This document shows positions 1 through 64,000 of a stretch of DNA of 64,000 nucleotides, piece by piece. A model generated the notes under the pieces. It was not told the DNA's origin. It made no database searches and saw only the letters and a list, made by a program, of their open reading frames with translations. Location: IMG/VR virus record IMGVR_UViG_3300032242_002041, positions 164,287 through 228,286 of that record; one strand, given 5' to 3'. Numbering within the stretch: position 1 is the first letter of the stretch; every line of letters starts with the position of its first letter. Made by a program: the position numbers and the translations under genes.

Positions 1-1
1 A

Positions 2-379
2 TTCGTGTTTGGAATCTAACAGGGGAATAAACTTCTTGCGAGTAGTTCCGGGCAATACTGTACTAATTAACACTACTTTTTTAGGAGTTGTAGCATACTG
101 ATTTACATTATTGATAGCATCAATAACGGCATCATGTCCAAAGTCTCGAGGAGTCATATGACTTGATGGAACTGACCCATCATATCCTTCGGTGTGCGGA
201 GTAGGAACAGCAATAAAAATCCACTCGCTTTCGTTAACAAGTTCTTCGATACTGCATACTTTTACACTATCGCTAGTGCGTGGATAGATATCAAAACCGC
301 GTACTTCGTGCTTTTCAGCAAATACTTCTGCACAATCTAATCCTAATTTTCCAATTCCTATGAAGCCAATCTTAGCCAT
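2..379 (-). CDS. ugd: UDP-glucose/GDP-mannose dehydrogenase family protein (5' part; runs off window start)
   Basis: Manual translation MAKIGFIGIGKLGLDCAEVFAEKHEVRGFDI...WIFIAVPTPH; Rossmann GxGxxG and AVPTP motif. Confidence 0.8.
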   Translation of the reverse strand, partial: MAKIGFIGIGKLGLDCAEVFAEKHEVRGFDIYPRTSDSVKVCSIEELVNESEWIFIAVPTPHTEGYDGSVPSSHMTPRDFGHDAVIDAINNVNQYATTPKKVVLISTVLPGTTRKKFIPLLDSKHE

Positions 380-435
380 GAGTTTCCTTTAATATTGAAT
401 GCTACAGACTAATTTATCTGGGTTTGGGCAGGGTG

Positions 436-1185
436 TCAAGATTTTTTAAACACTGGAATAGGATTCATTTTGTGTAGACTGCGAGCACGTATCTCTTGAT
501 ATTTTTGTAGGCGTTCAAGTTCCAAGCTATTTTTTACTAAAATAGTGCCTTCGTCTTGTTGCATGGCAAGTTCCAAATCAACATAAGTCATTCCGCCTAG
601 TTGATCTTCGTCTGTACGTCCATCATCCCATAAACCGTCTGTAGGAGGAGCATCAATGATGTCTTTGAGTACACCTAGTTCACGACCCATTTGCCATACT
701 TCTGTTTTGTAGCAATCAGCAATAGGACTGATATCCACACCGCCATCACCGTATTTGGTATAAAAACCTACACCAAAGTCTTCTACTTTGTTACCTGTAC
801 CTACCACAATACCCGAAACACTTTGAGCAATTTGATAAAGTGTAACCATACGCAAGCGACTGCGACTGTTGGCAAATCCTAACAAGTTGTTGTAGGTGGC
901 CAAGCGGCCTTCAAACTCATCAAAGACAGTGGTTAAGTCAATGATCTCGTGACGCACATTGTCAAAGCGTTCAGCAAGCCAGGCACCTTGGCGCATACTA
1001 AGATCGTGTAGTTCTGGACGCTGACGAATAGGCATGGTTACTGCCACAGTATTCAACCCAGTGCGAGCGCAGAGTGCGCTGACTACAGCACTGTCAATGC
1101 CGCCACTAATGCCAACTACCAATGATTTTATATTGGCTTGTTGAGCATAGTTCTTAATCCAGGCTGTAATTTGATCTTGTAACAT
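436..1185 (-). CDS. nadE: NH3-dependent NAD+ synthetase
   Basis: SGGIDS PP-loop, RLRM..LY, GTGNKVE, GFYTKYGDG, PTDGLW, DEDQLG, HKM motifs. Confidence 0.93.
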   Translation of the reverse strand: MLQDQITAWIKNYAQQANIKSLVVGISGGIDSAVVSALCARTGLNTVAVTMPIRQRPELHDLSMRQGAWLAERFDNVRHEIIDLTTVFDEFEGRLATYNNLLGFANSRSRLRMVTLYQIAQSVSGIVVGTGNKVEDFGVGFYTKYGDGGVDISPIADCYKTEVWQMGRELGVLKDIIDAPPTDGLWDDGRTDEDQLGGMTYVDLELAMQQDEGTILVKNSLELERLQKYQEIRARSLHKMNPIPVFKKS

Positions 1186-1189
1186 TATT

Positions 1190-1453
1190 TTAATATCCTT
1201 TTAATTTTAATACCAACATTTCTTTTGTACTGTACCAACGAGTCCATATCGCACGATCACCAGGACCAGAAATAATATACTGAGCACGATAGGCTAGAGT
1301 AAGCCATAACCACCGACCACTGGCATGGCAACGTCTTGGCCATAGCGACCATTTTAAATCAGTACAGGCCCGTTTTAAAAATCGTTCTTCGCTATAATGA
1401 TCTGGCATACTGAGATCCGGAATTGGCATACTATAACTAAATCCTGGCCACAT
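1190..1453 (-). CDS. hypothetical protein
   Basis: ORF packed between neighbours in the operon. Confidence 0.55.
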   Translation of the reverse strand: MWPGFSYSMPIPDLSMPDHYSEERFLKRACTDLKWSLWPRRCHASGRWLWLTLAYRAQYIISGPGDRAIWTRWYSTKEMLVLKLKGY

Positions 1454-1767
1454 TATGTAATATTATGTTCCCAAAATTGAACCTTCAACCGAGTTTCAGG
1501 ATCAAGTGTTGCCGGATCCTTTGCTTGCATTAATTCAACCCATTTCATGTAAGCCTTCCTGCCATCGCCTTGTGCTTTGGCACGCCGCCCACATTCTTCA
1601 CACACGTGAAATGCCTGAACTAAAATTTTTCCATCTTTTTTAGGATAGACTTCAAAATCTTCTTTAGTAAATTTATCCACACACCCATTAAATGTGCAAA
1701 CCACTTCCATGGTCACTGGGTCTAAAAAAGCTACATCAACTTTCTTTTTTGACATTTTTTTAATCAT
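1453..1767 (-). CDS. hypothetical protein with Cys motifs (CxxxC, CxxC), possible Zn ribbon
   Basis: ORF track 1453..1791; ATG at 1767 abuts the queE stop. Confidence 0.6.
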   Translation of the reverse strand: MIKKMSKKKVDVAFLDPVTMEVVCTFNGCVDKFTKEDFEVYPKKDGKILVQAFHVCEECGRRAKAQGDGRKAYMKWVELMQAKDPATLDPETRLKVQFWEHNIT

Positions 1768-2633
1768 TACTTGCCCCAACCATTGCCCCACAAGTCTACA
1801 TGTAAACGTGGACTATAATTAAATCCACGTTCACAGCAAATATTGGCAATGTTTAGTTTATTTGATTCATACGGATCTACAACACCGCCTTGTGGCATTA
1901 GATAGACAACACCTGTAAATCCACCTGCACGAAAAGCATCAACGGCCCGAACAGCTTCATTGACATGATCTTCAGTTTCAACAACAAACTTAAGATATAC
2001 GTGTCCGTATGTTTGATATTCGGCAACAATATCAGGACAAATGGCATCTTCCCAACGTTCGCCACTGGCACTTAGTTTAGCACTGACACTAAAGGTAACT
2101 TCTTTGTCTTCACAACCATAGGTCCAAAAATTGTCAACCAAAAACTTTTTAAAATCTTCAGATAATGCTTGGGTGCCATTGGTTTCAAATGTAAGATTTT
2201 TTAAATCTGCCATACGAGGATGACTCAACAATTCACCATAAGCACGTTGCCAACCTAGCAACGGCTCTCCACCTGTAATAACCAAGTGTACATCATTGCC
2301 GTTGTTCTGTGCCCACTGACGATTGGGAGTTAGATCTGTCATATGTGTTACAAGTTCTTCTGTAGTGTAACTAGGCGATAAATGCTTAAATGCAGGATGC
2401 CACGACGCATAGCTGTCACATCCTGTTTCTACCAAGGGCAAGTCCAAAAAGTTATTGTACATATGGACAACTTCGGCTACATCGTCGGCACCTGTGCTCT
2501 TCTCACCTGGCTTACAACCAAACCCACTACAGGTAAAGTTACAGCCATAAGTGCGTAAGAACACACTAGGCACACCAACAAAGCGTCCTTCGCCTTGTAA
2601 ACTATAAAATATTTCGCTTACTTTTATTTTCAT
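1767..2633 (-). CDS. queE: 7-carboxy-7-deazaguanine synthase (radical SAM)
   Basis: EIFYSLQGEG, VFLRTYGCNFTC, ITGGEP, ETNGT, SPRLH..LWG; start 2633 overlaps the upstream stop (ATGA). Confidence 0.92.
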   Translation of the reverse strand: MKIKVSEIFYSLQGEGRFVGVPSVFLRTYGCNFTCSGFGCKPGEKSTGADDVAEVVHMYNNFLDLPLVETGCDSYASWHPAFKHLSPSYTTEELVTHMTDLTPNRQWAQNNGNDVHLVITGGEPLLGWQRAYGELLSHPRMADLKNLTFETNGTQALSEDFKKFLVDNFWTYGCEDKEVTFSVSAKLSASGERWEDAICPDIVAEYQTYGHVYLKFVVETEDHVNEAVRAVDAFRAGGFTGVVYLMPQGGVVDPYESNKLNIANICCERGFNYSPRLHVDLWGNGWGK

Positions 2634-3127
2634 TTCCACCAATCTTCCCAAGGAAAAACAATCCACACGTCTTCTTCAGCCTTATTTAGGTCAACGGCTG
2701 AGTAGCTAACATTTAATTCACTAGTACTCGCTTCATTATCTACTAACACAGCAACACGAACAGTATCGCCCCAGATCTCTTGCCACTTTGGATTGTCCGG
2801 TAAACTACTACTCATCCAATCTTCTCGGATCCAATTTAGTGTAGCACCCGAGTCGTTAATATCGTCCACAATAAGAATACGCCGTTGTTCAAAGGCATCT
2901 TCACTCATCCATAGGTTCGATTCGGGTTGGCTAGTATCATCACGCAAACTAACCTTAAGACATTCCATTGGACATTCTAAGTACTGACTAATTAGATTAG
3001 CTGGCACTAGTCCGCCACGAGTAAGTCCAACTACATAATCAGGCCGCCATGGATCCAGTGCCATTTGACGTAGGATTTCTTGTGTTTGTGCTTCGACATC
3101 TTGCCAGGTATAATATACTTTTTTCAT
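2630..3127 (-). CDS. type I purine phosphoribosyltransferase (Gpt-like)
   Basis: GLTRGGLVPA, ILIVDDINDSGATL PRPP loop, WIVFPWE terminus. Confidence 0.88.
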   Translation of the reverse strand: MKKVYYTWQDVEAQTQEILRQMALDPWRPDYVVGLTRGGLVPANLISQYLECPMECLKVSLRDDTSQPESNLWMSEDAFEQRRILIVDDINDSGATLNWIREDWMSSSLPDNPKWQEIWGDTVRVAVLVDNEASTSELNVSYSAVDLNKAEEDVWIVFPWEDWWK

Positions 3128-3133
3128 GTTACA

Positions 3134-3162
3134 ATTATACAATACTTGCCAACACTTGTCAA
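3134..3162 (-). promoter_or_regulatory. consensus sigma70 promoter
   Basis: TTGACA-17 nt-TATAAT on the minus strand immediately upstream of the PRT gene. Confidence 0.85.
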
Positions 3163-3165
3163 GAA

Positions 3166-3879
3166 TTATTCTATATGTAATTGATCGTTTATGTTTTTAA
3201 TGATTTGTAATTTGGCATCGGCATTTCGACTACCATGCCAATGAACGATTCTGGATTCCTCAAGACGGCAACCATTCCAATTATCGGTATAGTCCTTGGC
3301 ATCTTGTGGCCCAGGCAACCAAGGTCCTTGATAGGCCATGTGTGGCATGCGAGCCTGTTCTATAGTTAGTCCTTGCTCCCACATCATTTTGTTCAGAATA
3401 ACCTGTTCGGTATTCCATTCTTCCATGTCCCAATTTTCTGCCATGTTCAAACCAAAATTCCAAATGTCTTGACTCATTTCGGCTGGATAGTATCTAACAT
3501 CGGCGTTGAAGAAATGTGGTATGTCTTGGAACTGTCTTGGATCAGTGTAGTTGAACATACGGAATTCTTTGAAATGGCCAAAGAAATCGACCGGTGCAAT
3601 GGCCTGCACGTCTATGCCACAGTATAAAATATTACAAGGCTCACTGCGCCACAGATCGTAAATTTCAAAAAAGTTTTTACGGAATGTATCTCTAATGTTA
3701 TCGGTTTCTTCGTTGTAAAAAACCAATTCCCAATCACCTTGAACAAAGCGTTTTAAACTTTTCAAAGTAATTTCGTGCATCTCCATATATTTGGAGTATA
3801 TGTCACCTTCGTCACTGCGATCCTTAAACCATTCTGGACTTTTAATTTTATGTAAACTGCGAACTAGATAATTTTTCAT
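3166..3879 (-). CDS. putative glycosyltransferase (GT-A/nucleotide-diphospho-sugar transferase-like)
   Basis: ILYCGIDV DxD-like motif, FNADV, EQVILN, IVHWHGS; located in sugar cluster. Confidence 0.6.
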   Translation of the reverse strand: MKNYLVRSLHKIKSPEWFKDRSDEGDIYSKYMEMHEITLKSLKRFVQGDWELVFYNEETDNIRDTFRKNFFEIYDLWRSEPCNILYCGIDVQAIAPVDFFGHFKEFRMFNYTDPRQFQDIPHFFNADVRYYPAEMSQDIWNFGLNMAENWDMEEWNTEQVILNKMMWEQGLTIEQARMPHMAYQGPWLPGPQDAKDYTDNWNGCRLEESRIVHWHGSRNADAKLQIIKNINDQLHIE

Positions 3880-4823
3880 TGTTGTAACCATTCTGTATGT
3901 TGAGAAGACCATTGAACAAATTGTTCAATGCCTGATGTGCCGGTATATTTAGGTTCAAATCCTGCGGCAAGTATTTTTTTGTTGCTGACGCTATACCTGG
4001 CACCGTGCCCTGGGCGATCTGCCGACTTTACTTCATACCGTAAATCTTGACCAAACAACTGACTGATATATTGAGCGGTGGTCAACAAAGGTTGCTCAGA
4101 GTCACCACCCAGGTTATAAGTATCTACAAATCCGTTCAATGGGCTATACAACAAGAACTGTATGGCTTGGGCACAATCTTCCACATGTAACCAAGCACGT
4201 TGATCGGTGTTGCCGTTGTGGTCTCCGTGTAAAGTTATGGTTTCTTGCTGTAATATAGAACGAACCACCAAACTAAAAAACTTGCCAGGCAATTGTCTGG
4301 CACCGTAGATATTTTGTGCTCGCAATATAGTACAAGGAATTTTATAACTTTGTGCCCAGGCCGATACCAACATTTCGCCTGCGGCTTTGGTGCCACTATA
4401 AGGACTACGACAATTTAGTGGGTCTTGTTCGGTCCAAGAATCGTTGTTGACGTTTGGGCCATACACTTCTCCGCTGGAAACGTAAATGAATCTTTTTAAA
4501 TTTTTACTGGTATGTGCGTATTCCAACATGTTGGCAGTCAAAACTACATTGTCCTCAACTGCCTTGAGTGGATCTTGTAACGTATCTCCTACCTGTGCAT
4601 TGGCTGCACAATGCACAATGTAATCAATTGCTATTGTTGTGGGAAGTTTTTGAACTAGGTCAACTCGGTCAGCAAAATCAGGATGGCTGTCAATGACCCA
4701 CTGTAATCGTTTGCTGATGTTTCTAATGACGCATACAATGTGGTAGTCTGTTTCTTTTAAAAAATAATCCAGTGCATGATGCCCCAGGAATCCTGTAGCG
4801 CCGGTTAGCAATAGAGTTGTCAC
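3876..4823 (-). CDS. NAD-dependent epimerase/dehydratase (RmlB-like SDR)
   Basis: GATGFLG, HCAA, SSGEVYG, YSGTK; GTG start overlapping the rmlC stop. Confidence 0.85.
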   Translation of the reverse strand: MTTLLLTGATGFLGHHALDYFLKETDYHIVCVIRNISKRLQWVIDSHPDFADRVDLVQKLPTTIAIDYIVHCAANAQVGDTLQDPLKAVEDNVVLTANMLEYAHTSKNLKRFIYVSSGEVYGPNVNNDSWTEQDPLNCRSPYSGTKAAGEMLVSAWAQSYKIPCTILRAQNIYGARQLPGKFFSLVVRSILQQETITLHGDHNGNTDQRAWLHVEDCAQAIQFLLYSPLNGFVDTYNLGGDSEQPLLTTAQYISQLFGQDLRYEVKSADRPGHGARYSVSNKKILAAGFEPKYTGTSGIEQFVQWSSQHTEWLQQ

Positions 4824-5341
4824 AGTGATTCCTGATCTACAAATTTGGGCCAAGCACGGTCTTTGTCACTGACTACCGCAGGTTCATGAAGCCAAGGCAG
4901 GCCAAGATCTGAATCGTTCCAGACAATGCCTGTTTCTGCGGTTGGTGCATAGTAGCCATCCAAGTGATACTGTATAACAGTGTCTGGCTCCAAGGTCAAT
5001 ACACCATGATAGCAACCGGGTGGAACTATTAACATACTAGGGTCTTGGTCAGTTAAAGTAAAACTAAAAATCTTACCGTAATTTGGACTATTTCGACGAC
5101 CATCGACAAATATGTCCTGTATGGTACCTTTGATCACTGAGATAGCTTTACAAGTGCGATTGGGCTGGCGCTGTGCGTGTAGGCCTCTAAGCGTATATGC
5201 TTTTTTGGTATAAGAAGTGTTGGTCTGCAAAAAGTCGTTAGCAAATCCTGCATCGGCAAGACGTTGCTTGTTATAAGTTTCACTAAACCATCCGCGATTG
5301 TCATGAAACTTTGTTAGGTTTACTAGTAGGTGATCTTGCAT
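4820..5341 (-). CDS. rmlC: dTDP-4-dehydrorhamnose 3,5-epimerase
   Basis: DNRGWFSE, TLRGLH, DGRRNSPNYG, VPPGCYHG, VSDKD. Confidence 0.9.
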   Translation of the reverse strand: MQDHLLVNLTKFHDNRGWFSETYNKQRLADAGFANDFLQTNTSYTKKAYTLRGLHAQRQPNRTCKAISVIKGTIQDIFVDGRRNSPNYGKIFSFTLTDQDPSMLIVPPGCYHGVLTLEPDTVIQYHLDGYYAPTAETGIVWNDSDLGLPWLHEPAVVSDKDRAWPKFVDQESL

Positions 5342-6381
5342 TAGATTTTAAGCCAGCGATCGTTTTTGAGTGTCCAAGTAACCATTTGTTTGATACGGGT
5401 GTCAAAATCATACTTGGGTTCCCAACCTAACCCTTTCATGTATTCGCCACTGAGACTGTAACGAAAATCGTTACCAGGACGCTCTGGATCGTGTCCTACC
5501 ATGACATATTTTAATTCTCGTCCTAGTAAGGTAGCAATTTTCTGGGCCACAACTAAATTACTAATTTCCAATTGACCAACAATGTTAAACTTGGGGCAAG
5601 TGGCACCGCCAAAGTCACTGGCCAGTGGAAAGCCCTTGTGTGGCAAGTCCATAATGAACATGGTGGCATCGGCTACATCTGCGGCATGCACCCAGTGGCG
5701 CAGTCCACTTTGAGTTCCTGTGGCTTCGTCACAGTAGATGACAACAGTTTCATCTGCCAATACCTTACGCACAACCAATGGAATAAACTTTTCTGGACTT
5801 TGACGCTCGCCAAACACGTTCATGGTGTGCGTACAGTAGATAGGCATGCCAAAGGTGTTTTCGTAGGCAATGCACAATTCTTCACCGCCGGCCTTGGTGG
5901 CACTATAAGGACTGCGACTGTTGTAGCGATCCCACTCTTGGTACTCCACACCTTCGGGGGCATCTCCAAACACTTCGTCTGTACCAAAATATATAAACTT
6001 TTCTAATTTGGGCAAATAATGTCTAGCGTAGTCCAACAGGTTACAGGTTCCTACCACGTTGTCTTGCACAAACATCATAGGGTTTTCGATCGAACGAGTA
6101 ACGTGGCTACCTGCGGCCATGTGAATGATAAAATCAACAGGACCAATTTGATGTGCCAACTGTGGGTTAATTTCGGCACGTAAATCATGATAAATGAACT
6201 TTAGGCGGCTCATGGCATCTGTGCCAAACTCTTGACTCAATTCATACAGTCGATTTAGATTGCCTGAAAAGTCCAAACGATCTAGACAGGTAATTTCATA
6301 TTCTTCGTGTTTGAGCAAGCGACGAATCATATGGTGCCCAATGAATCCTGCACCACCGGTTACTAATACAGTTTTTTTCAT
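5341..6381 (-). CDS. rmlB: dTDP-glucose 4,6-dehydratase
   Basis: GGAGFIG, AAGSHVTRSI, TDEVFG, SPYSATK, QSPEKFIP, RPGNDFRY. Confidence 0.9.
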   Translation of the reverse strand: MKKTVLVTGGAGFIGHHMIRRLLKHEEYEITCLDRLDFSGNLNRLYELSQEFGTDAMSRLKFIYHDLRAEINPQLAHQIGPVDFIIHMAAGSHVTRSIENPMMFVQDNVVGTCNLLDYARHYLPKLEKFIYFGTDEVFGDAPEGVEYQEWDRYNSRSPYSATKAGGEELCIAYENTFGMPIYCTHTMNVFGERQSPEKFIPLVVRKVLADETVVIYCDEATGTQSGLRHWVHAADVADATMFIMDLPHKGFPLASDFGGATCPKFNIVGQLEISNLVVAQKIATLLGRELKYVMVGHDPERPGNDFRYSLSGEYMKGLGWEPKYDFDTRIKQMVTWTLKNDRWLKI

Positions 6382-7202
6382 CGTTGAGTTCTTATTTCAA
6401 ATTGTTGCATTTGGCCATTTACATCGTTTTCTCGTAGCACTTGCCAAGGATCTTGTTTACCAGATTTGACATTGTCCCAGAATGTAGGATTTAATCCTTG
6501 ACTTTTTAAATACTCATTGAGTTTGTCGCATTCCTTGAATCGTATCTGTGATGTTGGAGGGTAGTGAAAATCTCTAGGATTGCTAGGATTACCTTCTAAT
6601 AACTCACGTTCTTTATAAGTAGCATCTAAGTTATTACCAGTGAGGTCGGCACGATCGTGCAGGACATCGACTTCAATACGCTGATAAATGTCTACACAAT
6701 ATGCATTTTGACTTAACCAAGCATCGTTCATACTATGTAAACTCAAATGACCGATTACATCTAGCCAGGCCCTGGGCACAATGGGAAATATACTGTAGGG
6801 ATGATCGTTGTGAGTATGAACTGCCAGGAGTTTAAACTGGCCGGTGTACTTGCAAATTTCAGTATCCCAGCCTTGTGTTTCCATTACAGCATCATCGTTC
6901 CAGAAAAACATCCAATCTGCTGAACTAGCGTGTGCCAAGGTGTTTACATAATCGTGTAATCGACTATACCCCATTGGGTCAAAACTCATGGCAGTATAAT
7001 GCACTCCCATGTCATCCAATTTGGGCTGTAGTTTTTCTTGAAAATGTTCAATACCGACAGTATCATCGGTATCTAGTCCTAACAAAACCTGTATACTATC
7101 TAGGTCTGTGGTTAATTCTAGCAACCCAACAAGGCTACGATCCAATGCCGCTGTGCGGCCTCGTGTGGGTAATAATATGGCTATTTTGTATTCGTTTGTC
7201 AT
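6378..7202 (-). CDS. glycosyltransferase family 2-like
   Basis: ILLPTRGR, D-T-D-D, WNDD DxD-like motif. Confidence 0.75.
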   Translation of the reverse strand: MTNEYKIAILLPTRGRTAALDRSLVGLLELTTDLDSIQVLLGLDTDDTVGIEHFQEKLQPKLDDMGVHYTAMSFDPMGYSRLHDYVNTLAHASSADWMFFWNDDAVMETQGWDTEICKYTGQFKLLAVHTHNDHPYSIFPIVPRAWLDVIGHLSLHSMNDAWLSQNAYCVDIYQRIEVDVLHDRADLTGNNLDATYKERELLEGNPSNPRDFHYPPTSQIRFKECDKLNEYLKSQGLNPTFWDNVKSGKQDPWQVLRENDVNGQMQQFEIRTQR

Positions 7203-7210
7203 CGTGCGAA

Positions 7211-7218
7211 TATTTATA
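7211..7218 (-). promoter_or_regulatory. T4-late-like promoter TATAAATA
   Basis: Exact TATAAATA about 9 nt upstream of the GT2 start; motif recurs before many genes. Confidence 0.7.
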
Positions 7219-7248
7219 TGCGTATATTATTAGGCAAATAAATCTTCA

Positions 7249-7764
7249 TTAGTCTTCGTAAGTAGCTGAATTAGCACCATGTTCAAACACTTCTACAGAT
7301 TTAATCCTAACTGTTGGATTGATCGGATAACGCATGTCGCCACTAGCCAACAGTTCAGCCATTTTGTTATAGGCCAGTTTGGCAAACATTTCACAGCCTA
7401 CTCCGGGCACAATGCGCAGATCACACAAGGCACCGCGTTCATACGGCAACTTGCTTAGATGATTTTTGCTGTCAACATTTACAATTTCGTTCATGTGTTT
7501 GAAAAAATCTAACATTGGATCGTCTTCGGCCACGACCAAAGTATGATCAAACATATAGTCTGCCCATGCTTTGAATTCTTTCAAACCACCAAAGTCCATA
7601 CACCAGTTTTTGTCATCTAGTGTATCACATTCAAAGATTAATTTGATACCAATTGAGTATCCGTGAAGTGTTGAGCAGTGACTATGAGTCGCTCTCCACT
7701 GTCTAAAACAGCATGAAAGTCCGCGATCGTTGCCGTAAGTTTTTGTTGAATAGTACTTTGCCAT
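7249..7764 (-). CDS. queD: 6-carboxy-5,6,7,8-tetrahydropterin synthase
   Basis: CSTLHGY, MDFGGLK, FDHT, GCE, VEVFEHGAN. Confidence 0.9.
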   Translation of the reverse strand: MAKYYSTKTYGNDRGLSCCFRQWRATHSHCSTLHGYSIGIKLIFECDTLDDKNWCMDFGGLKEFKAWADYMFDHTLVVAEDDPMLDFFKHMNEIVNVDSKNHLSKLPYERGALCDLRIVPGVGCEMFAKLAYNKMAELLASGDMRYPINPTVRIKSVEVFEHGANSATYED

Positions 7765-7840
7765 TTGTTTCTCCTATGTTAGATTATAGCATAGGCGGCA
7801 GAGTTTGTAAAGCGGGAGTGACGCCAAGACCGCTGTGAAT
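7765..7840 (-). promoter_or_regulatory. candidate riboswitch-like structured leader of queD
   Basis: AGCGG/CCGCU stem, loop GGCG complementary to downstream CGCC, competing CCUAUG/CAUAGG hairpin over the SD. Confidence 0.55.
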
Positions 7841-8002
7841 CTATTTATTATCGCTGTTTGGTGCTTCTGGTTTTGTTGATGGCATTACCTTATCTATAGC
7901 AGGATTGATATAGGGTTCTACCACAGTTTTTTGGGCAGTGCCCCAACCAATGGCAGAGAAGAAGCCAATTACTATCCAGGTTCCAATCAATTCAATGATC
8001 AT
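7841..8002 (-). CDS. small membrane protein (53 aa, not in ORF track)
   Basis: Manual translation MIIELIGTWIVIGFFSAIGWGTAQKTVVEPYINPAIDKVMPSTKPEAPNSDNK; start overlaps the HIT stop. Confidence 0.65.
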   Translation of the reverse strand: MIIELIGTWIVIGFFSAIGWGTAQKTVVEPYINPAIDKVMPSTKPEAPNSDNK

Positions 8003-8367
8003 TTTTTATAATTACCTTTACCCGGTATTGTATTTCGTACACCGCCCACCGGATCCTCGACATCACCCGTTCTGCGTGGAATAAGATGAATATGGGGATA
8101 CATAACAGTCTGTCCAGCAGCCGTGCCACTGTTATACCCAATGTTGAAACCATCGCATTCTCCTTGTTCAACCATGTGATTACCATCGGCTAGTGCTTGT
8201 TCCATGGCCTGCACAATCCAATTTGGATTGTCATGTTTGGGAACATATAATCTATGACCCGGAGTACACGGATACCGGTCTAGGAATACTGCAACCAATG
8301 GACGTTCTTTGATCTTTTCAGTCCATGGTGCTATTCCGGCTTGTTGTGCTTCTAGTAGTGTTGTCAT
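7999..8367 (-). CDS. HIT family nucleotide hydrolase
   Basis: PCTPGH.L..PK.H, GQTVMYPHIHLIPR. Confidence 0.9.
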   Translation of the reverse strand: MTTLLEAQQAGIAPWTEKIKERPLVAVFLDRYPCTPGHRLYVPKHDNPNWIVQAMEQALADGNHMVEQGECDGFNIGYNSGTAAGQTVMYPHIHLIPRRTGDVEDPVGGVRNTIPGKGNYKK

Positions 8368-8368
8368 T

Positions 8369-11020
8369 TTAATCTATCCAAAATCTAAGTTCGTGCATTA
8401 GTCGATATTGATTCTGCTGGGTTCCCATAACACTGAAACGATACATGGTCTTTTTATCAATCATGTTAGTGTATAATGCTCTAACATACGCTGTAGTTTG
8501 ATTCTGTATTGCTAGTTTTTTGTTAGTGTACACTATATTGCCGCTGTTGTCAACACCAGTCGGCATCTTTGCCTCCACATTGCCTGATAATACCACAGGC
8601 TTGACACCAGCATATACTCCAAGATCACCAAACTGATCTTCGGTATAACGATATCCGGTTTCAGCCCAAGCACCGACTATGTTATTAACCTTGGTTATTA
8701 ATCCTGGAGTAATGTTGGTTGTAACGTGCATCAAGCTGGCCTGTGTGCTAAAGCCACCATCTCGGTAAGTGGCCACATTGTCTAGGATGCCTGAATTGGT
8801 AACAGTGCCCCAAGCACCACCAAACGCCATCCAGGGATTGGTGTTTAGGTTGGTAAACTGAGCACCATAGGTAAACTTACCGTTTTTATAAATTTCTGGA
8901 ATACCTACAGAGTATTGTGTGGGCTTTTGTAGCATTCCAGGTCCTTGATCGTTACCAAAAAATGCATTACGATTTTCTGTAGCAACACGCATATTGCCAT
9001 AGGTTACTGGTGTGCCATTAACCAGATATTCTGCGTGGCTAGTTAAATTGTATTGATCAGTGTGTTCAGTGTTATAACCAAAACTATTCATGCCTGACAC
9101 ATTCATAAATTTAAGGTTGGTTGTAAACCCACGACCTACACTGTCAGTGACCAATGTATCGCTATCATCAAGCCCTAGACCCATTACGTATCCACGTATT
9201 GGTGCAAATCCTTTGCCACCACTTAGTGGTATTGACATATCGCCCACGGGCTGAAATACTTTAGTCGTGTCTAGTAAATTAAAACCAAAATAGTTAGTTG
9301 AGCTGGCTGCCAGCACGGTGTTGACTTGTGCATTACTCATCCACGGCCATACCTGTTTAATCGCCGTAACAGTTGCCTGAGTAGTGGTACTGGCCGTGTC
9401 TCCTAATTTGCTGAGATAGATAGCTTTTTGTTGTGTACCATTGCCGCTATAACTGATTGCTGTAGCAAGATACATGCTATTATCTGGCCCTTTAACAAAC
9501 ACAATACCATTGGCACCGCCGGCTGCACTGGCATTAATTGCCTTTTCAAGAGCCACCGATTGTCCTACAAAAGCATCAATGATGGCGGCATAGCTGGCCA
9601 CATATTTGTTTTCTTTAGTGTGTATTAATACTTGTGCGCCGGTAGTACTTCCCCAACCAGTTGCGGCTAATACGATGTCAGTTAACCCGTCGCCGTTAAC
9701 GTCTACAAGTTTAGGATTATAGTTTGCAGAAGTTTTAGTATCATACCCAACCAGGGTAGTATCAGTAACATCTATAAATGTGCCACCACCTTTGTTTTTT
9801 AAGAATTGTATCTCACTGAAGTCAGGCCATGCTCCATTAGTAAACCAAGGTCTACTAAAAATAACAGCACTAGTTAATCCAGAGTTGTCAAAGTCAAACG
9901 CTAACGCTCTATAATCGGTCGCTCCGCTAAAACCGTAACTATCCCATTTAGGTAAAAAGAATCTTGAGCCTGGCAAAGTACTGATCTTGGTTATTTCAAA
10001 GTCTAGTGTGCCGCGATTGGTGTCGGTCATAGCCCAGCTATATAAATTTGTGCTACAAGTTTTGCAACTAGTTACTCCAGAGTCTGTTAGAATAACCGTA
10101 CTAGTGCCGTTGCCCATAAAATCAGCAATAGCTACTGAAGCAGCAGATCCACCATAATCCAGCCCCGACACAGTATGAGCAACAAAATTATTAGTACGCG
10201 AACCAAATACAACCTTACTACCTGTTGTAAAGATATCGTCAATGCCATCACCGTTGATGTCGTAGACTGCACTGTCATGACCATTAATACCGAGTCCTAA
10301 ATCAACTCTAGTAAAACTTGAACCGTTATTAAGAAATAACCAACCAGATCCAATATTAGCACCATTATCTGTATTTGGTGAAACGTACATACTTTTTCTT
10401 CCACTACCATTAAAGTCACCAAACTTTACACTAGGTTCTGTACCTAAAATTACATTATCCGTTCCTGTGAACCATTTACTAGTTTTGTTTACTAACTGAC
10501 CGTTTTCCCAATCAAAAATGTTCAAATTATATGTAGGATAACTACCGCCATTGGTTGTACCAGAGCGACCTGCTGTAACAAGTTGTTGACCCGTTCCGGC
10601 AAGATTTTCAGCGTATAATGCACTTGAATCGTATTCGTACACTGCACTATTAATCGGAGTAACTGATCCAACACGAACCGGCGTGGCATATGGAACATAG
10701 GTATTTGTGGGTGTAGTGGTTGTGGGTGTAGTAGTGGGTGTAGTGGTTGTGGGTGTAGTGGTTGTAGTGGGTGCGGTAGTGGGTGTAGTGGTTGTAGTGG
10801 TTGTGGGTGTAGTAGTGGGTGTAGTGGTTGTGGGTGTAGTAGTGGGTGTAGTAGTAGGTGTGGTGGTTGTGGGTGTAGTAGTGGGTGTAGTAGTAGGTGT
10901 GGTAGGACCTGTACCTTGGGTAGGGGGCGCAGATGTACCTGGATTGTTTGCGCCTCCACCGCCGCCAGCACAAGCTACTAATTGTAGTACTACTGTTGCT
11001 AAAAGCAAAATCCGTTTCAT
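8369..11020 (-). CDS. large lipoprotein: Thr/Pro linker, FG-GAP/VCBS-like repeats, probable C-terminal beta-barrel
   Basis: Lipobox LVAC; DFNGSG, DINGDGIDD, DFMGNG, DFDNSG, DVNGDGLTD repeats; amphipathic beta-rich C-terminus ending LRFWID. Confidence 0.75.
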   Translation of the reverse strand: MKRILLLATVVLQLVACAGGGGGANNPGTSAPPTQGTGPTTPTTTPTTTPTTTTPTTTPTTTPTTTTPTTTPTTTTTTTPTTAPTTTTTPTTTTPTTTPTTTTPTNTYVPYATPVRVGSVTPINSAVYEYDSSALYAENLAGTGQQLVTAGRSGTTNGGSYPTYNLNIFDWENGQLVNKTSKWFTGTDNVILGTEPSVKFGDFNGSGRKSMYVSPNTDNGANIGSGWLFLNNGSSFTRVDLGLGINGHDSAVYDINGDGIDDIFTTGSKVVFGSRTNNFVAHTVSGLDYGGSAASVAIADFMGNGTSTVILTDSGVTSCKTCSTNLYSWAMTDTNRGTLDFEITKISTLPGSRFFLPKWDSYGFSGATDYRALAFDFDNSGLTSAVIFSRPWFTNGAWPDFSEIQFLKNKGGGTFIDVTDTTLVGYDTKTSANYNPKLVDVNGDGLTDIVLAATGWGSTTGAQVLIHTKENKYVASYAAIIDAFVGQSVALEKAINASAAGGANGIVFVKGPDNSMYLATAISYSGNGTQQKAIYLSKLGDTASTTTQATVTAIKQVWPWMSNAQVNTVLAASSTNYFGFNLLDTTKVFQPVGDMSIPLSGGKGFAPIRGYVMGLGLDDSDTLVTDSVGRGFTTNLKFMNVSGMNSFGYNTEHTDQYNLTSHAEYLVNGTPVTYGNMRVATENRNAFFGNDQGPGMLQKPTQYSVGIPEIYKNGKFTYGAQFTNLNTNPWMAFGGAWGTVTNSGILDNVATYRDGGFSTQASLMHVTTNITPGLITKVNNIVGAWAETGYRYTEDQFGDLGVYAGVKPVVLSGNVEAKMPTGVDNSGNIVYTNKKLAIQNQTTAYVRALYTNMIDKKTMYRFSVMGTQQNQYRLMHELRFWID
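10707..10905. repeat. low-complexity tandem repeat encoding a (PTTT/PTTTT)n linker
   Basis: Repeated gggtgtagtagt / gggtgtagtggttgt units inside the CDS. Confidence 0.95.
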
Positions 11021-11051
11021 TGTATAACCTAGATTAATTAACAATACTAGT

Positions 11052-11080
11052 ATTATACAAGAAACGGATTTTCAGGTCAA
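11052..11080 (-). promoter_or_regulatory. sigma70-like promoter
   Basis: TTGACC-17-TATAAT upstream of the lipoprotein gene. Confidence 0.75.
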
Positions 11081-11110
11081 ACGGTAAATCTGTAGCTTTT
11101 TTACAACGGT

Positions 11111-11917
11111 TTATCTAGGCGCAAAGTCCTGTTGTAGTTTAATATTATCCATAAATTCTTTTTTAGTTCCAGGATCTGTATTAAACGCACCTTTAAGTAC
11201 TGTAGTCTGTGTTAGACTACTGTGCGCCATAATGCCTCGGTTTTCGCAACAACCGTGTGTAGCTTGAATATAAACTCCAACATTCTCACTGTCGGTTGCC
11301 CGCATTATTTCTCTCGCGATGTCATTGCATAGCTCTTCTTGCAAAGTACCACGCCTAGCGCACCACTGAGCTATCCTAGTATATTTGCTAAGACCAATGA
11401 GTTTATTTGCGGCAATAATACCAATATAAGCAACACCACTGACAGGTTGATGGTGATGACTACACATGCTACGGAGCTCACTACGAACCACAAGCATACC
11501 TTCGTAACGATCCGCTGAGTCATTTGGAAAAGCTGTTGCATCTGGTGCTGGATCATATCGACCTCCCATAATTTCGTTATAATACATTTTAGCTAGACGT
11601 CTAGCGGTACCTTTACTGTTAGGATCATTTTCACGATCAATTAATAGTGTGTCCAGTACCTGTTCAAATGCCACCGTGGCTTCATTGATTAGTTGTTCTT
11701 TATCACCTTCATGTAAATAATCACTGATATTATCGCCTGCCCAGAAACGCTTCTTATCACGTTTCATCTTAAAGCGGATAGCATCGGCTAAATTTGCTTC
11801 TTTATAGCCCTTATCGTCCATGCCAACATCTTCATAGCCTGGGTGATACGGTGCTTCTTCTACTAATTTAGAATTAGCCAATGCGTTTTTTAAGTCTTCT
11901 GATGTAAATGTTGTCAA
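11111..11917 (-). CDS. folE: GTP cyclohydrolase I
   Basis: SMCSHHHQP, IGLSKYTRI, LQEEL, HGCCENRG; TTG start. Confidence 0.95.
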   Translation of the reverse strand: MTTFTSEDLKNALANSKLVEEAPYHPGYEDVGMDDKGYKEANLADAIRFKMKRDKKRFWAGDNISDYLHEGDKEQLINEATVAFEQVLDTLLIDRENDPNSKGTARRLAKMYYNEIMGGRYDPAPDATAFPNDSADRYEGMLVVRSELRSMCSHHHQPVSGVAYIGIIAANKLIGLSKYTRIAQWCARRGTLQEELCNDIAREIMRATDSENVGVYIQATHGCCENRGIMAHSSLTQTTVLKGAFNTDPGTKKEFMDNIKLQQDFAPR

Positions 11918-11981
11918 TTCTTTTTCTCCGAGTTATAGGGTCGTGGATGACCAGTCTTGTTACTATTGTAACAGTTATTTA
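11918..11981 (-). promoter_or_regulatory. folE leader: TAAATA plus small SD-involving pseudoknot
   Basis: GGUC-AUCCAC-GACC hairpin whose loop UCC can pair with GGA of the SD (CUCGGAGA); an overlapping TAGACA-17-TACAAT promoter extends to 11993. Confidence 0.5.
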
Positions 11982-11997
11982 GACCGTTGTCTACAAG

Positions 11998-12591
11998 TTA
12001 ATCAATTATTTTAATTTTTCGGCAATCTGGATATGCTATGAATTTAGGCGCTTCGTTAACCAGTGGCAGTAATTGACTTCCTAATTCTGCTTCTTCCGTT
12101 GTGGGTTTATAGTGATAACCTACGTGGAACACTTCTTGTGCTTGCCAGGGCACAATCCTCAGGTCACGACCATCATAGCGTTGAGCCAACATTACCTTGT
12201 AGGCCACAGGATCATCTAGCAAGATAGCACCACAGCGACCAATCTCTAATGGCTTGGTGCGCCCAAAACTTACACAAGTTAATGTGCCAGGACGATACAT
12301 GTTGCGCTCTAATCTGCGAGCACTATCCCAAATCCTAGTAAATTCAAATTTATATTCACCAATCCATTCTTGTCTGTTTGGGTGTTCGTGATAACTGTAC
12401 TTGATACCCAGCTTGTGCATGGTCATAGGCACACTCAAATATGTAAAAGGAGTAAAACAAGTTTCTTTTACACGGTCGTATCTCATACATAATTCAATAG
12501 CATGAGTACAACAGTCAGTCATTACAGTATAAGGAGCACCTGTGTACTCGGCTAACTCTTGTTCAAATTTTAGTATACTGTCAAAGCTCAT
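11998..12591 (-). CDS. short DegT/DnrJ-like PLP aminotransferase
   Basis: FEQELAEYTGAPY.V..DCCTHAIELC, DSA, SFGRTKPL..GRCGAIL. Confidence 0.75.
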   Translation of the reverse strand: MSFDSILKFEQELAEYTGAPYTVMTDCCTHAIELCMRYDRVKETCFTPFTYLSVPMTMHKLGIKYSYHEHPNRQEWIGEYKFEFTRIWDSARRLERNMYRPGTLTCVSFGRTKPLEIGRCGAILLDDPVAYKVMLAQRYDGRDLRIVPWQAQEVFHVGYHYKPTTEEAELGSQLLPLVNEAPKFIAYPDCRKIKIID

Positions 12592-13538
12592 TGATTATAC
12601 CACTTCCATACATGGTTAATTATATCTGTCATAACAAATTTTGGTTGCCAGCCACTGACCTTTGTAAACTTGCCAGCATCAGCTGTTAGAATAGCTGGGT
12701 CACCTTCGCGCTTTGGTCCATGTAACATGGGAATATTAACGCCGGTAATCTGTGCAGACGCACGAACAATTTCAAGATTACTATATCCAGTGTTAGTACC
12801 GAGATTATAGATGTCGCTAGGAATAGTTCGATCCATTGCCAAGATATGTGCCTCGGCCAAGTCTTCCACGTGAATATAATCACGAATACAAGTGCCATCT
12901 GGTGTAGGATAATTAGTTCCATACAAAGTAAAATCTTGTTTGTTTTTAACTGATTCTAATACTCGAGCAATAATATGTGTTGCACCTGCGGCTTGTCCAT
13001 GCCGGGCTAGGCTATCTGCACCACACGCATTAAAATAACGAAAACTCACATAGTCTAAACCATAAGCACGATGATAACTGGCCAACATCCAATCAATCAT
13101 CAACTTGCTTTCGCCATACGGGCTGATCGGTTCTTTGGGATCAATTTCCTGCACAGGAGTTATGACGGGATTGCCGTAGGTTGCAGCACTGCTACTAAAA
13201 ATAAATCTAACTTGTTTATCGTGATTCCTAATCAAATAGTCTAGTAGGATTTTAGTTTTGATAAAATTGTTGTTGTAGTACTCTTGAGGATCTTGCATAC
13301 TAGGACCAACTAAGCTGGTACCAGCACAATGAATAACAGCGTCTGGACAAAATCGCTTGATAGCATCCAGCCCTAGCTCAGCTGCAAAGTCTCCAGTATG
13401 CCACTGGCACGGAACAGGAATCAAGTTACCAGGAGGCATTACCCGATCAATCGCTAATACATCGTGCCCGTCATCCACTAATTTTAATAATGTTTCCCCG
13501 CCAATGAATCCAGCAGCACCAGTGACTACTACTTTCAT
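12588..13538 (-). CDS. galE: UDP-glucose 4-epimerase
   Basis: GAAGFIG, FSSSAATYG, YGESK, RYFNACGA, DGTCIRDYIHV. Confidence 0.9.
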   Translation of the reverse strand: MKVVVTGAAGFIGGETLLKLVDDGHDVLAIDRVMPPGNLIPVPCQWHTGDFAAELGLDAIKRFCPDAVIHCAGTSLVGPSMQDPQEYYNNNFIKTKILLDYLIRNHDKQVRFIFSSSAATYGNPVITPVQEIDPKEPISPYGESKLMIDWMLASYHRAYGLDYVSFRYFNACGADSLARHGQAAGATHIIARVLESVKNKQDFTLYGTNYPTPDGTCIRDYIHVEDLAEAHILAMDRTIPSDIYNLGTNTGYSNLEIVRASAQITGVNIPMLHGPKREGDPAILTADAGKFTKVSGWQPKFVMTDIINHVWKWYNQ

Positions 13539-14740
13539 CCTTCAATTTTCCTTACGTGATACTTGGCTTGGCTTACATGATCGCGATAACGATTGCCTGC
13601 ACGATTCCACTGTTCACCGTTACCTTCTAAGATGTCCACAATACGATCCACAGTGCCATCAGTCCAGTCACTGATCAGGCCTGTATTGTGATGTAATTCA
13701 CCTAACAAGTTTTCTAACTTGTGATAAGCGTCATCAATGCTCCAAGGAACATATAACCTGTTAGGATCGTCAGCAAAAGTTTCAGGGAAACTGCGATAAG
13801 CAGGATAAAGCACATTAGAGCCAAGTGTGTCTGCTTCCGAGACGGTGTTGCTGACCCAGTCTTGTAAAGCACAATTAAACAATACCCGAGTATCATTGAG
13901 CAAATTATAGTAATCATTTTTCTTTAAGTTTTCATAGATTGTAAGTTTACCTTCGCTTTGCAAAACTCTTGCTCTAGTTACATATTCTGAATTATTACTA
14001 CGCAATGGACCACCTTGGAATATGGCAAATTCAATATCTTTATGACGACCTTGGCTATAGTACATGTCAATCAAATCCATAAAGAAACCTGGTTGTTTCT
14101 CTTGGTCAAATCTAGCTGCAAACCCCACTCGGATCTTACGTTCATTAAATGGTTTAATATTTTGAGCGCCACCAATGCGTTCTAGCACCTCTTCTTTGCC
14201 AAAAGCAAGTCCAGAGATATTGTAGATTGGAGCCGACCAACCTGCAATACGCATATGAGCCACCATCTCTTCGTTAGTGGCCAACACACCTGTTACGAAC
14301 TCATTGACCATCTTCTCATATAAGTCCATCCACTTGGCCATACCCCAGACATGAACAAAGTCGTCTGGATCAATTGCTTGTGCCAGACAACGCACAAAGA
14401 CCTTAGGACGTTGCTCCGCTGGAATTTGATCCATAATGTATGGCAACGATTCGATGCCTGGCTGGAACATGTCTTCAAAGTAGATAACGTCTTCACTAGT
14501 TACATCACCGTTACGCATCATTTGAACCAAGTTCATCATTTGACTCATGCCAAAGTAACTGCGACCGTGTGCGTCTAGCACCTGTCCAACACTAATACTT
14601 TGCGTGTTGTCAATAGTATTGCCAGGAACATAGACTACATCTAGTCCACGACGATCAAATACACGCCGATTCCATTCTGTAAGTTGTAGAGTGTAGCGAG
14701 CCTCATATGACTCCAAGCCCATATAGAATAATTTACGCAC
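13535..14740 (-). CDS. GT-B fold glycosyltransferase-like protein
   Basis: FAARFDQEKQP and LYPAYRSFPE resemble the GT-B C-terminal donor-binding region; likely GTG start 14740 (track start 14881 overlaps the upstream gene). Confidence 0.65.
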   Translation of the reverse strand: MRKLFYMGLESYEARYTLQLTEWNRRVFDRRGLDVVYVPGNTIDNTQSISVGQVLDAHGRSYFGMSQMMNLVQMMRNGDVTSEDVIYFEDMFQPGIESLPYIMDQIPAEQRPKVFVRCLAQAIDPDDFVHVWGMAKWMDLYEKMVNEFVTGVLATNEEMVAHMRIAGWSAPIYNISGLAFGKEEVLERIGGAQNIKPFNERKIRVGFAARFDQEKQPGFFMDLIDMYYSQGRHKDIEFAIFQGGPLRSNNSEYVTRARVLQSEGKLTIYENLKKNDYYNLLNDTRVLFNCALQDWVSNTVSEADTLGSNVLYPAYRSFPETFADDPNRLYVPWSIDDAYHKLENLLGELHHNTGLISDWTDGTVDRIVDILEGNGEQWNRAGNRYRDHVSQAKYHVRKIEG

Positions 14741-14960
14741 GGCGATATCCTGAGAATCTACGAGTATCTTCTTCCCACATGTTTTTGGCATTCTTGCCTT
14801 GAGTAAATTTGTTATACTGTTGCCAGGCATAAGAACGGAAGTTGTAGAGATCTTCTTCTCTATAACGGTATCCGTAGTCACGACAGAATTCCAAGTAGTT
14901 TGACAAATCTTCTAATGCTTGAAGAGCTCTTGGGTTTACACGATGTTGGGGTTTGCCCAT
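14733..14960 (-). CDS. hypothetical protein
   Basis: ORF with SD (AGGAAC) between dpdL and the GT gene. Confidence 0.65.
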   Translation of the reverse strand: MGKPQHRVNPRALQALEDLSNYLEFCRDYGYRYREEDLYNFRSYAWQQYNKFTQGKNAKNMWEEDTRRFSGYRRA

Positions 14961-14970
14961 GATAGTTCCT

Positions 14971-15432
14971 TTAAATTACAGTTGATTGTGTTGGACGAGT
15001 AAGATTATAACTAATGGAGCATCCGTTCTCGCCGTCTTCGGATACTTCAATTACTACAGCACGACCGGGATAGCGTTCGGCTATCTTTAAATATAAATCA
15101 TCGGCAATCATTTCACATGATTTCCAGTCTAGTTCTAAAACGGGATTCGAAACAATTCCGTTATTGGAATAGAGATTTTCAAGCCACCGTTTGAATTGGA
15201 TGAATTCGATATCTCTGTCGTTATGGAAGACATCGATTGACACCCGGAAATGAAAGATATGGCGATGAGGACTGGCCAAAAACGATACATCATATTCTCC
15301 TGCTGTGCATAATGCTGGGTCTGTTGCAGCCGCTGGATAGCGATGAATGCCTTCCTTACGGAATGTAACCCAAATTTGTCTCTGGGCTGCCGCTTTAATG
15401 CGTTCAATAGTTTCGCGTTCTTGTTGTATCAT
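14971..15432 (-). CDS. dpdL: QueD-like T-fold protein, probable CDG decarboxylase DpdL
   Basis: LASPHRHIF matches LxxxHRHxF; DRDIEFI, SCEMIA, VSEDGENG; second QueD paralogue in the cluster. Confidence 0.75.
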   Translation of the reverse strand: MIQQERETIERIKAAAQRQIWVTFRKEGIHRYPAAATDPALCTAGEYDVSFLASPHRHIFHFRVSIDVFHNDRDIEFIQFKRWLENLYSNNGIVSNPVLELDWKSCEMIADDLYLKIAERYPGRAVVIEVSEDGENGCSISYNLTRPTQSTVI

Positions 15433-16604
15433 TTCTGGTGGCTTTCTATATTAGTATTATTAAACGAGTCAATGGCATCATACATATCTGGAAAAATTGC
15501 ACGACTATTTAATTTTCTATCTTGGTCTAATTTGTTAAATTCTTCTACTGTATATTCAAGTCCGTCCCAATTGGATTTATAGGGAGTTCGATCGTCGTTT
15601 AACGAGGCAATTACGTTGTCAATGCCAAGAATATTTGAATAATCATTTTTAGAAATTCGCTGTCTAACCAACTCTCTCTGGTGATCAGTTAGTCGTTGAA
15701 TTGCCCACGGACCACCATTATCTCTCAGATTGTAGATATTAATAGTTATTGCTCGATGAGATATATTCAAAGTTTGATGCACCAAATCAATAAAATCCCA
15801 AATTGACAACGAGTTAATATTCATAAACACCATGTTAAAACTAAGGTGATGCTTTGCAATCAAGTTAATTGTGTGTAAATTTTCTAAGAAAACATTCCAT
15901 TTTCCGGGCCAACGAATATATTCATATTGTTCTGCAATTGATTCTCCGCTAACTAACCATTGTACATTACTAAACTGTTTCAACAATTCAAAAATTTTAT
16001 TTTCGTGTATTAGGCTAAGATTAGTATTAACACAAATACGACAAGATTTATTAACTTCTAATAATTTTCTTAAGACTATTTCGTTTTCTTTTATCATCAA
16101 CGGCTCGCCACCAGCAAGATATATTTCTTTAAGGTCGGCAGCAGATTCTAAAACATAATCTAACAAATCTCCTTTGGCTTCTTTCATCTTAACTACTTGA
16201 TATTTCTGTTCGGCCCATAGTGAGCTGAGCTCAGGGTCACAATATATGCAGGCAAAATTGCAGGTATTGTTCCAACGCAAATCAAGATATTTTAAATTAA
16301 AGTTATCAATATTGTTGTAAAACTCATCACCAAGATGGTTATATTTCTTTTTAAAATGATGTTGTAAAGTATGAGTACCAATCTGAGAGTGGCAATTTTT
16401 ACACCCTTCAACCGGAATATCATTTAACATCATTGTTTTGATATCGAGATTATTAGAGCCGCTTATTGTGTCTTTGATTGCAGGAGTTTTATTAATATTA
16501 CCTAATTTATTTTTACTCACACAACAATTTTCTATATTGCCTTGGGGGTCAATATACAGTGAAACCCACGGCGCTGGACAGAAATGTTTATTATCTATGG
16601 TCAT
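15429..16604 (-). CDS. radical SAM protein with N-terminal SPASM/twitch-like Cys domain
   Basis: FCPAPW..CC..GCKNC, then CNFACIYC, AGGEP. Confidence 0.85.
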   Translation of the reverse strand: MTIDNKHFCPAPWVSLYIDPQGNIENCCVSKNKLGNINKTPAIKDTISGSNNLDIKTMMLNDIPVEGCKNCHSQIGTHTLQHHFKKKYNHLGDEFYNNIDNFNLKYLDLRWNNTCNFACIYCDPELSSLWAEQKYQVVKMKEAKGDLLDYVLESAADLKEIYLAGGEPLMIKENEIVLRKLLEVNKSCRICVNTNLSLIHENKIFELLKQFSNVQWLVSGESIAEQYEYIRWPGKWNVFLENLHTINLIAKHHLSFNMVFMNINSLSIWDFIDLVHQTLNISHRAITINIYNLRDNGGPWAIQRLTDHQRELVRQRISKNDYSNILGIDNVIASLNDDRTPYKSNWDGLEYTVEEFNKLDQDRKLNSRAIFPDMYDAIDSFNNTNIESHQK

Positions 16605-16930
16605 TTTTGTAGCAATTCCATAGTTACAATTTTACCAATTGATTCAGATAAGTTTTCATCAGGGGTAACAATGTGTAGTTTAATCCGTTCTTCGTCTTTT
16701 TTGTGGTCATAATATTTGGTTTCAATTACTGTACCACCCGATACCTGTTGTACACGGAAGCGTATTGGATCCGGAAGTTCGAGACAATCTTTCGTCTCAA
16801 CGTCACAGTCATCAAAACTGACGCTAATACTTCCACGTCCAATCCTAGCAGGTTTACTTTTTTCTTCACTTAATTCGTAACTAAAATCCCAACCCCATGC
16901 AACTATCTTTGCCCATAACCATCTAATCAT
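16601..16930 (-). CDS. hypothetical protein
   Basis: Overlapping operon ORF. Confidence 0.65.
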   Translation of the reverse strand: MIRWLWAKIVAWGWDFSYELSEEKSKPARIGRGSISVSFDDCDVETKDCLELPDPIRFRVQQVSGGTVIETKYYDHKKDEERIKLHIVTPDENLSESIGKIVTMELLQK

Positions 16931-17442
16931 TTGATAACCTCGTCCTTTGTGTATTTAGACCAGTCAGTAAACACCTCACGTTTTTGTAAATCGTGTAACG
17001 AGTGGCACCAGACGCCTGGGTTTGTTGCTGCAAAATCTCGGTCATCAATTTTAAGAGTAGCATTGTATCCAAACTGTTTAATATAAGGAAGTTTAACGCT
17101 AATCATTGGAATGAAGTTATGGAATTCTACCAGTGCGGATTCAAGTAATCCTTCTGCCTGTTGAATATCTAAATCCAAAGTACATAACCAGCCAGCTTCC
17201 AAGCAGTCTTGTACCATGACTTCCCAATCACGCCATGCATCACCGTCATTTTTATCCAATGCTGGAAAACTCTGATTGGCACCAAAGTAGATATGTTCAA
17301 TGTTGTTATTCTTTGCTTCCTGTTGGACGATTTGTGAATCCTGTACACCTACTACAAATAGTGTACGGCGTCCAAACGCAGGGGTATGTTCTACTTCGGT
17401 TCCTGTAAAGAAACTTACTTCTTCGTGTCCTGCTCTAATCAT
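16927..17442 (-). CDS. conserved hypothetical protein of the deazaguanine cluster (paralogue within 26930..27655)
   Basis: GTEVEHTPAFGRRTLFV..HIYF..GVW..FTDWSKYTKD; likely start 17442. Confidence 0.7.
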   Translation of the reverse strand: MIRAGHEEVSFFTGTEVEHTPAFGRRTLFVVGVQDSQIVQQEAKNNNIEHIYFGANQSFPALDKNDGDAWRDWEVMVQDCLEAGWLCTLDLDIQQAEGLLESALVEFHNFIPMISVKLPYIKQFGYNATLKIDDRDFAATNPGVWCHSLHDLQKREVFTDWSKYTKDEVIK

Positions 17443-17641
17443 TTTGTTCTGTATTATAATGGGTGGATGGATTATTTTCTTGTTTAAGTATAACAATTTG
17501 TTTTTTTAATTGCAACCTTTGTTTCTTCAAATCAGTTAGTTCAACATCATCAAACACACCGGTGCTTTCCAAACCGTCAATTCTTTTGTTGAGTGCGTGG
17601 TGTGCTTCTTCTAAATGTTTAATTCTTCTTTCCCAAGACAT
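17435..17641 (-). CDS. small coiled-coil protein (YdcH/DUF465-like)
   Basis: HHALNKRI...LKKQRLQLKKQI pattern. Confidence 0.6.
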   Translation of the reverse strand: MSWERRIKHLEEAHHALNKRIDGLESTGVFDDVELTDLKKQRLQLKKQIVILKQENNPSTHYNTEQND

Positions 17642-19341
17642 TAGGCCTCCAGATTATCTAGTTTTGATTCATCTAAATCGGCATCATCTCCATCAATGCC
17701 ATCGTTTGATTCCTCTACTTCAAATAATGCATTAAATTGACTGTGTGCGTTTTTGGCTTTTTTACCTTTGAATCCGCGTGTGCCTACAATGTCCATCCAG
17801 TAACGATCATAAGACTCAATAATGGCTTCGGCTTCGGCACGATCAGGCGTAGCAAAGATGGCTTCTACAATGTCTTTAAATCGTGTATGATCTCCGTTTT
17901 GATCCCACATCATGGCGGGCCAAGATCCGTTGTCATATTCACGATTAGCTCTTTGTACAGCTTCTAGGTGCATCCAAACATTATGGCCCATTAGTAATGC
18001 ATAACTAAAACTATCCCACGATGTCTTGCCTTCTTTGCCAATCTTGTTCAACATACCAGGTTGATAGTAACAAACATCCTTCATTTGTAACTGTAGACTG
18101 ATTGGACTCTCGTCAAAGTGATCAACAAGACCATCGGCTACTACCGCTTGTCCATACGGACGAGTATCTGTTGAATACTTTTTATCGTCCGCAATTGGAC
18201 TCATTCGATAGCACCACTTTTCGTTGTGTGGAAGGTCGATGTGGTGGTAGACTTGCCCATTTGCTGTAGCCAAAAACGGCGAAGCACAATCAAAACTAAT
18301 AGTAAAAGAAGGATTAACATACTTACGAACTGCACGTTGAATGTCTGTAAGTAATACTGCCCACTCTAATTTACTTGTGCCCAAGAAGTGCATCCAATCA
18401 TGCACACCTTCTTTTAACAAGCCATCGTGGCGTAATGCTACAAGTCTACGCAGGACCAAATGCACATCGCACATGTTCTGACCACCCATTGACCAACCAT
18501 CAAAGTGTGTGTCTGGGTATATGGCAGGGTCACAATAGTGTTTCATTGTTTCATACCAACGATCTGCGTCAGCGTGATTGGCACCTTGTAAAACATTAAG
18601 AACTTTCATGCCACCATTCTTGGCGCCCTTGCGGTGCTTCATGTAATAGTCATTATTATATTTGGTAGCAGCCACAGCTTCTTCTAGTGTAGTAATGCCA
18701 CACTTGGCGCTGGCGTGTTTGTCATGTATGACCCAGGTTGGTATATCAAGTGTCATACCATAGTCGGCAACACCATCTAACCATTTGAGTACAGCTTCAC
18801 GTTTCTTCTGTGCAGCATCTAATAGATTTTGATAATTTTTAACATGATCAATCTTAATGTATTTGGTATTACCATTCTTATCGTGCTTGGGGGTACCATC
18901 GGGTTTAAGATCCGGCACATGCTCAACACCCTTGGCCCGGAGCTCGGCCATCTTGGCCAACACCACTGGACTTGTTGGGTCGCGCCACTCACCTTCCCAT
19001 AGACCTTTGGCAATTTGGAATCCACCTGAGTCGCCTAGCATTACAGTGCCAGGTTCACGATTACGAACCATATCCTCTGACCAGTCTTGTTTGGTTAGAT
19101 CCAAGTTGGCATGTCCACCCGAATACAAAGACCACTTATATGGAAATAAGCTCTTGGCGCTGTTAAGCCAGTTCATCATTTCCATATCTTTCATGCCAGC
19201 TGGCATACGAGTTTTTGGGTCTACATACGGTCCGTTTACTGGATCTCGTTGTTTACCTATGTAAGTGGCATAGAAACCACTAATAGCTGGCAAGAACACA
19301 GCATAATCGTTTTGTTTGGCTGTAAGATTATCTTGAGTCAT
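17641..19341 (-). CDS. dpdA: divergent tRNA-guanine transglycosylase-like protein (DpdA family, probably DpdA3-type)
   Basis: DSGGFQ, MTLDIP, VLQG, HFLGTS, SFDCASP TGT core motifs; in folE/queD/queE cluster. Confidence 0.8.
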   Translation of the reverse strand: MTQDNLTAKQNDYAVFLPAISGFYATYIGKQRDPVNGPYVDPKTRMPAGMKDMEMMNWLNSAKSLFPYKWSLYSGGHANLDLTKQDWSEDMVRNREPGTVMLGDSGGFQIAKGLWEGEWRDPTSPVVLAKMAELRAKGVEHVPDLKPDGTPKHDKNGNTKYIKIDHVKNYQNLLDAAQKKREAVLKWLDGVADYGMTLDIPTWVIHDKHASAKCGITTLEEAVAATKYNNDYYMKHRKGAKNGGMKVLNVLQGANHADADRWYETMKHYCDPAIYPDTHFDGWSMGGQNMCDVHLVLRRLVALRHDGLLKEGVHDWMHFLGTSKLEWAVLLTDIQRAVRKYVNPSFTISFDCASPFLATANGQVYHHIDLPHNEKWCYRMSPIADDKKYSTDTRPYGQAVVADGLVDHFDESPISLQLQMKDVCYYQPGMLNKIGKEGKTSWDSFSYALLMGHNVWMHLEAVQRANREYDNGSWPAMMWDQNGDHTRFKDIVEAIFATPDRAEAEAIIESYDRYWMDIVGTRGFKGKKAKNAHSQFNALFEVEESNDGIDGDDADLDESKLDNLEA

Positions 19342-19344
19342 CTA

Positions 19345-20067
19345 TTATTTAGACTGTGCTGGAATGATATAAGTGTAAGTAGCCAATCCAGAATCAACAG
19401 TAATCTGTGCTGCGCCATCGTCGCTGATCTTCATAACTTTATCGCCGGTTAAATCTAAAATACTAATAACTGTTTTAATTGGCCAACTCCAAGCACGTTT
19501 AAGAGTACCTGTTACACCTGGGTGGAACACAAAGTTACCTGCGTGTGTTGAATGGTCGCCGAAGAAGAATTTTAAATCGCCGTCTTCTGTTTTTGCTTGA
19601 AAGTTAACTTCTTCGGCATTGGCACTGGCCTGCATCTTCAATCGTTGAATAGCTGCTACAGTTGGTTCAAACTCAACGTGCCAAGGAACGCCTTTAAATT
19701 TAACTGTTTTGGCCTTTTGATCAACATGTTCGGCAGCCATAAAGCGATAATTATTTTTAAAGTCGCCGGTGGCATTTTTAAAATTAATACCATCTAGTGC
19801 CCCGGTATCTTTCTTTGTTACACCAAGTTCTGCACCTTCTTTATACTCTGGCAAGTTTAATAAAATATTAAGTTTAGCCAAATTTGGCATGCCAAACAAA
19901 CCAATAAACTCTGGCACCGGGTTGGTATATTTGCCTTCTACAATTACGCTACGATCTTCAGCAATACCAAATATTTCGGTTGCCTTGTCATCGCCTGTAA
20001 TTTTAACTAGGTCAATACAGCCTAATTTGTGTGTGTGTTCTACTAAGTCTAGTAAATGATCTTTCAT
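19345..20067 (-). CDS. DNA polymerase sliding clamp (gp45/PCNA-like)
   Basis: About 240 aa two-domain beta-rich protein ending YTYIIPA, near polB; SD AGGAGA before ATG 20067. Confidence 0.65.
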   Translation of the reverse strand: MKDHLLDLVEHTHKLGCIDLVKITGDDKATEIFGIAEDRSVIVEGKYTNPVPEFIGLFGMPNLAKLNILLNLPEYKEGAELGVTKKDTGALDGINFKNATGDFKNNYRFMAAEHVDQKAKTVKFKGVPWHVEFEPTVAAIQRLKMQASANAEEVNFQAKTEDGDLKFFFGDHSTHAGNFVFHPGVTGTLKRAWSWPIKTVISILDLTGDKVMKISDDGAAQITVDSGLATYTYIIPAQSK

Positions 20068-20098
20068 ATAATTCTCCTTGTTGTTGATTGTACGTGGT

Positions 20099-21058
20099 TT
20101 ATTTAGATTCTGCAACGGGTTTAGGTAATATTTGTGCCAAGGCCTGGCCACCACGGTATGATTGCCATTTTCCTGGTTTACGAAATTCTATCCAGGTCCA
20201 CGGCCCGTTGTCGTGATAGGTAAAGTGTTGTTCAAATCCTAAACTTTCAGCAAACGATAGAATCAGTGACCCCGGTGTGTACAGCCCTGTTGTTGCTTCA
20301 ACTGCTTTGACCCCTTCCCATCGATCACAGTCATTAAAGGTCATTAAGAGCATGCCCCCTGGGCGCATCTTTCTATAAAGTTCTATTAGGTATTGACGAA
20401 TTATTTCAAAAGGTCTATGGTTAAAATAATTCCAAGCAAGTACTAATCCAAATTGATTATTGGGCAATTGCCACAATATATCCTGATCTTGATCTTCTCG
20501 TATTGTGTAAGTTCGTAATCTACGTTGATATGCTTCATTGAACTGTGATAAAACTGGTTTTAACAGTTCATAATCTTCGTCAACAAGATATATAGGATCA
20601 TTGTTAACCATGTTGTGTATCCAAGATTCTACTCCAGGACGCAAAATCATAGTTGTATTTTGCCAACCAGAAACTCGCGTAATGCGATTTATGAGAAGTT
20701 CTCGAGTCTGGTCTGATACAGGCAAACGACTACTAAGAACATTATTAACATACTCGTTTGGGTCTCTCCATTTGTACCAACTATATCGATAAGAACGAAA
20801 TTCTTCATATGTTTTATAACTATTTTGTAGGTATGGCTGTTCTTCTTTTCTAATTTGATCGTATACTTGACGTTTAATAGTGTTGAATGCACTTTCAAAT
20901 TGATCAAATGAATTTAGTACATCGGAACGCAGATTTTCTAATTCTGAATGCTGAGATATTTGAATAATTTTTTGTAATTCTGCGTCAGCAAACCGTTTGG
21001 CATCTATTGCGGTTATAGAACACAGTTGATTGTAGTAGTTAACTAGATCGCTTAACAT
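20099..21058 (-). CDS. class I SAM methyltransferase-like protein
   Basis: FGLVLAWNYFNH...LYRKMRPGGMLL motif. Confidence 0.55.
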   Translation of the reverse strand: MLSDLVNYYNQLCSITAIDAKRFADAELQKIIQISQHSELENLRSDVLNSFDQFESAFNTIKRQVYDQIRKEEQPYLQNSYKTYEEFRSYRYSWYKWRDPNEYVNNVLSSRLPVSDQTRELLINRITRVSGWQNTTMILRPGVESWIHNMVNNDPIYLVDEDYELLKPVLSQFNEAYQRRLRTYTIREDQDQDILWQLPNNQFGLVLAWNYFNHRPFEIIRQYLIELYRKMRPGGMLLMTFNDCDRWEGVKAVEATTGLYTPGSLILSFAESLGFEQHFTYHDNGPWTWIEFRKPGKWQSYRGGQALAQILPKPVAESK

Positions 21059-21059
21059 A

Positions 21060-23717
21060 TTACCACTCAAATAAAGTTTGGAAGGTATTTTCGGTGTTAG
21101 TAGCTGCCGCTAGATCCCATTCCAACACACCTAACAAATTGTCTAATTTTTGATCTACCACTGTGGCTTCCATTTCGCTGTCATCAAATGGTAGTTCTTT
21201 AAACCACGTAGGAAGATGTGTTTCATCAGTAGGATAACCTATTGACGTCCAGCCCAGTGGGTTTGCTTTAAGTTTGCAAACAATAGTTTTCATGCCATCT
21301 ACAATTTGCATACTATACTTGTCACTGTTCATACGACGCAAATTGTTCCAGTTAAGTGCGGCACGGACATGTCCTGGCATGTTGGCTTTGCCTAGGCGTT
21401 CTTCTTCCTTGCCATATTTGGTCAAGTTGTTTACACGCTTAGGACTACCCTTTTCCCAACCTGGACGTTCTTTGAACTTGTACTTGAACTCGCGAATCTT
21501 TTCAATGATTTCTTCACGACTTGTGCCAATTAGTACCTCATCAAGAATTTGACTTAGGAATTCTTGAATAACCTTAGGAGTATCACTACGCTTGAGATCT
21601 AATCCCATGGCTTTTACTTTACCCGGTGATCCGTGTGTGTCTACACGCTTGTTTTCTTTGTCGTAGTACATGACAGCATACCGCTTTTTAGTAATAAACA
21701 AGCCTTTACTGGCAACAATCTCACGTCCACCTTTAATAACATCGCCCATCTCCCTAGGCACGTGAAATGCTTGTTCCATAAAACCTGGAAAGCTATCGTT
21801 AACTTGATCAGCAATACTGTTATACAGTCGAACGGCAATTTCACGACTCCAGGTCATGTTGCCTGCTTCTATTTCTTTTTGTAGTACAGGATACGCTGTA
21901 AAATAACACGAGTCTGTATCACCATATATAATTGCCTCGCCTACGTGATCATACACACCTGTGATACATTCGTTCACATACGCATCCATATGCCGGGCAA
22001 TTGCACGACCAGTAAGAGTTGTGGATTGACCAATACGCTTATCAAAGAAACGGCAACCAGGATTAAGAATAGCACCATAGAGACTGTTGAGGTTAATCTT
22101 TTTAACAAGTTGACGCTTGTCCCAGTATTCTTCATCTTCTGCATTTTTACACTCCTTTAATCGGGCCTGCATCTCTTTACGTTCAGCATACCAACGTTTT
22201 AACAATCCTGGAATAACAGCTTCCTTCTCATAGGTAAAGATAGTACCGTTAGCGGTAATCATCCAAGGATGATTGCTATCAAAAATTATCTTCCATATGT
22301 CAGCGGCACTGTGTACACTCTCCTCACCGTCTTTCCAGTCAATGGTAATTTCTGTACCTACTTCGGTATTCATGACTGCTTCGTATTCTAAACTTCCAAA
22401 CAGGCCTTCCCATGCCCCGGCAAATGAGCTACCTGCTCGCATCTTATCACCAATATAGCGTTCAGTCATTATAGGTCGGAGTTGTCCTACAATAGTTTCA
22501 GGTCCCATATTAAGTGCTCTAATAGCACTTGGATACAGTGAGTTAATATCTATACTACCTACATACTCGTGTATGCCTTTTTTTGGAAACGCAACATAGG
22601 CACCTGCGGCTTGTGTGTCTTCATCCGAATAGCGTTCCTTGCGATTAGGCACAACCATACCACGCTCGTGTGCTTCGTTAATAATTGCTTGTTCTGTTAC
22701 AGCTACAGCACCCATTGTAGTTTGTAGTAACACTGTGTTTTCGTGTGCTAGGGTATTGGCCAAATCCAAGAACTTTAATTTCTTATCCAGCTTGGCAAGA
22801 ATCATTGTGTCCTGACGGTTATATTCGATAAACTTTTTAAAGTTTTGATTGTACAATTGATCAAGTGTGCCTTCAAACACCGTCTTGGTTTCTTGTAACT
22901 CATATTCAGCAATAGCATCCAAACTATAACTATGGCGTTCTTCGTATGTGTACTTGCGATACAGTTGCATATAGTCCATATGCACACGACCAATTAAATC
23001 GTAGGTTTCGTTTTCTGCACCAAAGCGTTCGAACATACGTTTCTTAGGGTACTGGTTCCACAGGCAAAATCTGCGTGTATCATCCTTGCTGAGAATACGT
23101 GTAACACGATTTACTGTGTAGGGTATATCATAACCCTCTGAGTTCCAACCGGATAGTGCATCGGCGTCTTCGATAAGGTCCAAGAATGTTTTTAACATTT
23201 CATCTTCACGCTCAAAGACGACGCAGTTTTCAAACTCCTTGGCAATTTCGTTCGCAGTTGCACGACTCATATGCTTGGGCGGAACAACTAGCGTGACCAT
23301 TTGATCGAGCCATTGCAAGTAGACCGAGATTGCAGTGATAGCATTAAATGGATCTGTTGTTGGTGAGAAACCACGTTCGGGATCAAAGTCTACTTCAATG
23401 TCAAAGAATGCTACGTTTAACTTGGGACCATCTTGCCCTTTGTAGTTTTCTTCTAAGCACCGAAAGATTGGATTGATATCACTCTCATACAGTTGCTTGC
23501 CTGACTGTATGCGAATTTCTTTACGAAACTCTTTGTTGTTGCGTGTGCTGAATCTACTGACAGGTGTGCCGAATAGGCTTAGGAATTTACCACGAGGATC
23601 CTCGTAATAAAATACATAGTTGGCCGGATATTCTTGATAGGTTCTACGTCCATCCTTCCGTTCAACTACATGAATACGATCGTGTTCACGATCAAATAGT
23701 GCATCTACATAACTCAA
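21060..23717 (-). CDS. polB: family B DNA polymerase
   Basis: FFDIEV ExoI, WNSEGYD, DINSLYPS, KINLNSLYG, YGDTDS, KKRY; TTG start. Confidence 0.97.
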   Translation of the reverse strand: MSYVDALFDREHDRIHVVERKDGRRTYQEYPANYVFYYEDPRGKFLSLFGTPVSRFSTRNNKEFRKEIRIQSGKQLYESDINPIFRCLEENYKGQDGPKLNVAFFDIEVDFDPERGFSPTTDPFNAITAISVYLQWLDQMVTLVVPPKHMSRATANEIAKEFENCVVFEREDEMLKTFLDLIEDADALSGWNSEGYDIPYTVNRVTRILSKDDTRRFCLWNQYPKKRMFERFGAENETYDLIGRVHMDYMQLYRKYTYEERHSYSLDAIAEYELQETKTVFEGTLDQLYNQNFKKFIEYNRQDTMILAKLDKKLKFLDLANTLAHENTVLLQTTMGAVAVTEQAIINEAHERGMVVPNRKERYSDEDTQAAGAYVAFPKKGIHEYVGSIDINSLYPSAIRALNMGPETIVGQLRPIMTERYIGDKMRAGSSFAGAWEGLFGSLEYEAVMNTEVGTEITIDWKDGEESVHSAADIWKIIFDSNHPWMITANGTIFTYEKEAVIPGLLKRWYAERKEMQARLKECKNAEDEEYWDKRQLVKKINLNSLYGAILNPGCRFFDKRIGQSTTLTGRAIARHMDAYVNECITGVYDHVGEAIIYGDTDSCYFTAYPVLQKEIEAGNMTWSREIAVRLYNSIADQVNDSFPGFMEQAFHVPREMGDVIKGGREIVASKGLFITKKRYAVMYYDKENKRVDTHGSPGKVKAMGLDLKRSDTPKVIQEFLSQILDEVLIGTSREEIIEKIREFKYKFKERPGWEKGSPKRVNNLTKYGKEEERLGKANMPGHVRAALNWNNLRRMNSDKYSMQIVDGMKTIVCKLKANPLGWTSIGYPTDETHLPTWFKELPFDDSEMEATVVDQKLDNLLGVLEWDLAAATNTENTFQTLFEW

Positions 23718-23788
23718 ATTTTTCTCCGTTTATGGCCGGTTAGCCATGATTCATGCTCCTTATGGGAGCGACTCAGTAAATATTTATA
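23718..23788 (-). promoter_or_regulatory. polB TATAAATA promoter and two-hairpin leader (putative translational operator)
   Basis: TATAAATA 23781-23788; GCUCC/GGAGC and AUGGC/GCCAU stems; loop CCG complementary to CGG at the SD. Confidence 0.55.
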
Positions 23789-23801
23789 TACACAACTCGA
23801 C

Positions 23802-24875
23802 TCAGTTAAAATTTCCTTCAAACCATGTGTCCGGAAGTAACTTTGCCTGGTTAATTAAATCTAATGCTATAATTTTTTCTGGATGTAAATTATTAAAAAC
23901 ATCGTGAGTTTTAAATTCATGTTTATCCCAGGTATTCCAATTGGTCAGTCGAGAGTATTCAACTCGATCAACATTGTATAGCTTGCACAGACTGTAAAAT
24001 TCAAGAATTTCTCGAAAGTTAGATTGTTGCACAATCATTCGAGTATTAAACTTGAATCCTACTGCCTCTTTTTTATTTTTTAAAAATTCCAAAGACCTTA
24101 AAATGTCTGGCCACTGGCCACCGCGTCTAATTTTTTCATATGTATCGGGTCTAGCTGCATCAACTGATATAGTTACATTACTAATTGCTGATTCTATGTG
24201 TTTGACTCTATGCCAATTTTTTTCAGCCAATAAGCCATTACTGTGTAAACTTATTGCTATGTTTGGAAAGTCTTTTAAATTTAATAGTCCCAAAAAACTT
24301 TGTATCATAGGACTAGAAAAAACTTCTCCAGCGCCACTGGTTACTAAGTGTATACGTTGACTAGATGGTTTTGAAAAAATATTTTGAAAGATACGTTGAC
24401 TAATTTCTTCTTGTCTAGCTATATCTTCCTCACTGATTTTGGTTACCTTTGTTCTACAACTAGGACAACTAAGATTGCAGGTAGAATCAACATTTAACGC
24501 AATTTCGTAAGGCATGTCATGTAGACTGGCATCTTCGATTTGCCGAGCTACATTTAACGGAAGAGTGTCCGCGGTGTTTAAATTGCCATTGATTATTAAT
24601 GCACATTGATTCTCGTCGCAATAATCATAAGTGCCATCTATAATGCTTTGTCTGATGCGTTGTGCTTTTGGAGACGACAGCATCTGTTCCAGTGTTTCGG
24701 TTAAAATATTTCCAATTCTGGTATCGCCCCAACCGGGACAGGGGCAAAGATGAACTTCGCCTATGACACTGATGTGTATGTTTATAAACGGACTAAGACA
24801 AAAGTAACCTTTAAGATTCTTAGGAGGAAACTTTTTCTTATCTATAAACACCACCGGAACAGCTACAGAGTTCAA
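23802..24875 (-). CDS. radical SAM protein with N-terminal SPASM/twitch-like domain
   Basis: FCLSPF..CPC..YCDENQC, CNLSCPSC, GAGEVF. Confidence 0.85.
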   Translation of the reverse strand: MNSVAVPVVFIDKKKFPPKNLKGYFCLSPFINIHISVIGEVHLCPCPGWGDTRIGNILTETLEQMLSSPKAQRIRQSIIDGTYDYCDENQCALIINGNLNTADTLPLNVARQIEDASLHDMPYEIALNVDSTCNLSCPSCRTKVTKISEEDIARQEEISQRIFQNIFSKPSSQRIHLVTSGAGEVFSSPMIQSFLGLLNLKDFPNIAISLHSNGLLAEKNWHRVKHIESAISNVTISVDAARPDTYEKIRRGGQWPDILRSLEFLKNKKEAVGFKFNTRMIVQQSNFREILEFYSLCKLYNVDRVEYSRLTNWNTWDKHEFKTHDVFNNLHPEKIIALDLINQAKLLPDTWFEGNFN

Positions 24876-25135
24876 AGAGTCTTGCCTACTGTAACTAAAA
24901 TTTGTTCAAGTAATTCGTGATCCTGTTGCTCACGACCAAACTCACTCTTGTGTGCCAGCTTGATAGCCTTCTTGAGAATGTTGGGTTTGATGTCTAATTC
25001 TTCGGCAATGGCTTTGATAGTATCGTTAAGTCCACCTGTGAGTGTTTCGATCTCCAAGGTCACCTGCATACCTTCGTTAATAACCTGGGTCAATTTGGCC
25101 TGTTCGGCTGTGTTAAAAGTTCTGTTGTTAGACAT
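24872..25135 (-). CDS. small dsDNA-binding protein (T4 DsbA/GapR-like)
   Basis: Helical IETL..LNDTIKAIAEELDIKPNILKKAIKLAHK pattern; sigma70-like promoter at 25157-25184. Confidence 0.55.
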   Translation of the reverse strand: MSNNRTFNTAEQAKLTQVINEGMQVTLEIETLTGGLNDTIKAIAEELDIKPNILKKAIKLAHKSEFGREQQDHELLEQILVTVGKTL

Positions 25136-25210
25136 GTAAATCTCCTTTGTTCTGCTATTATATACGATTATTTTAAAAAGTCAAGCCTGGATTGGCTAAA
25201 CTTAAATGCG

Positions 25211-26110
25211 TCAACCTAATATTATTAGATTAACAGACACAAAGTCTTCTCGCCACCTACAAAATATTCTATCTAGTTGGTCCTGGTCTCGATTAACAAT
25301 ATTACCCAATGGATAATCTCCCCAAAGGTCTTGATAAGTAACCGCATTTTGATCCATCCATTTGCGAAACAATGGACCTTGATAGATCTCTTGTCTATAA
25401 GTTCCGTTTACTAATTTGCAACCGCCCCAACTCATGTGATGACCGGTTGTGTCCCAATGGTTAGGATCATCATTGTCGATAAAACTTTGCATGGTTGTTT
25501 TGCCATGCACAGCTTGATCCAAAATTAAATCAGCGTGTTCCCAGCTGTGGTATTGACGATGAGGAGCTAGATCAACATAACCAATTTTAAATCCGTGTCT
25601 ATCTAACTTAGGCTGAAAATTAAACTCCAATCCAGCTGTGCTTAATTCTTTTTTTGGATACTCATGAATAGTGGATTCTAAAACATGCACTACCTGATTT
25701 AATTCGTTCAACCAGTAATACTCAGCAGATAGTTCTAAATTATCAGTTGTTATTCCTTGAATATAATCATCAAACCAACTAGGATTGTTAGTTATTATCC
25801 GTTGAGAATGCTCAGTAAACCATCTATGCCATACATTAAGATGGTGTTGTGTAATCTCTTCCGGTGTACTAACCGGTAACGGTATAGGTAAAGAAGTCTT
25901 GGACAATTCTTGTTGCACTAATTGTTGATGAACCCACTGTGATTGATTTGCAACTAATAAGTTTGTTGCTATTCCTTGCTTTATTACACTTCTAGACTGG
26001 GGAAGTTTTTTGCAATATTCACCCCAGGCGCAAACTCCCGGATTATCTATTAAATCAATTAATAAACTTTCGGTGCTAGATCTAAATTTGATATCAATTT
26101 TTAGTTGCAT
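25211..26110 (-). CDS. hypothetical protein
   Basis: 299-aa AT-rich ORF. Confidence 0.7.
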   Translation of the reverse strand: MQLKIDIKFRSSTESLLIDLIDNPGVCAWGEYCKKLPQSRSVIKQGIATNLLVANQSQWVHQQLVQQELSKTSLPIPLPVSTPEEITQHHLNVWHRWFTEHSQRIITNNPSWFDDYIQGITTDNLELSAEYYWLNELNQVVHVLESTIHEYPKKELSTAGLEFNFQPKLDRHGFKIGYVDLAPHRQYHSWEHADLILDQAVHGKTTMQSFIDNDDPNHWDTTGHHMSWGGCKLVNGTYRQEIYQGPLFRKWMDQNAVTYQDLWGDYPLGNIVNRDQDQLDRIFCRWREDFVSVNLIILG

Positions 26111-26114
26111 ATTA

Positions 26115-26229
26115 ACCTGTAGCTCACTTTAAGTTACCATTCCGGGGCACGACTCCCATAATAACTAACCCAGCAGCCGGGCACACCCAAAGTAACGGTA
26201 ACGTCCTAAGGTAGGTGTTTTATACAGGT
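26115..26229 (-). ncRNA. candidate structured non-coding RNA
   Basis: GC-rich intergenic segment closed by ACCUGUA/UACAGGU with internal stems ACACC/GGUGU, GCCCGG/CUGGGU, AGUUAUU/GGUAACU, GGG/CCC. Confidence 0.45.
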
Positions 26230-26300
26230 GCATAGGGATTACGTTTGTAATCGCTATTATCACCTTCTTGTTGTTCTGGATAAATTGGATAATCGTTCAT
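26220..26300 (-). CDS. 26-aa micro-ORF
   Basis: MNDYPIYPEQQEGDNSDYKRNPYAPV; starts 5 nt after the upstream stop. Confidence 0.5.
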   Translation of the reverse strand: MNDYPIYPEQQEGDNSDYKRNPYAPV

Positions 26301-26304
26301 ATGT

Positions 26305-26943
26305 CTACTTACCGTCGACATGGAGCTGGCTACCATTATTGAAGCTGGGGCTAAATGGACTTTGTGCTACACGCCCGCCTTTGGATTGTGACCATGCATA
26401 GCCGGCACGATGTCCTGAACAGTCTTTGGTGCAAGGGCTACCAAGGAAGCTGAGTTCGTTTAATTCATCTTTGAGCCAGGTATCAGCAAAGGCTTTGCAC
26501 AATGCTTGAATTTTTTTATTTCGAGTAATTTCTAAATGATATGTTTTATTACCGGCTTTGGTTTGTTGACTAGGATCTCTATAGCCAGCATAGACTTTAT
26601 GTACCGGTGTACTACTGATCAAATCTCGACAGCTAGAACCCGCACGTTCAGGCATGGGTTCGGTGCAAGGACTACAGGTAGTCAGGATGATACTGCCATT
26701 GGGTATGTCGCCAAAACGGTCATGATACGCATCAATAGCCGCTCGTTCAGCGTGAACATCACCTGATTCGATCCAGTAGTTCAGTGCTGCCACACAGTTG
26801 TTGTTACGATCCAGCACCGCGGCTGCACACATCATGTAAGCATCGGGATCTCGACGCTGTCCGTCAATTACCAACTCACAAAGACGTACCAGGATTTCAT
26901 CTAGTTGCTTTCTATCATGTATTTGAAAATCACTTATGCGCAT
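26305..26943 (-). CDS. zinc-dependent deaminase-like protein plus C-terminal Cys peptide
   Basis: HAE...SPC..C deaminase motifs; MRISDF leader; LNE boundary before PCTKDCSGHRAGY. Confidence 0.75.
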   Translation of the reverse strand: MRISDFQIHDRKQLDEILVRLCELVIDGQRRDPDAYMMCAAAVLDRNNNCVAALNYWIESGDVHAERAAIDAYHDRFGDIPNGSIILTTCSPCTEPMPERAGSSCRDLISSTPVHKVYAGYRDPSQQTKAGNKTYHLEITRNKKIQALCKAFADTWLKDELNELSFLGSPCTKDCSGHRAGYAWSQSKGGRVAQSPFSPSFNNGSQLHVDGK

Positions 26944-27655
26944 CTTTAATCCAGTCGTCGGGAACTACACCGTGTTTTTCAACAAACAGCTCGTGCAGTT
27001 TTTTTGGAGTAATTTTGTATTTTTTGGCTATAGACTTCATCATGTGATCTATAGCATCGTAGCTGTAGGGATGGCGAAGATCTTTTTCAAGATCATCAAC
27101 ACTGCCTTCTTTTAATGGAATAACCTTGACATCTTTATCATACCGTTTCCAAGGTGTAAAGTTTTTGTTAGTTCTAATCGTATCAAAGTCAGCAACATAT
27201 ACACCGCCTGACTTGTTCCAGTCAGCACCGCCAACAAATTTCATGGACACACGGTCTCCTAACTTGTGCATGTCAGGGATTTGTATAGCCACATTCATAA
27301 CAAAGTTTTTATTGTTAGTTAAATCAGCATAACGGCTAGCTAGTTCGTTAGGAATATCAATAGTAACTGTATAGTTTTGTCGTAAGAAGTGCTGGGCCAA
27401 TTGCCTATATCTCTTTAATACCTGCGCCTGATTACTACTGTGATTTAACGCATAGGTAACTTCTAAATAAATGTGACGGCATTTGAATTGTTCGGCTATA
27501 GATTGAATGGTGTCAATGTCTTTGAACTGGTTGACAATCAAAGTTTTTTTGCCGTAGGCAGCAGTCCTCTCAACTTCAGGACCGATGATATAATCGGGTC
27601 TATTGCCGGTTGGATGCACATTTTTTGTGCTGGTAGTAAAGTCACTGGCTCTCAT
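26930..27655 (-). CDS. putative virion internal protein carrying a paralogue of 16927..17442
   Basis: MRASDF leader; GPEVERTAAYGKKTLIV..HIYL..GVY..FTPWKRYDKD; LKE boundary. Confidence 0.7.
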   Translation of the reverse strand: MRASDFTTSTKNVHPTGNRPDYIIGPEVERTAAYGKKTLIVNQFKDIDTIQSIAEQFKCRHIYLEVTYALNHSSNQAQVLKRYRQLAQHFLRQNYTVTIDIPNELASRYADLTNNKNFVMNVAIQIPDMHKLGDRVSMKFVGGADWNKSGGVYVADFDTIRTNKNFTPWKRYDKDVKVIPLKEGSVDDLEKDLRHPYSYDAIDHMMKSIAKKYKITPKKLHELFVEKHGVVPDDWIKDAHK

Positions 27656-30600
27656 TCAACACCAAGGATCTGTTGAACCTGATTGACATAAGCACTAACA
27701 TCACTGGTGCCAATTTCGTCTACGTCACCTACATTGTATGCCACTTCCTCAATGGCCTGTGTGACTTTATCTAGCCCAAATTCCATTATCAAATCAGTGT
27801 GCGCCACTAGGATACGCCTGATAATGGCGATCTCAACGGCTTCGCTACTGGTTGAATTTTCGTCCTCGACCAAGTCTTGTTCAAGTCGATTGATCAGTTT
27901 GGAAACTGTTGTTTCAAAGGACTGTATGCTGGGTTTACCCAATCGAGCCTGCTCAATGGCAGCTTCTTCGCTATCGCCACGTCGTGTGATGCTGACCATT
28001 CGAGTTTGAGGATTGTAATAGACCACATAGCCGCGGATCACACTTTTCTGTGGAATAGTAGTACCGGGCATTTCAAATTCTTCTGTGACTTTGTCCTCAA
28101 ATGGCAAATACCAGAACCAGTTTTGGAAACCACCTGGGTTGGTATCATAGTCCATATGCGCACGATTACGAGCACCAGCCATCATACGTTTGAACTCATT
28201 TTCTGCGCCATGTAGTTCAGCAATGTTTTCTAGCTCGTCGTACAGTTGACCAGCAAGAAAACTGTCCCTGTGACGTTCAATTTTAGGAGCCAGGCGGCGA
28301 TAAACTCTAGCCATTTCTGCTCGAACATCTGTAACAGTTTCGGCTACGCCTTGCTTGCGCTCGTAGTCACGAATGATGTCAGCCCGCATATTAGGATTAC
28401 GTTCAATAGCCCGTAGCACTGCCTCGGGATAACGTGCAGGTTGTTTTGCTTTAACTGCTATGTGAGCATCTGGCATGTCATTCCATTCACCATCATCATA
28501 ATCATCACTTTCGTTCTTGGGTTTGACATGATGTTTTTTCATGTTGATTGCAATAGCAGCCTGCTGTGCGGCATTGGCGGCTTCCTCAAAGTCATCTCGA
28601 GGATTCATGACAACCGAACGAGATTGAGGTTGATTAACTGATTTTGCTGTCGGAGATTGATTAATGGTTTGAGCTTGTGAGCCGGCCGCATTTCTATGAC
28701 CAATTGCACCAATAATACTATTAACATCATTACTGCCCTGCATACCGGCTGTATTTTGTAATATTTTCCATACCGCTTGTTTATTACTTGCGTTACCTAG
28801 TGCTGACATTAAATCATTTTGATTTTGAATTTTACCAGACTGAATTTGTTGTATAACAGCGGTAGGATTGACTACACTAGGACCACTGCTTTGTGCCTGA
28901 GCCGCACCGGCGCCGCCCAAGGCCATGGCACCTGCTAGGGCTGCACCACCTAATGCTGATTTCCAGCCTTCATCCAGATCAATATCAGCCGGAGCAACCC
29001 ATACTGTATCGTGAGTCCATTTTGTTGGATCTTTCTTGCGCATGGCGGCCACATAGGCTTCAGCTTCTCTAGTATTCATGGGTTTGCCAATCTTATTTGT
29101 GGATTTGATACGCTTGACTTGACCGTTTTGTTTGGTATACACCGCATAGTGGTCACGTAGTCCTGCGGCCCCACTTCCACCCCAATTGCCTTCCTTGACT
29201 GGTGTGTCTTGTTGAGGTGCTGGTTTTAGCAGTGTGCGATACTGTTGTTGAAATGCCGCTTTGCTCATACCATATGCAGTATAAAACTGGCGCTCATTCA
29301 TATGTTCTACGTCTTGACGCATGATATCTATATCACTCAAACTGTCGCTTTCATCTAACTCGTCGTACCAATCATCTTCTTCTTGTTTGTCAGCATACTG
29401 GTTGTATTCAACATCACTCAGGTGCATGCTGTGTTTACCGTGATTGTACAAGTCGACAATAACAAATGTTCCACTTGGACTGAGTTCATAGATCTCGCCA
29501 GTCTTGCCTTCAAATTCGTTGGGTGCTGTAACAATGATAGGATCACCCGGGTGTAATCGGTTAGCAGATTCGTCAATGTTTAATAAATCAAATTCATCTT
29601 CTGGATTAGGAACTGGTAGTGTCTGAGATTTAATCTGAGGAGCGGCAGGCTTGGCCTTAGGTTTAGATTTGGATTTGGAAGGTGCAACATCTAAATCACT
29701 AAACGGAGCCTGCACACGCGGAGTCTGTTGTTTTTTGGTCGTGGTCAAATTATCCTGATCTATGTTTAATGCCTGTGCGGCCTGTGCCGGCAGTGAGTTT
29801 ATTTGAGTTCGTAATTTTGCTATTTCGGCCTTGACATTATCTGATGGTGGCTGTTGTTGTAATTGATTAATTTGCATTTTAAGATCTTGTAGTTCTTTTT
29901 CAACTCCTGGATCTGCACCAGGCGCAATGATTGTTGTGGGCTCTGGGGTTATTGTCTGTGGTGTTGTCTTGGCTGCTTGTTTAGGACGTGTGGACTGTTT
30001 TGCTCCAGTCATTGATTGGATGGTGTTTTGTAAACGATCGTTAGTAGCTTGTATGCGAGCTAACTGAGCTTCAAGACTATTATTTTCAGAATCTAACCCG
30101 TCAATCTCACGCCCTTGCTCTTGGTCAAGTGATACTAATTTTTTTAAGAGTTCGTCTTGTTTAGTGTTAGCACCCTGAATAGCAGCCAACTGTTGATCAC
30201 TACGTTTTTGATGGTCCAATTCATCTTTGGCCAAAGCTGCCATAGCATTAGGAGCTGCAGGGTGCTTGGCTTGTATTTTTCTTACAGCGTTGGTGGTTTC
30301 GGCGTCGCCAAAGTTTGGATCTTCAGAATTTTTTTTTTGAGCTCGTTCTGAGACTGGGCTTATCTTAGGTTCAGCATACCCTGTCAATTTGGGCTGGAAA
30401 GGATCTGCGGGTTGTTTTAACTGTGGACGAGTGGTTACTTTTTTCTGCCCACCTAACCATAAGGCAAAATTATTACGATCAGCTAATGTTTGTAGTGCAA
30501 ATTGATTACGAGTTTGGCGGCTCATATTTTTTAATTTTAATAAAGTATGATATATTTGATTACGTGACATAGTAATTGGTTCAGGACTGTTCATCCAGCG

Positions 30601-31137
30601 GATAGTTGCAATATCAACATTGTCGTCATGTGCTTTACGCATTTGTTCGTAGGCATATTTGGCAGCAGCTACAGGAGAAATTGCGGCTGTTTGTTCTTTA
30701 ACTGTGGACTCGTATGTAGGACCAGTGTCGTCTCGACCTGCTAACCAATCAACAAAACTAGAAAAAGTCGATTTAGCTTTTCCTAACGCAGTATTGCTTG
30801 GAGGAGTAGCACCGGTTACACGTTGTTGCGGAGTAACTAAATCTGTACCAGCACGAACAGGTTGGGCGGGTGCTGGAACTTGGTCAGCTTCACCTAAGCT
30901 ACCATAGCCCATGCACTCATCTTTAATCTTGTAATAGCCGTCGCGCTCAGTTTTGCACTTTTGAAATTCTTTAACCAATGCCGCCTTAGATTCTGGAGTA
31001 GTAGCTGTTTTAGCACGAGCAACCAAGTCATCCATCTTCATAGCTAAATCGTCAATGCGACGTTGTTCTAATTGGTCAACAGCACCTTCTGCAAGGCGTC
31101 GTTCGTGATCTGTGTTAAATAGGTCTAATGCAAACAT
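27652..31137 (-). CDS. large modular putative internal virion polyprotein
   Basis: Many short modules between LxE/VxE/GVAE sites; coiled coil; KOW-like segment; internal hydrophobic helix. Confidence 0.75.
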   Translation of the reverse strand: MFALDLFNTDHERRLAEGAVDQLEQRRIDDLAMKMDDLVARAKTATTPESKAALVKEFQKCKTERDGYYKIKDECMGYGSLGEADQVPAPAQPVRAGTDLVTPQQRVTGATPPSNTALGKAKSTFSSFVDWLAGRDDTGPTYESTVKEQTAAISPVAAAKYAYEQMRKAHDDNVDIATIRWMNSPEPITMSRNQIYHTLLKLKNMSRQTRNQFALQTLADRNNFALWLGGQKKVTTRPQLKQPADPFQPKLTGYAEPKISPVSERAQKKNSEDPNFGDAETTNAVRKIQAKHPAAPNAMAALAKDELDHQKRSDQQLAAIQGANTKQDELLKKLVSLDQEQGREIDGLDSENNSLEAQLARIQATNDRLQNTIQSMTGAKQSTRPKQAAKTTPQTITPEPTTIIAPGADPGVEKELQDLKMQINQLQQQPPSDNVKAEIAKLRTQINSLPAQAAQALNIDQDNLTTTKKQQTPRVQAPFSDLDVAPSKSKSKPKAKPAAPQIKSQTLPVPNPEDEFDLLNIDESANRLHPGDPIIVTAPNEFEGKTGEIYELSPSGTFVIVDLYNHGKHSMHLSDVEYNQYADKQEEDDWYDELDESDSLSDIDIMRQDVEHMNERQFYTAYGMSKAAFQQQYRTLLKPAPQQDTPVKEGNWGGSGAAGLRDHYAVYTKQNGQVKRIKSTNKIGKPMNTREAEAYVAAMRKKDPTKWTHDTVWVAPADIDLDEGWKSALGGAALAGAMALGGAGAAQAQSSGPSVVNPTAVIQQIQSGKIQNQNDLMSALGNASNKQAVWKILQNTAGMQGSNDVNSIIGAIGHRNAAGSQAQTINQSPTAKSVNQPQSRSVVMNPRDDFEEAANAAQQAAIAINMKKHHVKPKNESDDYDDGEWNDMPDAHIAVKAKQPARYPEAVLRAIERNPNMRADIIRDYERKQGVAETVTDVRAEMARVYRRLAPKIERHRDSFLAGQLYDELENIAELHGAENEFKRMMAGARNRAHMDYDTNPGGFQNWFWYLPFEDKVTEEFEMPGTTIPQKSVIRGYVVYYNPQTRMVSITRRGDSEEAAIEQARLGKPSIQSFETTVSKLINRLEQDLVEDENSTSSEAVEIAIIRRILVAHTDLIMEFGLDKVTQAIEEVAYNVGDVDEIGTSDVSAYVNQVQQILGVE

Positions 31138-31147
31138 TTATTTTTCC

Positions 31148-31960
31148 TTAAGCTTCGTCTATGTAATCTTGTGCTTCGTTGTGCTTACGTTGACGATGTG
31201 CAAACATTTCAATGGCCATTTCGGCCTCATCTAACGTTTTAAAACGTGTAGGCAAGCTACGGCCGGATCGACGAATTTCAAAACCATTATGCTCATTGCC
31301 GTGCATTTCCCAAAGTCCACATTCGTTAGTGATAGTTTTAACTGGACTATCTTCCTTGATGCTAACTCCGGGTTCTCCAGCAGGTTGTTCTGCGGGAATA
31401 ACACCGCTTAAGTCCGTACCAAGTTCTGACTCGTTGGCTATTAAATCTCGATCTTGTTTATCTTTTGATTTTAAATCGCCATCTTCGTGTTTTTTATCTT
31501 TAAGATCTGAATCTTTAATTTCTTGTTCAGCTTGTTTAATAAAATCTGTAAACGAACGTTTAACCTTGTCCAGGACATCCTCGCTAGTAATAGCTTCTGC
31601 TAAGTCCTGATTATGATAATTATCCCAGAACTCTTCCGGATCATCAAAGTAACGACTATATTCGTCATAGAACTCATCATAGTCCATTACTTGTGCATCG
31701 GCAATTAAGTCTTGTAATAGCGCAGGGTCTTTAATACCATGCCATGGTTCTTCATCATGTTCAACACTTTCTTCGCAGCCGCCAACCAACTTGCCTGCCA
31801 TTGGATTCTTGGGATCTTGTTTGGCAGTGAGTACTGCCACTGTCTTGGGTTTAAAAGTTGCGCCAAGTTGATTGACGCTTTTTTGATTCGCGTTTAGACC
31901 TTCTTCCAACATACGAAGACGTTCTACAATAGTATAGATATCGTTATGGTCTTGTGCCAC
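31148..31960 (-). CDS. acidic putative head-associated protein
   Basis: Glu-rich, with LEE/LAE/IKE sites. Confidence 0.65.
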   Translation of the reverse strand: MAQDHNDIYTIVERLRMLEEGLNANQKSVNQLGATFKPKTVAVLTAKQDPKNPMAGKLVGGCEESVEHDEEPWHGIKDPALLQDLIADAQVMDYDEFYDEYSRYFDDPEEFWDNYHNQDLAEAITSEDVLDKVKRSFTDFIKQAEQEIKDSDLKDKKHEDGDLKSKDKQDRDLIANESELGTDLSGVIPAEQPAGEPGVSIKEDSPVKTITNECGLWEMHGNEHNGFEIRRSGRSLPTRFKTLDEAEMAIEMFAHRQRKHNEAQDYIDEA

Positions 31961-31963
31961 AGA

Positions 31964-32404
31964 TCATGCCCTTGCTTCTTTTAAACTAGAACGTAATTGC
32001 CAAGCAAACTTATTGGTTTGACTTAAACGTTCAGCAATAAAATTTGCTATGTCTTGTTTGTTTTCTTTGGTGGCAGCTGCAAAACATTGGTTTAATAACC
32101 CAACCATCTCTTCGCTATTGGCCAACAATTCTTCAATCATTAATCGGGCACGGGGCACTTTGAGTTGCCCGGGGATTACGCTTAGTTCTAGGAAACGTTC
32201 CATACTACCTGGGGAATATTCTTGTAGACTGCGAATGTATTCGGCTGTGGGATCTATGGCACTATAGGCATCTTCATAGATCTTTTGGAAAAACTTATGA
32301 TATTGATAAAAGTCTGGCGATTCAATATTCCAGTGGAAAGCATGTGCTTTTACATAATAGGCAAATTGAGTTCCTAACAAGGTTTTTAACAAATCAGCTA
32401 ACAT
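31964..32404 (-). CDS. dps: Dps/ferritin-like DNA starvation protection protein
   Basis: HAFHWNI..PDFYQYH..F..IYE, D..AEYIR, K.AWQL. Confidence 0.88.
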   Translation of the reverse strand: MLADLLKTLLGTQFAYYVKAHAFHWNIESPDFYQYHKFFQKIYEDAYSAIDPTAEYIRSLQEYSPGSMERFLELSVIPGQLKVPRARLMIEELLANSEEMVGLLNQCFAAATKENKQDIANFIAERLSQTNKFAWQLRSSLKEARA

Positions 32405-32613
32405 TACTTTTTCCGTTTATATTTCTTGTACTCTGCAGGCGTATTGGGCGTTGCATCGTCAGTAGTGTATTTAGTGCCAGAAAAGAAATGGCCACCATTT
32501 CTACTAATCATGCCACCTAAGGGCATGGCTACAGGGGCTATACTGCCTGCGCAAGTAGATCCACTACTTGCGCCACTGTCTTCTCGTAAGTCAACAAATT
32601 CGTGCAATCTCAT
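32404..32613 (-). CDS. small putative internal virion protein
   Basis: MRLHEFVDLRE leader, basic C-terminus. Confidence 0.65.
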   Translation of the reverse strand: MRLHEFVDLREDSGASSGSTCAGSIAPVAMPLGGMISRNGGHFFSGTKYTTDDATPNTPAEYKKYKRKK

Positions 32614-32894
32614 TCTGCAATCCTTAATACGTTATTTTCTACGGTTCCAGGGCCAAAATCTACACGGATATTTTGTACTTGCAACTGAGCTAAATGCGGT
32701 GGAACTAATTCCCAACGTAACCGATACTCTCCGGGCTCTGCTTCAATCTGTAGCATTTCTTCAAGATATTCTGTGGTCCAATACCAGGTACGCTCGGCAA
32801 ACAATTCGTCATTGACGTACACGCGATAGATAGGATTTAACCCTTCCCAGTCGCAGTCTACATCGGCTAACACACGTACAAAATGTTTATTCAT
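32610..32894 (-). CDS. hypothetical beta-rich protein
   Basis: TAAATA directly upstream (32899-32904). Confidence 0.65.
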   Translation of the reverse strand: MNKHFVRVLADVDCDWEGLNPIYRVYVNDELFAERTWYWTTEYLEEMLQIEAEPGEYRLRWELVPPHLAQLQVQNIRVDFGPGTVENNVLRIAE

Positions 32895-32919
32895 AGTGTA
32901 TTTAGCGTAATTTAAACTG

Positions 32920-33654
32920 TTATATTGATAGATATCTTATAATCAAAACGCCAGGCTGAGCCGATAATCGATTACAATAGTTAGACTCGGCTAGATCGTA
33001 GCCGCCGCCAGCGCCATAGCTGGTATATCCTGTGCCATTAAGGCCAATACCGCCTGGGCCCTTGCCACTGCCGCCGCCGGCATAATAAACCATGTTACCA
33101 GTGATATCACTAGGTATACCTACACCACCACGTCCGCCAACTCCATCTAGAGTGCCCTGTCCGCCAGAGCCAGCAGCGCCACCCCCGCCACCTGGACCAA
33201 ACGGTGGATATCCACCACCAGCTGGAGCACCGCCGGCATAGCCTTGTCCGGGTATGCCAGCACCGCCTACAAAGTTTTGAAAATTGATATGTGTGACACC
33301 CAAGGTTCCGCCACCGCCGCCGGATCCACCACTAAAGCCATTGCCATAAAATCCACCCTGCCCGCCACCGTTGGCTGTCATGTTTAAGAAACTGCTGTTG
33401 TTGCCCGGATCACCAACAATTACTGGATATGATCCTGTGTTAATTGTAACGTTGCCTGTGAGTACTCCACCTGCACCACCACCGGCTACATAGGTACTCT
33501 GTGGCAGAGCTGCATTGCCGCCGCCGGCTACAAGCAAGTATTGGACGTCTGCAAGTGTACCACCCGACACAGTTAAACTACCATTGGCCTCAAAGGTTAC
33601 GACAGTATAATCACCGTCGGTGGTGACTGTACCAGTGGATGTTACCACGGTCAT
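32920..33654 (-). CDS. glycine-rich structural protein (tail/fibre-associated type)
   Basis: YLLVAGGG, GGGAGG repeats, GVLIIRY terminus. Confidence 0.75.
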   Translation of the reverse strand: MTVVTSTGTVTTDGDYTVVTFEANGSLTVSGGTLADVQYLLVAGGGNAALPQSTYVAGGGAGGVLTGNVTINTGSYPVIVGDPGNNSSFLNMTANGGGQGGFYGNGFSGGSGGGGGTLGVTHINFQNFVGGAGIPGQGYAGGAPAGGGYPPFGPGGGGGAAGSGGQGTLDGVGGRGGVGIPSDITGNMVYYAGGGSGKGPGGIGLNGTGYTSYGAGGGYDLAESNYCNRLSAQPGVLIIRYLSI

Positions 33655-33863
33655 CGAACTTCCTTTACACTGCCAATATGCCAGAGTGGCACACCATACT
33701 GTGCTTGCATTAGTTGACGGGCCAGTTGTGCGTTGGGCGCAGTCACAGTTACATCAATATAGCCTACATAATTAGGTTGAGTAATCTTAACCGGCGCTGT
33801 CCATAGCTTGGCAGCCACGGCTGTGTTTTGTTTTACGGCTTCCGATATTTCGTAGAATCTCAT
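33651..33863 (-). CDS. small putative internal virion protein
   Basis: MRFYEISE leader; ATGA overlap with the upstream stop. Confidence 0.6.
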   Translation of the reverse strand: MRFYEISEAVKQNTAVAAKLWTAPVKITQPNYVGYIDVTVTAPNAQLARQLMQAQYGVPLWHIGSVKEVR

Positions 33864-34693
33864 TGTCCTGTCCACTTGGCTATCATAGTTGCTTGACTGG
33901 TATAAATGCCAGTGCCTCTTCGTCCGCTACGCATACTACTGCTACCAGGTTTTACTGGAAATGTATATCTAGTCCAATCCGCCGTTTGATCAACGACCTG
34001 GTCACCGCGTTGTGGCCGGTATTCATCAGTGGGCGTCATGTTGTAACCTAGGACTTCAACTCCTGGAATACTATTTAACATTAGCCACATCTGTTGTCCG
34101 TGACGGGTTTGTGTTTCGCCAGCTTCTACTGTGAGCTTTAATATGCTTAAGGCAATGCCATACAAGGCTTTGCCAAGCCCCTGTCCACGAAAATCAGGAT
34201 CAACCACTACAGTATCAACTTTCCAAGTTTTCATGTAGTCCTGAGTATAATACAAATCCATTTCGGCAGCTAATATTTGGCCATCAAAGATCATAATTTC
34301 TATATTTTCAGCATCGGGTTGATTAACAGCATAGTCAAACTTACTACCGCCTGGCAGGGGTTTTGTTTTGGGCGGAGTTTTAGGATCGGCCAAGGTGCCT
34401 TTTTTGCCCCAGTCACCTAGTTCACTTTTTGGCAAGCGGGCTATCTCAAATAATTCTGGATCAAAGTCATCAGCACTGATAAAATGTGTAGTGCCATCAC
34501 GATGTTGTAGTTGCACAGCATCATCCTCTGATTCAACTTGATGTATGCTCCAACCAAGACTGTTTAGTACATGTTCAATCTGTGGTTGTCGGTCCGTGGC
34601 GTTCCACCAACGATTGGCCAGAACAAAAATAGGATCTGGAACATCATCATTGTTGTCACGCTCAGGACTGGGAGCAAATTCTCTTAATCTCAT
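33860..34693 (-). CDS. GNAT acetyltransferase-domain protein
   Basis: VVVDPDFRGQGLGKALY acetyl-CoA motif; MRLREF leader; LFE boundary. Confidence 0.8.
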   Translation of the reverse strand: MRLREFAPSPERDNNDDVPDPIFVLANRWWNATDRQPQIEHVLNSLGWSIHQVESEDDAVQLQHRDGTTHFISADDFDPELFEIARLPKSELGDWGKKGTLADPKTPPKTKPLPGGSKFDYAVNQPDAENIEIMIFDGQILAAEMDLYYTQDYMKTWKVDTVVVDPDFRGQGLGKALYGIALSILKLTVEAGETQTRHGQQMWLMLNSIPGVEVLGYNMTPTDEYRPQRGDQVVDQTADWTRYTFPVKPGSSSMRSGRRGTGIYTSQATMIAKWTGQ

Positions 34694-35169
34694 AGGTATC
34701 CTACCCAGGCTGGTCCTGCGTATCCTTGTGGAAATGCCTTTAATGCTTGTGTGGTTCTATGTCCACCTTCAACCAACGCATAGCCGTCGGGCATTTTTAT
34801 AACAATGATGGGTTCTCCACTGACCCCTTGTTGTTGTATCTTGGCGGCTTGTGCGGCATGCCGTTCGGCATCTCTGGGCACCTGATTGGGATTTTTAGAG
34901 CCGCCTTCTCTTTTACGAATTTGTTCCTGTGTAGCAGGTGTAAAGATGTCCATGGTAATAGGCAATTTTTCTAAACGCCATTGCCGGATTGGATATTCCT
35001 GTAACAAATGCTGTATGTGGGCTTTTTTATCTTCAAGTTCCATGTTATCAGGAATACGACCATACAACCAATCTTTGACCACATAGTCAGGCCAGTGTTT
35101 AGGCACCATGCTGCGTATTAAACGCCATGCTCCGCCTTGATATTCAAACAAAAATTCTTCAGCTCTCAT
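34690..35169 (-). CDS. ParB/Srx-like domain protein
   Basis: EPIIV...YALVEGGHRT; MRAEEFLFE leader. Confidence 0.7.
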   Translation of the reverse strand: MRAEEFLFEYQGGAWRLIRSMVPKHWPDYVVKDWLYGRIPDNMELEDKKAHIQHLLQEYPIRQWRLEKLPITMDIFTPATQEQIRKREGGSKNPNQVPRDAERHAAQAAKIQQQGVSGEPIIVIKMPDGYALVEGGHRTTQALKAFPQGYAGPAWVGYL

Positions 35170-36249
35170 TTAGCAGTTCCAACGACGGCGTGCCTTGCAG
35201 ATAGCTTTGTCAGGAGTTTTTGCACAGCTAATATTGTGCATCTTCATTTGACCACGACTGCGTGAGCAGTAGCTCTTGCGACGCTTGCTGGCTTTGCTAC
35301 CTTTTTTGAGCTTGGAAGGTTTAGTAGTCACAGCAGTTTGTAGTTTGCTACCAGGATGCTCACGGCGATATGTTTTGACGGCTTTCTTACTCATGCCATC
35401 TGTGCGGTCTCGATTGTTGACCTTCTGCCAGGCTTCGGTTTCCATAATAGTTGTTGTGGTTGCAAACACATACAGTTCATCATCGTCCAAGCTCTCTAGG
35501 TCTTCCCAGATCACTTCGCTATCTACGCCATTACGCTCAGCAAGAGTTTCAATAATGTTTTCGATTAAGTCAAATTCTTCAGCCAGTTCTGTGTCTTCCG
35601 CCACACCTTGCTGTCTTTGGACAGGGCTGTCTCTAAGTGCATCTCGATAAAACTCTTTGAAATCTTGTGCCAATTCTCTTGCTGACCACGCCCAAGTTTG
35701 ACGGTCCCAATCGTCTGTCATCTCAGCTTCAAGTTTAGCACCTGGTGCTCGACCACGACTAAACCCTATACGAACAGTATGTTCAATTTGTTTATTAACC
35801 AACTTTGCAAATAGTTTGCCATTGGGATTTGGATTAATTGTTACTTTATATCCGTGTCGTTCGGCAAACTGTATCGTTGGCTGTAAGAACTGGATTTTAG
35901 GATCAACAACACCAGCTTGAGGCGGAACAGCTTCCGCCACACTCTCGTTAGGCACACAGTTACGCACCTGGCCGCCATTCCGGCCTTTCTTTGTACCTTC
36001 GGCATGTTTGCCAGGCCAGCAACGAGTATAGCCATTGGCATCTTTAGCACCCTTCTTGATTTCATTGAGATTGCCATGTGTTTGACACATGCCACAGTCT
36101 TCACAGACCATTTCCATTTCTGTGCTTTCATTGTGCTTTTTCTTACCAGCACAATGAGCTCGTTGCGAGAAGCCCTTGGGGTGGCTACAGTTGATACTGC
36201 TCTTGTATTTTTGACTCCACTTTTCAGTGATAAATTCATAGGCTTTCAT
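35170..36249 (-). CDS. putative internal virion polyprotein of basic Cys-containing peptides
   Basis: MKAYEFITE leader; Lys/Cys-rich modules between xxE sites. Confidence 0.75.
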   Translation of the reverse strand: MKAYEFITEKWSQKYKSSINCSHPKGFSQRAHCAGKKKHNESTEMEMVCEDCGMCQTHGNLNEIKKGAKDANGYTRCWPGKHAEGTKKGRNGGQVRNCVPNESVAEAVPPQAGVVDPKIQFLQPTIQFAERHGYKVTINPNPNGKLFAKLVNKQIEHTVRIGFSRGRAPGAKLEAEMTDDWDRQTWAWSARELAQDFKEFYRDALRDSPVQRQQGVAEDTELAEEFDLIENIIETLAERNGVDSEVIWEDLESLDDDELYVFATTTTIMETEAWQKVNNRDRTDGMSKKAVKTYRREHPGSKLQTAVTTKPSKLKKGSKASKRRKSYCSRSRGQMKMHNISCAKTPDKAICKARRRWNC

Positions 36250-39200
36250 TCTTTGTGTTTCCTTTTCTGTCCTCTACGCATATTTAACTGCCAACGTGCC
36301 AGTTGTCCTTTACGACCTTTGGCATGACTCGCTTTTTCTAATTCAGCCATTGTAGCACCTTTGGGGATGCCGTGACGAACGCTATCGCCTGGACGACCAG
36401 GTCCTTTGCCGTCGGCAAAATTTTCTTGTAATCCTCTGACTGACATATTGTGTCCAGTGCTACGTTCTAGTTCGTTGGCACGAGCATCAGCCTGCGACCA
36501 AGGCACGTTATCCATTCTGCTGATCTCGCGTCCTAAGGTAACATCGTATATTGCCCAAGTGCCTACTCTATTGGTAGCATCCGCGGGTTGGTCAAAGTTC
36601 TGTGCCACATCTGGCTCAACATCCTTGACTGCTGTTTCTTGCTTGCGTGGTCTATAACCATAGTCGTGAGTGTCGTTTGGCAAACCCTTCATTGTCAGCC
36701 ATTTATCAAACGTTGCATCTGCTTCTTGTTTGTCAGCGGCATAGAACCGGTCCACTACACGTAGATTTACATCGCCAAGATTTACAATTTCGTAGTTGTA
36801 GTCTGTGGGCTTTTTGGTTTGAGTAATGCGCTTGGCTAACTTGGCACGTGGTGTCATAGTTGCTGGATCTTCCCAAGGGCGAACCTGGAAGCCAATGCCT
36901 TGATCCACATACTTGTCGTAGACCTGATCAGCCACTTCGCCTTTGCTCTTGCCCTTGACTATTTCCAGCGTCTTGCCAGTGTTGACATCATACACTTCCC
37001 AGTCTTGCTCACCCATGTTGACCAGCTGATATTCACCAGAGTCCAAGGCTTCACGACCATACTTGGCCCATACTCGGTTTTTAACTTCACTTTCGGGGTA
37101 ACCATTCCACTCGGCACCAGGAACTGGTTCCCACCGACCGTTGACGTTTTGATACAGTCTAAAACGCTGATTCATTTTCTTTTCTTTACCGATGGTCTTT
37201 TCGGCCCATTGTTTCTTGAGTTGTTCTGCGGTGAGTTCACCCGCGGCATATTGACTGAACAGAGCTAGTTCACTGTCGCCTTCGGGCGCTACTAACTTGT
37301 ACAACTTCTTGGCATACTCTCTGCGTTCTTCAGCAGGGTTAGCCGCCAAACTCATAGCACGGGCAAAACGCAACATGGTTGTTTGTAATTTTTCCGGATC
37401 AGCTGACTCTTCTGCTAACCAATCACCACCTGGCGATCTAAATTCAATATAGCCTTTTTGTATGTGGGCACTGGTGTACTTGCCATCGCCTACCCCTTTT
37501 TGTATTTCTTTGTGTGCTAGTTCAATCAAGCCACTCTGCATGAGTTTGATCGCACCCATAGGATCAGCACGACCGCCTTTGATGTTTTCACGGAACTTGC
37601 TCATGGCACTCTTGGTGTAGGTATTGGCTTCGCGACCAAATGACCGTAACACATACTCGTCACCCAAGAACAGGATTAATTTCAAGTAGTCAACATCGCC
37701 ACCTTTGAATGGCACACTAACGCCCATGTGCAGGCCAGTTGAGCTGTTGGTATAGGCATTACCTTCTTGAGGATTATTGGCCCAGTCACATACTTGTTGT
37801 AGTTTTTCTAATGCTGTCAACAGGGGCATAGGAGGACTTACAATTTCCAACCCAAAATCTTCACGATCATCGGGTTCTAAACTGGTATCAGGTTCTACAA
37901 TAAACTGTCCTTCTCGGCGAGTAGCTTGGTGATAACCGCTACTTACTTTAACCGGCATGTCAACGGCACTGTTCAAACTGTCACCAATTTCATCCCAATC
38001 ACGACTTCCGTCATTGCCACCGCCACCGGTCATGTAAGGCCAGTCTAAGTCATATGAATTGGCCACATCACTCATCCAGCGTAGACCCACATCATCAAAG
38101 AATCCTGAATCGTCATCAATTTGATAATTGTCGCGGAAATCATCCAGTGCGGCATCCCAGTTGGCACCTTCCTTACGTACTTCATCTGCTATTAAATCAT
38201 CCAACAAGCCTTCGGCTTCGTTTTGTGCATCCAGGTATTTGTCGTAAAGTGGGTTGGCTTCAGCATACAAGATCTGTTCTTTACTGCTTGTGAACTTAGG
38301 TGCCCGTTCGCCCGCTTGTATAATGTCATTCATTTCATCGTCGGTTAAATCCAACAACTCCAACTGTTTTTGTATTTCGTTGTCAAGATCCCAATCGCCT
38401 TCATCTACTAGAACTTTACGAATCAAGTCCTCGGCTTCTTCTCTAAAGTCTTTGTGCATTTGCTCGTCATACCACTCATAATACTGTTCGTCAAGTCCTT
38501 CTTGTAAGGCACGCTCTTGTCTAGGACTTAAATTTCCGTAGTCGCCACCACTAAAAAAGTCTATGATATCTTGGATGCTACGACAACGTTCGTCCTGATC
38601 ATAGTCAGGTTCCATTTCGTAGTCACTGTCGCCGTTGTTGCTGGTGTCACGGAAGATTAACTCTGCTTCAAACCCAGCACGTATACCCTGGGCTTCTGGA
38701 CTCCGTGCCCACTGCATTAGATTGCTTGGACTCATACGTACTTCGTCTAGTTGCTCAACTGATTCGGCTACCTTTGTTTTTTTGAACTGTGATAATTCTA
38801 AGGCTAATTTTTCAAACAGGCCATTAGGATTAGCAATCTGCGGTTGTCCTTGACTGTTGGTTTTTAATTTTAATTTGTTAGCTTCTTTGCCAACTTGACC
38901 TGGCTTGATATCTTGTGTAAGCGCCATTGAATAGCGTGGATCTCGGGCCTGTTTCCGTGTAGGGATGTATCCCGATGCTGACTCCTCTACACCTTGCTTG
39001 GCACGTTGCTTGGCACGTTTGGCACGTTGTAAGTAGTATTTTTTTAATTCTAAATCTTTTGGTGTAGCAGTTCTGATCAGATCTAAATGTTGATCCACTG
39101 GAACTTTTTCAACTTCTATTGGTTTAAGTTCGGTTACGCTGGGCACGGAAGTAAACTCTCTGTCATTGCCGCCGGGCTCAAACAAAGGACGACCATTGGC

Positions 39201-40652
39201 ATCATACCTTGGTAACTTGTGTAGGTAAACCATTTGACCGTGTCTAATTTTGCCGCTGAATAAAACCAATTGCGGATCATTGGGAAATCCAGCAGTATCA
39301 GACCCTCGTTCTGTAAGGCCCATTGCTATAGCAAAATTTTTGTCGGCTGTGGCATAAATGGCTTTTTTATTACTCTTAGGATTGCCGCCGGTGTCTTCTG
39401 CCTGTTGTGGCGTCAGTACTGGAATCTCGTTTCTAGATCCGTGCCATAGATATTCTTGTGACGCACTTTCTTTAACTTCATCAGCGTGTAAGCCTTGGGC
39501 TTGCCCTACAGCAAAGTAGTCCGGGTGTAGTCTAGCATAGTCGCGCATTAAGATACCAGCACGGGCATTGGCTTCATTTTCCCATGGTGATCCTGTTTCT
39601 CCAGCTGTTGGTCCCATACGTTGACCATCGCGTTCGTGTTGATGCTTGTGTGTAAGTTCGTGTGCCACAGTGCGCAACACATCCATGATGTGACGATGGC
39701 CCCAGGCTACTTCAAGCAAGTGTTGATTGTTGATGTAACGGCCAAAAGTTTTGTTACGCACAGACCATTCAGGATCTTTGCGTAATTTAATTGTGGGCAT
39801 CTGCTTGAGTTTTAATTCTTTAAAACAAAAGTCAATAAAATCTTTTAGTATCTCTTCGTCTGAGGGAACAGGGTCTGGTTCCGTTACGGCTTCAACTATC
39901 TCTGGAGTTCGAAATCCATACTTTACAGGAGTCTTAACTACAGTTTTTTCTTTTAAACTGAGTTCCTGATCTTTGGCTGCGTTACGAGCATCATATAATT
40001 CTTTAATCTTGCCTTGACTACGTAACATTTTAAATGCCAAATTTTCTGGTCCAAATTCGCCGTGTTGTTCAAGTCCAGTTTGGCGCATCTTTTTAATCTT
40101 TTCAGCCATACAGGTCATCTGTTTTAAGTTGCCTGATTTGATAGCACGTTCAATTTGGTGCCCTACTGACTCAAATTTGTTTCGAGTGCTGGTATCGTCT
40201 ACCACTGACTTGACACGACGCGGAACTTGAATCCAGTCATTGTTTAAGATACTGTAAATGCCTTGACTAATATGCGGAGCATCGGCATCTTGAACATATA
40301 GTTCAACATCGTATCCACCAATTGTAATATTGTGTTGTTCGTTATACTGAAACTTTTTAGCATCAAACAGTTCACGATAAACTTCGTTATCGGGCATTTT
40401 AACTACTAGGTGTAGATCGATGTCTGAATTGGGTGTGTATGTGTAAGCGGCATTGCTACCACTAATAGTTATGTCTTTGAGGTCAAGGTCTGTAACGCCC
40501 AGAAACTCGCGAAAATCTTCAGCTATTAACAATAGCTGTGCTTTAACTTCTGGCTTTAAATGCTCAGTAGAATCCCATAATCTAGGATTTAATCGATTAT
40601 TAAATTTGACGGCATCGTCAAGGTTATAGGCGTCTAATTCAAGAATATTCAT
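36246..40652 (-). CDS. multi-enzyme polyprotein: Pol-beta nucleotidyltransferase + HExxH metallopeptidase + ADP-ribosyltransferase-like + amidoligase
   Basis: GSNAAY..SDIDLH; AHELTH..WENEA; WHGS..IYAT..E; GFEAE..DTSL..EIVSP..TGLHM..IEFR; start 40652 just after TAAATA. Confidence 0.8.
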   Translation of the reverse strand: MNILELDAYNLDDAVKFNNRLNPRLWDSTEHLKPEVKAQLLLIAEDFREFLGVTDLDLKDITISGSNAAYTYTPNSDIDLHLVVKMPDNEVYRELFDAKKFQYNEQHNITIGGYDVELYVQDADAPHISQGIYSILNNDWIQVPRRVKSVVDDTSTRNKFESVGHQIERAIKSGNLKQMTCMAEKIKKMRQTGLEQHGEFGPENLAFKMLRSQGKIKELYDARNAAKDQELSLKEKTVVKTPVKYGFRTPEIVEAVTEPDPVPSDEEILKDFIDFCFKELKLKQMPTIKLRKDPEWSVRNKTFGRYINNQHLLEVAWGHRHIMDVLRTVAHELTHKHQHERDGQRMGPTAGETGSPWENEANARAGILMRDYARLHPDYFAVGQAQGLHADEVKESASQEYLWHGSRNEIPVLTPQQAEDTGGNPKSNKKAIYATADKNFAIAMGLTERGSDTAGFPNDPQLVLFSGKIRHGQMVYLHKLPRYDANGRPLFEPGGNDREFTSVPSVTELKPIEVEKVPVDQHLDLIRTATPKDLELKKYYLQRAKRAKQRAKQGVEESASGYIPTRKQARDPRYSMALTQDIKPGQVGKEANKLKLKTNSQGQPQIANPNGLFEKLALELSQFKKTKVAESVEQLDEVRMSPSNLMQWARSPEAQGIRAGFEAELIFRDTSNNGDSDYEMEPDYDQDERCRSIQDIIDFFSGGDYGNLSPRQERALQEGLDEQYYEWYDEQMHKDFREEAEDLIRKVLVDEGDWDLDNEIQKQLELLDLTDDEMNDIIQAGERAPKFTSSKEQILYAEANPLYDKYLDAQNEAEGLLDDLIADEVRKEGANWDAALDDFRDNYQIDDDSGFFDDVGLRWMSDVANSYDLDWPYMTGGGGNDGSRDWDEIGDSLNSAVDMPVKVSSGYHQATRREGQFIVEPDTSLEPDDREDFGLEIVSPPMPLLTALEKLQQVCDWANNPQEGNAYTNSSTGLHMGVSVPFKGGDVDYLKLILFLGDEYVLRSFGREANTYTKSAMSKFRENIKGGRADPMGAIKLMQSGLIELAHKEIQKGVGDGKYTSAHIQKGYIEFRSPGGDWLAEESADPEKLQTTMLRFARAMSLAANPAEERREYAKKLYKLVAPEGDSELALFSQYAAGELTAEQLKKQWAEKTIGKEKKMNQRFRLYQNVNGRWEPVPGAEWNGYPESEVKNRVWAKYGREALDSGEYQLVNMGEQDWEVYDVNTGKTLEIVKGKSKGEVADQVYDKYVDQGIGFQVRPWEDPATMTPRAKLAKRITQTKKPTDYNYEIVNLGDVNLRVVDRFYAADKQEADATFDKWLTMKGLPNDTHDYGYRPRKQETAVKDVEPDVAQNFDQPADATNRVGTWAIYDVTLGREISRMDNVPWSQADARANELERSTGHNMSVRGLQENFADGKGPGRPGDSVRHGIPKGATMAELEKASHAKGRKGQLARWQLNMRRGQKRKHKE

Positions 40653-40669
40653 GATAGTATTTACCGGGC

Positions 40670-40696
40670 AAACAAAAGCCGCTTTGATAGCGGCTT
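40670..40696 (-). terminator. rho-independent terminator
   Basis: AAGCCGCT/AGCGGCTT stem followed by a U-rich tract on the minus strand. Confidence 0.7.
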
Positions 40697-40718
40697 GTGT
40701 CATTTAAACAAAAACAGT

Positions 40719-41621
40719 TTATTTTTTCTTTTTCTTGCTGGATGATGCCAGTACTTTAGCTTCAACCGGCTTGGGTGCTACATCAACAGGTGCAGCAACA
40801 CCTGTAGGACCACCTAGTGCTACATTATTGTTTAATGCCAGAGTATGCAGATCTTTGTAGAGTTGATCTTGTGTTTGAAAGTCAAATACATAGGTTCCTG
40901 TGTGCTTGAGTAGGACACGCTTGTCAACCCACACTTTACCTCCTAGATCACGCCAGTTTTCACAGAAAGTCCAGTCTTCGCTATAGTAGCGGTTCTCACG
41001 AACTGCTGTATCAAAGTAGGTTTTCATAAACGGATTTAATTCAGGCGGCAGGCCAATGTCATTTAAAAACGGCTTGGTAGCAGGATGAGCATTGAGTTTT
41101 TCAAATACATCACGTTTGATCAACATAAATCCTGTGCCAGTTTTGCTAACTTCTTGCAGACCATCTGGGCCTTCTTCGGCTCCTTCAAAACCATTGACAC
41201 ACCACTTGACTGGCAGGCTTTTCATTGGGTATAAACCACCAATAACGTCCACGTCACGATTTAACATGACCAGCAGGTGCCATGGCTCCCAACCAATGTC
41301 AGCATCAATAAACATCAGGTGTGTGGATTCTTTGTTGTACAGGAACTTGGCTGTGAGTGTGTTACGAGCACGGCTAATCAATGACTCATTGGTCATGGTT
41401 TCCATGGTCCAATCAATGCCCAATTGACGGCAAGTATTGGCCCATTTGATATAGCTCATAAAACAACTTTCTGTTAGCATACCACCATAGCAGGGCATAC
41501 AAATATGAACTCGAGTAGTTTTTAAATAATCAACGTTAACTTGAATTTGTTGTTGTCCTGGCTGTAGGGCCGGCGCTTGTGGTGTTTCTGTTGTTGGTAC
41601 TGCGTCTTTGGTTTCAGCCAT
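40719..41621 (-). CDS. GT-A fold glycosyltransferase-like protein
   Basis: PCYGG, ESLISRARN, THLMFIDADI, GTGFMLIKR, SEDWTFC. Confidence 0.75.
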   Translation of the reverse strand: MAETKDAVPTTETPQAPALQPGQQQIQVNVDYLKTTRVHICMPCYGGMLTESCFMSYIKWANTCRQLGIDWTMETMTNESLISRARNTLTAKFLYNKESTHLMFIDADIGWEPWHLLVMLNRDVDVIGGLYPMKSLPVKWCVNGFEGAEEGPDGLQEVSKTGTGFMLIKRDVFEKLNAHPATKPFLNDIGLPPELNPFMKTYFDTAVRENRYYSEDWTFCENWRDLGGKVWVDKRVLLKHTGTYVFDFQTQDQLYKDLHTLALNNNVALGGPTGVAAPVDVAPKPVEAKVLASSSKKKKK

Positions 41622-41671
41622 GATTTCCTCTAGTAAAGTGTCTGATATTTACTAGAGTTTAACACACCTGG

Positions 41672-42484
41672 TTATTTTTTCCTAGGCCTACATTCGTCAA
41701 TATAGTCTTGACTGTCACGTAAAATTTGAATTTGTTCTCGCAGATATTGGATATTTTTTTGTAATTTTGCCATACGATTTTCGCGCATAACTGTCACAGG
41801 TTGATCACCGGCAAATACCTTTTCCTGCCCATAAATTACAGCATCTTGAGGCTCATTAACACCCAAACGTTGATCAAAAATATCTTTTAATTCTGGATCT
41901 GGAGCACCATACAAATCAGTAATGATTTGATTACGATCGTTTTCATTGCCATCAACATACATTTTTCTCACAGTGCTGGCAGAATCTGCATCTTGACCCA
42001 GGACTTTAAATGGAATAGTATCCACAACATCTACATAGGCTGTGCCATCGGAAATAGGCTTGCAATCTTTTAAATTTTTAGGCAGGGGTTGTGGGTTAGC
42101 TGGACTTCCGTCCCGCTTGGGAGCAAAGCTAAATCTAGGACGTTGAATAACTTTGCCATCAGCATCTTTAATTAACTGTTGATCTTTTGCTCCCACAGCA
42201 AAAATTAATACAGTATTTTCTGGATCTGGAATATTGGTATATTCTGTAATATGATAAGGATTAACTACTTTGACAATGTCGCTGGCCGGAACGCCCATTT
42301 TGGTTAACATGGTAACTTTGTCACTGTAGCTAAATGGACTGCTTGCTCCGTCTTGTTTTTCAGTTGTAGCAATTTTGACACGCCCGCCCAGTGGAGTGTA
42401 TTTCTTGACAAGATAGTCATAAACACCTTTATGACCTCGGTGGAATAGATGGAATCTGCCTGGATATATTACAAGATAGTTCAT
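41672..42484 (-). CDS. cytidylyltransferase/HxGH nucleotidyltransferase-like protein
   Basis: PGRFHLFHRGH, SPF, SASTVR. Confidence 0.7.
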   Translation of the reverse strand: MNYLVIYPGRFHLFHRGHKGVYDYLVKKYTPLGGRVKIATTEKQDGASSPFSYSDKVTMLTKMGVPASDIVKVVNPYHITEYTNIPDPENTVLIFAVGAKDQQLIKDADGKVIQRPRFSFAPKRDGSPANPQPLPKNLKDCKPISDGTAYVDVVDTIPFKVLGQDADSASTVRKMYVDGNENDRNQIITDLYGAPDPELKDIFDQRLGVNEPQDAVIYGQEKVFAGDQPVTVMRENRMAKLQKNIQYLREQIQILRDSQDYIDECRPRKK

Positions 42485-42500
42485 TGTAACATATTTATGG

Positions 42501-42938
42501 TTACATGTGCTCTAAGAGCCAGAGATAAACAGGGGTAGAAAATTTAAGACTAACTGTGCCATTACATCCCATTTCTCCATAGAATTTACTTTGGGTTTCT
42601 GGGCCAGTGCTATTGAACCGGTGCGTATAAACAGCCTGTTCTACAAGTGTATGACCCAGGGCTATTTCGTCAAATGTCAAGTTTGAAATGGTTAATGTAG
42701 CATCTGCAATAATATCGCCGGCTGCGTTGATTTTAGTATGATCCGTGGTTTTATTTTTCATTACAAATCGTAATTCGTGGTCAGCTTCGTCCTCGACAAG
42801 TTCTATAAAAATTTTCTCTGCAGACGCCACATGGTTGGTGTCAAAATGTTTTTGATCATCAACCCAGACTTCTAAACCCAGTGCCGCAGAGGCATCGGTA
42901 GTATCAACATGACACGAAATTACTATATTGTTTGTCAT
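42501..42938 (-). CDS. hypothetical beta-rich protein
   Basis: Operon ORF ending FSTPVYLWLLEHM. Confidence 0.7.
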   Translation of the reverse strand: MTNNIVISCHVDTTDASAALGLEVWVDDQKHFDTNHVASAEKIFIELVEDEADHELRFVMKNKTTDHTKINAAGDIIADATLTISNLTFDEIALGHTLVEQAVYTHRFNSTGPETQSKFYGEMGCNGTVSLKFSTPVYLWLLEHM

Positions 42939-43298
42939 TTAATACGAAGCGTTGACGATGTTTACGTTGCCGGCAACAAAATCAGTTACAGTTGCTCGTA
43001 ACCAAGTAAAATTACCAACAACTGTGTTGCTACGAACTTCTGACTGGTTGTTGGCTTCTAGTCGTGCTATTTCAAACCAAGGTGCTGATTCTTGAAGATC
43101 ATTTAGCGTAGCCTCAATGGTAATATTTCCTTGCAGAGCATCTACATCATACAAGATAGTTTGAATAGCACCTTGCCCACCGTAGTAGTTGGCTGCCGGG
43201 ACTGCATTACCTATATAGGTGTTACCACCATCGTAATAGGCTGACGGGTCGCCCCATTGTAAAAAGGGCACTAGCGTTTGTGTGGTGTATGAGTTCAT
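42939..43298 (-). CDS. hypothetical structural protein
   Basis: Beta-rich, GNFTWLRA motif. Confidence 0.65.
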   Translation of the reverse strand: MNSYTTQTLVPFLQWGDPSAYYDGGNTYIGNAVPAANYYGGQGAIQTILYDVDALQGNITIEATLNDLQESAPWFEIARLEANNQSEVRSNTVVGNFTWLRATVTDFVAGNVNIVNASY

Positions 43299-43462
43299 GC
43301 TAATGTAAGTTCAACTAGCGTATTATCACCGGCTAGTGCTTCTACTACACTGACAACTTCAGCTATGTTTTCTGAGCTTAACGGAAGACGGTCAATTTCT
43401 GTAGAATTTGGAACCATTTTGCTAACGGTAATTACAAAGGTTTGTTCGATTAATTTTGCCAT
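43295..43462 (-). CDS. hypothetical protein (55 aa, not in ORF track)
   Basis: MAKLIEQTFVITVSKMVPN...LVELTLA; TAAATA at 43470-43475; ATGA overlap downstream. Confidence 0.65.
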   Translation of the reverse strand: MAKLIEQTFVITVSKMVPNSTEIDRLPLSSENIAEVVSVVEALAGDNTLVELTLA

Positions 43463-43468
43463 AGTGTA

Positions 43469-44179
43469 TTATTTAGTCGGGATTATCTGCATAGTTTTTC
43501 TTATAAGGCCAGGGCGAACTAAACCGAGCATGGTTAACCACAGCATTTCGTTGTGATCAACAAAAAAGTAATCTTGGGTCCTATTAAACGGCCCTACTAT
43601 CCATGCGTTGAGCGCAGGGCTTACCCTAACAGTCTGTTGATTTAATAAAAATCCCGTTAGATGAGTCTTTTGTTCCGCGGTCAATTTGACTATTTTAAAA
43701 TAACTACGAAATTGGTGTTGAGGGTTTTTTAGTTGTATAGTATTTGGAGGACGATTAATATCTGCTCGACTGTAACTGTTACTTTCTACTCCATTGAGTT
43801 GATCTACCCGATCAATTAAAGTTAAATCGTTGGTGTAAAGGTATCCTTGGTTGGCACTTACTACTAGTTTAAAATCTACAGGTGCAGTTAACAACAGCGT
43901 TGCCAAGGTGTGTAAGTTATCAACCGTTTGGTCGGTAATTTCTTTTCTTCGCTGTCCTAGTATATGTTGACGGCCTAATACTTGTCCGGTCTTGTGCCAT
44001 CGTTGCATGGCTATGCTACGCCACTCTCGGCGACGTTCAATCGTTCGATCAATTTCGTCATGACCAAGGTCGCGCAAAGCACTGGCTTCATCCATTGTGA
44101 AACTTAGCACGTATTCAAATCGATTATGAAACAATCGATCTTTGACAACCGATTTAAATTGTTGGATCGCTTTGGTCAA
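43469..44179 (-). CDS. hypothetical protein
   Basis: 236-aa ORF downstream of clpA. Confidence 0.7.
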   Translation of the reverse strand: MTKAIQQFKSVVKDRLFHNRFEYVLSFTMDEASALRDLGHDEIDRTIERRREWRSIAMQRWHKTGQVLGRQHILGQRRKEITDQTVDNLHTLATLLLTAPVDFKLVVSANQGYLYTNDLTLIDRVDQLNGVESNSYSRADINRPPNTIQLKNPQHQFRSYFKIVKLTAEQKTHLTGFLLNQQTVRVSPALNAWIVGPFNRTQDYFFVDHNEMLWLTMLGLVRPGLIRKTMQIIPTK

Positions 44180-46430
44180 GAACTATATATCCATTTTCAT
44201 CGACTACAGGAGCCAGCATAGGAGGCTCGATTATAAAATCAATTCGATCATCAACCATGATAGCTGAAATATTGCAGTTTTCTAATCGATCAAACAAGAT
44301 CTTCTTACTCAACGGCACACGAATTAACTCGTCAATCTTACGACCTAAGGGACGAGCACCCATCTTATTGTCATAGCCCTTATCGGCTAACATATCAATA
44401 ACAGATTCCGTTAAGTTTAGCTTAATGTTCTTGTTCATTAGGCTATCTTTAAGTTCATCTACAAATTTAACAACAACTTTCTTGATAGCCAAGGTATCTA
44501 ACTTGTTAAACTTGCACACACAGTCGATACGATTGCGTAGCTCAGGCTTGAAGAACTCTTTCATGGCTTTGTCTTCACTACCGGTCTTTTCTAATGCCTG
44601 ACCGAAGCCAATGTTGTTTGACTCGTTATCACGAGCACCCAAGTTTGATGTCATGATAATGATGCAGTTCTTAAGATCTACTGTTTTACCATTGCTCGAT
44701 GTAATACGAGCTTCGTCTAACATTTGTAACATAATGTTAACAACGTCGGGGTGAGCCTTTTCAATTTCGTCAAACAACAAGATACTAAATGGATTCTTAC
44801 TAACATCACTAATTAACTTGCCGCCGCCTAGGTTACCATCTTCAAAGCCTACGTAGCCTGGAGGCGCACCAATCAAGCCCGAAACTGTATGACGTTCTTG
44901 ATACTCACTCATATCGTATTTTAACAACTTCATATCTAAGTGTTCGCCTAGCAACTTGGCTAGTTCTGTTTTGCCTGTGCCTGTTGGTCCAAGGAATAAA
45001 AAGCTGGCAATAGGACGTTTGTTGTTGCCAATGCCGGAGAAATTAATGTAGACACGTTCTAAGACACGATCTACAGCCGCATCTTGTCCGTAGAGCTTTT
45101 GTTTGATGTTACTTTCCAGTTCAACAATCTTGGTTGAACGTTCGTTTTCAAGTCGATCTAAGGGAACATCAGTTACCCGACTTAGTTGTTCCATAATCAT
45201 TTCTTTGGTAATGGTTACATTGCCCAAGTCCTTGACACGTTCCTTAGCACAAGCACCGTCCAACAGATCAATTGACTTGTCTGGATTCTTACGATCATGA
45301 ATGTAACGGCCACTTAATTCAACTGCGGCTGTAATAGCATCAGTATCAATCATGACATTATGAAACTGTTCCAAACGTGGGCTAAGTCCAATAAGAATCT
45401 GTTCTGTTGTTTCTGCATTGGGCTCATCGATGCTCACACGATGGAAGCGACGCATTAAGGCGCGGTCTTTTTCAAACGACTCGTAGTATTCTTCCCAAGT
45501 AGTACTAGCAATTACTTTTAAACTGCCCTTGGTAATACTTGGCTTTAACATGTTGGCCATGTCCAAGCTACTTTGACTGCTGGCACCAGCACCTTTCATG
45601 GTATGCGCTTCATCAACAAACAAGATACAATTCTTTTTAGTTTCTAGAGCAGTAATAACTGCTTTGAACTTTTCTTCAAACTCACCGCGATACTTTGATC
45701 CAGCTAGTAATGAGCCCACTTCCAATGACCATAGTTCGTGTCCTTTAAGGAATTCTGGTACATGACCAGCGGTCATTTCCTGTGCTAGTCCTTCTACAAT
45801 AGCAGTCTTGCCTACACCGGGGTCGCCAACCATTAACACGTTGGCCTTGAACTTGCGAGCCAACACAGTAATCATTTCATCGAGCTCTGCACTACGGCCA
45901 ATCATGGGTTCAAGACGATCTTCACGGGCTAGCTTGGTAAGCTCAACACAGTGTTCTGTTAATATTTCTGTGGCCTGTTGATCCGTGAGCTTGACATCAC
46001 TTTGTTTGTAATGAGCGTTGTAAAATTCTACAAATTCAGTTTTCTTCATACCATACTTGAGTAGGAAGTAATGAGCGTGACTGTTGTTCTCAGCCATCAT
46101 GGCCAAGTATAAATCTACAGTACTAATAGTTCTGCGACCAGTAAACAAGACCTGAGTCAGTGCGCGATTAAACACACGTTCTAGAGCATTGGTTTTTTTA
46201 GGTTGCACATCTTTGTCAGTGACTAGTGCTGCCAAATTATTTAGATAGGTGTTTAATTCCATATCTAGCAAATTTACGTCAACACCAAATTTTTCCATGA
46301 CACGATGAAAAGGTTCGTGTCTAATTAGGCTCAATAGTACATGTTCAGTTAATACGTATTCGTGATGGCGATCACGTGCTAATTTAACTGCACCGTCAAC
46401 TATTTGTTCAATTTCTGGATTATTTTGCAT
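44154..46430 (-). CDS. clpA: ATP-dependent Clp protease ATP-binding subunit
   Basis: Clp N-domain, GDPGVGKT and GPTGTGKT Walker A motifs, no M-domain, IGF loop. Confidence 0.92.
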   Translation of the reverse strand: MQNNPEIEQIVDGAVKLARDRHHEYVLTEHVLLSLIRHEPFHRVMEKFGVDVNLLDMELNTYLNNLAALVTDKDVQPKKTNALERVFNRALTQVLFTGRRTISTVDLYLAMMAENNSHAHYFLLKYGMKKTEFVEFYNAHYKQSDVKLTDQQATEILTEHCVELTKLAREDRLEPMIGRSAELDEMITVLARKFKANVLMVGDPGVGKTAIVEGLAQEMTAGHVPEFLKGHELWSLEVGSLLAGSKYRGEFEEKFKAVITALETKKNCILFVDEAHTMKGAGASSQSSLDMANMLKPSITKGSLKVIASTTWEEYYESFEKDRALMRRFHRVSIDEPNAETTEQILIGLSPRLEQFHNVMIDTDAITAAVELSGRYIHDRKNPDKSIDLLDGACAKERVKDLGNVTITKEMIMEQLSRVTDVPLDRLENERSTKIVELESNIKQKLYGQDAAVDRVLERVYINFSGIGNNKRPIASFLFLGPTGTGKTELAKLLGEHLDMKLLKYDMSEYQERHTVSGLIGAPPGYVGFEDGNLGGGKLISDVSKNPFSILLFDEIEKAHPDVVNIMLQMLDEARITSSNGKTVDLKNCIIIMTSNLGARDNESNNIGFGQALEKTGSEDKAMKEFFKPELRNRIDCVCKFNKLDTLAIKKVVVKFVDELKDSLMNKNIKLNLTESVIDMLADKGYDNKMGARPLGRKIDELIRVPLSKKILFDRLENCNISAIMVDDRIDFIIEPPMLAPVVDENGYIVLDQSDPTI

Positions 46431-46464
46431 GAATACCTTTTTATGTAAATGTGGCCTATGCTAC

Positions 46465-46493
46465 ATTATACTATATAGTGAATTAAAAATCAA
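46465..46493 (-). promoter_or_regulatory. sigma70-like promoter of clpA
   Basis: TTGATT-17-TATAAT. Confidence 0.6.
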
Positions 46494-46506
46494 TCTATAT
46501 GGATAG

Positions 46507-47298
46507 TTATTGATTACGGGTTTGAGCAATAGCATCCACTACGGATTCTGGAATATTTTCGGGTATTTGTGCCTGAATCCGTACAAACAAATCGCCAGCT
46601 GGCCCGGATCTTTGTCTAAGTCCCCGTTCGCGTAGTCTAAACATAGTTCCTGGTTGAGTTCGGGGTGGTACAGTTACACTCAGGGTGTTGCCCAAGATAT
46701 CACGAACTGGGATTTCCGCTCCCAAAATCAAATCCCAGACGCTAACGGCTTCTTCTGCAATTAAGTTAGCACCTTGTCGCTCCCAACGAGGATTAGGATG
46801 TATTCTAAAAGTAATCAACAAGTCCATGCCCATGGGTCCTGTTTTGGGATACTGTACTGTGTCGCCGTCGTTGATGTTTAGGGGTATTTCTATTTCTACA
46901 GTAACATTGCCTTGATGCGAACCCACGCTGATGGTTTTTCTTCCACCCTCGGCTACATCTTGTAAGGTTATCCATAGGCTCATGCGGGCCTGTTGTGTAC
47001 GTTGTTGATGTGGATGATGAAATTGTGCTCCAAACGCATTGAATATGTTTTCAAAATCAAACGATCCGCCATTGGTTCTAAAACTAAACCCGTGTTGCCC
47101 AAATGGATTAGGATTATCGTGTTGGGCACGTTGTTGTGGATCGCTTAAGGTGCGATATGCCTGTTCTATTTCTTGGAATTTGTTTTTGTCGCCGCCTTTA
47201 TCAGGGTGATGCTGACTGGCCAATCGACGATAAGCTCGTTTGATTTCTTCAGAGGAAGCGGTTTGATTAACGCCTAGTGTTTGATATGGATTTTGCAT
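46507..47298 (-). CDS. dnaJ: DnaJ/CbpA-like co-chaperone
   Basis: J-domain with HPD, G/F region, C-terminal domain, no Zn finger. Confidence 0.88.
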   Translation of the reverse strand: MQNPYQTLGVNQTASSEEIKRAYRRLASQHHPDKGGDKNKFQEIEQAYRTLSDPQQRAQHDNPNPFGQHGFSFRTNGGSFDFENIFNAFGAQFHHPHQQRTQQARMSLWITLQDVAEGGRKTISVGSHQGNVTVEIEIPLNINDGDTVQYPKTGPMGMDLLITFRIHPNPRWERQGANLIAEEAVSVWDLILGAEIPVRDILGNTLSVTVPPRTQPGTMFRLRERGLRQRSGPAGDLFVRIQAQIPENIPESVVDAIAQTRNQ

Positions 47299-47303
47299 AA
47301 AAT

Positions 47304-47338
47304 AAAAAAGCAGACAGCATAGTAATTATACTGTCTGC
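47304..47338 (-). terminator. putative terminator hairpin
   Basis: GCAGACAG/CTGTCTGC inverted repeat followed by a U-tract on the minus strand. Confidence 0.55.
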
Positions 47339-47353
47339 CAAGGGCGATGCGAA

Positions 47354-47566
47354 TTACTTCTTGGCTGGTTTTTTAGCTGGTGTAGGTGCCTTTTCTGGAA
47401 CCGCTGTTCCTTCTACCTTTTTGTGCGTCTTGATTGTTTTGCAAACTTCTTGTTTGGTTTTACTATCTTCGTGGCACACTTTCTGCATGACTGCTTCTGC
47501 GTGTGCAACTTCATAGCCAACTAAACTCCAAATTACAATGTTTAATGCAATTAAAAACTTTTTCAT
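47354..47566 (-). CDS. small secreted protein
   Basis: Signal peptide ending AHA, two Cys, basic tail. Confidence 0.65.
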   Translation of the reverse strand: MKKFLIALNIVIWSLVGYEVAHAEAVMQKVCHEDSKTKQEVCKTIKTHKKVEGTAVPEKAPTPAKKPAKK

Positions 47567-47567
47567 T

Positions 47568-47684
47568 TTACTTTCCTTTTAATAACCCTAAAAGTTTTGC
47601 CTGAATGTTCTTGGCAAAATCAGGTTGTGGTAAATTCCAACCTACAAATGCTCCTACTGCAATCCAAAATAATGTTTCTAACAT
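47568..47684 (-). CDS. 38-aa membrane peptide (not in ORF track)
   Basis: MLETLFWIAVGAFVGWNLPQPDFAKNIQAKLLGLLKGK with strong SD AAGGAG. Confidence 0.7.
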   Translation of the reverse strand: MLETLFWIAVGAFVGWNLPQPDFAKNIQAKLLGLLKGK

Positions 47685-47700
47685 GGTGATTCTCCTTTAG

Positions 47701-48330
47701 TTATAGTGCTGGGAATGATTGTGCAGGTCCCAAGGGTTTACCTGTGTTTGGGCAAGCTGGCGCTGGTGTCCCAAATGCAGGTGCTGGTGTGGAGCCAAAT
47801 GCAGGTGCTGGTGTGGAGCCAAATGCAGGTGCTGGCGCGGATCCATATGCTGGTGTTGCACTGCCGTAACCTCCTGTTGCAGGTGCGCCATATGCTGGTG
47901 CTCCGCCCATTGTTTGCGATCCATATCCATTATTAAATCCTCCACCCATATTGTTATTCATACCACCCATTGCACCGCCTGGAGGAACATACTGTGTACC
48001 TGCTCCTGGTCCAAATCCTTGACTTAATCCGCCATTCTCTGCTCCAGCCATTTTTTCTTTAGTACGGCCATATGCGGCAATACCTAATACAGCACCCATG
48101 GCAATATGGAAAAGTCCAGCACCTTGTAAGGTCAAGGGTTGCCATTGGCTATTAACTTGTCCGTGGTTAATTGCTTGATGTAGACTCCATAGTACCGGAA
48201 ACAACATAAAGTCGCAGGCACAGACAGCCATGTACATCCAACCCATCATTGGACGCCATTTGGCATTCATCCAATCTTCTTTTTTCTTTTCACTATCCGT
48301 AGAGTGATTGTATTCACTTAACTGTGACAT
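47701..48330 (-). CDS. putative holin (GTA 3TM-holin-like) with repetitive Gly/Pro tail
   Basis: WRPMMGWMY, TM helices, LGIAAYGRTKEK; in lysis cassette. Confidence 0.7.
   Translation of the reverse strand: MSQLSEYNHSTDSEKKKEDWMNAKWRPMMGWMYMAVCACDFMLFPVLWSLHQAINHGQVNSQWQPLTLQGAGLFHIAMGAVLGIAAYGRTKEKMAGAENGGLSQGFGPGAGTQYVPPGGAMGGMNNNMGGGFNNGYGSQTMGGAPAYGAPATGGYGSATPAYGSAPAPAFGSTPAPAFGSTPAPAFGTPAPACPNTGKPLGPAQSFPAL
47760..47860. repeat. 24-bp tandem repeat encoding (GSTPAPAF)n
   Basis: gcaggtgctggtgtggagccaaat repeated, with degenerate flanking copies. Confidence 0.85.
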
Positions 48331-48379
48331 ACCTGCTCCTTTTTATTATTATTATTATATTTACTACAAAACTACTTTA

Positions 48380-48664
48380 TTACTTTGCTTCGTCTACGTT
48401 TCCTGCGTGATAATTGGCCAATGCTTCCGCTTCTTTAGCGGCTTCAATTAAGGCGGCTGTTTCGGCCTGTGCTTTGGTTGCAGCGGCCAATGCAGCTAAA
48501 TGTGCGGCCTTGCTAAACTTGGCGGCACGCTGTTTGGCATCTGCCAAGGCACGTTCCGCGGCCGCAACATCATCAATTGCTTCTGTGGACAACTTTTTAG
48601 CATTGGTAAATGCTTCTTTTAACTTGCCCGCTACTGTTTGTTCTAATCGAGTAAACCAACCCAT
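48380..48664 (-). CDS. Ala-rich coiled-coil protein
   Basis: SD AAGGAG before ATG 48664. Confidence 0.65.
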   Translation of the reverse strand: MGWFTRLEQTVAGKLKEAFTNAKKLSTEAIDDVAAAERALADAKQRAAKFSKAAHLAALAAATKAQAETAALIEAAKEAEALANYHAGNVDEAK

Positions 48665-48674
48665 TTTATTCTCC

Positions 48675-48932
48675 TTAAACGGCTCCAGCAATCATAATTA
48701 GCCCGGTAATACAAGTGTTTAAAGTTTCTTTAAACGACAAGGCACTCATGTCATTTAGAATGGCCAATTGATTTTGAGCGTCCTTAAGGATTTCTGCTGT
48801 GTCTTGTGGCGACATTTGTCCTGCCTTGGCTTGTTCTACGATTTGATTTATTTGCGAGGCAAAATTAGCAAATGTTGGATCACCAGAGTTGGCGATATTA
48901 TAAAGTTGTTGTTGAATTTCATCTAGTGTCAT
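48675..48932 (-). CDS. hypothetical protein
   Basis: Operon ORF in the lysis region. Confidence 0.65.
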   Translation of the reverse strand: MTLDEIQQQLYNIANSGDPTFANFASQINQIVEQAKAGQMSPQDTAEILKDAQNQLAILNDMSALSFKETLNTCITGLIMIAGAV

Positions 48933-49327
48933 CTTGGTCTATTTCCTATAACGTGTTGTATTACTCGGGCACTGTTCTCAATACTTGTGTATTTTAACTT
49001 ACAGAACAAGGGAGGAACAGGAGGTGTATCATAACGTTTGGCTAACCCTTGCGCTATATCATTTAAACTTTTAGCGGCCTTATAACTATCTGTGTTATTA
49101 GGAATCTGCTCGCTGTAAACTTCATATAACTCTGTCTTGCGGGCTAATGCAACAGCATTTGGTTGTGCTACCAATGGATTGCTACAGCCATCTCGATAGT
49201 ATGCAGCATCTACACGAATCTCAGTTATAATACGATATTCATTGGAATCAAAGCTGGTCATCATTATAGCGTCATAAACAGCACAGCTTGACAACACAGG
49301 CAACAGTAGCAAGACTAATCTTTTCAT
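48929..49327 (-). CDS. lipoprotein
   Basis: Lipobox LSSC. Confidence 0.7.
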   Translation of the reverse strand: MKRLVLLLLPVLSSCAVYDAIMMTSFDSNEYRIITEIRVDAAYYRDGCSNPLVAQPNAVALARKTELYEVYSEQIPNNTDSYKAAKSLNDIAQGLAKRYDTPPVPPLFCKLKYTSIENSARVIQHVIGNRPR

Positions 49328-49596
49328 TGTGCGCCTTGGTAAATTTGCTTGTGTGTGTTATACCAATTTTGCCAGGCTTCATACCGGTCTTTAAGAATAT
49401 AGTATTTAGAAAAATTAGTGTTGGCGTTGTCAATTAGGTCGCTTAATTTGGTTTGGTCGGCGGCCAACGGGGTTAGGTCTTCGGCAGGTTCCATTAGTTC
49501 GGCGGGTGCATCGGGCCATTTAATATTGATCGGTGCAACTTTGGTGGCACATCCAACTAGACCAACAAGCATTACAGCAATAAGTAATCGTTTCAT
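49324..49596 (-). CDS. o-spanin (Rz1-like lipoprotein)
   Basis: Lipobox LVGC, Pro-rich, follows i-spanin. Confidence 0.75.
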   Translation of the reverse strand: MKRLLIAVMLVGLVGCATKVAPINIKWPDAPAELMEPAEDLTPLAADQTKLSDLIDNANTNFSKYYILKDRYEAWQNWYNTHKQIYQGAQ

Positions 49597-50066
49597 TTTG
49601 TTGGTCCTAATATCTTACTACCGGAGTTTTTTACGGCACGGTTATAGTCTTCCCATGCGTCACTATTGATCTTATTGCAATCAGCATTGATCTTGTCTCG
49701 GTCTTTCTGAATAATAACACTTACTCCATAAGCACGACCTTTAACTAAGTGTGCATTGGCATCAAGTGCTTGACTTAATTGTTGATTAGCTGCCTTGGCC
49801 TGTTCGTCAGCAATGTCTGCCTTGTGTTGTGCTTCTATAACATCGGCTTTGTACACGGCAATCACACCGGCACCACCATACATAAACACACCGGTCAGCA
49901 TGGCAATAAACGCCACAGGTTTGATAAACTTGGCATACAGGCTAAACTGTGGCAAATGACTGATAACACCAGCAAAGAACCAGATCACAAAAGCACCACC
50001 GGCCAGAGCAGGCCATAGCCAGTCTGGAATGTTGCCTAAGGCGTAGTGGACAAATAATTCAAACAT
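49593..50066 (-). CDS. i-spanin (Rz-like)
   Basis: N-terminal TM helices plus coiled coil with C-terminal Cys, after endolysin. Confidence 0.7.
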   Translation of the reverse strand: MFELFVHYALGNIPDWLWPALAGGAFVIWFFAGVISHLPQFSLYAKFIKPVAFIAMLTGVFMYGGAGVIAVYKADVIEAQHKADIADEQAKAANQQLSQALDANAHLVKGRAYGVSVIIQKDRDKINADCNKINSDAWEDYNRAVKNSGSKILGPTK

Positions 50067-50677
50067 TATGAACTAAACACCTGCATGGCCTGCAGGTAAC
50101 GATGCTGACGATCATCTAATCCCAAGGTGCCGCCATTGATCTTCTTGGTCATGGTAACAAAGTCTCCCGAGTCAGCATAAGAATTTAAGTTGTTGTTTTC
50201 CCAGAACCAGCAGGCACTTTGAACAGCACCTTCAAATGTTTGTAGGAACGCAGGAACATCATTGATCGCCATACCAACTGAATCAGCAAACGCTTGATAG
50301 TTTACACGCCCTGTAACTTGTAACAAGCCTCGGCCGCAAAAGTTCCAACCGTCGCCTGACGCTTCATCGCCATTGCCCATACGGCCAGCATAGGCACGGT
50401 TGGCAATACGTTCTGGATTGTGAGCGTATTGCTCGGCGATATCTGGAGTAAAGTGGCTAGGCCAGACCCGACAAAGACTGGCCGCTTGATAGTTTAAGTT
50501 TTCATGTAAGGCAGAATAACCACCCGACTCGTGTGCTGTTTGTGCTAAGAATGCCGCCACACGCTGTGGTGTAGTGATATCATAATCTGGTAGTATTTTG
50601 TTCAAGGCTTCGCACCAATGGTCAACATAAGGGTTGCCCGGTAGGATTTGTGCTAATTGATCTTGTCTGATTTCCAT
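50066..50677 (-). CDS. glycoside hydrolase family 19 endolysin
   Basis: AAFLAQTAHESG, ENLNY, GRGLLQVTGR.NY, TKKINGG. Confidence 0.92.
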   Translation of the reverse strand: MEIRQDQLAQILPGNPYVDHWCEALNKILPDYDITTPQRVAAFLAQTAHESGGYSALHENLNYQAASLCRVWPSHFTPDIAEQYAHNPERIANRAYAGRMGNGDEASGDGWNFCGRGLLQVTGRVNYQAFADSVGMAINDVPAFLQTFEGAVQSACWFWENNNLNSYADSGDFVTMTKKINGGTLGLDDRQHRYLQAMQVFSS

Positions 50678-50719
50678 GGTATTGTGCTCCGTTGATACCA
50701 ATATTTAGCTGATCAAGTG

Positions 50720-51379
50720 TTACAAACTATAAGGGCTCCGACTTCTTAATATACGCAGAAAATCTCTAGTTTTGTCTGTAACTACACCGGTCATCTGTAG
50801 TGTAATCCTGGGGCCATGTCCTGCGTTGGCAGTTGAGTGTGGAATGTTTTGCCAGTCAAAAGTGTGAACATCACCGGCACGCCATCCTGTATGGAGATAG
50901 TTGCCGTAGCTAAAGAAATGTCCTGGTTCATAGTCGTTGAGCGCAATCATAACTCGCATGACTTTGGAAGGGTCTTCTGGATTCCACTTTTCTAGTTTGT
51001 CTAAATGTAAGTTCCAAACTTGTCCTGGTTGTTGAACGTGCAAGCGCATTTTACAGTTGTCCATGCCAAACCATACAGCAATTTTGTTAAATGTTTCCGG
51101 AACGTCCCAGGATAGGTCACCAACAATATGATCTTTGCCGTAGCCAAACTGCTCAAGATCGTAATCCTCTTGATCGTATTCTTCTGCAGGACGGTCAGCA
51201 CCCCGGCCACGAGTACGCCATGTTTTAGGCTTTGCCAGCTCTACAATAGTTGCTAGCTCATCTTGCCAAAATGGCGAAATATTACCTAGGCTAGTAACAC
51301 AGTCTTGATCTGGATCAAATCTAAAATTATCAAAATGATACGTACTACGCTGTTTAGTTAATTCCCAACTTCCGTTCAT
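50720..51379 (-). CDS. 2OG-Fe(II) oxygenase / Asp-Asn beta-hydroxylase-like cupin
   Basis: HLD...PHSTANAG..PRITLQ (HxD..H..R). Confidence 0.7.
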   Translation of the reverse strand: MNGSWELTKQRSTYHFDNFRFDPDQDCVTSLGNISPFWQDELATIVELAKPKTWRTRGRGADRPAEEYDQEDYDLEQFGYGKDHIVGDLSWDVPETFNKIAVWFGMDNCKMRLHVQQPGQVWNLHLDKLEKWNPEDPSKVMRVMIALNDYEPGHFFSYGNYLHTGWRAGDVHTFDWQNIPHSTANAGHGPRITLQMTGVVTDKTRDFLRILRSRSPYSL

Positions 51380-51993
51380 ATTACTTTGACTCCTAAGTCT
51401 GATTTGTTGTAATTCTGCTTATACTCGTCTGGTGCAGGTTGAATACCCAATATGTGTGCTAGAGCAAAATTATCAGTGGGCATCATACCTGTGTATTTGT
51501 CCCATGCCAGTTGAATATCTCTGTTTTGATCAGCTATAATTCCTGCCATGGTTCGTAAATCTTTATAATACTTAGTATAGCTAGGATAGGTAATGTTGAA
51601 ATGCCCGCACTTGACCCACCAACCCAAACATGCATCATCGCCGCGGTGTGCTAAGATAATAGGAGCATCTGGCCAGGTATGACGCAAGAAGTCAATGTTG
51701 TGAGCAAAAATATGGCTCTTGATAATACGCACACCTTCACCACTAAACGGTTCATCAAACCGCCGTTCTAATTCTGCTTTGCTCAAAGTGCTAAGATCTG
51801 CCGGTAAGTCAAATTCCATGCCTGGATCAAAGTACGCACCTAGATGCATGAGCTCAAGTTGTCCAGGAGCATCGTGCCAGTATGTGCGCTCTTCTGAGTA
51901 GTCACTACGATCAACACTGGAACTATAGTAAATATTTTTAATTAAACTTGACCACTTGCTACCAGGAGCGGCTGCACAAAATATATATTTCAT
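51376..51993 (-). CDS. sulfotransferase-fold/P-loop-like protein
   Basis: N-terminal APGSKWS loop, IIKSH, IILAHR. Confidence 0.5.
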   Translation of the reverse strand: MKYIFCAAAPGSKWSSLIKNIYYSSSVDRSDYSEERTYWHDAPGQLELMHLGAYFDPGMEFDLPADLSTLSKAELERRFDEPFSGEGVRIIKSHIFAHNIDFLRHTWPDAPIILAHRGDDACLGWWVKCGHFNITYPSYTKYYKDLRTMAGIIADQNRDIQLAWDKYTGMMPTDNFALAHILGIQPAPDEYKQNYNKSDLGVKVI

Positions 51994-52970
51994 TAATTGG
52001 TTCCTTCTGCGCTGATGTACTTTTGCATAGGCAAGAAGGTGGCACGTAGATCTTCTATCTGCTGATTTAATCCCTTGGGAGTAAGTTCACGCTCTTCAAC
52101 AAAGACCAAATTTTGGTCGCACCACTCTCGATATTCTTTAGTTTTCATTGCGGCGCTAAATGTTCGTTGATACCAAGCAACAATGTCTTTAGGAGTTTTA
52201 GGCGGAAGTGCTATTGCCCATCCGGCATAAACATTAATACCTGGAGCAATTGTGCTTAAGAATGGAACATTGGGATATTGTGCTAACTTACGATCGCCGG
52301 TGAATCCAATGATTTTTACTTTACCAGCATCAGCTAAAGGATGAGCTACAGCAATAGGCATTATTCCAAATTCTGTGCCACCGGCATCCAGACTGGCCAC
52401 ACTGGTAACTGCTTGCAATGGACCTTGGAACTTGATAAACTTGACCTGATCACGCTTGCCATTGCCTTTGACCATCAAGTATTCATAAGCCATGCGATGT
52501 GCGCCCCCGCCAATGGCCACGTTAATAGGTCGATCTGTGGTAGAAATTAATCGCACAAAATCTATAGGAGTGTTTACCCGGCTGTTGGGCCAGGCTACCA
52601 ATACCAACGGACTCTTGCCCATGGTCAATACGTATTCAAATGAATTGTAATCAAATTTTTTAACTTTCTTTTCCCAAATATCATTAGTAACAAACGTACT
52701 CATATGGCTAGGAATACCTGCGGTGTAACCGTCGGGAGCAGCATCGTACACATAATTCATGCCTACCACTGAGTCAGCACCGGGTTTATTTTCAATAACA
52801 AATTTAACCTTGCTCATTTTCTTTTCTGAAATGATGCTGGCTAACTTACGAAAAGCAATTTCATTTCCTGCTCCAGGAGCATTACCTATAACAACAATTA
52901 CAGGTTTTGTGGGTTCCCAGGCAAATGCCAGTGTGGGTATTAATAATAGTATTGCTAACAAACGTTTCAT
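51993..52970 (-). CDS. tripartite tricarboxylate transporter substrate-binding protein (Bug/TctC)
   Basis: Signal peptide, APGAG, IENKPGA, APDGYT, PPKTPKDIV. Confidence 0.85.
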   Translation of the reverse strand: MKRLLAILLLIPTLAFAWEPTKPVIVVIGNAPGAGNEIAFRKLASIISEKKMSKVKFVIENKPGADSVVGMNYVYDAAPDGYTAGIPSHMSTFVTNDIWEKKVKKFDYNSFEYVLTMGKSPLVLVAWPNSRVNTPIDFVRLISTTDRPINVAIGGGAHRMAYEYLMVKGNGKRDQVKFIKFQGPLQAVTSVASLDAGGTEFGIMPIAVAHPLADAGKVKIIGFTGDRKLAQYPNVPFLSTIAPGINVYAGWAIALPPKTPKDIVAWYQRTFSAAMKTKEYREWCDQNLVFVEERELTPKGLNQQIEDLRATFLPMQKYISAEGTN

Positions 52971-52971
52971 T

Positions 52972-53523
52972 TTAGTCCTTGAATAATAAATTTTTAATTT
53001 CGTCGGGTATCCAGGGTTCCTTCATGCGCTCTGGATGCCATACTACTCCTGCTATGTTGGCATCAATCCAGGCTTCGATGTTTCCTTCTGGGTCTGTTGC
53101 CAATGGTGTTGCTTGTTTGGGCAATCGTGTAATTGCTAGGCCATGGTAACTGTTTACCTGATGTTGATCTCCGAAATACATAATGGTATGTTCTGTATTA
53201 TGATGCCCAATAACATCTTCAACTTCGCCACCTAATACTTCTGCTAATAAAAATGCACCATGACAAACACCAACTACGGGTTTTCGTCTAAGTGTCATCT
53301 GTCCCGCTAATTTTAATTCTATTGTGCGGCGGAGAGCTGAATCGTCACCACCTGTGATAATCACGGCGTCTAAATCTACTGCTAACTGCTCAAAATCTTG
53401 ATCGGTTCTATTTGCAATAGGAACAAGCGTATGGCCCTTAAGGTATGAATACCAGGAGTGGGAGCTAGAGTCATACGCCTGTCCGTTATGATATAGGATT
53501 CGTTGTGTTAATCCTATCTTCAA
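52972..53523 (-). CDS. class I glutamine amidotransferase (peptidase C26-like)
   Basis: TGGDD, GVCHG, VNSYH, WHPE triad. Confidence 0.88.
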   Translation of the reverse strand: MKIGLTQRILYHNGQAYDSSSHSWYSYLKGHTLVPIANRTDQDFEQLAVDLDAVIITGGDDSALRRTIELKLAGQMTLRRKPVVGVCHGAFLLAEVLGGEVEDVIGHHNTEHTIMYFGDQHQVNSYHGLAITRLPKQATPLATDPEGNIEAWIDANIAGVVWHPERMKEPWIPDEIKNLLFKD

Positions 53524-53524
53524 A

Positions 53525-54220
53525 TTACCAACCGTATGCGTCTGCTACTAGCTCTCGTCCAGCTTCGGCCGCTACAGTGTTCTTGCATGAAATTTCATAC
53601 AAGTCTTTACGCATAGCGGCAACCAAAGTTTCAACTCGAGCAGCAACTTCTGCGTCTGTAACTAACTGCTCTAACTTACGAGCACCAATCTTGGCATGGA
53701 AACCTTCGTCCTTGGCAATCTTGGCATAACTCTTACGAATAAATTCGTCCTCAACACACTCAGCCATTGTGTTCCAAACAGCTTCAGCACGACCTTCAGC
53801 AACTAGTTGATAAGCAGCAAGAGCAACTGGATCATTTTCTGCTTCGTACTTAGCAAGTAGGCCAGCACCTTTGGCAGTTGGTTTAGCAGCTTCACGGGCA
53901 ATAGCGGCTTCAACATCAACTGGTGCTCCTGTGATATGTTCAATAACATCTTTAACCATACGGAAATGAACGGCTTCATCATGGGCTTGCTGAGTTAGTA
54001 GCTGGAGTTCTACTGGATCAGCATCTGCTGGCATTTGTGCAATAGCTTGGCTGATTTCAACCATGTTCATGCGCTCATTGACCATACGGCCAATGAAGTG
54101 CTCTACTAGCTCTTCTTGAGCTGGCTTGCTGTCAAAGTAAGCCCGAACATTGTGTTGGCTTGCTTGAAATAGGGCTTGGTTGTCTGCTACAATCTTGGCA
54201 ACAAATTGTTTACTGTTCAT
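53525..54220 (-). CDS. ferritin-like diiron protein
   Basis: E...DEAVH and E...DEGFH paired ExxH motifs. Confidence 0.75.
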   Translation of the reverse strand: MNSKQFVAKIVADNQALFQASQHNVRAYFDSKPAQEELVEHFIGRMVNERMNMVEISQAIAQMPADADPVELQLLTQQAHDEAVHFRMVKDVIEHITGAPVDVEAAIAREAAKPTAKGAGLLAKYEAENDPVALAAYQLVAEGRAEAVWNTMAECVEDEFIRKSYAKIAKDEGFHAKIGARKLEQLVTDAEVAARVETLVAAMRKDLYEISCKNTVAAEAGRELVADAYGW

Positions 54221-54312
54221 AAAATCTCCTTAAATAGTTATCATGAAATTACAAGAGGCATAAAATTTTTTATCTCTTTGTAAAATTATTTACCTGAAAC
54301 GGAAATTTTTTA

Positions 54313-55041
54313 ATGAATACCAAAATTTATAAGCTAATACAGAAAAATTTGTATGATACCTTTAATTTGCCCAAGTACAAAGATGTTATTGTCACACCCG
54401 ATACTCGAGTAGATGAGTTGCCTTGGACTCCTGCACGTTATCGCAAGTTTAAAGACGCAGTAGAAACAGAGTTAATGTTAGAGGATTGTGACTTTAATGG
54501 CCCGCTACTTAAAATTGTAGACACTATCAGCGAACGCTACATTCTACGTTTTTTTGGAGAAATTTGGAAACCCAGAACTGATGACTATAATCACACTGGC
54601 TGGAGCCTGGTTGAAGAAATTAACAAACTTGACCCTAAAAATGTATTAGATGTAGGTTGTGGATACCACCCATTTAAAGGGCGCATTCAAAACCTAATAG
54701 GTATTGATCCATACAATGCGGCCGCTGATTATCAAGTTGACATTTTAGAATATCGGGTTAAACACAAGCACGATGTTATTATTGCTCTTGGATCAATTAA
54801 CTTTAATAGTCAAGATGAAATTGAAGCTAGATTTGGGCATTGTGTAGATTTACTTGAAACCGGTGGCCGCTTCTATCTACGTGCCAACCCAGGAATTGCA
54901 CACAAGGCAGGACCATATGTAGAAATATTTCCTTGGACGTTTGAAATAGTAAACGAGTTTGCTGAACGATATAATCTTAAATTGTTAGAGTTTAAAAAGG
55001 ATGCTAACAATCGTTTATATTTTGTTTACGAAAAACTTTAA
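54313..55041 (+). CDS. class I SAM methyltransferase with ACP-like N-terminal domain
   Basis: VLDVGCG, IGIDP, LGSINF; divergent from the ferritin operon; TAAATA at 54231. Confidence 0.75.
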   Translation: MNTKIYKLIQKNLYDTFNLPKYKDVIVTPDTRVDELPWTPARYRKFKDAVETELMLEDCDFNGPLLKIVDTISERYILRFFGEIWKPRTDDYNHTGWSLVEEINKLDPKNVLDVGCGYHPFKGRIQNLIGIDPYNAAADYQVDILEYRVKHKHDVIIALGSINFNSQDEIEARFGHCVDLLETGGRFYLRANPGIAHKAGPYVEIFPWTFEIVNEFAERYNLKLLEFKKDANNRLYFVYEKL

Positions 55042-55690
55042 TCATTAATTCGCCAGCGGCTTGATGTGCTGCTTCTAATGGGTGCCAGCTAGCAGTTTCG
55101 GGGTGCCCATTTTTACGACTCCAGTCTAAAAAATTTAATCCATCGAACTTGGTCATACGAGTTTTTACATAGTCTTGTAGATCCATAATTGCTGGGGTGG
55201 TATGCCACTGTTGATCAAATAGTAACTCATCCATATAGGTCATAACAAACGGAATATTTCTTTGATCAAGAGTATCTATAGCTAATTTTATATAACTTAA
55301 ACAGGTAAATTTATCTCGATACTCAGAATGTAAATCGCGATAGTAGACTTTTGCTATTTCTGTATTGTCTACGGGCATGATAGTTGACCAGTCTTGCCAG
55401 ACTGTTCCAATTTGTTTAGTATTATAATAATCAAACCGATCAATCCAGGTCCAGCTAATAACAAATAAATCAGAGTTATTGCTAGTAGACGCCTGATTTA
55501 ATACTTTTTCTAAAATTTGTAAATTGCCACTACCGGGTCTGGCAAAACATTCATATTGATAATTAAGATTTTTAGCTAAAATTGCTGGCCAGGTTTGTTG
55601 GCTTGGTACAATTGGGCCGCCTGGAACTATAACAGCATCGTTTAGATCACTGCCAAAGATAAATGAACAACCGAAACTTTTTAGAATCAT
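55004..55690 (-). CDS. SGNH/GDSL hydrolase-like protein
   Basis: FGCSFIFG, PGSGN, HPLEAAH. Confidence 0.65.
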   Translation of the reverse strand: MILKSFGCSFIFGSDLNDAVIVPGGPIVPSQQTWPAILAKNLNYQYECFARPGSGNLQILEKVLNQASTSNNSDLFVISWTWIDRFDYYNTKQIGTVWQDWSTIMPVDNTEIAKVYYRDLHSEYRDKFTCLSYIKLAIDTLDQRNIPFVMTYMDELLFDQQWHTTPAIMDLQDYVKTRMTKFDGLNFLDWSRKNGHPETASWHPLEAAHQAAGELMIKVFRKQNINDC

Positions 55691-55721
55691 AGGTAATTAT
55701 ATACCTACTTTTAAAACAAGA

Positions 55722-56306
55722 TTAAATTAATCCAGCGGCGCTTTGGATTGCTTGTAGTGCTGGGTCTTTACGATCGTAAATAGCAACAACTGGCATGCCT
55801 GCTGCTATGCGCATTTCATTAAGATCTGCATCCGAACGTTCACGATATGCTTTAGGACTTAGTGGTACTGTGCTGTCGAATGCATCACGGCTAAATGGAA
55901 CGGACTGACCTTTATAATGCATGGTCCAATCTGTGGCCTTTTCAAATTCCGTAAGAGTATTCAAGTCATCTAAGAGCTCTTCTACCTGTGCTCCGGCTGT
56001 TGAACGGCGACGTATTTCAACGTAAACTAGGTAACGGTTGGGTTTAATTTCACCTGGACTACGGTCAGCATCAAGAACAAAGTCGTAGCCTTTTTCAAAC
56101 CATGACATCAGATCTTTGGCTGCCTGCGGATCACGTACAAAAAAACTCAATACAATGATATCATCATCATCGCCCATTTTGCTTGAAAATTCATCCACGT
56201 GAATAGTAGGCTTCATTAGGCCATCTAAATCTTTAAAATTAAGATTTTCAGAAAGCAGGTTGAGTGGGTTGTTGGAGTTGTTGTTGTGCATTTTCAGCTT
56301 TCTCAT
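55722..56306 (-). CDS. hypothetical phage protein
   Basis: ORF; IHVDEFSSKMG..FVLDAD.SPGE. Confidence 0.7.
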   Translation of the reverse strand: MRKLKMHNNNSNNPLNLLSENLNFKDLDGLMKPTIHVDEFSSKMGDDDDIIVLSFFVRDPQAAKDLMSWFEKGYDFVLDADRSPGEIKPNRYLVYVEIRRRSTAGAQVEELLDDLNTLTEFEKATDWTMHYKGQSVPFSRDAFDSTVPLSPKAYRERSDADLNEMRIAAGMPVVAIYDRKDPALQAIQSAAGLI

Positions 56307-56838
56307 CGCTTTGATAACTATCTTGATCTAGATCCTTCTCGTAGGCTTGATCTAAATCCTCTAAATCAATTTCTTCATCTTCTAATTCTACAGAGCCTGT
56401 GCGGATATCGCTCATCAAGGCCTTGGGCATGGAGATCTGTACTAACCATATTTTCTTTTCTATCAAGCGAGCTTTTTTGGTACCAGGACGATAATCACTG
56501 GGATCTTCAATCTTCATGGGTACTTGCATATTGGTTTTTTTGTATTTGACTTCACAGTCAAATGGCAACAATCTGCGTCCACCACGTGGATCTGGCATAA
56601 GATTTTCAGGCCACATAAAAATGCAGGTCACACGATATTTTCCAATATCAGGGCCACTAACTAGCTCACCAATAGCCCAGTTTTTAAAAGCATATAAATC
56701 CAGCTCGTCAAGCACACGCTCAAAGTCTAGTAGAGTCAGCAGACTGCCTTCGCTAAGATAGATATCCTGAATATTTTGGGCTACTTGCCAGTAGTCGCTC
56801 CCATCCTTGAATATGGCTTGGTCAATGGTTTTGCTCAT
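56248..56838 (-). CDS. hypothetical phage protein
   Basis: ORF with TAAATA at 56844-56849; acidic tail. Confidence 0.7.
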   Translation of the reverse strand: MSKTIDQAIFKDGSDYWQVAQNIQDIYLSEGSLLTLLDFERVLDELDLYAFKNWAIGELVSGPDIGKYRVTCIFMWPENLMPDPRGGRRLLPFDCEVKYKKTNMQVPMKIEDPSDYRPGTKKARLIEKKIWLVQISMPKALMSDIRTGSVELEDEEIDLEDLDQAYEKDLDQDSYQSDEKAENAQQQLQQPTQPAF

Positions 56839-57016
56839 ACAGTTATTTATGGTGTTTTGGAAGAGTCGAATACTTTGAAGATGCGTGTGGACAGCTTAAT
56901 ACTTAGTCCGTTTTTAACTTGTTTAGTACCCATATTAAATGATTTGGCATTCATCTGTAAATATTTCTAACAGCATGTCGCTGTTAGAAGTAATCTAACC
57001 CACTACACGGAGTATC

Positions 57017-57754
57017 ATGAGTAGACAAAAAGCAGTTAGTAAACAACAAAAACGTCAAATGACATACCAAGAAAACACCATAAGATTTGATCAAGCAAAA
57101 CCACAAAAGCAAAGGCCCATTGATATCGTGCCACGTTCACGCAATCAAGAACGCCTTGTATTAGCTTTACAAAGTGCTGATCAGCATATTGTGGTCACAG
57201 CAGGGCCAGCAGGAACAGGAAAGACATATTTGGCCATGCTAGCAGCAGTCAAGGCTTTTAGAGCTGGAGAAGTAGATCGCATAGTATTAACGCGACCAGC
57301 AGTAGGAGTGGAAGATGAAAAGCATGGGTTCCTACCCGGTGATTTAAATCAAAAAATGGATCCGTGGGTTCGCCCATTGACCGATATACTTAGAGAGTAC
57401 TATCGTCAGCCCGACATCCAGGCCATGATAGAGGAGCAAACTATAGAGATTGCCCCGCTCGCTTTCATGCGAGGTCGTACTTTCAAAAGTGCATATATTA
57501 TAGCTGATGAGATGCAGAACGCAACTCCTAGTCAGGTAAAAATGCTGATGACCCGTATCGGCGAAGGCTCAAAAATCGTAATCACGGGCGATGTAGAACA
57601 GGCGGATCGCAACCGCGGCAACAACGGGTTAATGGACCTATGCCAAAGATTGCAGGAAGGAGGTGTAAAGGGAATAGCTGTTTGTCATTTGGACAACCGA
57701 GACATACAGCGGCATGCTATCATTGATAGTGTGCTTACGCTTTACGCTGACTGA
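57017..57754 (+). CDS. phoH: PhoH-like ATPase
   Basis: GPAGTGKT, GFLPG, FMRGRT, DEMQN, TRIG, GD.EQ.D. Confidence 0.95.
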   Translation: MSRQKAVSKQQKRQMTYQENTIRFDQAKPQKQRPIDIVPRSRNQERLVLALQSADQHIVVTAGPAGTGKTYLAMLAAVKAFRAGEVDRIVLTRPAVGVEDEKHGFLPGDLNQKMDPWVRPLTDILREYYRQPDIQAMIEEQTIEIAPLAFMRGRTFKSAYIIADEMQNATPSQVKMLMTRIGEGSKIVITGDVEQADRNRGNNGLMDLCQRLQEGGVKGIAVCHLDNRDIQRHAIIDSVLTLYAD

Positions 57755-58356
57755 CCAGTAATGTGTTCATAAATGTGCCTCCAGTTTTTTACTATTGTAA
57801 TATCTGGATGGTGCTTGTGCATATTATGACCATGTTCCAGGACTAGAGGGCTGAGACCATATTTGTACCCGGTCTCAGCATTCTCCCATTTATCTTCAAT
57901 CCAAAATAATCCAGTGCCTTCATATTCTTCCAAGGCATCGTCTTTGTGTGCGCCAGTGTCTAGACATACAATTCTTTCAAATGCTGTTGGCCCAAACATT
58001 TTGTGAATATTCATTTCGCGCAATCTTTGAGCATTAGGATCAAGACTTAGTGAAGTAATACAGTGGAAGATGTATCCATGTTCTTCGTGCAAGCGTTTGA
58101 CATAGTACATGGCATCACGTTGGGCTGGTAAAAATCCAATTGCGGCACTTTCGTTGAATATACGAATTAATTTGACCACTTGCTCTCTGGGTATGCCGTA
58201 GCGTACACTCATATCATAATTGAGCTTACTGCCCGGAACTTCTTCGAAACCGTGCTCCTGCATCCAAACATTAAAGGCCCACTCCCAGTCGAGTAAACAC
58301 CCGTCTGCGTCAGTTAGGATTAATTTGTTTTTTTTGTTTCTATATTTCGATTTCAT
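57742..58356 (-). CDS. HAD-family 5'-nucleotidase-like phosphatase
   Basis: DADGCLLD, ITS, WIEDK; TTGACC-17-TATAAT promoter at 58363-58391. Confidence 0.8.
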   Translation of the reverse strand: MKSKYRNKKNKLILTDADGCLLDWEWAFNVWMQEHGFEEVPGSKLNYDMSVRYGIPREQVVKLIRIFNESAAIGFLPAQRDAMYYVKRLHEEHGYIFHCITSLSLDPNAQRLREMNIHKMFGPTAFERIVCLDTGAHKDDALEEYEGTGLFWIEDKWENAETGYKYGLSPLVLEHGHNMHKHHPDITIVKNWRHIYEHITGQSA

Positions 58357-58387
58357 AATAATATTATACTTGAAATCGATTTAATGG

Positions 58388-58672
58388 TCAACCAGCTGGA
58401 ATTTCAGCTTTTATATCAACAGGATGCCCGTTTTCTGCAAATAAACGTTCCATAATGCTGGTATAGAATGGATAGTAATATCCAACAATACGATCCCAAT
58501 CTTTAGGAATGGTTGTATCACGCAAGGCGGCCTTAAGAACTTTTAGTTCTTTAAAGTCTAGAATTACGCTGGCAGTTTGCCAATCTTTAGTTCTAACCCG
58601 GGTAGCCACAGTCATACCTTCATCAATTTTACCATTAGCCTGGTAAAAGTAGGTTAACATTAAGTATCTCAT
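58388..58672 (-). CDS. hypothetical protein
   Basis: Overlaps the clamp loader stop. Confidence 0.65.
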   Translation of the reverse strand: MRYLMLTYFYQANGKIDEGMTVATRVRTKDWQTASVILDFKELKVLKAALRDTTIPKDWDRIVGYYYPFYTSIMERLFAENGHPVDIKAEIPAG

Positions 58673-59589
58673 AATCTGCTCAATTCTACTAGAGTGGATG
58701 ATAAATTAATCTCTTGGTCTGCTACCAAGGGCATATTGGCCATGCCATTCTTAATAATAATAATAGCAGAATCCTGTTTTTCTACATCAGTAGACCACAG
58801 GTCCAAGTTGTCATACATCCATCGAAAAATATCTTCAGTTTCTTCTGGAGTACTTTGCTGACAAATCAGTGTGCGAGCTTCGCGAATCTTTCCAGCTTTA
58901 AACAATTGAACACAGTCTAACTTCCAATCGCCCACACTTTTATCTGTTGTGTTGGGAGCATTCAACACACCGGCTTGACTATTTTGTTGTAGCAACTGCA
59001 AACACTTACGCAGGTCTGGATAGGTAGCACGAACATAACTGTCTAGGGTATCGATGTCAAACTCTACGTTCTCTGTGACCAACACAGTGGCCGCACGGGC
59101 TGTAAATTCTGTATGATCCGTTTTTAGAATATGTAATTGTTGCAGTCTCGAATGTAGCGGTGGAATAATCTTGTTAGGATAGTTACAAGTTAAAATAAAA
59201 CGGACGCTGTGACTGTAGTCTTCCATTAAGTTACGCATAGCTGGCTGAACACTATTAGGATTCAAATAGTCCGCTTCGTCAATGAACACTACTTTAAAGT
59301 TACCATAAGGCATGGTTTGACAAAATGAAATTAGTTTGTCTACCCATTCAATCTTACGTCCTTCTTTACTACCATTGGCATATAGGACATCAAACTCGTC
59401 TACTCCAAGCTCATTGATCAGCATCTTGCCAAGAGTAGTTTTACCTGTGCCCGGGCTACCACTAAACAATAGATTTGGAATAGATTGATCCTTAATCCAT
59501 GCCTCTACTTGCTGGCGTTGATTATCATCTACAAATACATAACCGTCAATTGTTTTAGGTCTGTATTTTTCTATCCACAGTTCGTTCAT
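58669..59589 (-). CDS. clamp loader AAA+ subunit (gp44/RFC-like)
   Basis: WIEKYRP, GSPGTGKTT, IDEADYL, FILTCNY, SR motif. Confidence 0.93.
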   Translation of the reverse strand: MNELWIEKYRPKTIDGYVFVDDNQRQQVEAWIKDQSIPNLLFSGSPGTGKTTLGKMLINELGVDEFDVLYANGSKEGRKIEWVDKLISFCQTMPYGNFKVVFIDEADYLNPNSVQPAMRNLMEDYSHSVRFILTCNYPNKIIPPLHSRLQQLHILKTDHTEFTARAATVLVTENVEFDIDTLDSYVRATYPDLRKCLQLLQQNSQAGVLNAPNTTDKSVGDWKLDCVQLFKAGKIREARTLICQQSTPEETEDIFRWMYDNLDLWSTDVEKQDSAIIIIKNGMANMPLVADQEINLSSTLVELSRL

Positions 59590-59781
59590 TTACACTAGTT
59601 CCTCAGCGATTCCTAAAAGTTCTGCAATGGCCAACAAAATAGCCGCAGTTTGAATTTCGTAGAACGCTAAGGCAAAGCAAGCACCAAGGCGGAATCCGCT
59701 TTTGACCAGGCTAATGGCCTTGTGCTTACCTGCATCTGGATGTTGTTCTAGTTGAGTTGTTTTTGGTTTAGTTAATGCCAT
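59590..59781 (-). CDS. small membrane protein
   Basis: ISLVKSGFR..AELLGIAEELV hydrophobic helices. Confidence 0.65.
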   Translation of the reverse strand: MALTKPKTTQLEQHPDAGKHKAISLVKSGFRLGACFALAFYEIQTAAILLAIAELLGIAEELV

Positions 59782-59782
59782 T

Positions 59783-59935
59783 TTATTTTCCCTTAAAAAA
59801 ATTAATTAAATTCATAAATCTTAGTTTTACTGCCGACGAATTGATTGTTGCTGGGTGATACGGGCAACGACCTTGCCGATAATCGCACATGGGCGTGTAT
59901 TTTTTGCCGCAGGTTTTGCAATTTGTTTGTTTCAT
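59783..59935 (-). CDS. 50-aa Cys/His zinc-finger-like protein (not in ORF track)
   Basis: MKQTNCKTCGKKYTPMCDYRQGRCPYHP...; TTGCTA-17-TATACT upstream. Confidence 0.6.
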   Translation of the reverse strand: MKQTNCKTCGKKYTPMCDYRQGRCPYHPATINSSAVKLRFMNLINFFKGK

Positions 59936-59983
59936 TGTAATAGTATAAACGGTTTTACTAAATTTAGCAATACCGTTTGGTGA

Positions 59984-60385
59984 TTATTCTTTGATTTGTT
60001 TTGGTATGTGAACAGCATCACTTTGTGTGTCGTCCTGGGGACGATCCGCCCTATCGCTGATCAATAAAATATCTTTGGGATCAATTTTACGAATGGTGCG
60101 TTTGTGCGCTACCTGTCCATCTTCGATGTCGATGCCTCGTGTCCAACGTCCGTGTGCTACCATGATCCATTGTCCTACTCGAACTTCTGTTTGTTTTGGA
60201 CCTACAGCGTAGACACGACCCCAACGTGGACGAATACCTAGACTGGTTCCGTTATCATTGGGTAGGATAATACCTGACTGTGTAATGCGTGTATCAAACT
60301 CCATGTCTGCTACTAATATATTATCGTGCAGGGCTTTAATTTGTTCTTGTTGAATTTGGTGTGGTGCAAATGCCGCTTTAGTCAT
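59984..60385 (-). CDS. groES: co-chaperonin GroES-like
   Basis: LHDNILV, TQSGIILP, GRVYAVGP, VRVGQ. Confidence 0.85.
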   Translation of the reverse strand: MTKAAFAPHQIQQEQIKALHDNILVADMEFDTRITQSGIILPNDNGTSLGIRPRWGRVYAVGPKQTEVRVGQWIMVAHGRWTRGIDIEDGQVAHKRTIRKIDPKDILLISDRADRPQDDTQSDAVHIPKQIKE

Positions 60386-60393
60386 AGGTCCTC

Positions 60394-60867
60394 TTAAAAT
60401 TTTCTTACGCCTTTGTCTTGCGCTTGTTGGCGTCGTGTTTTGTCTAAATTCTGCTTGATTTCTCTACTGCGAGCAATGGCCTCGGCGAGTCCGCCAGCTA
60501 CTGGTTCCAGACTTGGTGCAGGCTCTGTAACCGGCTCCGTCACAGGTGCAGGTGCTACAACTGGTTCTGGTGTAGGATCTGCTACAAGTGTTACCACTGG
60601 TGCAGGTGGCTCTACATTTGTTTTGGTTTCTCGAACTTTTTTAGAGCTTGACTGAACTGGGGCAGCAGATACATTAGTTGTGGTACGATCGCTTTGTCGT
60701 TGAATTTGCTTTGCCTTAGTTTCAATAACTTGATTATTACTGTCTAATTTATCGCCTCGTGCATTGACTTTCATGTTGCCAACAGCACGTACATGTTCGT
60801 TTTGTAACATTATAGTGCCCAGATCAACGGACTTTCCTTGCGCACTTTTGTAAACTTTACTGGTCAT
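60394..60867 (-). CDS. hypothetical protein with Pro-rich linker
   Basis: AVGNMKVNARGD motif; TAAATA at 60892-60897. Confidence 0.7.
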   Translation of the reverse strand: MTSKVYKSAQGKSVDLGTIMLQNEHVRAVGNMKVNARGDKLDSNNQVIETKAKQIQRQSDRTTTNVSAAPVQSSSKKVRETKTNVEPPAPVVTLVADPTPEPVVAPAPVTEPVTEPAPSLEPVAGGLAEAIARSREIKQNLDKTRRQQAQDKGVRKF

Positions 60868-60894
60868 TATCGTTTCCTTGGAGTAATATTGTAT

Positions 60895-61416
60895 TTAACG
60901 TAAAAATTCACCTGGATCTAAATTATAGTGCAGGCTATTGATACGGTGTACACCCAATTTGTATAATACAAAACTTGCCACACTGGAACCACGTCCTACA
61001 CCCCAAATAATACGGTTAGCGACCATGGTATCTACCAGATATTTTAAATAGCGTAACAAATCAAATAGGTCACGTTCTTGATACAACAACAACTCTTGAC
61101 CGCAGCGTTGTAATTCGGCCTCGTCATTGCACAAATTTAATATGTGTTGAGCAATGTCAATTGTTTTATATTCATCGGGCATGTGCCAGGACTGTTGTTG
61201 TATTAGGTGAAACTCTGGAACCGATGATTCTTGGCTATAAGGAAACGACCAAGTAAGTAATGACTCTGGACGCTCAATGTATCTAGCCAGCTCTTCAAGA
61301 TTAACACTATCGTCAACTACTAGGTGTTTTAAAGAATCGATATTGCGTCCTTGCATAAGCAAATCGCATACATCGTTTTCTGAAAAAACTACCTCACTAA
61401 ATTTATTTTGTTTCAT
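60895..61416 (-). CDS. stand-alone fragment of DNA polymerase III alpha (DnaE-like)
   Basis: IIWGVGRGSSVASFVLYKLGVHRINSLHYNLDPGEFLR matches the DnaE GRGS region. Confidence 0.75.
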   Translation of the reverse strand: MKQNKFSEVVFSENDVCDLLMQGRNIDSLKHLVVDDSVNLEELARYIERPESLLTWSFPYSQESSVPEFHLIQQQSWHMPDEYKTIDIAQHILNLCNDEAELQRCGQELLLYQERDLFDLLRYLKYLVDTMVANRIIWGVGRGSSVASFVLYKLGVHRINSLHYNLDPGEFLR

Positions 61417-62011
61417 CGGGCTGTTTAAAATCTGCAAACACTACAATGTTTCCTGATGCGTCCGAAGTTGGTATATCGGACCATGCCAAGTCTATATCTC
61501 TCCAGGCTGTAGACTGGGGTATAGATACTACTTTGTCAGACTCTACGGGCACAAAATCACTGTGTGTTAAATCAGCGGTGGTCCACCAGTCTGGTTGCTC
61601 ATATCCCAAGGTATTTTCAAATTCACTGTGCAGGTAAGTCATATTTTCACCATAGGTGCTAGATAATTCGGTTTCTACTATGTTCATACGATCTTCGGTA
61701 ATGGCATTAAGTTTATAGTATAACATAATTCCTACCAACTGATCTACAGGGTCTCCAGGCATAGTGGTTATGTTAAGGTCTGCTTGAACAAATCGTTGGC
61801 ACTCGTTTTTTAATTCACTACTAATAAAAATAGTACTGTCTATTTGTGTATAGAGAAAATATTTGATTCGTTCAAATGAAATATTTTGATCAGCTGGATT
61901 TTCACTATTGGTTGTCATCCACAGTCTAAGGTTGTAGTTGTTCATACGCAACGTACCATCATAGTATACGCCGGCAGTAAAAGACATGTCATACTTGAGT
62001 CGTACATTCAT
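61403..62011 (-). CDS. hypothetical protein
   Basis: Operon ORF. Confidence 0.7.
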   Translation of the reverse strand: MNVRLKYDMSFTAGVYYDGTLRMNNYNLRLWMTTNSENPADQNISFERIKYFLYTQIDSTIFISSELKNECQRFVQADLNITTMPGDPVDQLVGIMLYYKLNAITEDRMNIVETELSSTYGENMTYLHSEFENTLGYEQPDWWTTADLTHSDFVPVESDKVVSIPQSTAWRDIDLAWSDIPTSDASGNIVVFADFKQPDETK

Positions 62012-62229
62012 GATATGTCAATCACGCTGTCAAAGTTAGTGTCTGGATTGTTACGAATTTTTTCTTGATATTTGGTTTGATAACTTTCGATAGCCATTCT
62101 GAGTTGATTGCAAAGGTCATTATTGCCCATACGATAGGCTATGCCCAATTTACGATTGAGCTCAGAAATTTTTTCTAGAAGTTGTTCGGCTGTAAACTCT
62201 TCTAAACTAGCAATTAAAGGATGTTCCAT
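62008..62229 (-). CDS. hypothetical protein
   Basis: ORF with TTGACT-17-TACAAT promoter at 62236-62264. Confidence 0.65.
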   Translation of the reverse strand: MEHPLIASLEEFTAEQLLEKISELNRKLGIAYRMGNNDLCNQLRMAIESYQTKYQEKIRNNPDTNFDSVIDIS

Positions 62230-62274
62230 ATACCTATTGTATATGATTACGTGACAAAAGTCAACTAGTTTTGG

Positions 62275-63165
62275 TTAGCCAAATACAGCACCGTTGTTGC
62301 CGACACAGTACCATTTACTATTTGCATATCGTAAACTGCATCCCTGACCAATGGTACTAAATGTGATAGTGCCTGATCCAGATGATTTCCATCCAGCATT
62401 GGCCACAGTAATAACCATATTGCCGGCAGAGGCAGTCATAATAAACTCTTTAACTTGACCGATTACACCGGCAGCCAAAGTAGCTGTCCATGCACCGGTT
62501 GTGGCAAATTTGGTACTGGTTACAGCTAAACTACAAGCCTGACCAGTAGCACTAAGAGTTTCACCTGTAGCGTTAAACGGAGCAAGTTCTTTATTATTTT
62601 CAAAAACAGTAATAGTAGTTCCGGCATTGCTGGTTACAAATTGAAAACTGTATACCCCAACTGCGGCAAAAGTTATTACATTGGTCAATACGTTTAATCC
62701 TTGAATTCCAGCAGCATTAACTGAAACAGCTGAAGGAAGTGTTAACGTATGTGCAACACTAGTTACTGTAGCTACTACGGTAACAGAGGCTGCAGCTCCT
62801 GCGGCAGGAAAATTGCTAAACGCTAAACTAACGGCACCATTGGTGCTCAAGGTCTGATAACTGCCCAAAGCATAGTTGATAGTAACAGAACTGGCCACTG
62901 GTCCTAAGGCCACGGTGGTCTGGTACATGTTTTTTAAATAACCATTACTTAAGGTACTGGTTTGTAGGTTATTGACCACTGGCTGACTGTTGGCCAAACT
63001 AGCGGTTAACACTGCGGTATTTTGTAAAGCAGTTATTTCGTCGGCTGCAAATTGGAAATTAGTAGACGTATTGGTAAAATTTGTACGAAATCCTTGCGAA
63101 TTATTGTCTTGTCCGGCAACTGGATAAGCGCCGTCGATGTTGTTTGGGTTAATGTTACTTGTCAT
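62275..63165 (-). CDS. putative tail/structural protein
   Basis: YPVAGQDNNSQGFRTNF N-terminus, Ser/Thr/Ala beta-rich body; TATAAATA at 63189-63196. Confidence 0.65.
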   Translation of the reverse strand: MTSNINPNNIDGAYPVAGQDNNSQGFRTNFTNTSTNFQFAADEITALQNTAVLTASLANSQPVVNNLQTSTLSNGYLKNMYQTTVALGPVASSVTINYALGSYQTLSTNGAVSLAFSNFPAAGAAASVTVVATVTSVAHTLTLPSAVSVNAAGIQGLNVLTNVITFAAVGVYSFQFVTSNAGTTITVFENNKELAPFNATGETLSATGQACSLAVTSTKFATTGAWTATLAAGVIGQVKEFIMTASAGNMVITVANAGWKSSGSGTITFSTIGQGCSLRYANSKWYCVGNNGAVFG

Positions 63166-63234
63166 AGGTATTCCTAGGTTATATGATGTATTTATACTGG
63201 ATTATTCTAACTGGGTAAATCTTATTATTGTGGA

Positions 63235-64000
63235 TTATAATATTACTGCAATAATGATTTTTTCGCCGTCTGCAAGATCAGTTTCAAGCGATTTGGCAAA
63301 TACAGACATGGCATAACTGCGATCTCTTCCTATACTTTGGGCAAATCCTGCTTGCGAACTAGCAACCAAATTGTCACCTTTGTTTACCGGACCTACGACT
63401 TTTACAGGCACACGACCACGCAAGGCCACTGGCAGCCCAGATTGGCTAGCATTCATTAGGTGTGCTGGCTGAGTACTAATAGCCCCTGCAACTCGTTCGT
63501 CGGCCATTTCTGTAGTCACGGTTATTTCTTGTTTGCCACCAAATATAACCACAGTACCGGGTGCATAATCTGCATCTGACAAATAATTCTCTGCCAAGTC
63601 CGCGTATACTGCTGATGTTGCTTTGGCAAATACCGTGTTAAAATATCCAGTTGAGTTACCGATATTGCCAACGGCATTGGCATTGTTATTGATAATATTA
63701 CCAACAGTTAAACTTGATATATTTGTGATATTGTATCCAGCACCAGCAATATTAGAAGTCAGTGTGCCGCTAAAGGTTCCTGTAGCGCCAGTGGCACCTG
63801 CACCAGTAGCACCAGTAGCACCTGTGGCACCCGAGGCGCCGCCGCCTGGGCCAGTAGCTCCAGTAATGCCAGTAGCGCCTGTAGCGCCTGCACCAGTGGC
63901 ACCAGTACTTCCCTGAATACCTGTAGAGCCAACAATACCAGTGGCACCTGTAGCGCCTGCACCAGTGGCACCAGTACTTCCCTGAATACCTGTAGAGCCA
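63235..64000 (-). CDS. tail fibre C-terminus with collagen-like repeats and intramolecular-chaperone/peptidase G2-like domain (5' end outside window)
   Basis: Frame continues past 63597 to the window end; (GAT)n collagen triplets; [27 protein letters not shown]. Confidence 0.75.
63778..64000. repeat. collagen-like Gly-X-Y repeat with a 69-bp-period direct repeat
   Basis: cctgtagcgcctgcaccagtggcaccagtacttccctgaatacctgtagagcca occurs twice. Confidence 0.85.

What the first reader, a model, noticed from the sequence alone, without database searches (positions are those of the whole stretch)
28580..28980. Cryptic signal-peptide-like segment exposed only after cleavage
Seen: in the middle of the 1161-aa protein, DLDE is followed by GWKSALGGAALAGAMALGGAGAAQAQ (basic residue, hydrophobic helix, AxA site) and a Gln/Asn-rich Glu-free domain up to DFEE. 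Inference: cleavage would create a new N-terminus targeting this module to the membrane or periplasm during injection.
Basis: inference. Interest (0 to 1): 0.6.

Follow-up and report, generated by a model that had tools for sequence, protein, structure and literature searches.

The report
Masked export signal inside phage polyprotein
A large jumbo-phage protein is built from modules joined by T4-type protease cut sites, and one module starts with a hidden bacterial secretion signal that becomes N-terminal only after cutting, which suggests the phage sends ready-made proteins to the host envelope.

Summary
Residues 720-852 of the 1161-aa protein (window 28582-28980, minus strand) read DLDE, then G-W-K, a 20-residue uncharged Gly/Ala/Leu run, A-Q-A|Q, and a Glu-free, Gln/Asn-rich domain that ends in DFEE.

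Among more than 429 metagenomic homologues of this shuffled modular family, the cassette "[LIMV]-x-E | G-[WIL]-K + hydrophobic run + A-x-A" precedes at least seven unrelated passengers, one of them a GH19 muramidase. Sister cassettes in the same position carry a lipobox (L-S/T-G-C, 9 proteins) or a twin-arginine motif (RRxFLK, 4 proteins). Some chains hold two or three such signals.

About 87% of projected module junctions carry [LIMV]-x-E, against 12% expected. This is the T4 gp21 cleavage motif. The contig encodes a gp21-type prohead protease. Flanking genes start with T4 capsid-targeting-like 9-mers (MKAYEFITE|...). The family has an invariant 17-residue N-terminal propeptide ending L/I/V-x-E|G.

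Best reading: a capsid-packaged polyprotein is diced by the prohead protease, and this unmasks Sec, lipoprotein and Tat signals on ejected fragments.

Cleavage, packaging and export are inferred, not shown. I found no published precedent.

The parts
27652..31137 (-). Gene for the 1161-aa modular polyprotein (P0001).
   Evidence: ORF list and translation. No Pfam or PHROG family. At least 429 metagenomic homologues with shuffled modules.
31087..31137 (-). N-terminal 17-residue putative propeptide (MFALDLF...RRLAE|G), a candidate capsid-targeting or cleaved leader.
   Evidence: L/I/V-x-E|G at residues 15-17 is invariant across the family, while P2 varies. T4 capsid-targeting sequences are 10-19 residues and end in L/I-x-E (PMC9026906).
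28969..28980 (-). Junction D-L-D-E (aa 720-723). Predicted cleavage is after E723 (P3 = L721, P1 = E723).
   Evidence: All 30 cassettes in the homologues have [LIMV] at P3 and E at P1, with variable P2 and variable upstream context. The P3 codon is CTG with no Shine-Dalgarno sequence upstream, so this is not an internal start.
28894..28968 (-). Masked Sec-type signal peptide, aa 724-748: n-region G-W-K, 20-residue Gly/Ala/Leu h-region, c-region A-Q-A with predicted signal peptidase I cut before Q749.
   Evidence: The segment is invariant across 9 module-A sequences. A-x-A follows the h-region in every type-I cassette. AlphaFold pLDDT is about 35, so it is not part of a fold.
28582..28893 (-). 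Passenger 'module A', aa 749-852: basic, Glu-free, Gln/Asn-rich, ending in DFEE (the next junction).
   Evidence: A profile search of 1.84 billion representatives found 24 proteins, and the module is never at a true N-terminus.
28687..28881 (-). Four-helix core of the passenger (aa 753-817).
   Evidence: AlphaFold2 pLDDT about 85, helices at module residues 35-43, 50-57, 63-74 and 82-94. No significant PDB fold match.
29350..29568 (-). Conserved 'mid' module, aa 524-596, bounded by NIDE|S and ELDE|S.
   Evidence: Peaks of HSP end-points at 524 and 597. Junction motif present in 99% of projected upstream junctions and 69% of downstream junctions.
28081..28338 (-). Conserved module M3, aa 934-1019 (helical), bounded by GVAE|T and KVTE|E.
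27865..28080 (-). Swappable module M4, aa 1020-1091, bounded by KVTE|E and DLVE|D.
   Evidence: Three alternative modules occupy this slot in the alignment. Junction counts.
27655..27864 (-). Most conserved C-terminal module, aa 1092-1161.
   Evidence: Present in 118 of 119 homologues. At least 35 homologues continue with an extra module after ..V-N-E|KWSQKYK...
35170..36249 (-). Neighbouring 359-aa gene that starts MKAYEFITE|KWSQKYK.. (T4 CTS-like 9-mer, then the basic Cys module).
   Evidence: T4 ipII/ipIII start MKTYQEFIAE|A. The same module is the C-terminal add-on of polyprotein homologues, and in cyanophage S-SM2 it ends a gene (SSM2_108) that starts MKTLKQFLKE.
34690..35169 (-). Neighbouring 159-aa gene that starts MRAEEFLFE| (CTS-like).
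33860..34693 (-). Neighbouring 277-aa gene that starts MRLREF.., with a GNAT-like region. It is homologous to the N-terminal half of P0145, which carries the GH19 passenger.
26930..27655 (-). Downstream 241-aa gene that starts MRASDFTTS (like T4 ipI, MKTFKEFTS).

Best explanation
P0001 is a multi-module polyprotein of an uncultured T4-superfamily jumbo phage. It is probably made late, incorporated into the prohead, and cut there by the phage's gp21-type prohead protease after Glu in [LIMV]-x-E motifs that lie at every module junction. The cut after E723 makes G724 a new N-terminus. That fragment then reads as a classical Sec signal peptide: a free amine plus K726, a 20-residue weakly hydrophobic Gly/Ala/Leu core, and A-Q-A|Q. 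The signal is masked in the precursor because it lies 723 residues from the start and directly follows an acidic stretch. The 13-kDa fragment stays in the head, is ejected unfolded into the next host with the DNA, is exported post-translationally by SecA/SecYEG, and is trimmed by signal peptidase I. This releases a basic, Glu-free protein of about 100 residues, with a four-helix core and a Gln/Asn-rich tail, into the periplasm. Its target there is unknown. Sister modules in homologues use the same trick with lipoprotein (Lgt/LspA) and Tat signals. Shown here: the sequence features, their recurrence and conservation, the protease gene, and the junction motif statistics. Inferred: actual cleavage, packaging, ejection and export.
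For: (1) The cassette recurs. In 28 of the 120 best homologues, [LIMV]-x-E | G/N-[WILV]-K/R + uncharged run + A-x-A (21 proteins) or a lipobox L-S/T-G-C (9 proteins) appears with different upstream contexts and different passengers. More distant proteins add further passengers, including a GH19 muramidase at 47.9 bits against a cut-off of 25.5. Peptidoglycan, its substrate, lies outside the cytoplasmic membrane. A LysM passenger follows a signal-anchor-like segment in P0058 and P0105.
(2) Four homologues carry an internal twin-arginine consensus, RRxFLK + h-region + A-x-A, again directly after [LIV]-x-E. About 0.09 such motifs are expected by chance in 156,663 residues.
(3) Several chains hold two or three signals (P0015, P0016, P0136, P0143, P0039, P0075, P0146). 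All of them can face N-in/C-out only if the chain is cut between them.
(4) Modules are shuffled among homologues. A [LIMV]-x-E site lies within 3 residues of 554 of 640 projected junctions, against 77 expected.
(5) The same contig encodes a Peptidase_S77 (T4 gp21) protease at 86.9 bits, next to portal, scaffold and major capsid genes. The scaffold carries 6.3 such motifs per 100 residues, against 1.3 genome-wide. The capsid protein begins with two L-L-E|G sites. T4 gp21 cuts after L/I-x-E (PMC9026906).
(6) Genes flanking P0001 begin with T4 CTS-like 9-mers: MKAYEFITE|, MRAEEFLFE| and similar. Eight of 429 ORF starts match this pattern, against 7 of 1704 internal Met.
(7) One module (KWSQKYK..) occurs in three settings: after a CTS-like 9-mer in the window; after V-N-E| at the end of at least 35 polyprotein homologues; and in cyanophage S-SM2, at the end of SSM2_108, a gene of the structural cluster that starts MKTLKQFLKE.
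(8) Module A is never found at a true N-terminus among 1.84 billion representatives. The only free-standing copy (P0121, 167 aa) still has a 32-residue acidic leader ending I-E-E|G.
(9) The family N-terminus has an invariant L/I/V-x-E|G at residues 15-17.
(10) The h-region hydrophobicity (KD 1.3-1.4) is below the usual 1.6 for membrane spans. This fits a cleavable, SecA-routed signal (threshold from my own knowledge).
Against: There is no experimental or proteomic evidence. No homologue exists in any cultured phage that I searched. P0001's own first residues (MFALDLF..) are not clearly similar to the T4 CTS, and no other ORF of the contig shares them. The gene sits among replication-type genes rather than in the head module. 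One CTS-like start belongs to a dCMP-deaminase-like gene, so that N-terminal pattern may not always mean packaging. The specificity of this phage's protease is inferred from T4. The junction statistics use related sequences, and I placed the boundaries at motif sites in P0001, so the enrichment is inflated to an unknown degree. SignalP or an equivalent predictor could not be run. The TAT_signal Pfam hit is below its cut-off (19.7 against 22.7 bits).
Confidence: 0.6

Rival explanations
1. Polyprotein made and processed in the infected cell, as in flaviviruses. The protein is not packaged. The internal hydrophobic segments act co-translationally as internal signal or signal-anchor sequences, and host signal peptidases I and II cut after them. 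The [LIMV]-x-E motifs are cut by some cytoplasmic protease or not at all.
For: The internal A-x-A and lipobox sites could be used by host peptidases without any phage cut. The gene lies among non-structural genes. Packaging has not been shown.
Against: In chains with two or more signals, the second would insert in the wrong orientation, with its lipobox Cys or A-x-A facing the cytoplasm, unless the chain is cut between them. Tat signals act on finished, folded cytoplasmic substrates with a free N-terminal signal. An acidic stretch directly before each h-region goes against the positive-inside rule. The free-standing P0121 keeps a leader and cut site instead of starting with the signal. CTS-like neighbours and the shared KWSQKYK module link these junctions to T4-type capsid-targeting cleavage.
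Confidence: 0.15
2. Ejectosome or membrane-insertion segments. The fragments are packaged and cut as proposed, but the Gly/Ala-rich helices insert directly into the host inner membrane as they leave the tail, as anchors, a conduit, or SAR-like tethers. Sec, Tat and signal peptidases play no part.
For: Head-internal proteins of T7 and P22 act in the envelope without Sec (my own knowledge). Gly/Ala-rich, weakly hydrophobic segments resemble SAR domains. One passenger is a muramidase.
Against: Three separate canonical export determinants are conserved just after or inside the segments: A-x-A, the lipobox Cys, and RRxFLK. None of them is needed for spontaneous insertion. The Tat motif in particular makes sense only for export from the cytoplasm.
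Confidence: 0.12
3. The segment is a low-complexity Gly/Ala linker between modules and has no targeting role.
For: Modular proteins often have Gly/Ala-rich linkers. AlphaFold gives the segment low confidence.
Against: The segment is invariant where its flanks diverge. It always follows E|G-x-K and always precedes A-x-A. It is replaced in sister modules by lipobox or Tat signals. Other junctions in the same proteins are acidic or Pro/Gln-rich, not Gly/Ala. An apolar run this long appears in 2 of 2000 shuffles.
Confidence: 0.05
4. Internal translation start. The hydrophobic P3 residue (L, I, M or V) is really an alternative start codon, giving a separate secreted protein with an ordinary N-terminal signal.
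For: P3 is Met in many cassettes (IMDE, NMEE, DMTE). Gene callers produced 'proteins' that start at that Met (P0122, P0123).
Against: The P3 codons are CTG in P0001, CTG and ATG in P0015, and ATA in P0121, with no Shine-Dalgarno sequence upstream. P0123 is a piece of a frameshifted full-length gene. An n-region M-D-E-G-W-K would carry net negative charge.
Confidence: 0.03

Closest known systems
T4 internal proteins IPI/IPII/IPIII and Alt (capsid targeting sequence plus gp21 processing)
   Same: Both are T4-superfamily phages with a gp21-type protease. Both have short N-terminal propeptides ending in L/I-x-E. In T4 the cleaved products stay in the head and are ejected with the DNA. Neighbouring genes here start almost like T4 ipII/III.
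   Different: T4 internal proteins are small single-module proteins that act in the cytoplasm, and none is known to carry an export signal. Here a 1161-aa chain has about ten modules with internal cut sites, and cutting exposes Sec, lipoprotein or Tat signals. P0001's own leader is not recognisably a T4 CTS.
Polyvalent proteins of phages and conjugative elements (Iyer et al. 2017, PMC5512222)
   Same: Both are very large phage proteins built from many shuffled effector-like modules, proposed to enter the host with the DNA and to be processed into pieces. Homologues here carry RMF, Sigma70_r4, GNAT, LysM and GH19 modules.
   Different: That paper does not contain the words signal peptide, lipobox, lipoprotein or transmembrane. 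P0001 has none of its named domains. Here processing would be by the prohead protease at junction motifs, not by embedded peptidase domains.
Ejection (E) proteins of giant phages SPN3US and phiKZ, processed by the prohead protease (PMC7411985, PMC10052503)
   Same: Many head-internal proteins are cut after Glu by a T4-related prohead protease and then ejected into the cell.
   Different: They belong to a different phage lineage. By my own knowledge their cleavage motif is different ([S/A/G]-x-E); I did not check this in the papers, of which I read only the listed abstracts. Those abstracts mention no export signals unmasked by cleavage.
SAR (signal-anchor-release) endolysins
   Same: Both have a weakly hydrophobic Gly/Ala/Ser-rich segment that uses Sec to bring a muralytic enzyme to the periplasm. 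P0145 has such a segment in front of a GH19 domain.
   Different: SAR domains sit at the true N-terminus of newly made lysis proteins. Here the segment is internal, follows a protease site, is followed by A-x-A, and in P0001 the passenger is not an enzyme of known type (comparison from my own knowledge).
Internal signal peptides of Flaviviridae polyproteins
   Same: One translation product is divided into cytoplasmic and exported parts by viral protease cuts combined with host signal peptidase cuts.
   Different: Those are eukaryotic, co-translational and act at the ER membrane. Here the system is bacterial, probably post-translational, and probably acts after passage through a virion (comparison from my own knowledge).

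Membership tests
T4-type capsid-targeted, gp21-processed head proteins | The phage encodes a gp21-type (Peptidase_S77) prohead protease within a T4-like head module. | tested here: met
   PF03420 at 86.9 bits (cut-off 27) at G000:C1:48183-48632. phrog_207 E = 1e-56. Portal, scaffold and major capsid genes are adjacent.
T4-type capsid-targeted, gp21-processed head proteins | A short (10-19 aa) N-terminal propeptide ending in L/I-x-E. | tested here: met
   Residues 1-17 end in L-A-E|G. L/I/V-x-E|G is invariant at this place in the family. Definition taken from PMC9026906.
T4-type capsid-targeted, gp21-processed head proteins | The propeptide is similar in sequence to the T4 CTS (MKTYQEFIAE). | tested here: inconclusive
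   P0001 starts MFALDLF.. (hydrophobic residue at 4, Phe at 7, no clear similarity). Five neighbouring genes, and P0145, P0136 and P0121, are clearly CTS-like.
T4-type capsid-targeted, gp21-processed head proteins | The protein is physically present in virions and is cut at the motif. | not testable with these tools
   The phage is uncultured, and the cultured phages I searched have no homologue.
Sec-type (signal peptidase I) signal peptide | A positively charged n-region, a 7-20 residue uncharged h-region, and small residues at -3 and -1. | tested here: met
   K726. S727-A746 is uncharged (KD 1.3-1.4). A746-x-A748|Q749. A-x-A is kept in all type-I cassettes.
Sec-type (signal peptidase I) signal peptide | Located at the N-terminus of the polypeptide. 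| tested here: not met
   It starts at residue 724 of 1161 in the translation product. It becomes N-terminal only if the chain is cut after E723, which is inferred. The segment is therefore 'signal-like, masked', not a signal peptide of the primary product.
Sec-type (signal peptidase I) signal peptide | Demonstrated export and cleavage, or a trained predictor score. | not testable with these tools
   No SignalP-type tool or assay is available here.
Bacterial lipoprotein (signal peptidase II) signal | A lipobox [LVI][ASTVI][GAS]C after an uncharged h-region. | tested here: not met
   P0001 has none. Nine homologues have L-S/T-G-C after a 16-19 residue uncharged run at the equivalent junction. 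This feature belongs to the family, not to this protein.
Tat signal | An S/T-R-R-x-F-L-K motif before the h-region. | tested here: not met
   Absent in P0001. Present as RRGFLK or RRDFLK after [LIV]-x-E in P0035, P0039, P0075 and P0146. The Pfam TAT_signal hit is 19.7 bits, below the cut-off of 22.7.
Polyvalent proteins (Iyer et al. 2017) | Multiple unrelated effector domains in one phage polypeptide, with variable architectures. | tested here: inconclusive
   Shuffled multi-module architecture is shown. P0001's own modules match no known domain. Homologues carry RMF, LysM, Sigma70_r4, GNAT and GH19.
SAR endolysin | An N-terminal weakly hydrophobic segment fused to a muralytic domain. | tested here: not met
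   The passenger of P0001 has no muralytic domain, and the segment is internal.

The most novel reading that the evidence does not exclude
T4-superfamily jumbo phages load their heads with polyproteins that the prohead protease dices into ready-made effectors. A subset of fragments carries Sec, lipoprotein or Tat signals that the cut unmasks. After ejection into the cytoplasm, the host's own SecYEG/LepB, Lgt/LspA/Lol and TatABC machines send these pre-made phage proteins to the periplasm and outer membrane within the first moments of infection, before any phage gene is expressed. Possible uses are superinfection exclusion, wall remodelling or blocking of envelope-based defence. This would be a delivery route not described for any virus of bacteria.
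Probability: 0.45. Interest if true: 0.9.

Novelty: new variant of a known kind. Interest (0 to 1): 0.8.

Why it matters
Packaged phage proteins are known to act in the cytoplasm (T4 IPI, Alt) or to form the ejection conduit (T7 gp14-16). If this reading is right, there is a third destination. Virion cargo would be re-addressed to the envelope by host export machinery, and the address label would be kept silent until the head protease removes what lies before it.

This would explain why these large hypervariable genes persist in many uncultured jumbo phages. It would give a simple sequence rule, [LIMV]-x-E followed by a signal, for finding envelope-directed cargo in metagenomes. It also suggests a design principle for delivering periplasmic proteins with T4-type capsids.

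The idea can be tested directly with standard reporter fusions and virion proteomics.

Tried and rejected
**Searches that found nothing**
- Pfam and PHROGs on the whole protein.
- megablast and tblastn of the gene, the protein and module A against 50,697 phage records.
- A profile of aa 920-1161 against Phosso, Atu_ph07, Vibrio phage 2.275.O, CBB and XbC2.
- ESM Atlas search with the C-terminal module.
- Pfam on six passenger modules: nothing beyond LysM and a sub-threshold TAT_signal hit.

**Structure predictions**
- AlphaFold2 of module A gives a confident four-helix core, but Foldseek against the PDB found no match with E at or below 0.001.
- AlphaFold2 of aa 920-1161 had low confidence (mean pLDDT 57), so I did not search with it.

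**Scans that were uninformative**
- A T4 late-promoter scan (TATAAATA) found 8 copies in the contig and no pattern.
- No other ORF of the contig has P0001's N-terminal motif, and there are no paralogues.

**Free-standing copies of the modules**
- Word searches for free-standing copies of module A and of the lipoprotein module returned mostly gene-call fragments of frameshifted or truncated full-length genes (P0122-P0127).
- Only P0121 is a real small gene.

**Ideas rejected**
- Internal translation initiation, on codon and Shine-Dalgarno evidence.
- A plain Gly/Ala linker and an uncleaved transmembrane anchor, for the reasons given under the rival explanations.

**Not done**
- I did not use the reads tools or complex prediction.
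Full report
**Setting**

The window is the last 64 kb of a 228-kb IMG/VR virus contig, estimated 66% complete. The same protein also occurs on a 345-kb contig. The family-B DNA polymerase is 50% identical to that of Sinorhizobium phage Phosso, 46% to Atu_ph07, and about 42% to Rak2/CBB-like jumbo phages. The phage is therefore an uncultured jumbo member of the T4 superfamily.

**Observation**

Gene 27652..31137 (minus strand) encodes a 1161-aa protein, P0001.
- DLDE is aa 720-723.
- aa 724-748 reads G-W-K, then a 20-residue run without charged or amide residues, then A-Q-A before Q749.
- DFEE is aa 849-852.

The segment contains the hydrophobicity maximum of the protein (KD 1.43). An apolar run this long arises in 2 of 2000 shuffles. 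Residues 724-848 contain no Glu (P about 9e-5 given the rest of the protein) and have twice the background Gln+Asn.

**The protein family**

P0001 has no Pfam or PHROG family and no relative in 50,697 deposited phage genomes. The metagenome word search found at least 429 homologues, many on contigs of 100-370 kb.

Conservation is patchy. Residues 1-83, 524-596, 934-1019 and 1092-1161 are shared by most members. Residues 660-900, which include the finding, are shared by only 5-8 of 119. Modules occur in different orders and combinations in different members. This is a shuffled, modular protein.

Gene order around it is conserved in relatives: a giant Amidoligase-like protein, small genes, a ferritin-like gene, this gene, a radical-SAM gene, and the DNA polymerase.

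I scanned the 120 best homologues for uncharged hydrophobic runs and found 30 proteins with such segments. Two of them (P0058, P0105) have a longer signal-anchor-like segment followed by LysM. The other 28 fall into two kinds, and P0015 and P0016 carry both.
- 21 proteins have the P0001 type: E | G-[WIL]-K-S, a Gly/Ala/Leu run, then A-Q-A, A-H-A, A-N-A or A-S-A.
- 9 proteins have E | G-[IV]-[KR]-D, an uncharged run, then L-S/T-G-C followed by A-T-A-P. This is a textbook lipobox.

In all 30 cassettes P1 is Glu and P3 is L, I, M or V. P2 and the residues further upstream vary.

The profile search of 1.84 billion representative proteins with module A added more distant carriers. Among them:
- P0145, whose passenger is a GH19 muramidase (Pfam 47.9 bits against a cut-off of 25.5).
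- P0136 and P0143, each with two Sec-type cassettes.

At least seven unrelated passengers follow the same cassette.

Four homologues (P0035, P0039, P0075, P0146) have a third kind of signal: [LIV]-x-E | I/M-D/S-R-R-x-F-L-K, then an h-region, then A-x-A. This is the twin-arginine consensus. About 0.09 such motifs are expected by chance in all proteins held.

So all three canonical bacterial export signals occur internally, each immediately after the same three-residue motif.

**Junctions**

BLAST end-points on P0001 pile up at 524, 597, about 851 and 1019-1020. Each lies directly after a hydrophobic-x-E motif: NIDE|S, ELDE|S, DFEE|A, KVTE|E.

I projected five conserved modules onto all homologues. 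A [LIMV]-x-E site lies within 3 residues of 554 of 640 junctions, where 77 are expected. This holds whatever module lies on the other side. The sequences are related, and I set the boundaries at motif sites in P0001, so the exact enrichment is overstated. The effect is nevertheless large and does not depend on the partner module.

**Protease and targeting**

The contig carries a T4-like head module with portal, a core protein, a Peptidase_S77 (gp21-type) protease (86.9 bits), scaffold and major capsid protein.
- The scaffold has 6.3 [LIMV]-x-E motifs per 100 residues and the core protein 4.5, against 1.3 genome-wide.
- The capsid protein starts with two L-L-E|G sites.

T4 gp21 cuts after L/I-x-E. 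T4 internal proteins carry 10-19 residue capsid targeting sequences that end in that motif (PMC9026906). Read from the T4 genome, these sequences are MKTYQEFIAE|A for ipII and ipIII, and MKTFKEF.. for ipI.

Five genes flanking P0001 in the window begin MKAYEFITE|, MRAEEFLFE|, MRLREF.., MRASDF.. and MRISDF... Three more genes elsewhere in the contig begin in the same way. That is 8 of 429 ORF starts, against 7 of 1704 internal Met. P0145, P0136 and P0121 also begin this way.

One caveat applies here. One of these genes looks like a dCMP deaminase, so the pattern is suggestive of packaging and not proof of it.

**A module that ties junctions to CTS cleavage**

The 359-aa neighbour (35170-36249) reads MKAYEFITE|KWSQKYK.., a small basic Cys-containing module. 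At least 35 homologues of P0001 end with the same module, attached after ..V-N-E|, L-D-E| or L-G-E|. In the cultured T4-like cyanophage S-SM2, gene SSM2_108 lies between a tail-fibre gene and terminase gp17. It begins MKTLKQFLKE and ends with the same module after ..F-R-E|.

The same mature module is therefore released either from a T4-type CTS or from a polyprotein junction. This is the strongest argument that the two kinds of site are equivalent.

The P0001 family also has an invariant L/I/V-x-E|G at residues 15-17 with a variable P2, which marks a 17-residue leader.

**The signal is always masked**

Module A never begins a protein among 1.84 billion representatives. Apparent short versions are fragments of frameshifted genes. 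The only true small gene (P0121, 167 aa, found on two contigs) still puts a 32-residue acidic leader ending I-E-E|G in front of the signal.

The P3 codons are CTG, CTG, ATA and ATG with no ribosome-binding site upstream, so internal initiation is unlikely.

The residues before each signal are strongly acidic, which would disfavour membrane engagement until they are removed. Chains with two or three signals can use all of them in the N-in/C-out sense only if they are cut apart.

**The passenger**

AlphaFold2 with 9 sequences gives these results:
- a disordered signal (pLDDT about 35);
- a confident four-helix core (aa 753-817, pLDDT about 85);
- a disordered Gln/Asn-rich tail.

Foldseek found no PDB match and Pfam found nothing. 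The passenger's function in the envelope is unknown. It is basic (7 Lys/Arg against 3 Asp, no Glu). The absence of Glu would make it immune to a Glu-specific protease.

**Mechanism proposed**

Shown here: the sequence anatomy, its recurrence in the family, and the presence of the protease gene.

Inferred, in order:
1. The protein is incorporated into the prohead.
2. The gp21-type protease cuts it at the junctions, including E723|G724.
3. The 13-kDa fragment is retained in the head.
4. It is ejected unfolded into the next host's cytoplasm.
5. It is exported by SecA/SecYEG; the low hydrophobicity fits the post-translational route.
6. LepB cuts at A748|Q749.

The Tat-type sister signals argue that the fragments start from the cytoplasm rather than inserting from the periplasmic side. 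I give the whole chain of events a confidence of 0.6. For the core claim, that cleavage at a junction unmasks an export signal, I would go somewhat higher.

**Rival explanations**

- Processing in the infected cell without packaging, as in flaviviruses (0.15).
- Direct insertion into the membrane without Sec (0.12).
- A plain linker (0.05).
- An internal translation start (0.03).

The evidence for and against each is given in the Rival explanations section.

**Comparison with what is known**

The system works like T4 internal proteins (CTS plus gp21) combined with the 'polyvalent protein' idea of Iyer et al. 2017. That paper never mentions signal peptides, lipoboxes, lipoproteins or transmembrane segments.

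My literature searches for prohead protease with signal peptide, for cryptic signal peptide in phages, and for ejection proteins with lipoprotein or internal signals found no precedent. The library does not hold most subscription journals, so absence there is weak evidence.

SAR endolysins and flavivirus polyproteins are functional analogies only.

I rate this a new variant of a known kind, with high interest. The device is simple, widespread in uncultured jumbo phages, and directly testable.

Noticed in passing
window 35170-36249 (-); L018:2695-3123 (S-SM2 SSM2_108): A small basic Cys-containing module (WSxKYKxSIxC..PKGFSQ.AHCAGRKK) occurs in three settings: after a CTS-like 9-mer in the window; as a C-terminal add-on of at least 35 homologues of P0001; and at the end of a CTS-bearing 142-aa gene in the structural cluster of T4-like cyanophages. 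It is probably a conserved packaged (DNA-binding?) internal peptide. The 359-aa window protein also ends in DUF6321.
   Followed up: partly
window 26305-26943 (-): A 212-aa dCMP/cytidine-deaminase-like protein (PF00383, 33.6 bits) starts with a CTS-like MRISDF.. and has L-D-E at residues 14-16. Either it is a packaged deaminase effector, or the N-terminal pattern does not always mean packaging.
   Followed up: no
window 36246-40703 (-): A giant 1485-aa protein with weak NTP_transf_2 and Amidoligase_2 hits and phrog_36119 at its N-terminus. Its counterparts in relatives reach 1650-2234 aa. It is possibly another polyvalent cargo protein in the same cluster.
   Followed up: no
window 44154-46430 (-): A 758-aa ATP-dependent (Lon/AAA-type) protease, phrog_4871, E = 2e-234. 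This is a second phage-encoded protease that could in principle take part in processing.
   Followed up: no
P0035, P0039, P0075, P0146 (homologues; not in the window): Internal twin-arginine signals (RRGFLK or RRDFLK + h-region + A-x-A) lie directly after [LIV]-x-E junctions. P0121's leader holds a degenerate copy (IDRRGVLNEF).
   Followed up: partly
L005:4362-6609: The family member on this 41.6-kb JGI contig is split over at least four reading frames. This is either assembly indels or a decaying gene. Gene callers turned the last piece into a false 'free-standing' signal-bearing protein (P0123).
   Followed up: yes
G000:C1:44706-45641 (= L006:4706-5641, outside the window): A homing-endonuclease-like gene (phrog_314) sits directly beside the major capsid gene. 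The capsid protein itself is short (398 aa) for a T4-like jumbo phage.
   Followed up: no
window 23802-24875 (-) and 15429-16604 (-): Two radical-SAM genes (one QueE-like) lie next to the DNA polymerase. This suggests a DNA base-modification pathway.
   Followed up: no
window 33860-34693 (-) versus P0145: The 277-aa GNAT-like window protein is homologous to the N-terminal half of P0145. In P0145 that half is fused, through L-H-E|D-W-K and a signal, to a GH19 muramidase. The window phage lacks that passenger at this locus.
   Followed up: partly

Follow-up and report, generated by a model that had tools for sequence, protein, structure and literature searches.

The 359-residue open reading frame (ORF) at positions 35170-36249, on the minus strand of the window (the whole 64,000-nucleotide stretch of DNA analysed here), probably encodes a T4-type internal protein with a modular chassis, which would be packaged into the phage head, processed at glutamate sites, and co-injected with the DNA; a rough probability of 0.6 is assigned to this reading. 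The ORF contains exactly the peptides that a first-pass annotation had quoted from this region. The homologues number more than 7,000, and thousands of them have the same chassis order in common, namely a targeting sequence, basic unit 1, a CxxCxxC knuckle, basic unit 2, a variable cargo, an acidic helical module, and DUF6321.

Modular architecture of the protein

The protein begins with the leader MKAYEFITE (residues 1-9, 36223..36249, on the minus strand as are all the segments below; net charge -1), which resembles a capsid targeting sequence and ends in an I-T-E site. In the T4 leader, MKTYQEFIAE, Tyr4 and Phe7 are needed for targeting, and Ile8 and Glu10 for processing; MKAYEFITE matches this sequence at seven of nine residues and keeps both the targeting residues (Tyr4, Phe) and the processing residues (Ile, the terminal Glu). 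Within the family, the leader follows the consensus M-[KR]-x-x-[ED]-[FI]-[ILV]-[TA]-E, and such a leader starts 86 of 137 DUF6321-bearing representatives (63%) versus 3 of 219 ORFs of the phage's own genome (1.4%). Some proteins have the leader joined directly to DUF6321 (FITE followed by DWQK, or ILNE followed by DWQK), which makes the internal DUF6321 junction equivalent to the cleavage point of the leader. A literature search returned no description of targeting leaders in cyanophages.

Basic unit 1 (residues 10-41, 36127..36222; KWSQKYK..C..PKGFSQ.AHCAGKKK) has a net charge of +7 and two Cys residues, and is followed by an acidic Cys knuckle of the form C-x2-C-x2-C-x2-H (residues 42-63, 36061..36126; net -5, three Cys) that ends in L-N-E. 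Basic unit 2 (residues 64-102, 35944..36060; ..CWPGKH..GTKKG....V.NCVPNE; net +6, two Cys) precedes the variable cargo domain (residues 103-218, 35596..35943; net +1, no Cys), which is bounded by V-A-E, with SVAE at its start and GVAE at its end. The C-terminal part consists of a conserved acidic helical module (residues 219-271, 35437..35595; EEFDLIE..VIWEDLESLDDDELYVFA..IME) of net charge -17 and the DUF6321 basic module (residues 272-359, 35173..35436; net +22), whose four Cys are arranged as two pairs. DUF6321 (Pfam PF19846) is recognized over residues 280-357 with 34.5 bits against a curated gathering cut-off of 28.5, and is carried by 2,350 clusters at 50% identity; its outer Cys pair is invariant, and its inner pair is gained or lost together. 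A search of the literature found no paper that mentions DUF6321, and no published data on family members in mature heads, on leader cleavage, or on injection.

The basic units are independent modules. For instance, unit 1 occurs alone at the C-terminus of cyanophage proteins, and unit 2 is reshuffled in other proteins, sometimes in two copies (P0231, P0250), and is present in cyanophage proteins too. The Cys residues of the family are invariant or nearly so, and the knuckle residues C49, C52, C55, and H58 are nearly invariant. A zinc-finger or ribbon reading of the units was rejected, because the units do not conserve four ligands: unit 1 keeps only C..HC, with His23 replaced by Asn in the cyanophage copies; unit 2 offers two Cys and one His, and DUF6321 two or four Cys; four candidate metal ligands occur only in the short CxxCxxC..H segment. 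A sequence search against solved structures with the DUF6321 profile and residues 1-103 found nothing, and a nucleotide search with the locus against cultured phages gave no match.

The first-pass annotation had described an alternation of basic, Cys-paired units with acidic spacers, and had proposed that each unit be sought separately in other phage proteins. The alternation is borne out by the segment charges (+7, +6, and +22 for the basic units, -5 and -17 for the acidic segments) and by the Cys counts, and the reshuffled units were indeed found. The pattern is conserved and not due to chance, as argued by the more than 7,000 homologues, by Cys residues that are invariant or nearly so, and by a hydrophobic P3 and a Glu P1 that are kept while P2 varies. 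The acidic segments are present as described, but the "spacer" of net charge -17 is a conserved helical module in its own right, which is modelled as helices with the highest confidence of any part of the protein (pLDDT 63-80) and stands before DUF6321 in most representatives. For the whole protein, structure prediction gave low-confidence models only, at a mean pLDDT of 47 and with disorder predicted for residues 1-64 and for most of 78-118; according to the model, the protein is not a single compact, globular domain, the fold that the annotation had named as evidence against its proposal.

Overlooked in that description was the neutral central domain of 116 amino acids, the interchangeable cargo, which is probably the functional payload of the protein. 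In related phages, this position is either empty or holds unrelated cargo, and the nucleotide similarity to syntenic loci ends at 35590 and resumes at about 35940. No Pfam family and no known fold were found for it; an atlas search with the cargo returned unnamed clusters, along with a weak fold likeness (TM about 0.5-0.6) to unnamed clusters, AcrVA2-like proteins, YbjN, and other families, all of which serve as leads only.

Glutamate sites and genomic setting

Almost all distinct contexts have a [LIVM]xE tripeptide directly before every module start. When [LIVMF]xE is scored immediately upstream, it is present in 57 of 58 distinct contexts of unit 1, in 108 of 109 of DUF6321, and in 31 of 41 of unit 2, against a background of about 1-3% per position; in the remaining ten contexts of unit 2, the Glu is shifted upstream by one residue. 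The counts are not independent, because the boundary tripeptides belong to conserved modules. At the unit 2 boundary, [LVI]-x-E is conserved with N, M, T, D, or L at P2, and in the distant cyanomyoviruses, IVE, LSE, IGE, LEE, FHE, and LKE stand before DWQ. The acidic module holds six [LIVM]xE tripeptides. In sequence, the boundary Glu sites are candidate cleavage sites of the T4 gp21 type; in T4, cutting is blocked when the P1 Glu is replaced by Asp. The earlier proposal that Glu sites separate the units is upheld for ITE and LNE, which are of this type, but not for the unit ends HNE and PNE, which do not fit; at the third boundary, a Glu site is present as proposed, but ETE before A is less apt than IME before TE-AWQK.

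Within the variable cargo domains, [LIVM]xE is not depleted (23% of Glu versus 26% genome-wide), and there is therefore no sign of selection against internal cutting. An origin of the boundary tripeptides as relics of leader-to-leader recombination is considered unlikely, since what is repeated internally is just the x-Glu part and never M-K-x-x-E-F. In a non-T4-like phage, a stand-alone DUF6321 gene located between capsid and adaptor genes has neither a leader nor a [LIVM]xE-type site. Moreover, some relatives contain internal twin-arginine (Tat) signal peptides, and all 16 of these begin 0-3 residues past an [LVM]xE site, with an AxA motif visibly ending at least 8 of them; ..IDRRGFLKG.. is an example of a relative's cargo sequence that follows on its Glu site. 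Since twin-arginine signals function only at an N-terminus, it can be argued that the [LVM]xE sites before them are really cut.

The window is part of a T4-like jumbo phage. The genome of this phage encodes a gp21-type prohead protease (Peptidase_S77, PF03420; 86.9 bits; genome positions 48036-48686, minus strand), and the protease gene is adjoined by scaffold-like, acidic core-like, portal, and Gp23 genes, the Gp23 capsid protein scoring 325.8 bits. The 359-residue ORF lies far from this head-gene cluster and adjoins replication and metabolic genes. In six cyanomyoviruses, copies lie between the terminase subunit genes, where a seventh, S-SM2, has a unit-1 protein. Cultured phages that carry the modules include the Synechococcus phages S-SRM01, B23, MA01, S-B68, and DSL-LC02 and the Prochlorococcus phage P-TIM68.

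Upstream of the ORF and translationally coupled to it is the gene of a 1485-residue multidomain protein (36246..40703, minus strand; nucleotidyltransferase, HExxH motif, amidoligase-like), the real start of which is probably an internal Met at 40652 (MNILE..); its orthologue in a related locus, L007, begins MNILELD. The C-terminus of this protein carries a further basic module with L-Q-E before it, and in L007 that module is a stand-alone 66-residue gene with a targeting leader. Downstream, also on the minus strand, are genes for a ParB-like protein of 159 residues (34690..35169; start MRAEEFLFE), a GNAT-like acetyltransferase of 277 residues (33860..34693; start MRLREF), and a 70-residue protein (33651..33863; start MRFYEISE). 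Leader-type starts are found in these three genes and in variable genes at the corresponding position of loci L007 and L009, a surrounding array with a shared targeting-sequence start that the first-pass annotation had missed. The T4-late-promoter-like sequence GTAAATAT (41645..41652, minus strand) stands upstream of the gene that heads the coupled run, with a second copy at 42491-42498. The relaxed motif RTAAATAT, to which this sequence conforms, also occurs 5-35 nt ahead of the start codons of the portal, prohead-core, and sheath-like genes, which hints at a promoter-like role; the exact T4 late promoter, TATAAATA, has three copies in the window, none of them near the locus, a number that does not exceed chance expectation. 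A radical SAM gene is located elsewhere in the window.

Proposed maturation and alternative readings

Building on the observed architecture, site conservation, protease and scaffold genes, and module reshuffling, we infer that the protein is packaged, cleaved, bound to DNA, and injected. The nine-residue leader would act as a capsid targeting sequence that brings the protein into the prohead scaffolding core; following shell closure, the gp21-type prohead protease would cut after the Glu of [LIVM]-x-E at the end of the leader, before unit 2, at both flanks of the cargo, repeatedly within the acidic module, and before DUF6321. Cutting is predicted to yield a leader that is discarded, two or three small, strongly basic peptides with paired Cys, the cargo in free form, and short acidic pieces that could exit the head in the way that T4 scaffold fragments do. 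The basic modules would probably remain with the packed DNA and exit with it at infection, and the cargo, which differs between related phages, would be the probable effector acting in the host. The prohormone-like precursor envisaged earlier agrees with this scheme as far as the gp21-type sites, the protease gene, the T4-like leader, the modules, and the Tat signals are concerned, but it missed both the cargo and the T4 context; the DNA-condensing or inhibitory action that it gave to the units, and the neutralisation of their charge by the acidic module, are conjectural.

Alternatively, the protein could be packaged into the head and lose its leader only, with the basic modules staying on the cargo as DNA-binding handles, both in the condensed genome and during ejection. 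T4 internal proteins are cleaved just once, in thousands of proteins the cargo lies between N- and C-terminal modules placed like handles, and the undepleted [LIVM]xE of the cargo indicates that cutting cannot be deduced from the tripeptide by itself. However, the constancy of P3 and P1 before each module, where P2 is free to vary, is difficult to account for if no protease acts there, the internal Tat signals right after the sites need a new N-terminus, and a second, C-terminal cut is known in T4 Alt; removal of the leader only is consequently regarded as rather unlikely.

It is improbable that the ORF encodes a cytoplasmic, non-virion protein that binds nucleic acids or acts as a regulator through zinc-knuckle mini-domains, its Glu tripeptides and N-terminus serving otherwise. 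Metal binding is conceivable for the C-x2-C-x2-C-x2-H knuckle and for several conserved His residues, and the gene does sit among replication and metabolic genes outside the head-gene cluster; yet four ligands are kept in the knuckle only, His23 is Asn in cyanophages, and the Cys residues of DUF6321 come and go in pairs, the leader matches the T4 targeting sequence, and the copies in other phages sit in head or packaging modules. The superficial layout of repeated Cys-paired peptides between acidic spacers, together with the radical SAM gene, might also recall a precursor of secreted disulfide-rich peptides of a bacteriocin-like or ribosomal-peptide-like kind, from which a dedicated protease would remove the leader and the acidic spacers; such a precursor is very hard to credit, given that there is no signal peptide, no transporter, and no adjacent modification enzyme, that in phage structural contexts the units are joined to large domains of unrelated kinds, and that the leader belongs to the head-targeting kind of T4.

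The reading as a T4-type internal protein can be tentatively extended: aquatic T4-like phages may share a universal head-targeted chassis, which the prohead protease would cut into disulfide-stapled, protamine-like DNA-binding mini-proteins and a swappable effector; in some members, cutting would unmask a Tat signal, and the Tat system of the host would then re-export the injected effector to the periplasm. If true, this would amount to a maturation-dependent genome coating, analogous to the cores of adenoviruses and retroviruses, plus a new protein-delivery route. T-even phages inject their internal proteins as weapons against host defences, and a handful of these proteins have been studied, in coliphages only. 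The present finding suggests that environmental T4-like phages use the T4 internal-protein delivery principle on a very large scale, thereby extending a known system to a very large environmental family, and it offers a testable function for DUF6321 and for several unnamed basic Cys-paired modules. The combination of leader, modules, and hydrophobic-x-Glu sites provides a simple rule to pick candidate injected effectors from metagenomes; the finding also suggests that some injected proteins are passed further into the host periplasm, which may represent a new route of delivery. Similarly, the leader and the chassis may become tools to package foreign proteins in the heads of non-coliphage T4-like phages.

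Comparison with known systems

In Pfam, DUF6321 (PF19846) is a family without an assigned function, and the leader, the Glu site, the acidic partner, and the head-gene neighbourhoods are absent from the description found. Small basic genome-binding peptides are freed by a virion maturation protease in adenovirus (pVII and pre-mu) and in retroviruses (the Gag nucleocapsid), the latter with Cys-containing knuckles like the present protein; there is no homology, however, and these eukaryotic viruses differ in their proteases and in having knuckles of the zinc-binding CCHC type. In the giant phages phiKZ, 201phi2-1, and SPN3US, many head-internal proteins are cut at several Glu sites by a gp21-related protease, and their propeptide sites are redundant. 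These inner-body and ejection proteins resemble the present one in having multiple cut-after-Glu sites, which here are candidates, but their sites are of the S/A/G-x-E type, the phages are not T4-like, and no shared modules were found.

Polyvalent proteins and the P1 Dar proteins, which are packaged multidomain effectors against host defence, deliver effector domains (e.g., ParB-like, metallopeptidase, and nucleotidyltransferase) through the capsid, a theme that fits the 1485-residue neighbour and some cargos of the family. Polyvalent proteins carry several effector or enzymatic domains per polypeptide (Iyer et al. 2017), whereas the 359-residue ORF has one small cargo. Delivery in the present case would depend on a T4-type leader and a prohead protease, in contrast to the MuF, portal, or DarA-type partners of the polyvalent and Dar systems.

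The closest likeness is to T4. As with the T4 internal proteins, there is a leader of about 10 residues with nearly the same sequence and a hydrophobic-x-Glu end, a phage with a gp21-type protease and a scaffold, a basic protein, and a hypervariable array of leader-bearing genes with unrelated mature parts. The T4 internal proteins are single small domains, described as cut once, next to the leader, and share no sequence similarity with the present protein beyond it; the ORF here specifies a multi-module chassis around an interchangeable cargo, with a protease-type site at every boundary and with Cys-paired modules that are common to thousands of environmental phage proteins. T4 Alt, an ejected effector (a packaged ADP-ribosyltransferase), is cut by gp21 near each terminus, at ITE-6 and at the C-terminal LTE-619 (PMC5694885), and the leader of the present protein likewise ends in ITE. 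Alt is a single enzyme from which two propeptides are removed, whereas in the present protein the terminal basic modules are conserved and likely retained, and it is the effector part that varies.

Segment Architecture and Cys Pairs

The open reading frame (ORF) at 35170–36249 on the minus strand encodes 359 residues and contains all of the peptides quoted in the first-pass annotation; basic, Cys-paired units do alternate with acidic stretches, as described there and as can be seen when the protein is split at conserved landmarks and the net charge and Cys count are taken for each segment. A leader (residues 1–9; net −1, no Cys) is followed by unit 1 (10–41; +7, two Cys), a CxxCxxC..H segment or knuckle (42–63; −5, three Cys), unit 2 (64–102; +6, two Cys), a central domain or cargo (103–218; +1, no Cys), an acidic module (219–271; −17, no Cys), and DUF6321 (272–359; +22, four Cys), the last giving the protein's Pfam match, which is confined to residues 280–357 (PF19846; 34.5 bits vs. 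a cut-off of 28.5). The neutral central domain of 116 residues had been overlooked. Folding as a single domain, which the annotation had held to be incompatible with a string of released peptides, is not borne out by the full-protein structure model (mean pLDDT 47), in which residues 1–64 and most of 78–118 are predicted disorder, the helical acidic module is the part modelled with most confidence (pLDDT 63–80), DUF6321 is helical (pLDDT 50–60), and the cargo forms an alpha/beta domain at low confidence. A sequence search of solved structures with the DUF6321 profile and residues 1–103 returned no relative.

Two Cys and one His are kept in unit 1 (His23 becomes Asn in cyanophages) and likewise in unit 2, while DUF6321 always has its first and last Cys and gains or loses the inner two together; four candidate ligands are found only in the CxxCxxC..H segment. 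Because the Cys come and go in pairs, classical four-ligand zinc fingers are disfavoured, and the pattern points to disulfide-type staples or to metal ligation in pairs between modules.

Phage Source, Predicted Targeting Leader and Gene Neighbourhood

The window is the final 64 kb of a 228-kb virus record estimated to be 66% complete, and an identical protein is also encoded on a 345-kb contig. Among the genes of the record are those for a prohead protease (Peptidase_S77, 86.9 bits) and a major capsid protein (Gp23, 325.8 bits) of the T4 type, with scaffold-like, acidic core-like and portal genes between and beside them, and the window itself encodes a T4-family DNA polymerase. Judging from these genes, the source is a jumbo T4-like phage, so that a protease cutting after Glu in hydrophobic-x-Glu tripeptides would be expected. 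Auxiliary genes on the minus strand include a 758-residue ClpB/ATP-dependent-protease-like AAA protein near the ORF (44154–46430), a ferritin/Dps-like protein (31964–32404; by orthology to Pfam-annotated genes in the syntenic loci L007 and L009), and a radical SAM protein (15429–16604).

In T4, internal proteins are steered to the prohead core by the leader MKTYQEFIAE, which gp21 subsequently cleaves off (PMC8442874), with residues 4 and 7 serving chiefly for targeting and residues 8 and 10 for processing (PMC9026906); Alt undergoes cleavage at ITE-6 and a second time close to its C-terminus, at LTE-619 (PMC5694885). T-even internal proteins are diverse injected anti-restriction proteins of variable loci that have only the leader in common (PMC3012670; PMC12373910). 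Of this leader, the ORF start, MKAYEFITE, retains Tyr4, Phe, Ile and the final Glu, residues that mark it as a probable capsid targeting sequence of the T4 type. The strict leader pattern occurs in 86 of 137 DUF6321-bearing representatives vs. 3 of 219 ORFs of the genome, two of these three lying in the ORF's own locus. Three leader genes follow downstream on the minus strand, namely a ParB-like protein directly adjacent (159 residues, MRAEEFLFE; 34690–35169), a GNAT-like acetyltransferase (277 residues, MRLREF; 33860–34693), and a 70-residue protein (MRFYEISE; from 33651); the orthologues of this set (33651–35169) are not always present in related phages and vary there in length. Two related phages have syntenic loci in which most small variable genes at this place likewise start with the leader.

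Leader-like starts are likewise seen outside the window at genome C1:629–1021 (minus strand; MRAREFIGE) and C1:3519–4127 (minus strand; MKNFQQYLAE), the latter with a late-promoter-like motif just upstream. A protein of 1161 residues without a PHROG match (27652–31137, minus strand) starts MFALDLFN..AEGAVDQLEQRRIDDL; the same N-terminus is found in two long DUF6321-bearing relatives (P0166, P0190) and in the genes that occupy the corresponding position in L007 and L009; such proteins may constitute a second class of head-targeted protein. The upstream neighbour (36246–40703, minus strand), a multidomain protein of 1485 residues with a nucleotidyltransferase, an HExxH motif and an amidoligase-like domain, resembles polyvalent packaged effectors; its true start is likely the internal MNILE.. 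at 40652, and its C-terminal basic module, preceded by LQE, is a stand-alone leader-bearing gene of 66 residues in L007.

The ORF belongs to a translationally coupled run (40719–41621, 36246–40703, the ORF, 34690–35169, 33860–34693, and 33651–33875). The exact T4 late promoter TATAAATA is absent near the ORF. A relaxed motif, RTAAATAT, probably this phage's late promoter and a variant of the T4 sequence, is located 5–35 nt ahead of the start codons of the portal, prohead-core, sheath-like and another leader-bearing gene (genome C1:4152 and other sites); minus-strand copies upstream of the coupled run (41645–41652 and 42491–42498) weakly support late expression of the run.

Modular Chassis and Boundary Glu Sites

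More than 7000 database proteins match the ORF and display a chassis in the order leader, unit 1, CxxCxxC knuckle, unit 2, insert, acidic module and DUF6321, in which the constant parts are typically ~80–95% identical and the inserts unrelated. The insert after unit 2 varies from 0 to about 400 residues, one relative having none, and some proteins carry a second insert between the acidic module and DUF6321; in nucleotide comparisons, the syntenic loci resemble the window over 35152–35590 and about 35940–36250, and not in between. With DUF6321 as the sole query, 2350 clusters at 50% identity were obtained, 188 of them below 1e-30, i.e., a near-identical module on otherwise dissimilar proteins. 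The reshuffled occurrences that the annotation had proposed to look for do exist, in other orders and copy numbers: P0231, a DUF6321-bearing relative, reads leader-DUF6321-linker-unit 2, and T4-like cyanophages carry units singly or in other combinations. Judged by these arrangements, the chassis units are independent modules. In each cyanomyovirus locus examined (L003, L004, L012–L014, L016 and L017), a protein made of such modules is encoded between the genes for the small and large terminase subunits: a DUF6321-bearing one in six phages and a unit-1 protein in the seventh, S-SM2. This interval is a known hypervariable hot-spot (PMC3037559). More basic, Cys-paired modules of like style occur in the proteins that carry these units, for example WFGKSKSK..GKPGWV..C..PKC and ACYHKVKSRY..VKCRK in the terminase region.

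The ORF contains 11 [LIVM]xE tripeptides, none of which falls inside unit 1, unit 2, the cargo interior or DUF6321; ten are in the acidic module or at, or close to, a module boundary (ITE-9, LNE-63, VAE-106, VAE-218, LAE-224, four more in the acidic module, and IME-270), and the eleventh, VCE-50, lies inside the knuckle, its Glu not being conserved. Across distinct sequence contexts, [LIVMF]xE stands right before unit 1 in 57 of 58, before unit 2 in 31 of 41 as scored (the other ten having Glu one residue further upstream), before the acidic module in 114 of 130, and before DUF6321 in 108 of 109 (two residues upstream of it in the TE/SE-AWQK subtype, directly before it otherwise), against a background of 1.3–2.9% per position, although these counts are not independent, as the tripeptide could be inherited along with its module. 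P3 and P1 are kept and P2 is free (A, M, N, T, K, H, L, V, D, G); the unit ends set by the annotation (HNE, PNE) do not match this T4-type site. Variable cargo interiors are not depleted in the tripeptide (23% of Glu vs. 26% genome-wide). In several proteins, the leader is joined straight to DUF6321 (FITE/DWQK, ILNE/DWQK, FIFE/TEAWQK), which makes the internal junction equivalent to the leader's cleavage point, and distant cyanophage copies have IVE, LSE, IGE, LEE, FHE or LKE before DWQ, with TNE as the one exception. Of the phages examined, one (61.5 kb) is clearly non-T4-like; it encodes a stand-alone DUF6321 protein of 94 residues, between capsid/cement and adaptor genes, with neither leader nor [LIVMF]xE site.

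Proposed Cargo Release and Comparison with T4 Internal Proteins

When 109 representatives were scanned with Pfam, no family was assigned to most cargos; sporadic matches comprise ribosome modulation factor (one cargo, E 3.7e-12; representatives in alignment A3), M48 and DUF6782 peptidases, nucleotidyltransferases, ParB_N, HTH, and TAT_signal in nine proteins. Leaving TAT_signal aside, these matches fit host-manipulating injected effectors. A pattern ([DST]RRGFL[KR]G followed by an Ala-rich stretch) identifies twin-arginine signals in 18 of 146 representatives, an AxA motif being visible in at least eight; 16 of the 18 are internal, and all 16 lie 0–3 residues after [LVM]xE, in about six different linker types. 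Relatives with internal signals include P0123, P0129, P0137, P0160, P0164, P0180, P0201, P0211, P0218–P0220, P0226, P0228, P0241 and P0247. Since a Tat signal peptide works only at a protein's N-terminus and most internal signals have no preceding start codon, the N-terminus is most simply explained as the product of a cut at the Glu site; this suggests that, after injection, such cargos, their export signal unmasked, would be exported by the host to its periplasm. No Tat signal is present in the protein of the ORF itself, and the argument applies to the family.

In the proposed mechanism, the leader would carry the protein into the prohead core, where a gp21-type protease would remove it and probably cut the other boundary sites too. 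The acidic module, with six sites in 53 residues, would be cut to small fragments, like T4 scaffold proteins, the basic modules (+35 summed) would stay with the DNA, and the cargo would be set free and injected. Head targeting with leader removal is given a probability of about 0.75. The additional internal cuts stand at roughly even odds, their main rival being a packaged protein that sheds its leader only and uses its basic modules as DNA handles; the internal Tat signals and the leader-DUF6321 fusions speak for cutting. The predicted DNA association of the basic modules is tentative, and a neutralising role of the acidic module is unlikely.

DUF6321 is mentioned in no paper of the literature searched. 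Apparently undescribed so far are the conserved multi-module chassis, the set of basic, Cys-paired modules to which DUF6321 belongs, the presence of protease-type sites at each of the boundaries, and the placement of Tat signals behind such sites. Every feature of the T4 internal proteins and Alt that can be checked in a sequence was found here; the system would work like them, and the finding extends this known kind with new features.

Follow-up and report, generated by a model that had tools for sequence, protein, structure and literature searches.

A cassette-bearing polyvalent polyprotein family from freshwater metagenomes and its candidate prohead-protease junctions

Why would a phage join four unrelated enzyme-like domains in a single protein, and would this protein stay in one piece? 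The question is raised by a gene on the minus strand of a 64,000-nucleotide stretch of freshwater viral DNA (hereafter the window), which is part of a 345-kb contig; GC is ~42%. Its open reading frame, 36246–40703 (minus strand), comprises 1485 codons without any internal stop. Since M18 (40652) is the common N-terminus of more than 100 homologues and a terminator hairpin of the upstream gene lies within the 17-codon extension 5' of M18, we took position 40652 as the real start. The coding sequence (36246–40652, minus strand) thus corresponds to 1468 amino acids plus the stop; the start chosen in the initial annotation was kept, and its length of 1469 amino acids was corrected, the stop codon having been counted. 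Residues are numbered here from the spurious upstream ATG (40703), so that the true methionine is residue 18. The hairpin, terminator-like with an 8 bp stem followed by a T-run, lies at positions 40676–40696 (minus strand), within the false 5' extension of the polyprotein frame.

Database searches returned 1519 homologous proteins, which means that the polyprotein is not a product of chance or of assembly. An assembly chimera was ruled out separately, as over 100 independent contigs, drawn from many samples, share one order of modules. The family is metagenomic, very abundant (>1500 clusters), freshwater and entirely uncultured: a megablast search of GenBank phages with the gene gave no match, and tblastn of cultured phages recovered single modules only and no fusion protein. 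Stand-alone copies of individual modules are found in T4-like cyanophages from freshwater.

Four enzyme-like modules and their neighbours

The four modules of the initial annotation were found at the positions given there, and their catalytic motifs were kept among the homologues in all four cases. The first module (residues 18–250, 39954–40652, minus strand) had been called a Pol-beta nucleotidyltransferase, and its membership of this superfamily is well supported by sequence. It matched Pfam NTP_transf_2 with 22.7 bits (cut-off 21) and PHROG 36119 with E=1.6e-40, and G82-S83, D94-x-D96 and E134 were invariant in the homologue alignment; the motif hG[GS]-x(9-13)-D-x-[DE], the third acidic residue and the profile match are all present. 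On this side the polyprotein begins with MNI-x-E|LD. The module is followed by a linker (residues 251–282, 39858–39953, minus strand) that is variable when homologues are compared and nearly always keeps an [IVL]-x-E, here E-I-V-E271|A.

The second module (residues 283–404, 39492–39857, minus strand), annotated as an HExxH metallopeptidase, is well supported as a compact zincin of the ImmA/IrrE (M78)-like type. Its key residues, H348, E349, H352, Q355, E375 and E377, include the sequence H348-E-L-T-H352, which is, together with Q355, E375 and E377, invariant or nearly so, even when stand-alone zincin relatives are included. Peptidase_M78 was matched by 18 of 30 zincin relatives (best E=4e-4, mostly under the Pfam cut-off); as the query itself stayed below this cut-off, we consider the module an M78-like member of the superfamily and not a member of the family. 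When its AF2 model was compared with the PDB, the ten best matches were IrrE-type and minigluzincin proteins (prob 0.72–0.99, E 0.02–0.08); in Foldseek, IrrE 3dti reached a prob of 0.98 and the minigluzincins 0.97–0.99, with E values of only 0.02–0.07. The profile searched against PDB sequences had a marginal neutral-metalloprotease as its sole match.

The third module (residues 413–574, 38982–39467, minus strand), placed by motif, Pfam and AF2, is a compact ART-like H-Y-E domain related to DUF6886, a Pfam family without annotated function; of 39 relatives of the module, 20 matched it. H421-G-S and Y450-A-T are invariant and position 516 is E or Q among the relatives; H421, Y450 and E516 are placed on the predicted strands as in an H-Y-[EDQ] triad, with a spacing of 29 residues from H to Y. 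The AF2 model (pLDDT 92.6) gave the rifampin ADP-ribosyltransferases Arr and Arr-2 as its best PDB matches, and PARP2 at rank 6. These matches were weak, with E values of 0.07–0.4 and TM scores of 0.25–0.39, none of them significant; for Arr, the top match, we obtained E 0.07, prob 0.69 and TM 0.34–0.39. Single relatives matched Arr-ms (0.049) and ART-PolyVal (E=0.068), and the domain profile found nothing useful among PDB sequences. The putative ART fold of this module is moderately supported and is the weakest of the four fold calls: the H-Y-E residues of the initial annotation are conserved, but the similarity of fold is weak.

Next comes a constant basic module recognized by its conservation among homologues and named here after its GYIPT motif (residues 575–647, 38763–38981, minus strand; 73 amino acids, 8.1 kDa, pI 10.0), which ends in K-V-A-E647|S. 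The fourth enzyme-like module (residues 648–1185, 37149–38762, minus strand) is, from Pfam and conserved motifs, a putative GS-like COOH-NH2 ligase of the Amidoligase_2 family, and this assignment is well supported. The segment scored 23.1 bits with PF12224 (cut-off 22) and its stand-alone relatives 30–34 bits. It starts with a leader-like L652-D-E654|V-R-M followed by GFEAE (677–681), which is likewise conserved. The core motifs, EPDxS (937–941), GLExxSPP (951–957), TGLH (989–992), R1024, YIEFR (1085–1089) and GGD (1092–1094), show no variation in 120 homologues or in two cultured phages. The large acidic insert of the initial annotation was recovered at about residues 690–925, with 65 D+E against 19 K+R.

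The remaining C-terminal region (residues 1186–1427, 36423–37148, minus strand), defined by homologue comparison and an iterated profile, consists of small modules and ends in G-L-Q-E1427. It holds two copies of a repeat of about 40 amino acids (1233–1268 and 1377–1416), whose copy number and inserts differ between homologues (slot C); a set of four tandem repeats was discarded, as BLAST self-comparison spoke against it and the iterated profile confirmed only two. Nothing informative on this region came from the ESM Atlas. Directly after L-Q-E1427, as had been noticed initially, stands a constant basic tail conserved among homologues (residues 1428–1485, NFADGKGPGRPGDS..., 36249–36422, minus strand; 6.4 kDa, pI 11.4). 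It had no match in tblastn of cultured phages, and the window contains no second copy of either the tail or the GYIPT module. With its four enzyme-like domains, its non-catalytic modules and the combinatorial architectures of its relatives, the protein was correctly placed among polyvalent proteins.

Cassette slots and conserved junctions

Looking at the homologues, we distinguished constant blocks (query residues 18–405, 572–642, 645–~1430 and 1428–1485) and three variable slots (at ~405–572, 642–645 and ~1427). The slots hold at least 8 types of cassettes, among them Sigma70_r4, DUF6934, DUF6886, ParB_N and DUF3553. The ART-like cassette occupies the first of them (slot A); most homologues either lack it or have another one in its place, and one (P0021) carries it in a different slot. 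A contig from a sister freshwater sample skips exactly positions 38982–39498, which correspond to the ART cassette, and in another contig residues ~1294–1443 are swapped for 651 nt of different sequence; cassette-bearing and cassette-less alleles coexist in metagenomes. Throughout the family the scaffold is constant and the cassettes are concentrated in three hot-spots, the ART module being one swappable cassette.

At each module junction an [LVI]-x-E site is conserved. This site was missing from the initial annotation, as were the GYIPT module, the small C-terminal repeats and the cassette-bearing family. In front of the tail, P1 was E in 102 of 102 homologues and P3 was L, V, M or I in 99 of them, with variable P2, P4 and P5; in front of the GYIPT module, P1 was E in at least 111 of 120 homologues, P3 being Q, T or G in about one quarter. 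An h-x-E precedes all slot-A cassettes and the amidoligase and is also found within the variable linker between nucleotidyltransferase and zincin; the Glu at P1 is kept, and P3 is mostly L, V or I, despite the differing cassettes that flank the junctions. As [LIVM]-x-E occurs 25 times in the whole polyprotein, only the conservation at junctions is informative and not the mere presence of the motif. In homologues, cassettes with a signal peptide or a lipobox begin immediately after h-x-E, and such internal signals would make no sense unless the part before them were removed. Stand-alone relatives point in the same direction: stand-alone zincins and stand-alone ART-like proteins have a leader of 9–17 amino acids ending in h-x-E, or none, and stand-alone amidoligases share an L-x-E-h-[KR]-M leader. 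A convincing leader was absent from the two stand-alone nucleotidyltransferase relatives inspected (S-CRM01 g125 and Molly_26).

In T4, the prohead protease gp21 has L/I-x-E as its cleavage motif, and one of the packaged proteins, the ART Alt, loses sequence at either end (PMC9026906). The junction motif of the polyprotein follows the same L/I-x-E logic, and the motif is found where gp21-type substrates have it, at propeptide or junction positions.

The junctions might also belong to a multi-enzyme machine that is never cut, whether packaged or not, and serve as flexible linkers or homology patches for cassette recombination. The ART cassette is indeed bordered by EVKE412|SAS and GVEE574|SAS, so that a short direct repeat, E-S-A-S, frames it, alleles with and without a cassette coexist as described above, and the polyvalent protein of the N4 vRNAP type is packaged unprocessed (PMC5512222). 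We nevertheless hold this for quite improbable. P3 and P1 of the pre-tail site belong to the variable half of the junction, yet unrelated cassettes retain both and let P2, P4 and P5 drift, a pattern that suggests a recognition site rather than a recombination patch; moreover, lipoprotein and Sec signal peptides directly following the motif, and leaders of stand-alone relatives ending with it, argue against an uncut protein.

Packaging, cleavage and injection

On balance, we lean towards the following reading: the virus would be a freshwater jumbo phage related to T4 (group 2.2, Atu_ph07/Rak2-like), and the gene would encode a polyvalent effector polyprotein that is packaged, cut and injected. 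The DNA polymerase of the window, which is closest to those of Phosso and Atu_ph07, agrees with this reading. The precursor would be made during morphogenesis and taken into the prohead core, where a gp21-type prohead protease cutting after the Glu of h-x-E would separate the modules at their conserved junctions. Predicted from this are a nucleotidyltransferase of ~29 kDa, an ImmA/IrrE-like zincin of ~16 kDa, an ART-like enzyme of ~18 kDa, a basic peptide of ~8 kDa, an acidic amidoligase with the small C-terminal modules of ~89 kDa and a basic tail of ~6 kDa. These fragments would enter the next host along with the DNA, and the enzymes may then act there on components of the host or of its defence, by modification or cleavage, with cytoplasmic NTP, NAD+ and ATP. 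Release of the modules by the head protease, as proposed in the initial annotation, is plausible, and finds real though indirect support in the conserved junctions, in the leaders of stand-alone relatives and in the virion location of Atu_ph07 gp196 (see below); the four host-directed chemistries proposed with it (nucleotidylation, cleavage, ADP-ribosylation and peptide tagging) are predictions from family membership.

The surroundings of the gene speak against this reading. In the 64-kb window we found no head gene and no prohead protease (gp21 homologue), and no head gene lies within 10 kb on either side in a second locus (L002). The neighbourhood is of the chaperone/replication type and non-structural, and the window shares with L002 its ClpA-like, DnaJ-like, cytidylyltransferase-like, GNAT-like and DUF6321 genes. 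The T4 late-promoter consensus TATAAATA occurred 3 times in the window, not above chance and never near the gene, and sigma-70 and terminator scans gave background levels.

Instead of a head protease, the protein's own zincin could do the cutting: without any packaging, the polyprotein would cleave itself at the E| junctions and free its effectors in the same infected cell. Such a role was proposed for the MPTases of polyvalent proteins by Iyer et al. 2017 (PMC5512222), and would agree with the conserved and apparently active HExxH domain of the constant scaffold, with the non-structural neighbourhood, and with a gene that has its own terminator upstream and no visible late promoter. Several observations make it unlikely. 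The zincin is bounded by the same junction motif and is thus cargo-like, and stand-alone amidoligase and ART-like relatives retain the h-x-E leader without a linked zincin. We know of no record of a Glu-P1/hydrophobic-P3 specificity for M78 enzymes. For gp21-type prohead proteases, this specificity is documented (PMC9026906), and a relative of the amidoligase module, gp196 of Agrobacterium phage Atu_ph07, is present in the virion.

This last protein (AUZ94978.1) was identified by MS as a virion protein (14 peptides, 30% coverage), and its leader ends in L-T-E13. The portal gene (gp198) stands at a distance of two genes from its own, and the gp21 homologue gp204 is close by. The virion evidence covers a distant homologue (30% identity) of one module, and the known cultured phages lack the fusion; in the virion study of RsoM2USA, only ten abundant bands were identified, and ORF26 is unmentioned. 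The position of gp196 in a head module, and a gel band far above its computed mass of 57.93 kDa, could also mean that the enzymes have their targets in the assembling phage, such as head proteins or DNA for the amidoligase or nucleotidyltransferase, and that virion association is a by-product; ATP, NTP and NAD+ are present in the producing cell and not in the capsid. We give this possibility only a slim chance, as the hypervariable cassettes (Sigma70 region 4, ParB-like nuclease, secreted lipoproteins) suggest a host-directed conflict and not an invariable step of assembly, and natural alleles dispense with the ART cassette.

If the polyprotein is packaged, cut and injected, large phages would diversify the proteins that they inject, ahead of gene expression, through one plug-in scaffold gene, and the capsid maturation protease would recognize the edges of its slots. 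We put forward, as a tentative extension, that in freshwater T4-related jumbo phages the prohead-protease site also serves as the punctuation of one long, recombining reading frame: the junctions would be both cleavage sites and points of cassette exchange, so that any small gene inserted between two h-x-E sites is automatically packaged, released and injected. Besides enzymes (nucleotidyltransferase, zincin, ART and amidoligase), the cargo would then comprise sigma-factor fragments and even pre-lipoproteins for secretion by the new host. Phages would thereby have an equivalent of polymorphic toxin loci, and arbitrary cargo a general way into capsids. For engineered cargo delivery by T4-like phages, packaging and cutting of the polyprotein would suggest a simple rule, namely that the leader or junction should end in h-x-E. 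The candidate injected effectors would be joined by a GS-like amidoligase and a DUF6886-type ART-like domain, DUF6886 would gain a testable function, and an abundant uncultured family would be tied to Atu_ph07 gp196, a cultured model that makes packaging accessible to study.

Relation to known systems

The polyprotein shares with the polyvalent proteins (PMC5512222) the concatenation of unrelated effector domains (peptidase, ART, Pol-beta nucleotidyltransferase) in a large phage protein, mix-and-match architectures and a predicted use early in invasion. It differs from them by the lack of a MuF, portal, ArdC-N, SNF2 or methylase module, and the PolyVal Pfam models (MPTase-PolyVal, ART-PolyVal etc.) gave no significant match with the query. 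It also has a GS-like amidoligase, a domain with 0 mentions in PMC5512222. Its scaffold is fixed, cassettes being confined to three defined slots, and, besides an internal MPTase, there is a Glu-P1 motif of the prohead-protease type at every junction.

The phiKZ-like and SPN3US inner-body proteins offer a similar theme, many proteins internal to the head being cut after Glu by a gp21-like protease and ejected into the host. They belong, however, to another phage lineage, their published short Glu-ending motif differs, and they are not cassette-bearing multi-enzyme fusions; no homology of the polyprotein to these ejection proteins was detected. Closer at the level of one module are Atu_ph07 gp196 and RsoM2USA_26, which agree with the amidoligase module in leader, GFExE strand, acidic insert and core motifs. 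Both are single-module proteins of ~500 amino acids with about 30–34% core identity, and the gp196 gene stands beside a portal gene whereas the polyprotein gene is in a chaperone/replication region.

Sequence comparison found no similarity of the polyprotein to Alt or the internal proteins of T4 (IPI-III), with which it shares its logic: in T4, the prohead takes up host-directed proteins, among them an ART, and these are shortened by cleavage behind L/I-x-E; related phages carry hypervariable sets of such cargo (PMC9026906), and the cassettes here vary as well. The leaders of stand-alone module relatives likewise resemble T4 CTSs. In IPIII of T4, cleavage is blocked when the P1 Glu is changed to Asp. 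Whereas T4 uses one small gene with its CTS for each cargo, the polyprotein family fuses up to seven or more putative cargos and retains the site between them. The polyprotein is thus a variation on the known theme of polyvalent proteins and T4 internal proteins.

Gene start and the four enzyme-like modules

The minus-strand ORF of the polyprotein (window 36246..40703) is uninterrupted over 1485 codons. Its first 17 codons lie outside the gene: immediately behind the upstream gene's stop codon they hold an 8-bp GC-rich hairpin that leads into a T-run (40676-40696). The second Met is the first residue in more than 100 homologues. We thus placed the start at 40652, as the initial annotation had assumed, which gives a protein of 1468 residues (residue numbers are counted here from the ATG at 40703, the true Met being residue 18). 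The window is a portion of a 345-kb freshwater metagenomic contig from a jumbo phage, and its DNA polymerase is closest to those of Sinorhizobium phage Phosso (50%) and Agrobacterium phage Atu_ph07 (46%), T4-related "group 2.2" jumbo phages.

Profile matches, conserved motifs and structure models confirmed the four modules noticed in that annotation, the ART fold being weakly supported. The NTase (residues 18-250, minus strand) matches Pfam NTP_transf_2 (22.7 bits, cut-off 21) and PHROG 36119 (E=1.6e-40); G82-S83, D94-x-D96 and E134 are invariant, and Maribacter phages, T4-like cyanophages and Lak megaphages encode stand-alone homologues. The HExxH zincin (residues 283-404, minus strand) keeps H348-E-L-T-H352, Q355 and E375 without exception and E377 almost always; this is true of the family as well as of stand-alone relatives of 112-142 aa, which include those of jumbo cyanophages B3, B23 and S-SRM01. 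Peptidase_M78 is matched by 18 of 30 zincin relatives and further zincin families by others. The ten best PDB matches of the AF2 model (pLDDT 79.9) are IrrE-type proteins and minigluzincins, with probabilities of 0.72-0.99 and E-values of only 0.02-0.08.

For the third module (residues 413-574, minus strand) an exhaustive HMMER search yielded 145 representatives, among them 140-190-aa stand-alone proteins. H421 (L-W-H-G-S) and Y450 (I-Y-A-T) are invariant in the alignment, and position 516 is Glu or Gln. Pfam DUF6886, of which we found no mention in the literature searched, is matched by 20 of 39 members. Confidence in the AF2 model is high (pLDDT 92.6), and the model places the triad at the strand positions expected of an H-Y-[EDQ] ART. 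Its best PDB matches, the rifampin ADP-ribosyltransferases Arr and Arr-2 with PARP2 at rank 6, are weak (E 0.07-0.4, TM 0.25-0.39), and its significant matches among viral models are unnamed proteins. Because fold support is weak, we call this H-Y-E domain "ART-like"; it is probably, though not certainly, a true ART.

The amidoligase segment (residues 648-1185, minus strand) alone scores 23.1 bits against Amidoligase_2 (cut-off 22). Two cultured jumbo phages carry a stand-alone homologue of about 500 aa (RsoM2USA_26 and Atu_ph07 AUZ94978.1). The fusion and both homologues share one layout, in which a leader precedes a G-F-E-x-E strand and an acidic insert, followed by the core motifs E-P-D-x-S, G-x-E-x-V-S-P, T-G-x-H, an Arg and Y-I-E-F-R..G-G-D. 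The motifs are invariant across 120 family members. The insert (residues 690-925; 65 acidic and 19 basic residues) is ancestral to this phage amidoligase and not peculiar to the fusion.

A constant scaffold with three cassette slots

Among the candidates scored, 1519 proteins, all metagenomic, match the polyprotein, and comparison of 119 of them gave a layout that the initial annotation had missed, together with the junction Glu and the signal peptides described below. The constant scaffold consists of the NTase and zincin, a basic 73-aa "GYIPT" module (residues 575-647, minus strand), the amidoligase with small C-terminal modules, and a basic tail (58 residues after L-Q-E1427, minus strand; pI 11.4, about 85% identical among homologues). 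It is interrupted at three hot-spots, slots A, B and C. About 45 homologues have nothing in slot A (residues ~405-572), and a dozen have the ART-like domain there; other contents are Sigma-70 region 4, DUF6934, several unknown domains and ~100-aa units opening with a signal peptide. Slots B and C receive DUF6886-type, ParB_N, DUF3553 and unknown modules, and in homologue P0021 the ART-like cassette sits in slot B.

DNA-level variation in other freshwater samples confirms the slots. One contig skips exactly 38982-39498 and has instead 31 nt encoding the cassette-less junction ..N-L-H-A-D-E-V-K-E; in another, residues ~1294-1443 are swapped for 651 nt of different sequence. Read depth is at its minimum over the ART cassette in 4/4 runs.

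The Sigma-70 region 4 cassette (P0018, P0047, P0074 etc., E ~1e-15) may be a means to interfere directly with the host's RNA polymerase or with sigma-factor partners. A ~40-aa C-terminal repeat, W-x-[IV]-Y-D-V-x-x-G..., is present twice (residues 1233-1268 and 1377-1416; window 36423-37148, minus strand) in the polyprotein; 120 homologues together contain 321 copies, in varying number, and no lead to a family or structure emerged for it.

Junction motif, leaders and a virion relative

Every junction between modules has a conserved Glu, mostly within a hydrophobic-x-Glu (h-x-E) motif. At the tail junction, P1 is E in 102/102 homologues and P3 is L/V/M/I in 99/102; P2, P4 and P5 are variable, and the residues are supplied by unrelated upstream cassettes. 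At the GYIPT junction P1 is E in at least 111 of 120, followed by [SG]-A-S. Slot-A cassettes of every type start after [LVI]-x-E, the amidoligase is preceded by V-A-E|S and L-D-E|V, the N-terminus reads M-N-I-x-E|L-D, and the NTase-zincin linker, hypervariable as it is, nearly always contains [IVL]-x-E. The tripeptide is common in the polyprotein (25 occurrences), so that the argument rests on its conservation within otherwise unconserved linkers.

The junctions could be recombination linkers in an uncleaved multi-enzyme protein. Slot-A cassettes in homologues, however, often open with a signal peptide that adjoins the Glu and is either of typical lipoprotein form (n-region, hydrophobic core, L-S-G-C) or of the A-x-A type, and P0118 has two tandem units, each with its own h-x-E; a signal peptide midway in a 1500-residue protein is difficult to account for if everything upstream of it stays attached. 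Among relatives, the slot-A cassette seen most often has a lipoprotein-type signal peptide (..NLKGSAVAALSACIIGGGSLSG-C-ATQ) right behind h-x-E (such cassettes, in P0029, P0076, P0066, P0009, P0099, P0111, P0118 etc., are equivalent to window ~38982-39490).

T4 gp21 cleaves head proteins after L/I-x-E; a 10-residue leader (CTS) with such a site at its end targets the internal proteins, the packaged ART Alt is shortened at both termini, and T4 relatives differ in their set of cargo (PMC9026906). Stand-alone relatives of our modules fall into two classes, with a 9-17-residue leader ending [LIVMF]-x-E (MKVKEILNE, MNYKQFLRE, MRFRQFLQE, MVTFKQFFLE, MKLILETWRKYLAE) or with the domain from the first residue. 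This split suggests that these domains exist both in packaged and in non-packaged form. It was seen among ART-like relatives (P0127, P0195, P0227-P0233, P0241, P0247) and zincins (P0274-P0281 and cyanophage B23 gp332 at L001:3974-4348); leaderless relatives begin MKPKYLYHG..., and the leaders of the others resemble the CTS.

The stand-alone amidoligase N-termini MKLIQKLSE|LKM and MRWQDISSKKLTE|LKM align with Q-L-D-E654|V-R-M of the fusion. With portal (gp198, AUZ94980), gp21 homologue (gp204, AUZ94986) and MCP (gp215, AUZ94997) as numbering anchors, the Atu_ph07 amidoligase is gp196 of the published virion proteome (computed mass 57.93 kDa, 57.94 kDa in Table S5), detected there with 14 unique peptides and 30.2% coverage, and its gene is two genes away from that of the portal. 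In a cultured relative, one module of the fusion thus exists as a virion protein that has the same leader and is encoded in the head module. In a rival reading, the enzymes would act on the phage's own particle. In the gel, gp196 (L006:5930-7432, minus strand; 57.9 kDa) peaks in band 2 beside 77-137 kDa proteins and is detected in band 13, the lowest, as well; its migration is anomalous, perhaps owing to the acidic insert, to a covalent adduct or to processing.

Gene neighbourhood and proposed mode of action

Neighbouring genes are ClpA-like, DnaJ-like, cytidylyltransferase-like, GNAT-like and DUF6321 genes. The downstream 359-aa gene (35170-36249, minus strand) starts within the polyprotein stop codon (ATGA overlap). 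The last ~80 residues of its product are DUF6321 (E=3.3e-8), a basic Cys-containing module that also forms the C-terminus of unrelated proteins in 8 PHROGs and is present in T4-like cyanophages and pelagiphages; the product also has V-A-E motifs, its counterpart in locus L002 is 609 aa long, and it seems to be another protein of the "variable body plus constant basic end" kind. Upstream, a ClpA/ClpB-like AAA+ gene adjoins the DnaJ-like gene (44154-47298, minus strand), as in Atu_ph07 (gp292/gp293), and a strong terminator-like hairpin lies at 47309-47339. The GNAT-like ORF (33860-34693, minus strand; Acetyltransf_1, 1.4e-4) and the cytidylyltransferase-like ORF (41672-42484, minus strand; weak Pfam and PHROG matches) may encode further modifying enzymes of the same transcription unit. 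The window has three copies of the T4 late-promoter consensus TATAAATA (7211-7218, 23781-23788 and 63189-63196, minus strand), a count not above chance; each lies between genes, shortly ahead of one on the minus strand, and one of these genes encodes the DNA polymerase. No match in PHROG or Pfam was obtained for a 1161-aa ORF (27652-31137, minus strand).

The evidence best fits a polyvalent effector polyprotein: it would be loaded into the prohead, be cut at its junctions by a gp21-type protease and enter the host together with the DNA, and its slots would provide a variable arsenal. The release of modules by the head protease, proposed in the initial annotation, is partly and indirectly supported by the conserved junction motif, the leaders and gp196. 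The domains with their conserved motifs, the variable architecture, the junction motif and the virion location of gp196 are observed, and packaging and cleavage of the polyprotein, the protease responsible and all substrates are what we infer. Against this reading, the gene lies among non-head genes, and no gp21, portal or MCP homologue was found in the 64-kb window; T4 alt and ip genes likewise lie outside the main head-gene cluster. The scaffold also carries its own zincin, which would favour a polyprotein that processes itself in the producing cell.

Injection of hypervariable cargo from phage heads is a long-standing idea, and the junction motif, plug-in slots and tie to a cultured phage make it directly testable. 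No description of this architecture was found in the literature searched. The polyprotein is proposed to work like the CTS-bearing internal proteins and Alt of T4, with the difference that its parts are fused in one frame. In concept the family matches the polyvalent proteins (Iyer et al. 2017), and a later view of Iyer et al. is that ARTs are often head-packaged. Unlike polyvalent proteins, however, it lacks MuF, portal and ArdC-type modules and PolyVal Pfam signatures, it includes an amidoligase, unmentioned in that survey, and it is built as a fixed scaffold with three slots whose junctions bear a prohead-protease-type motif.
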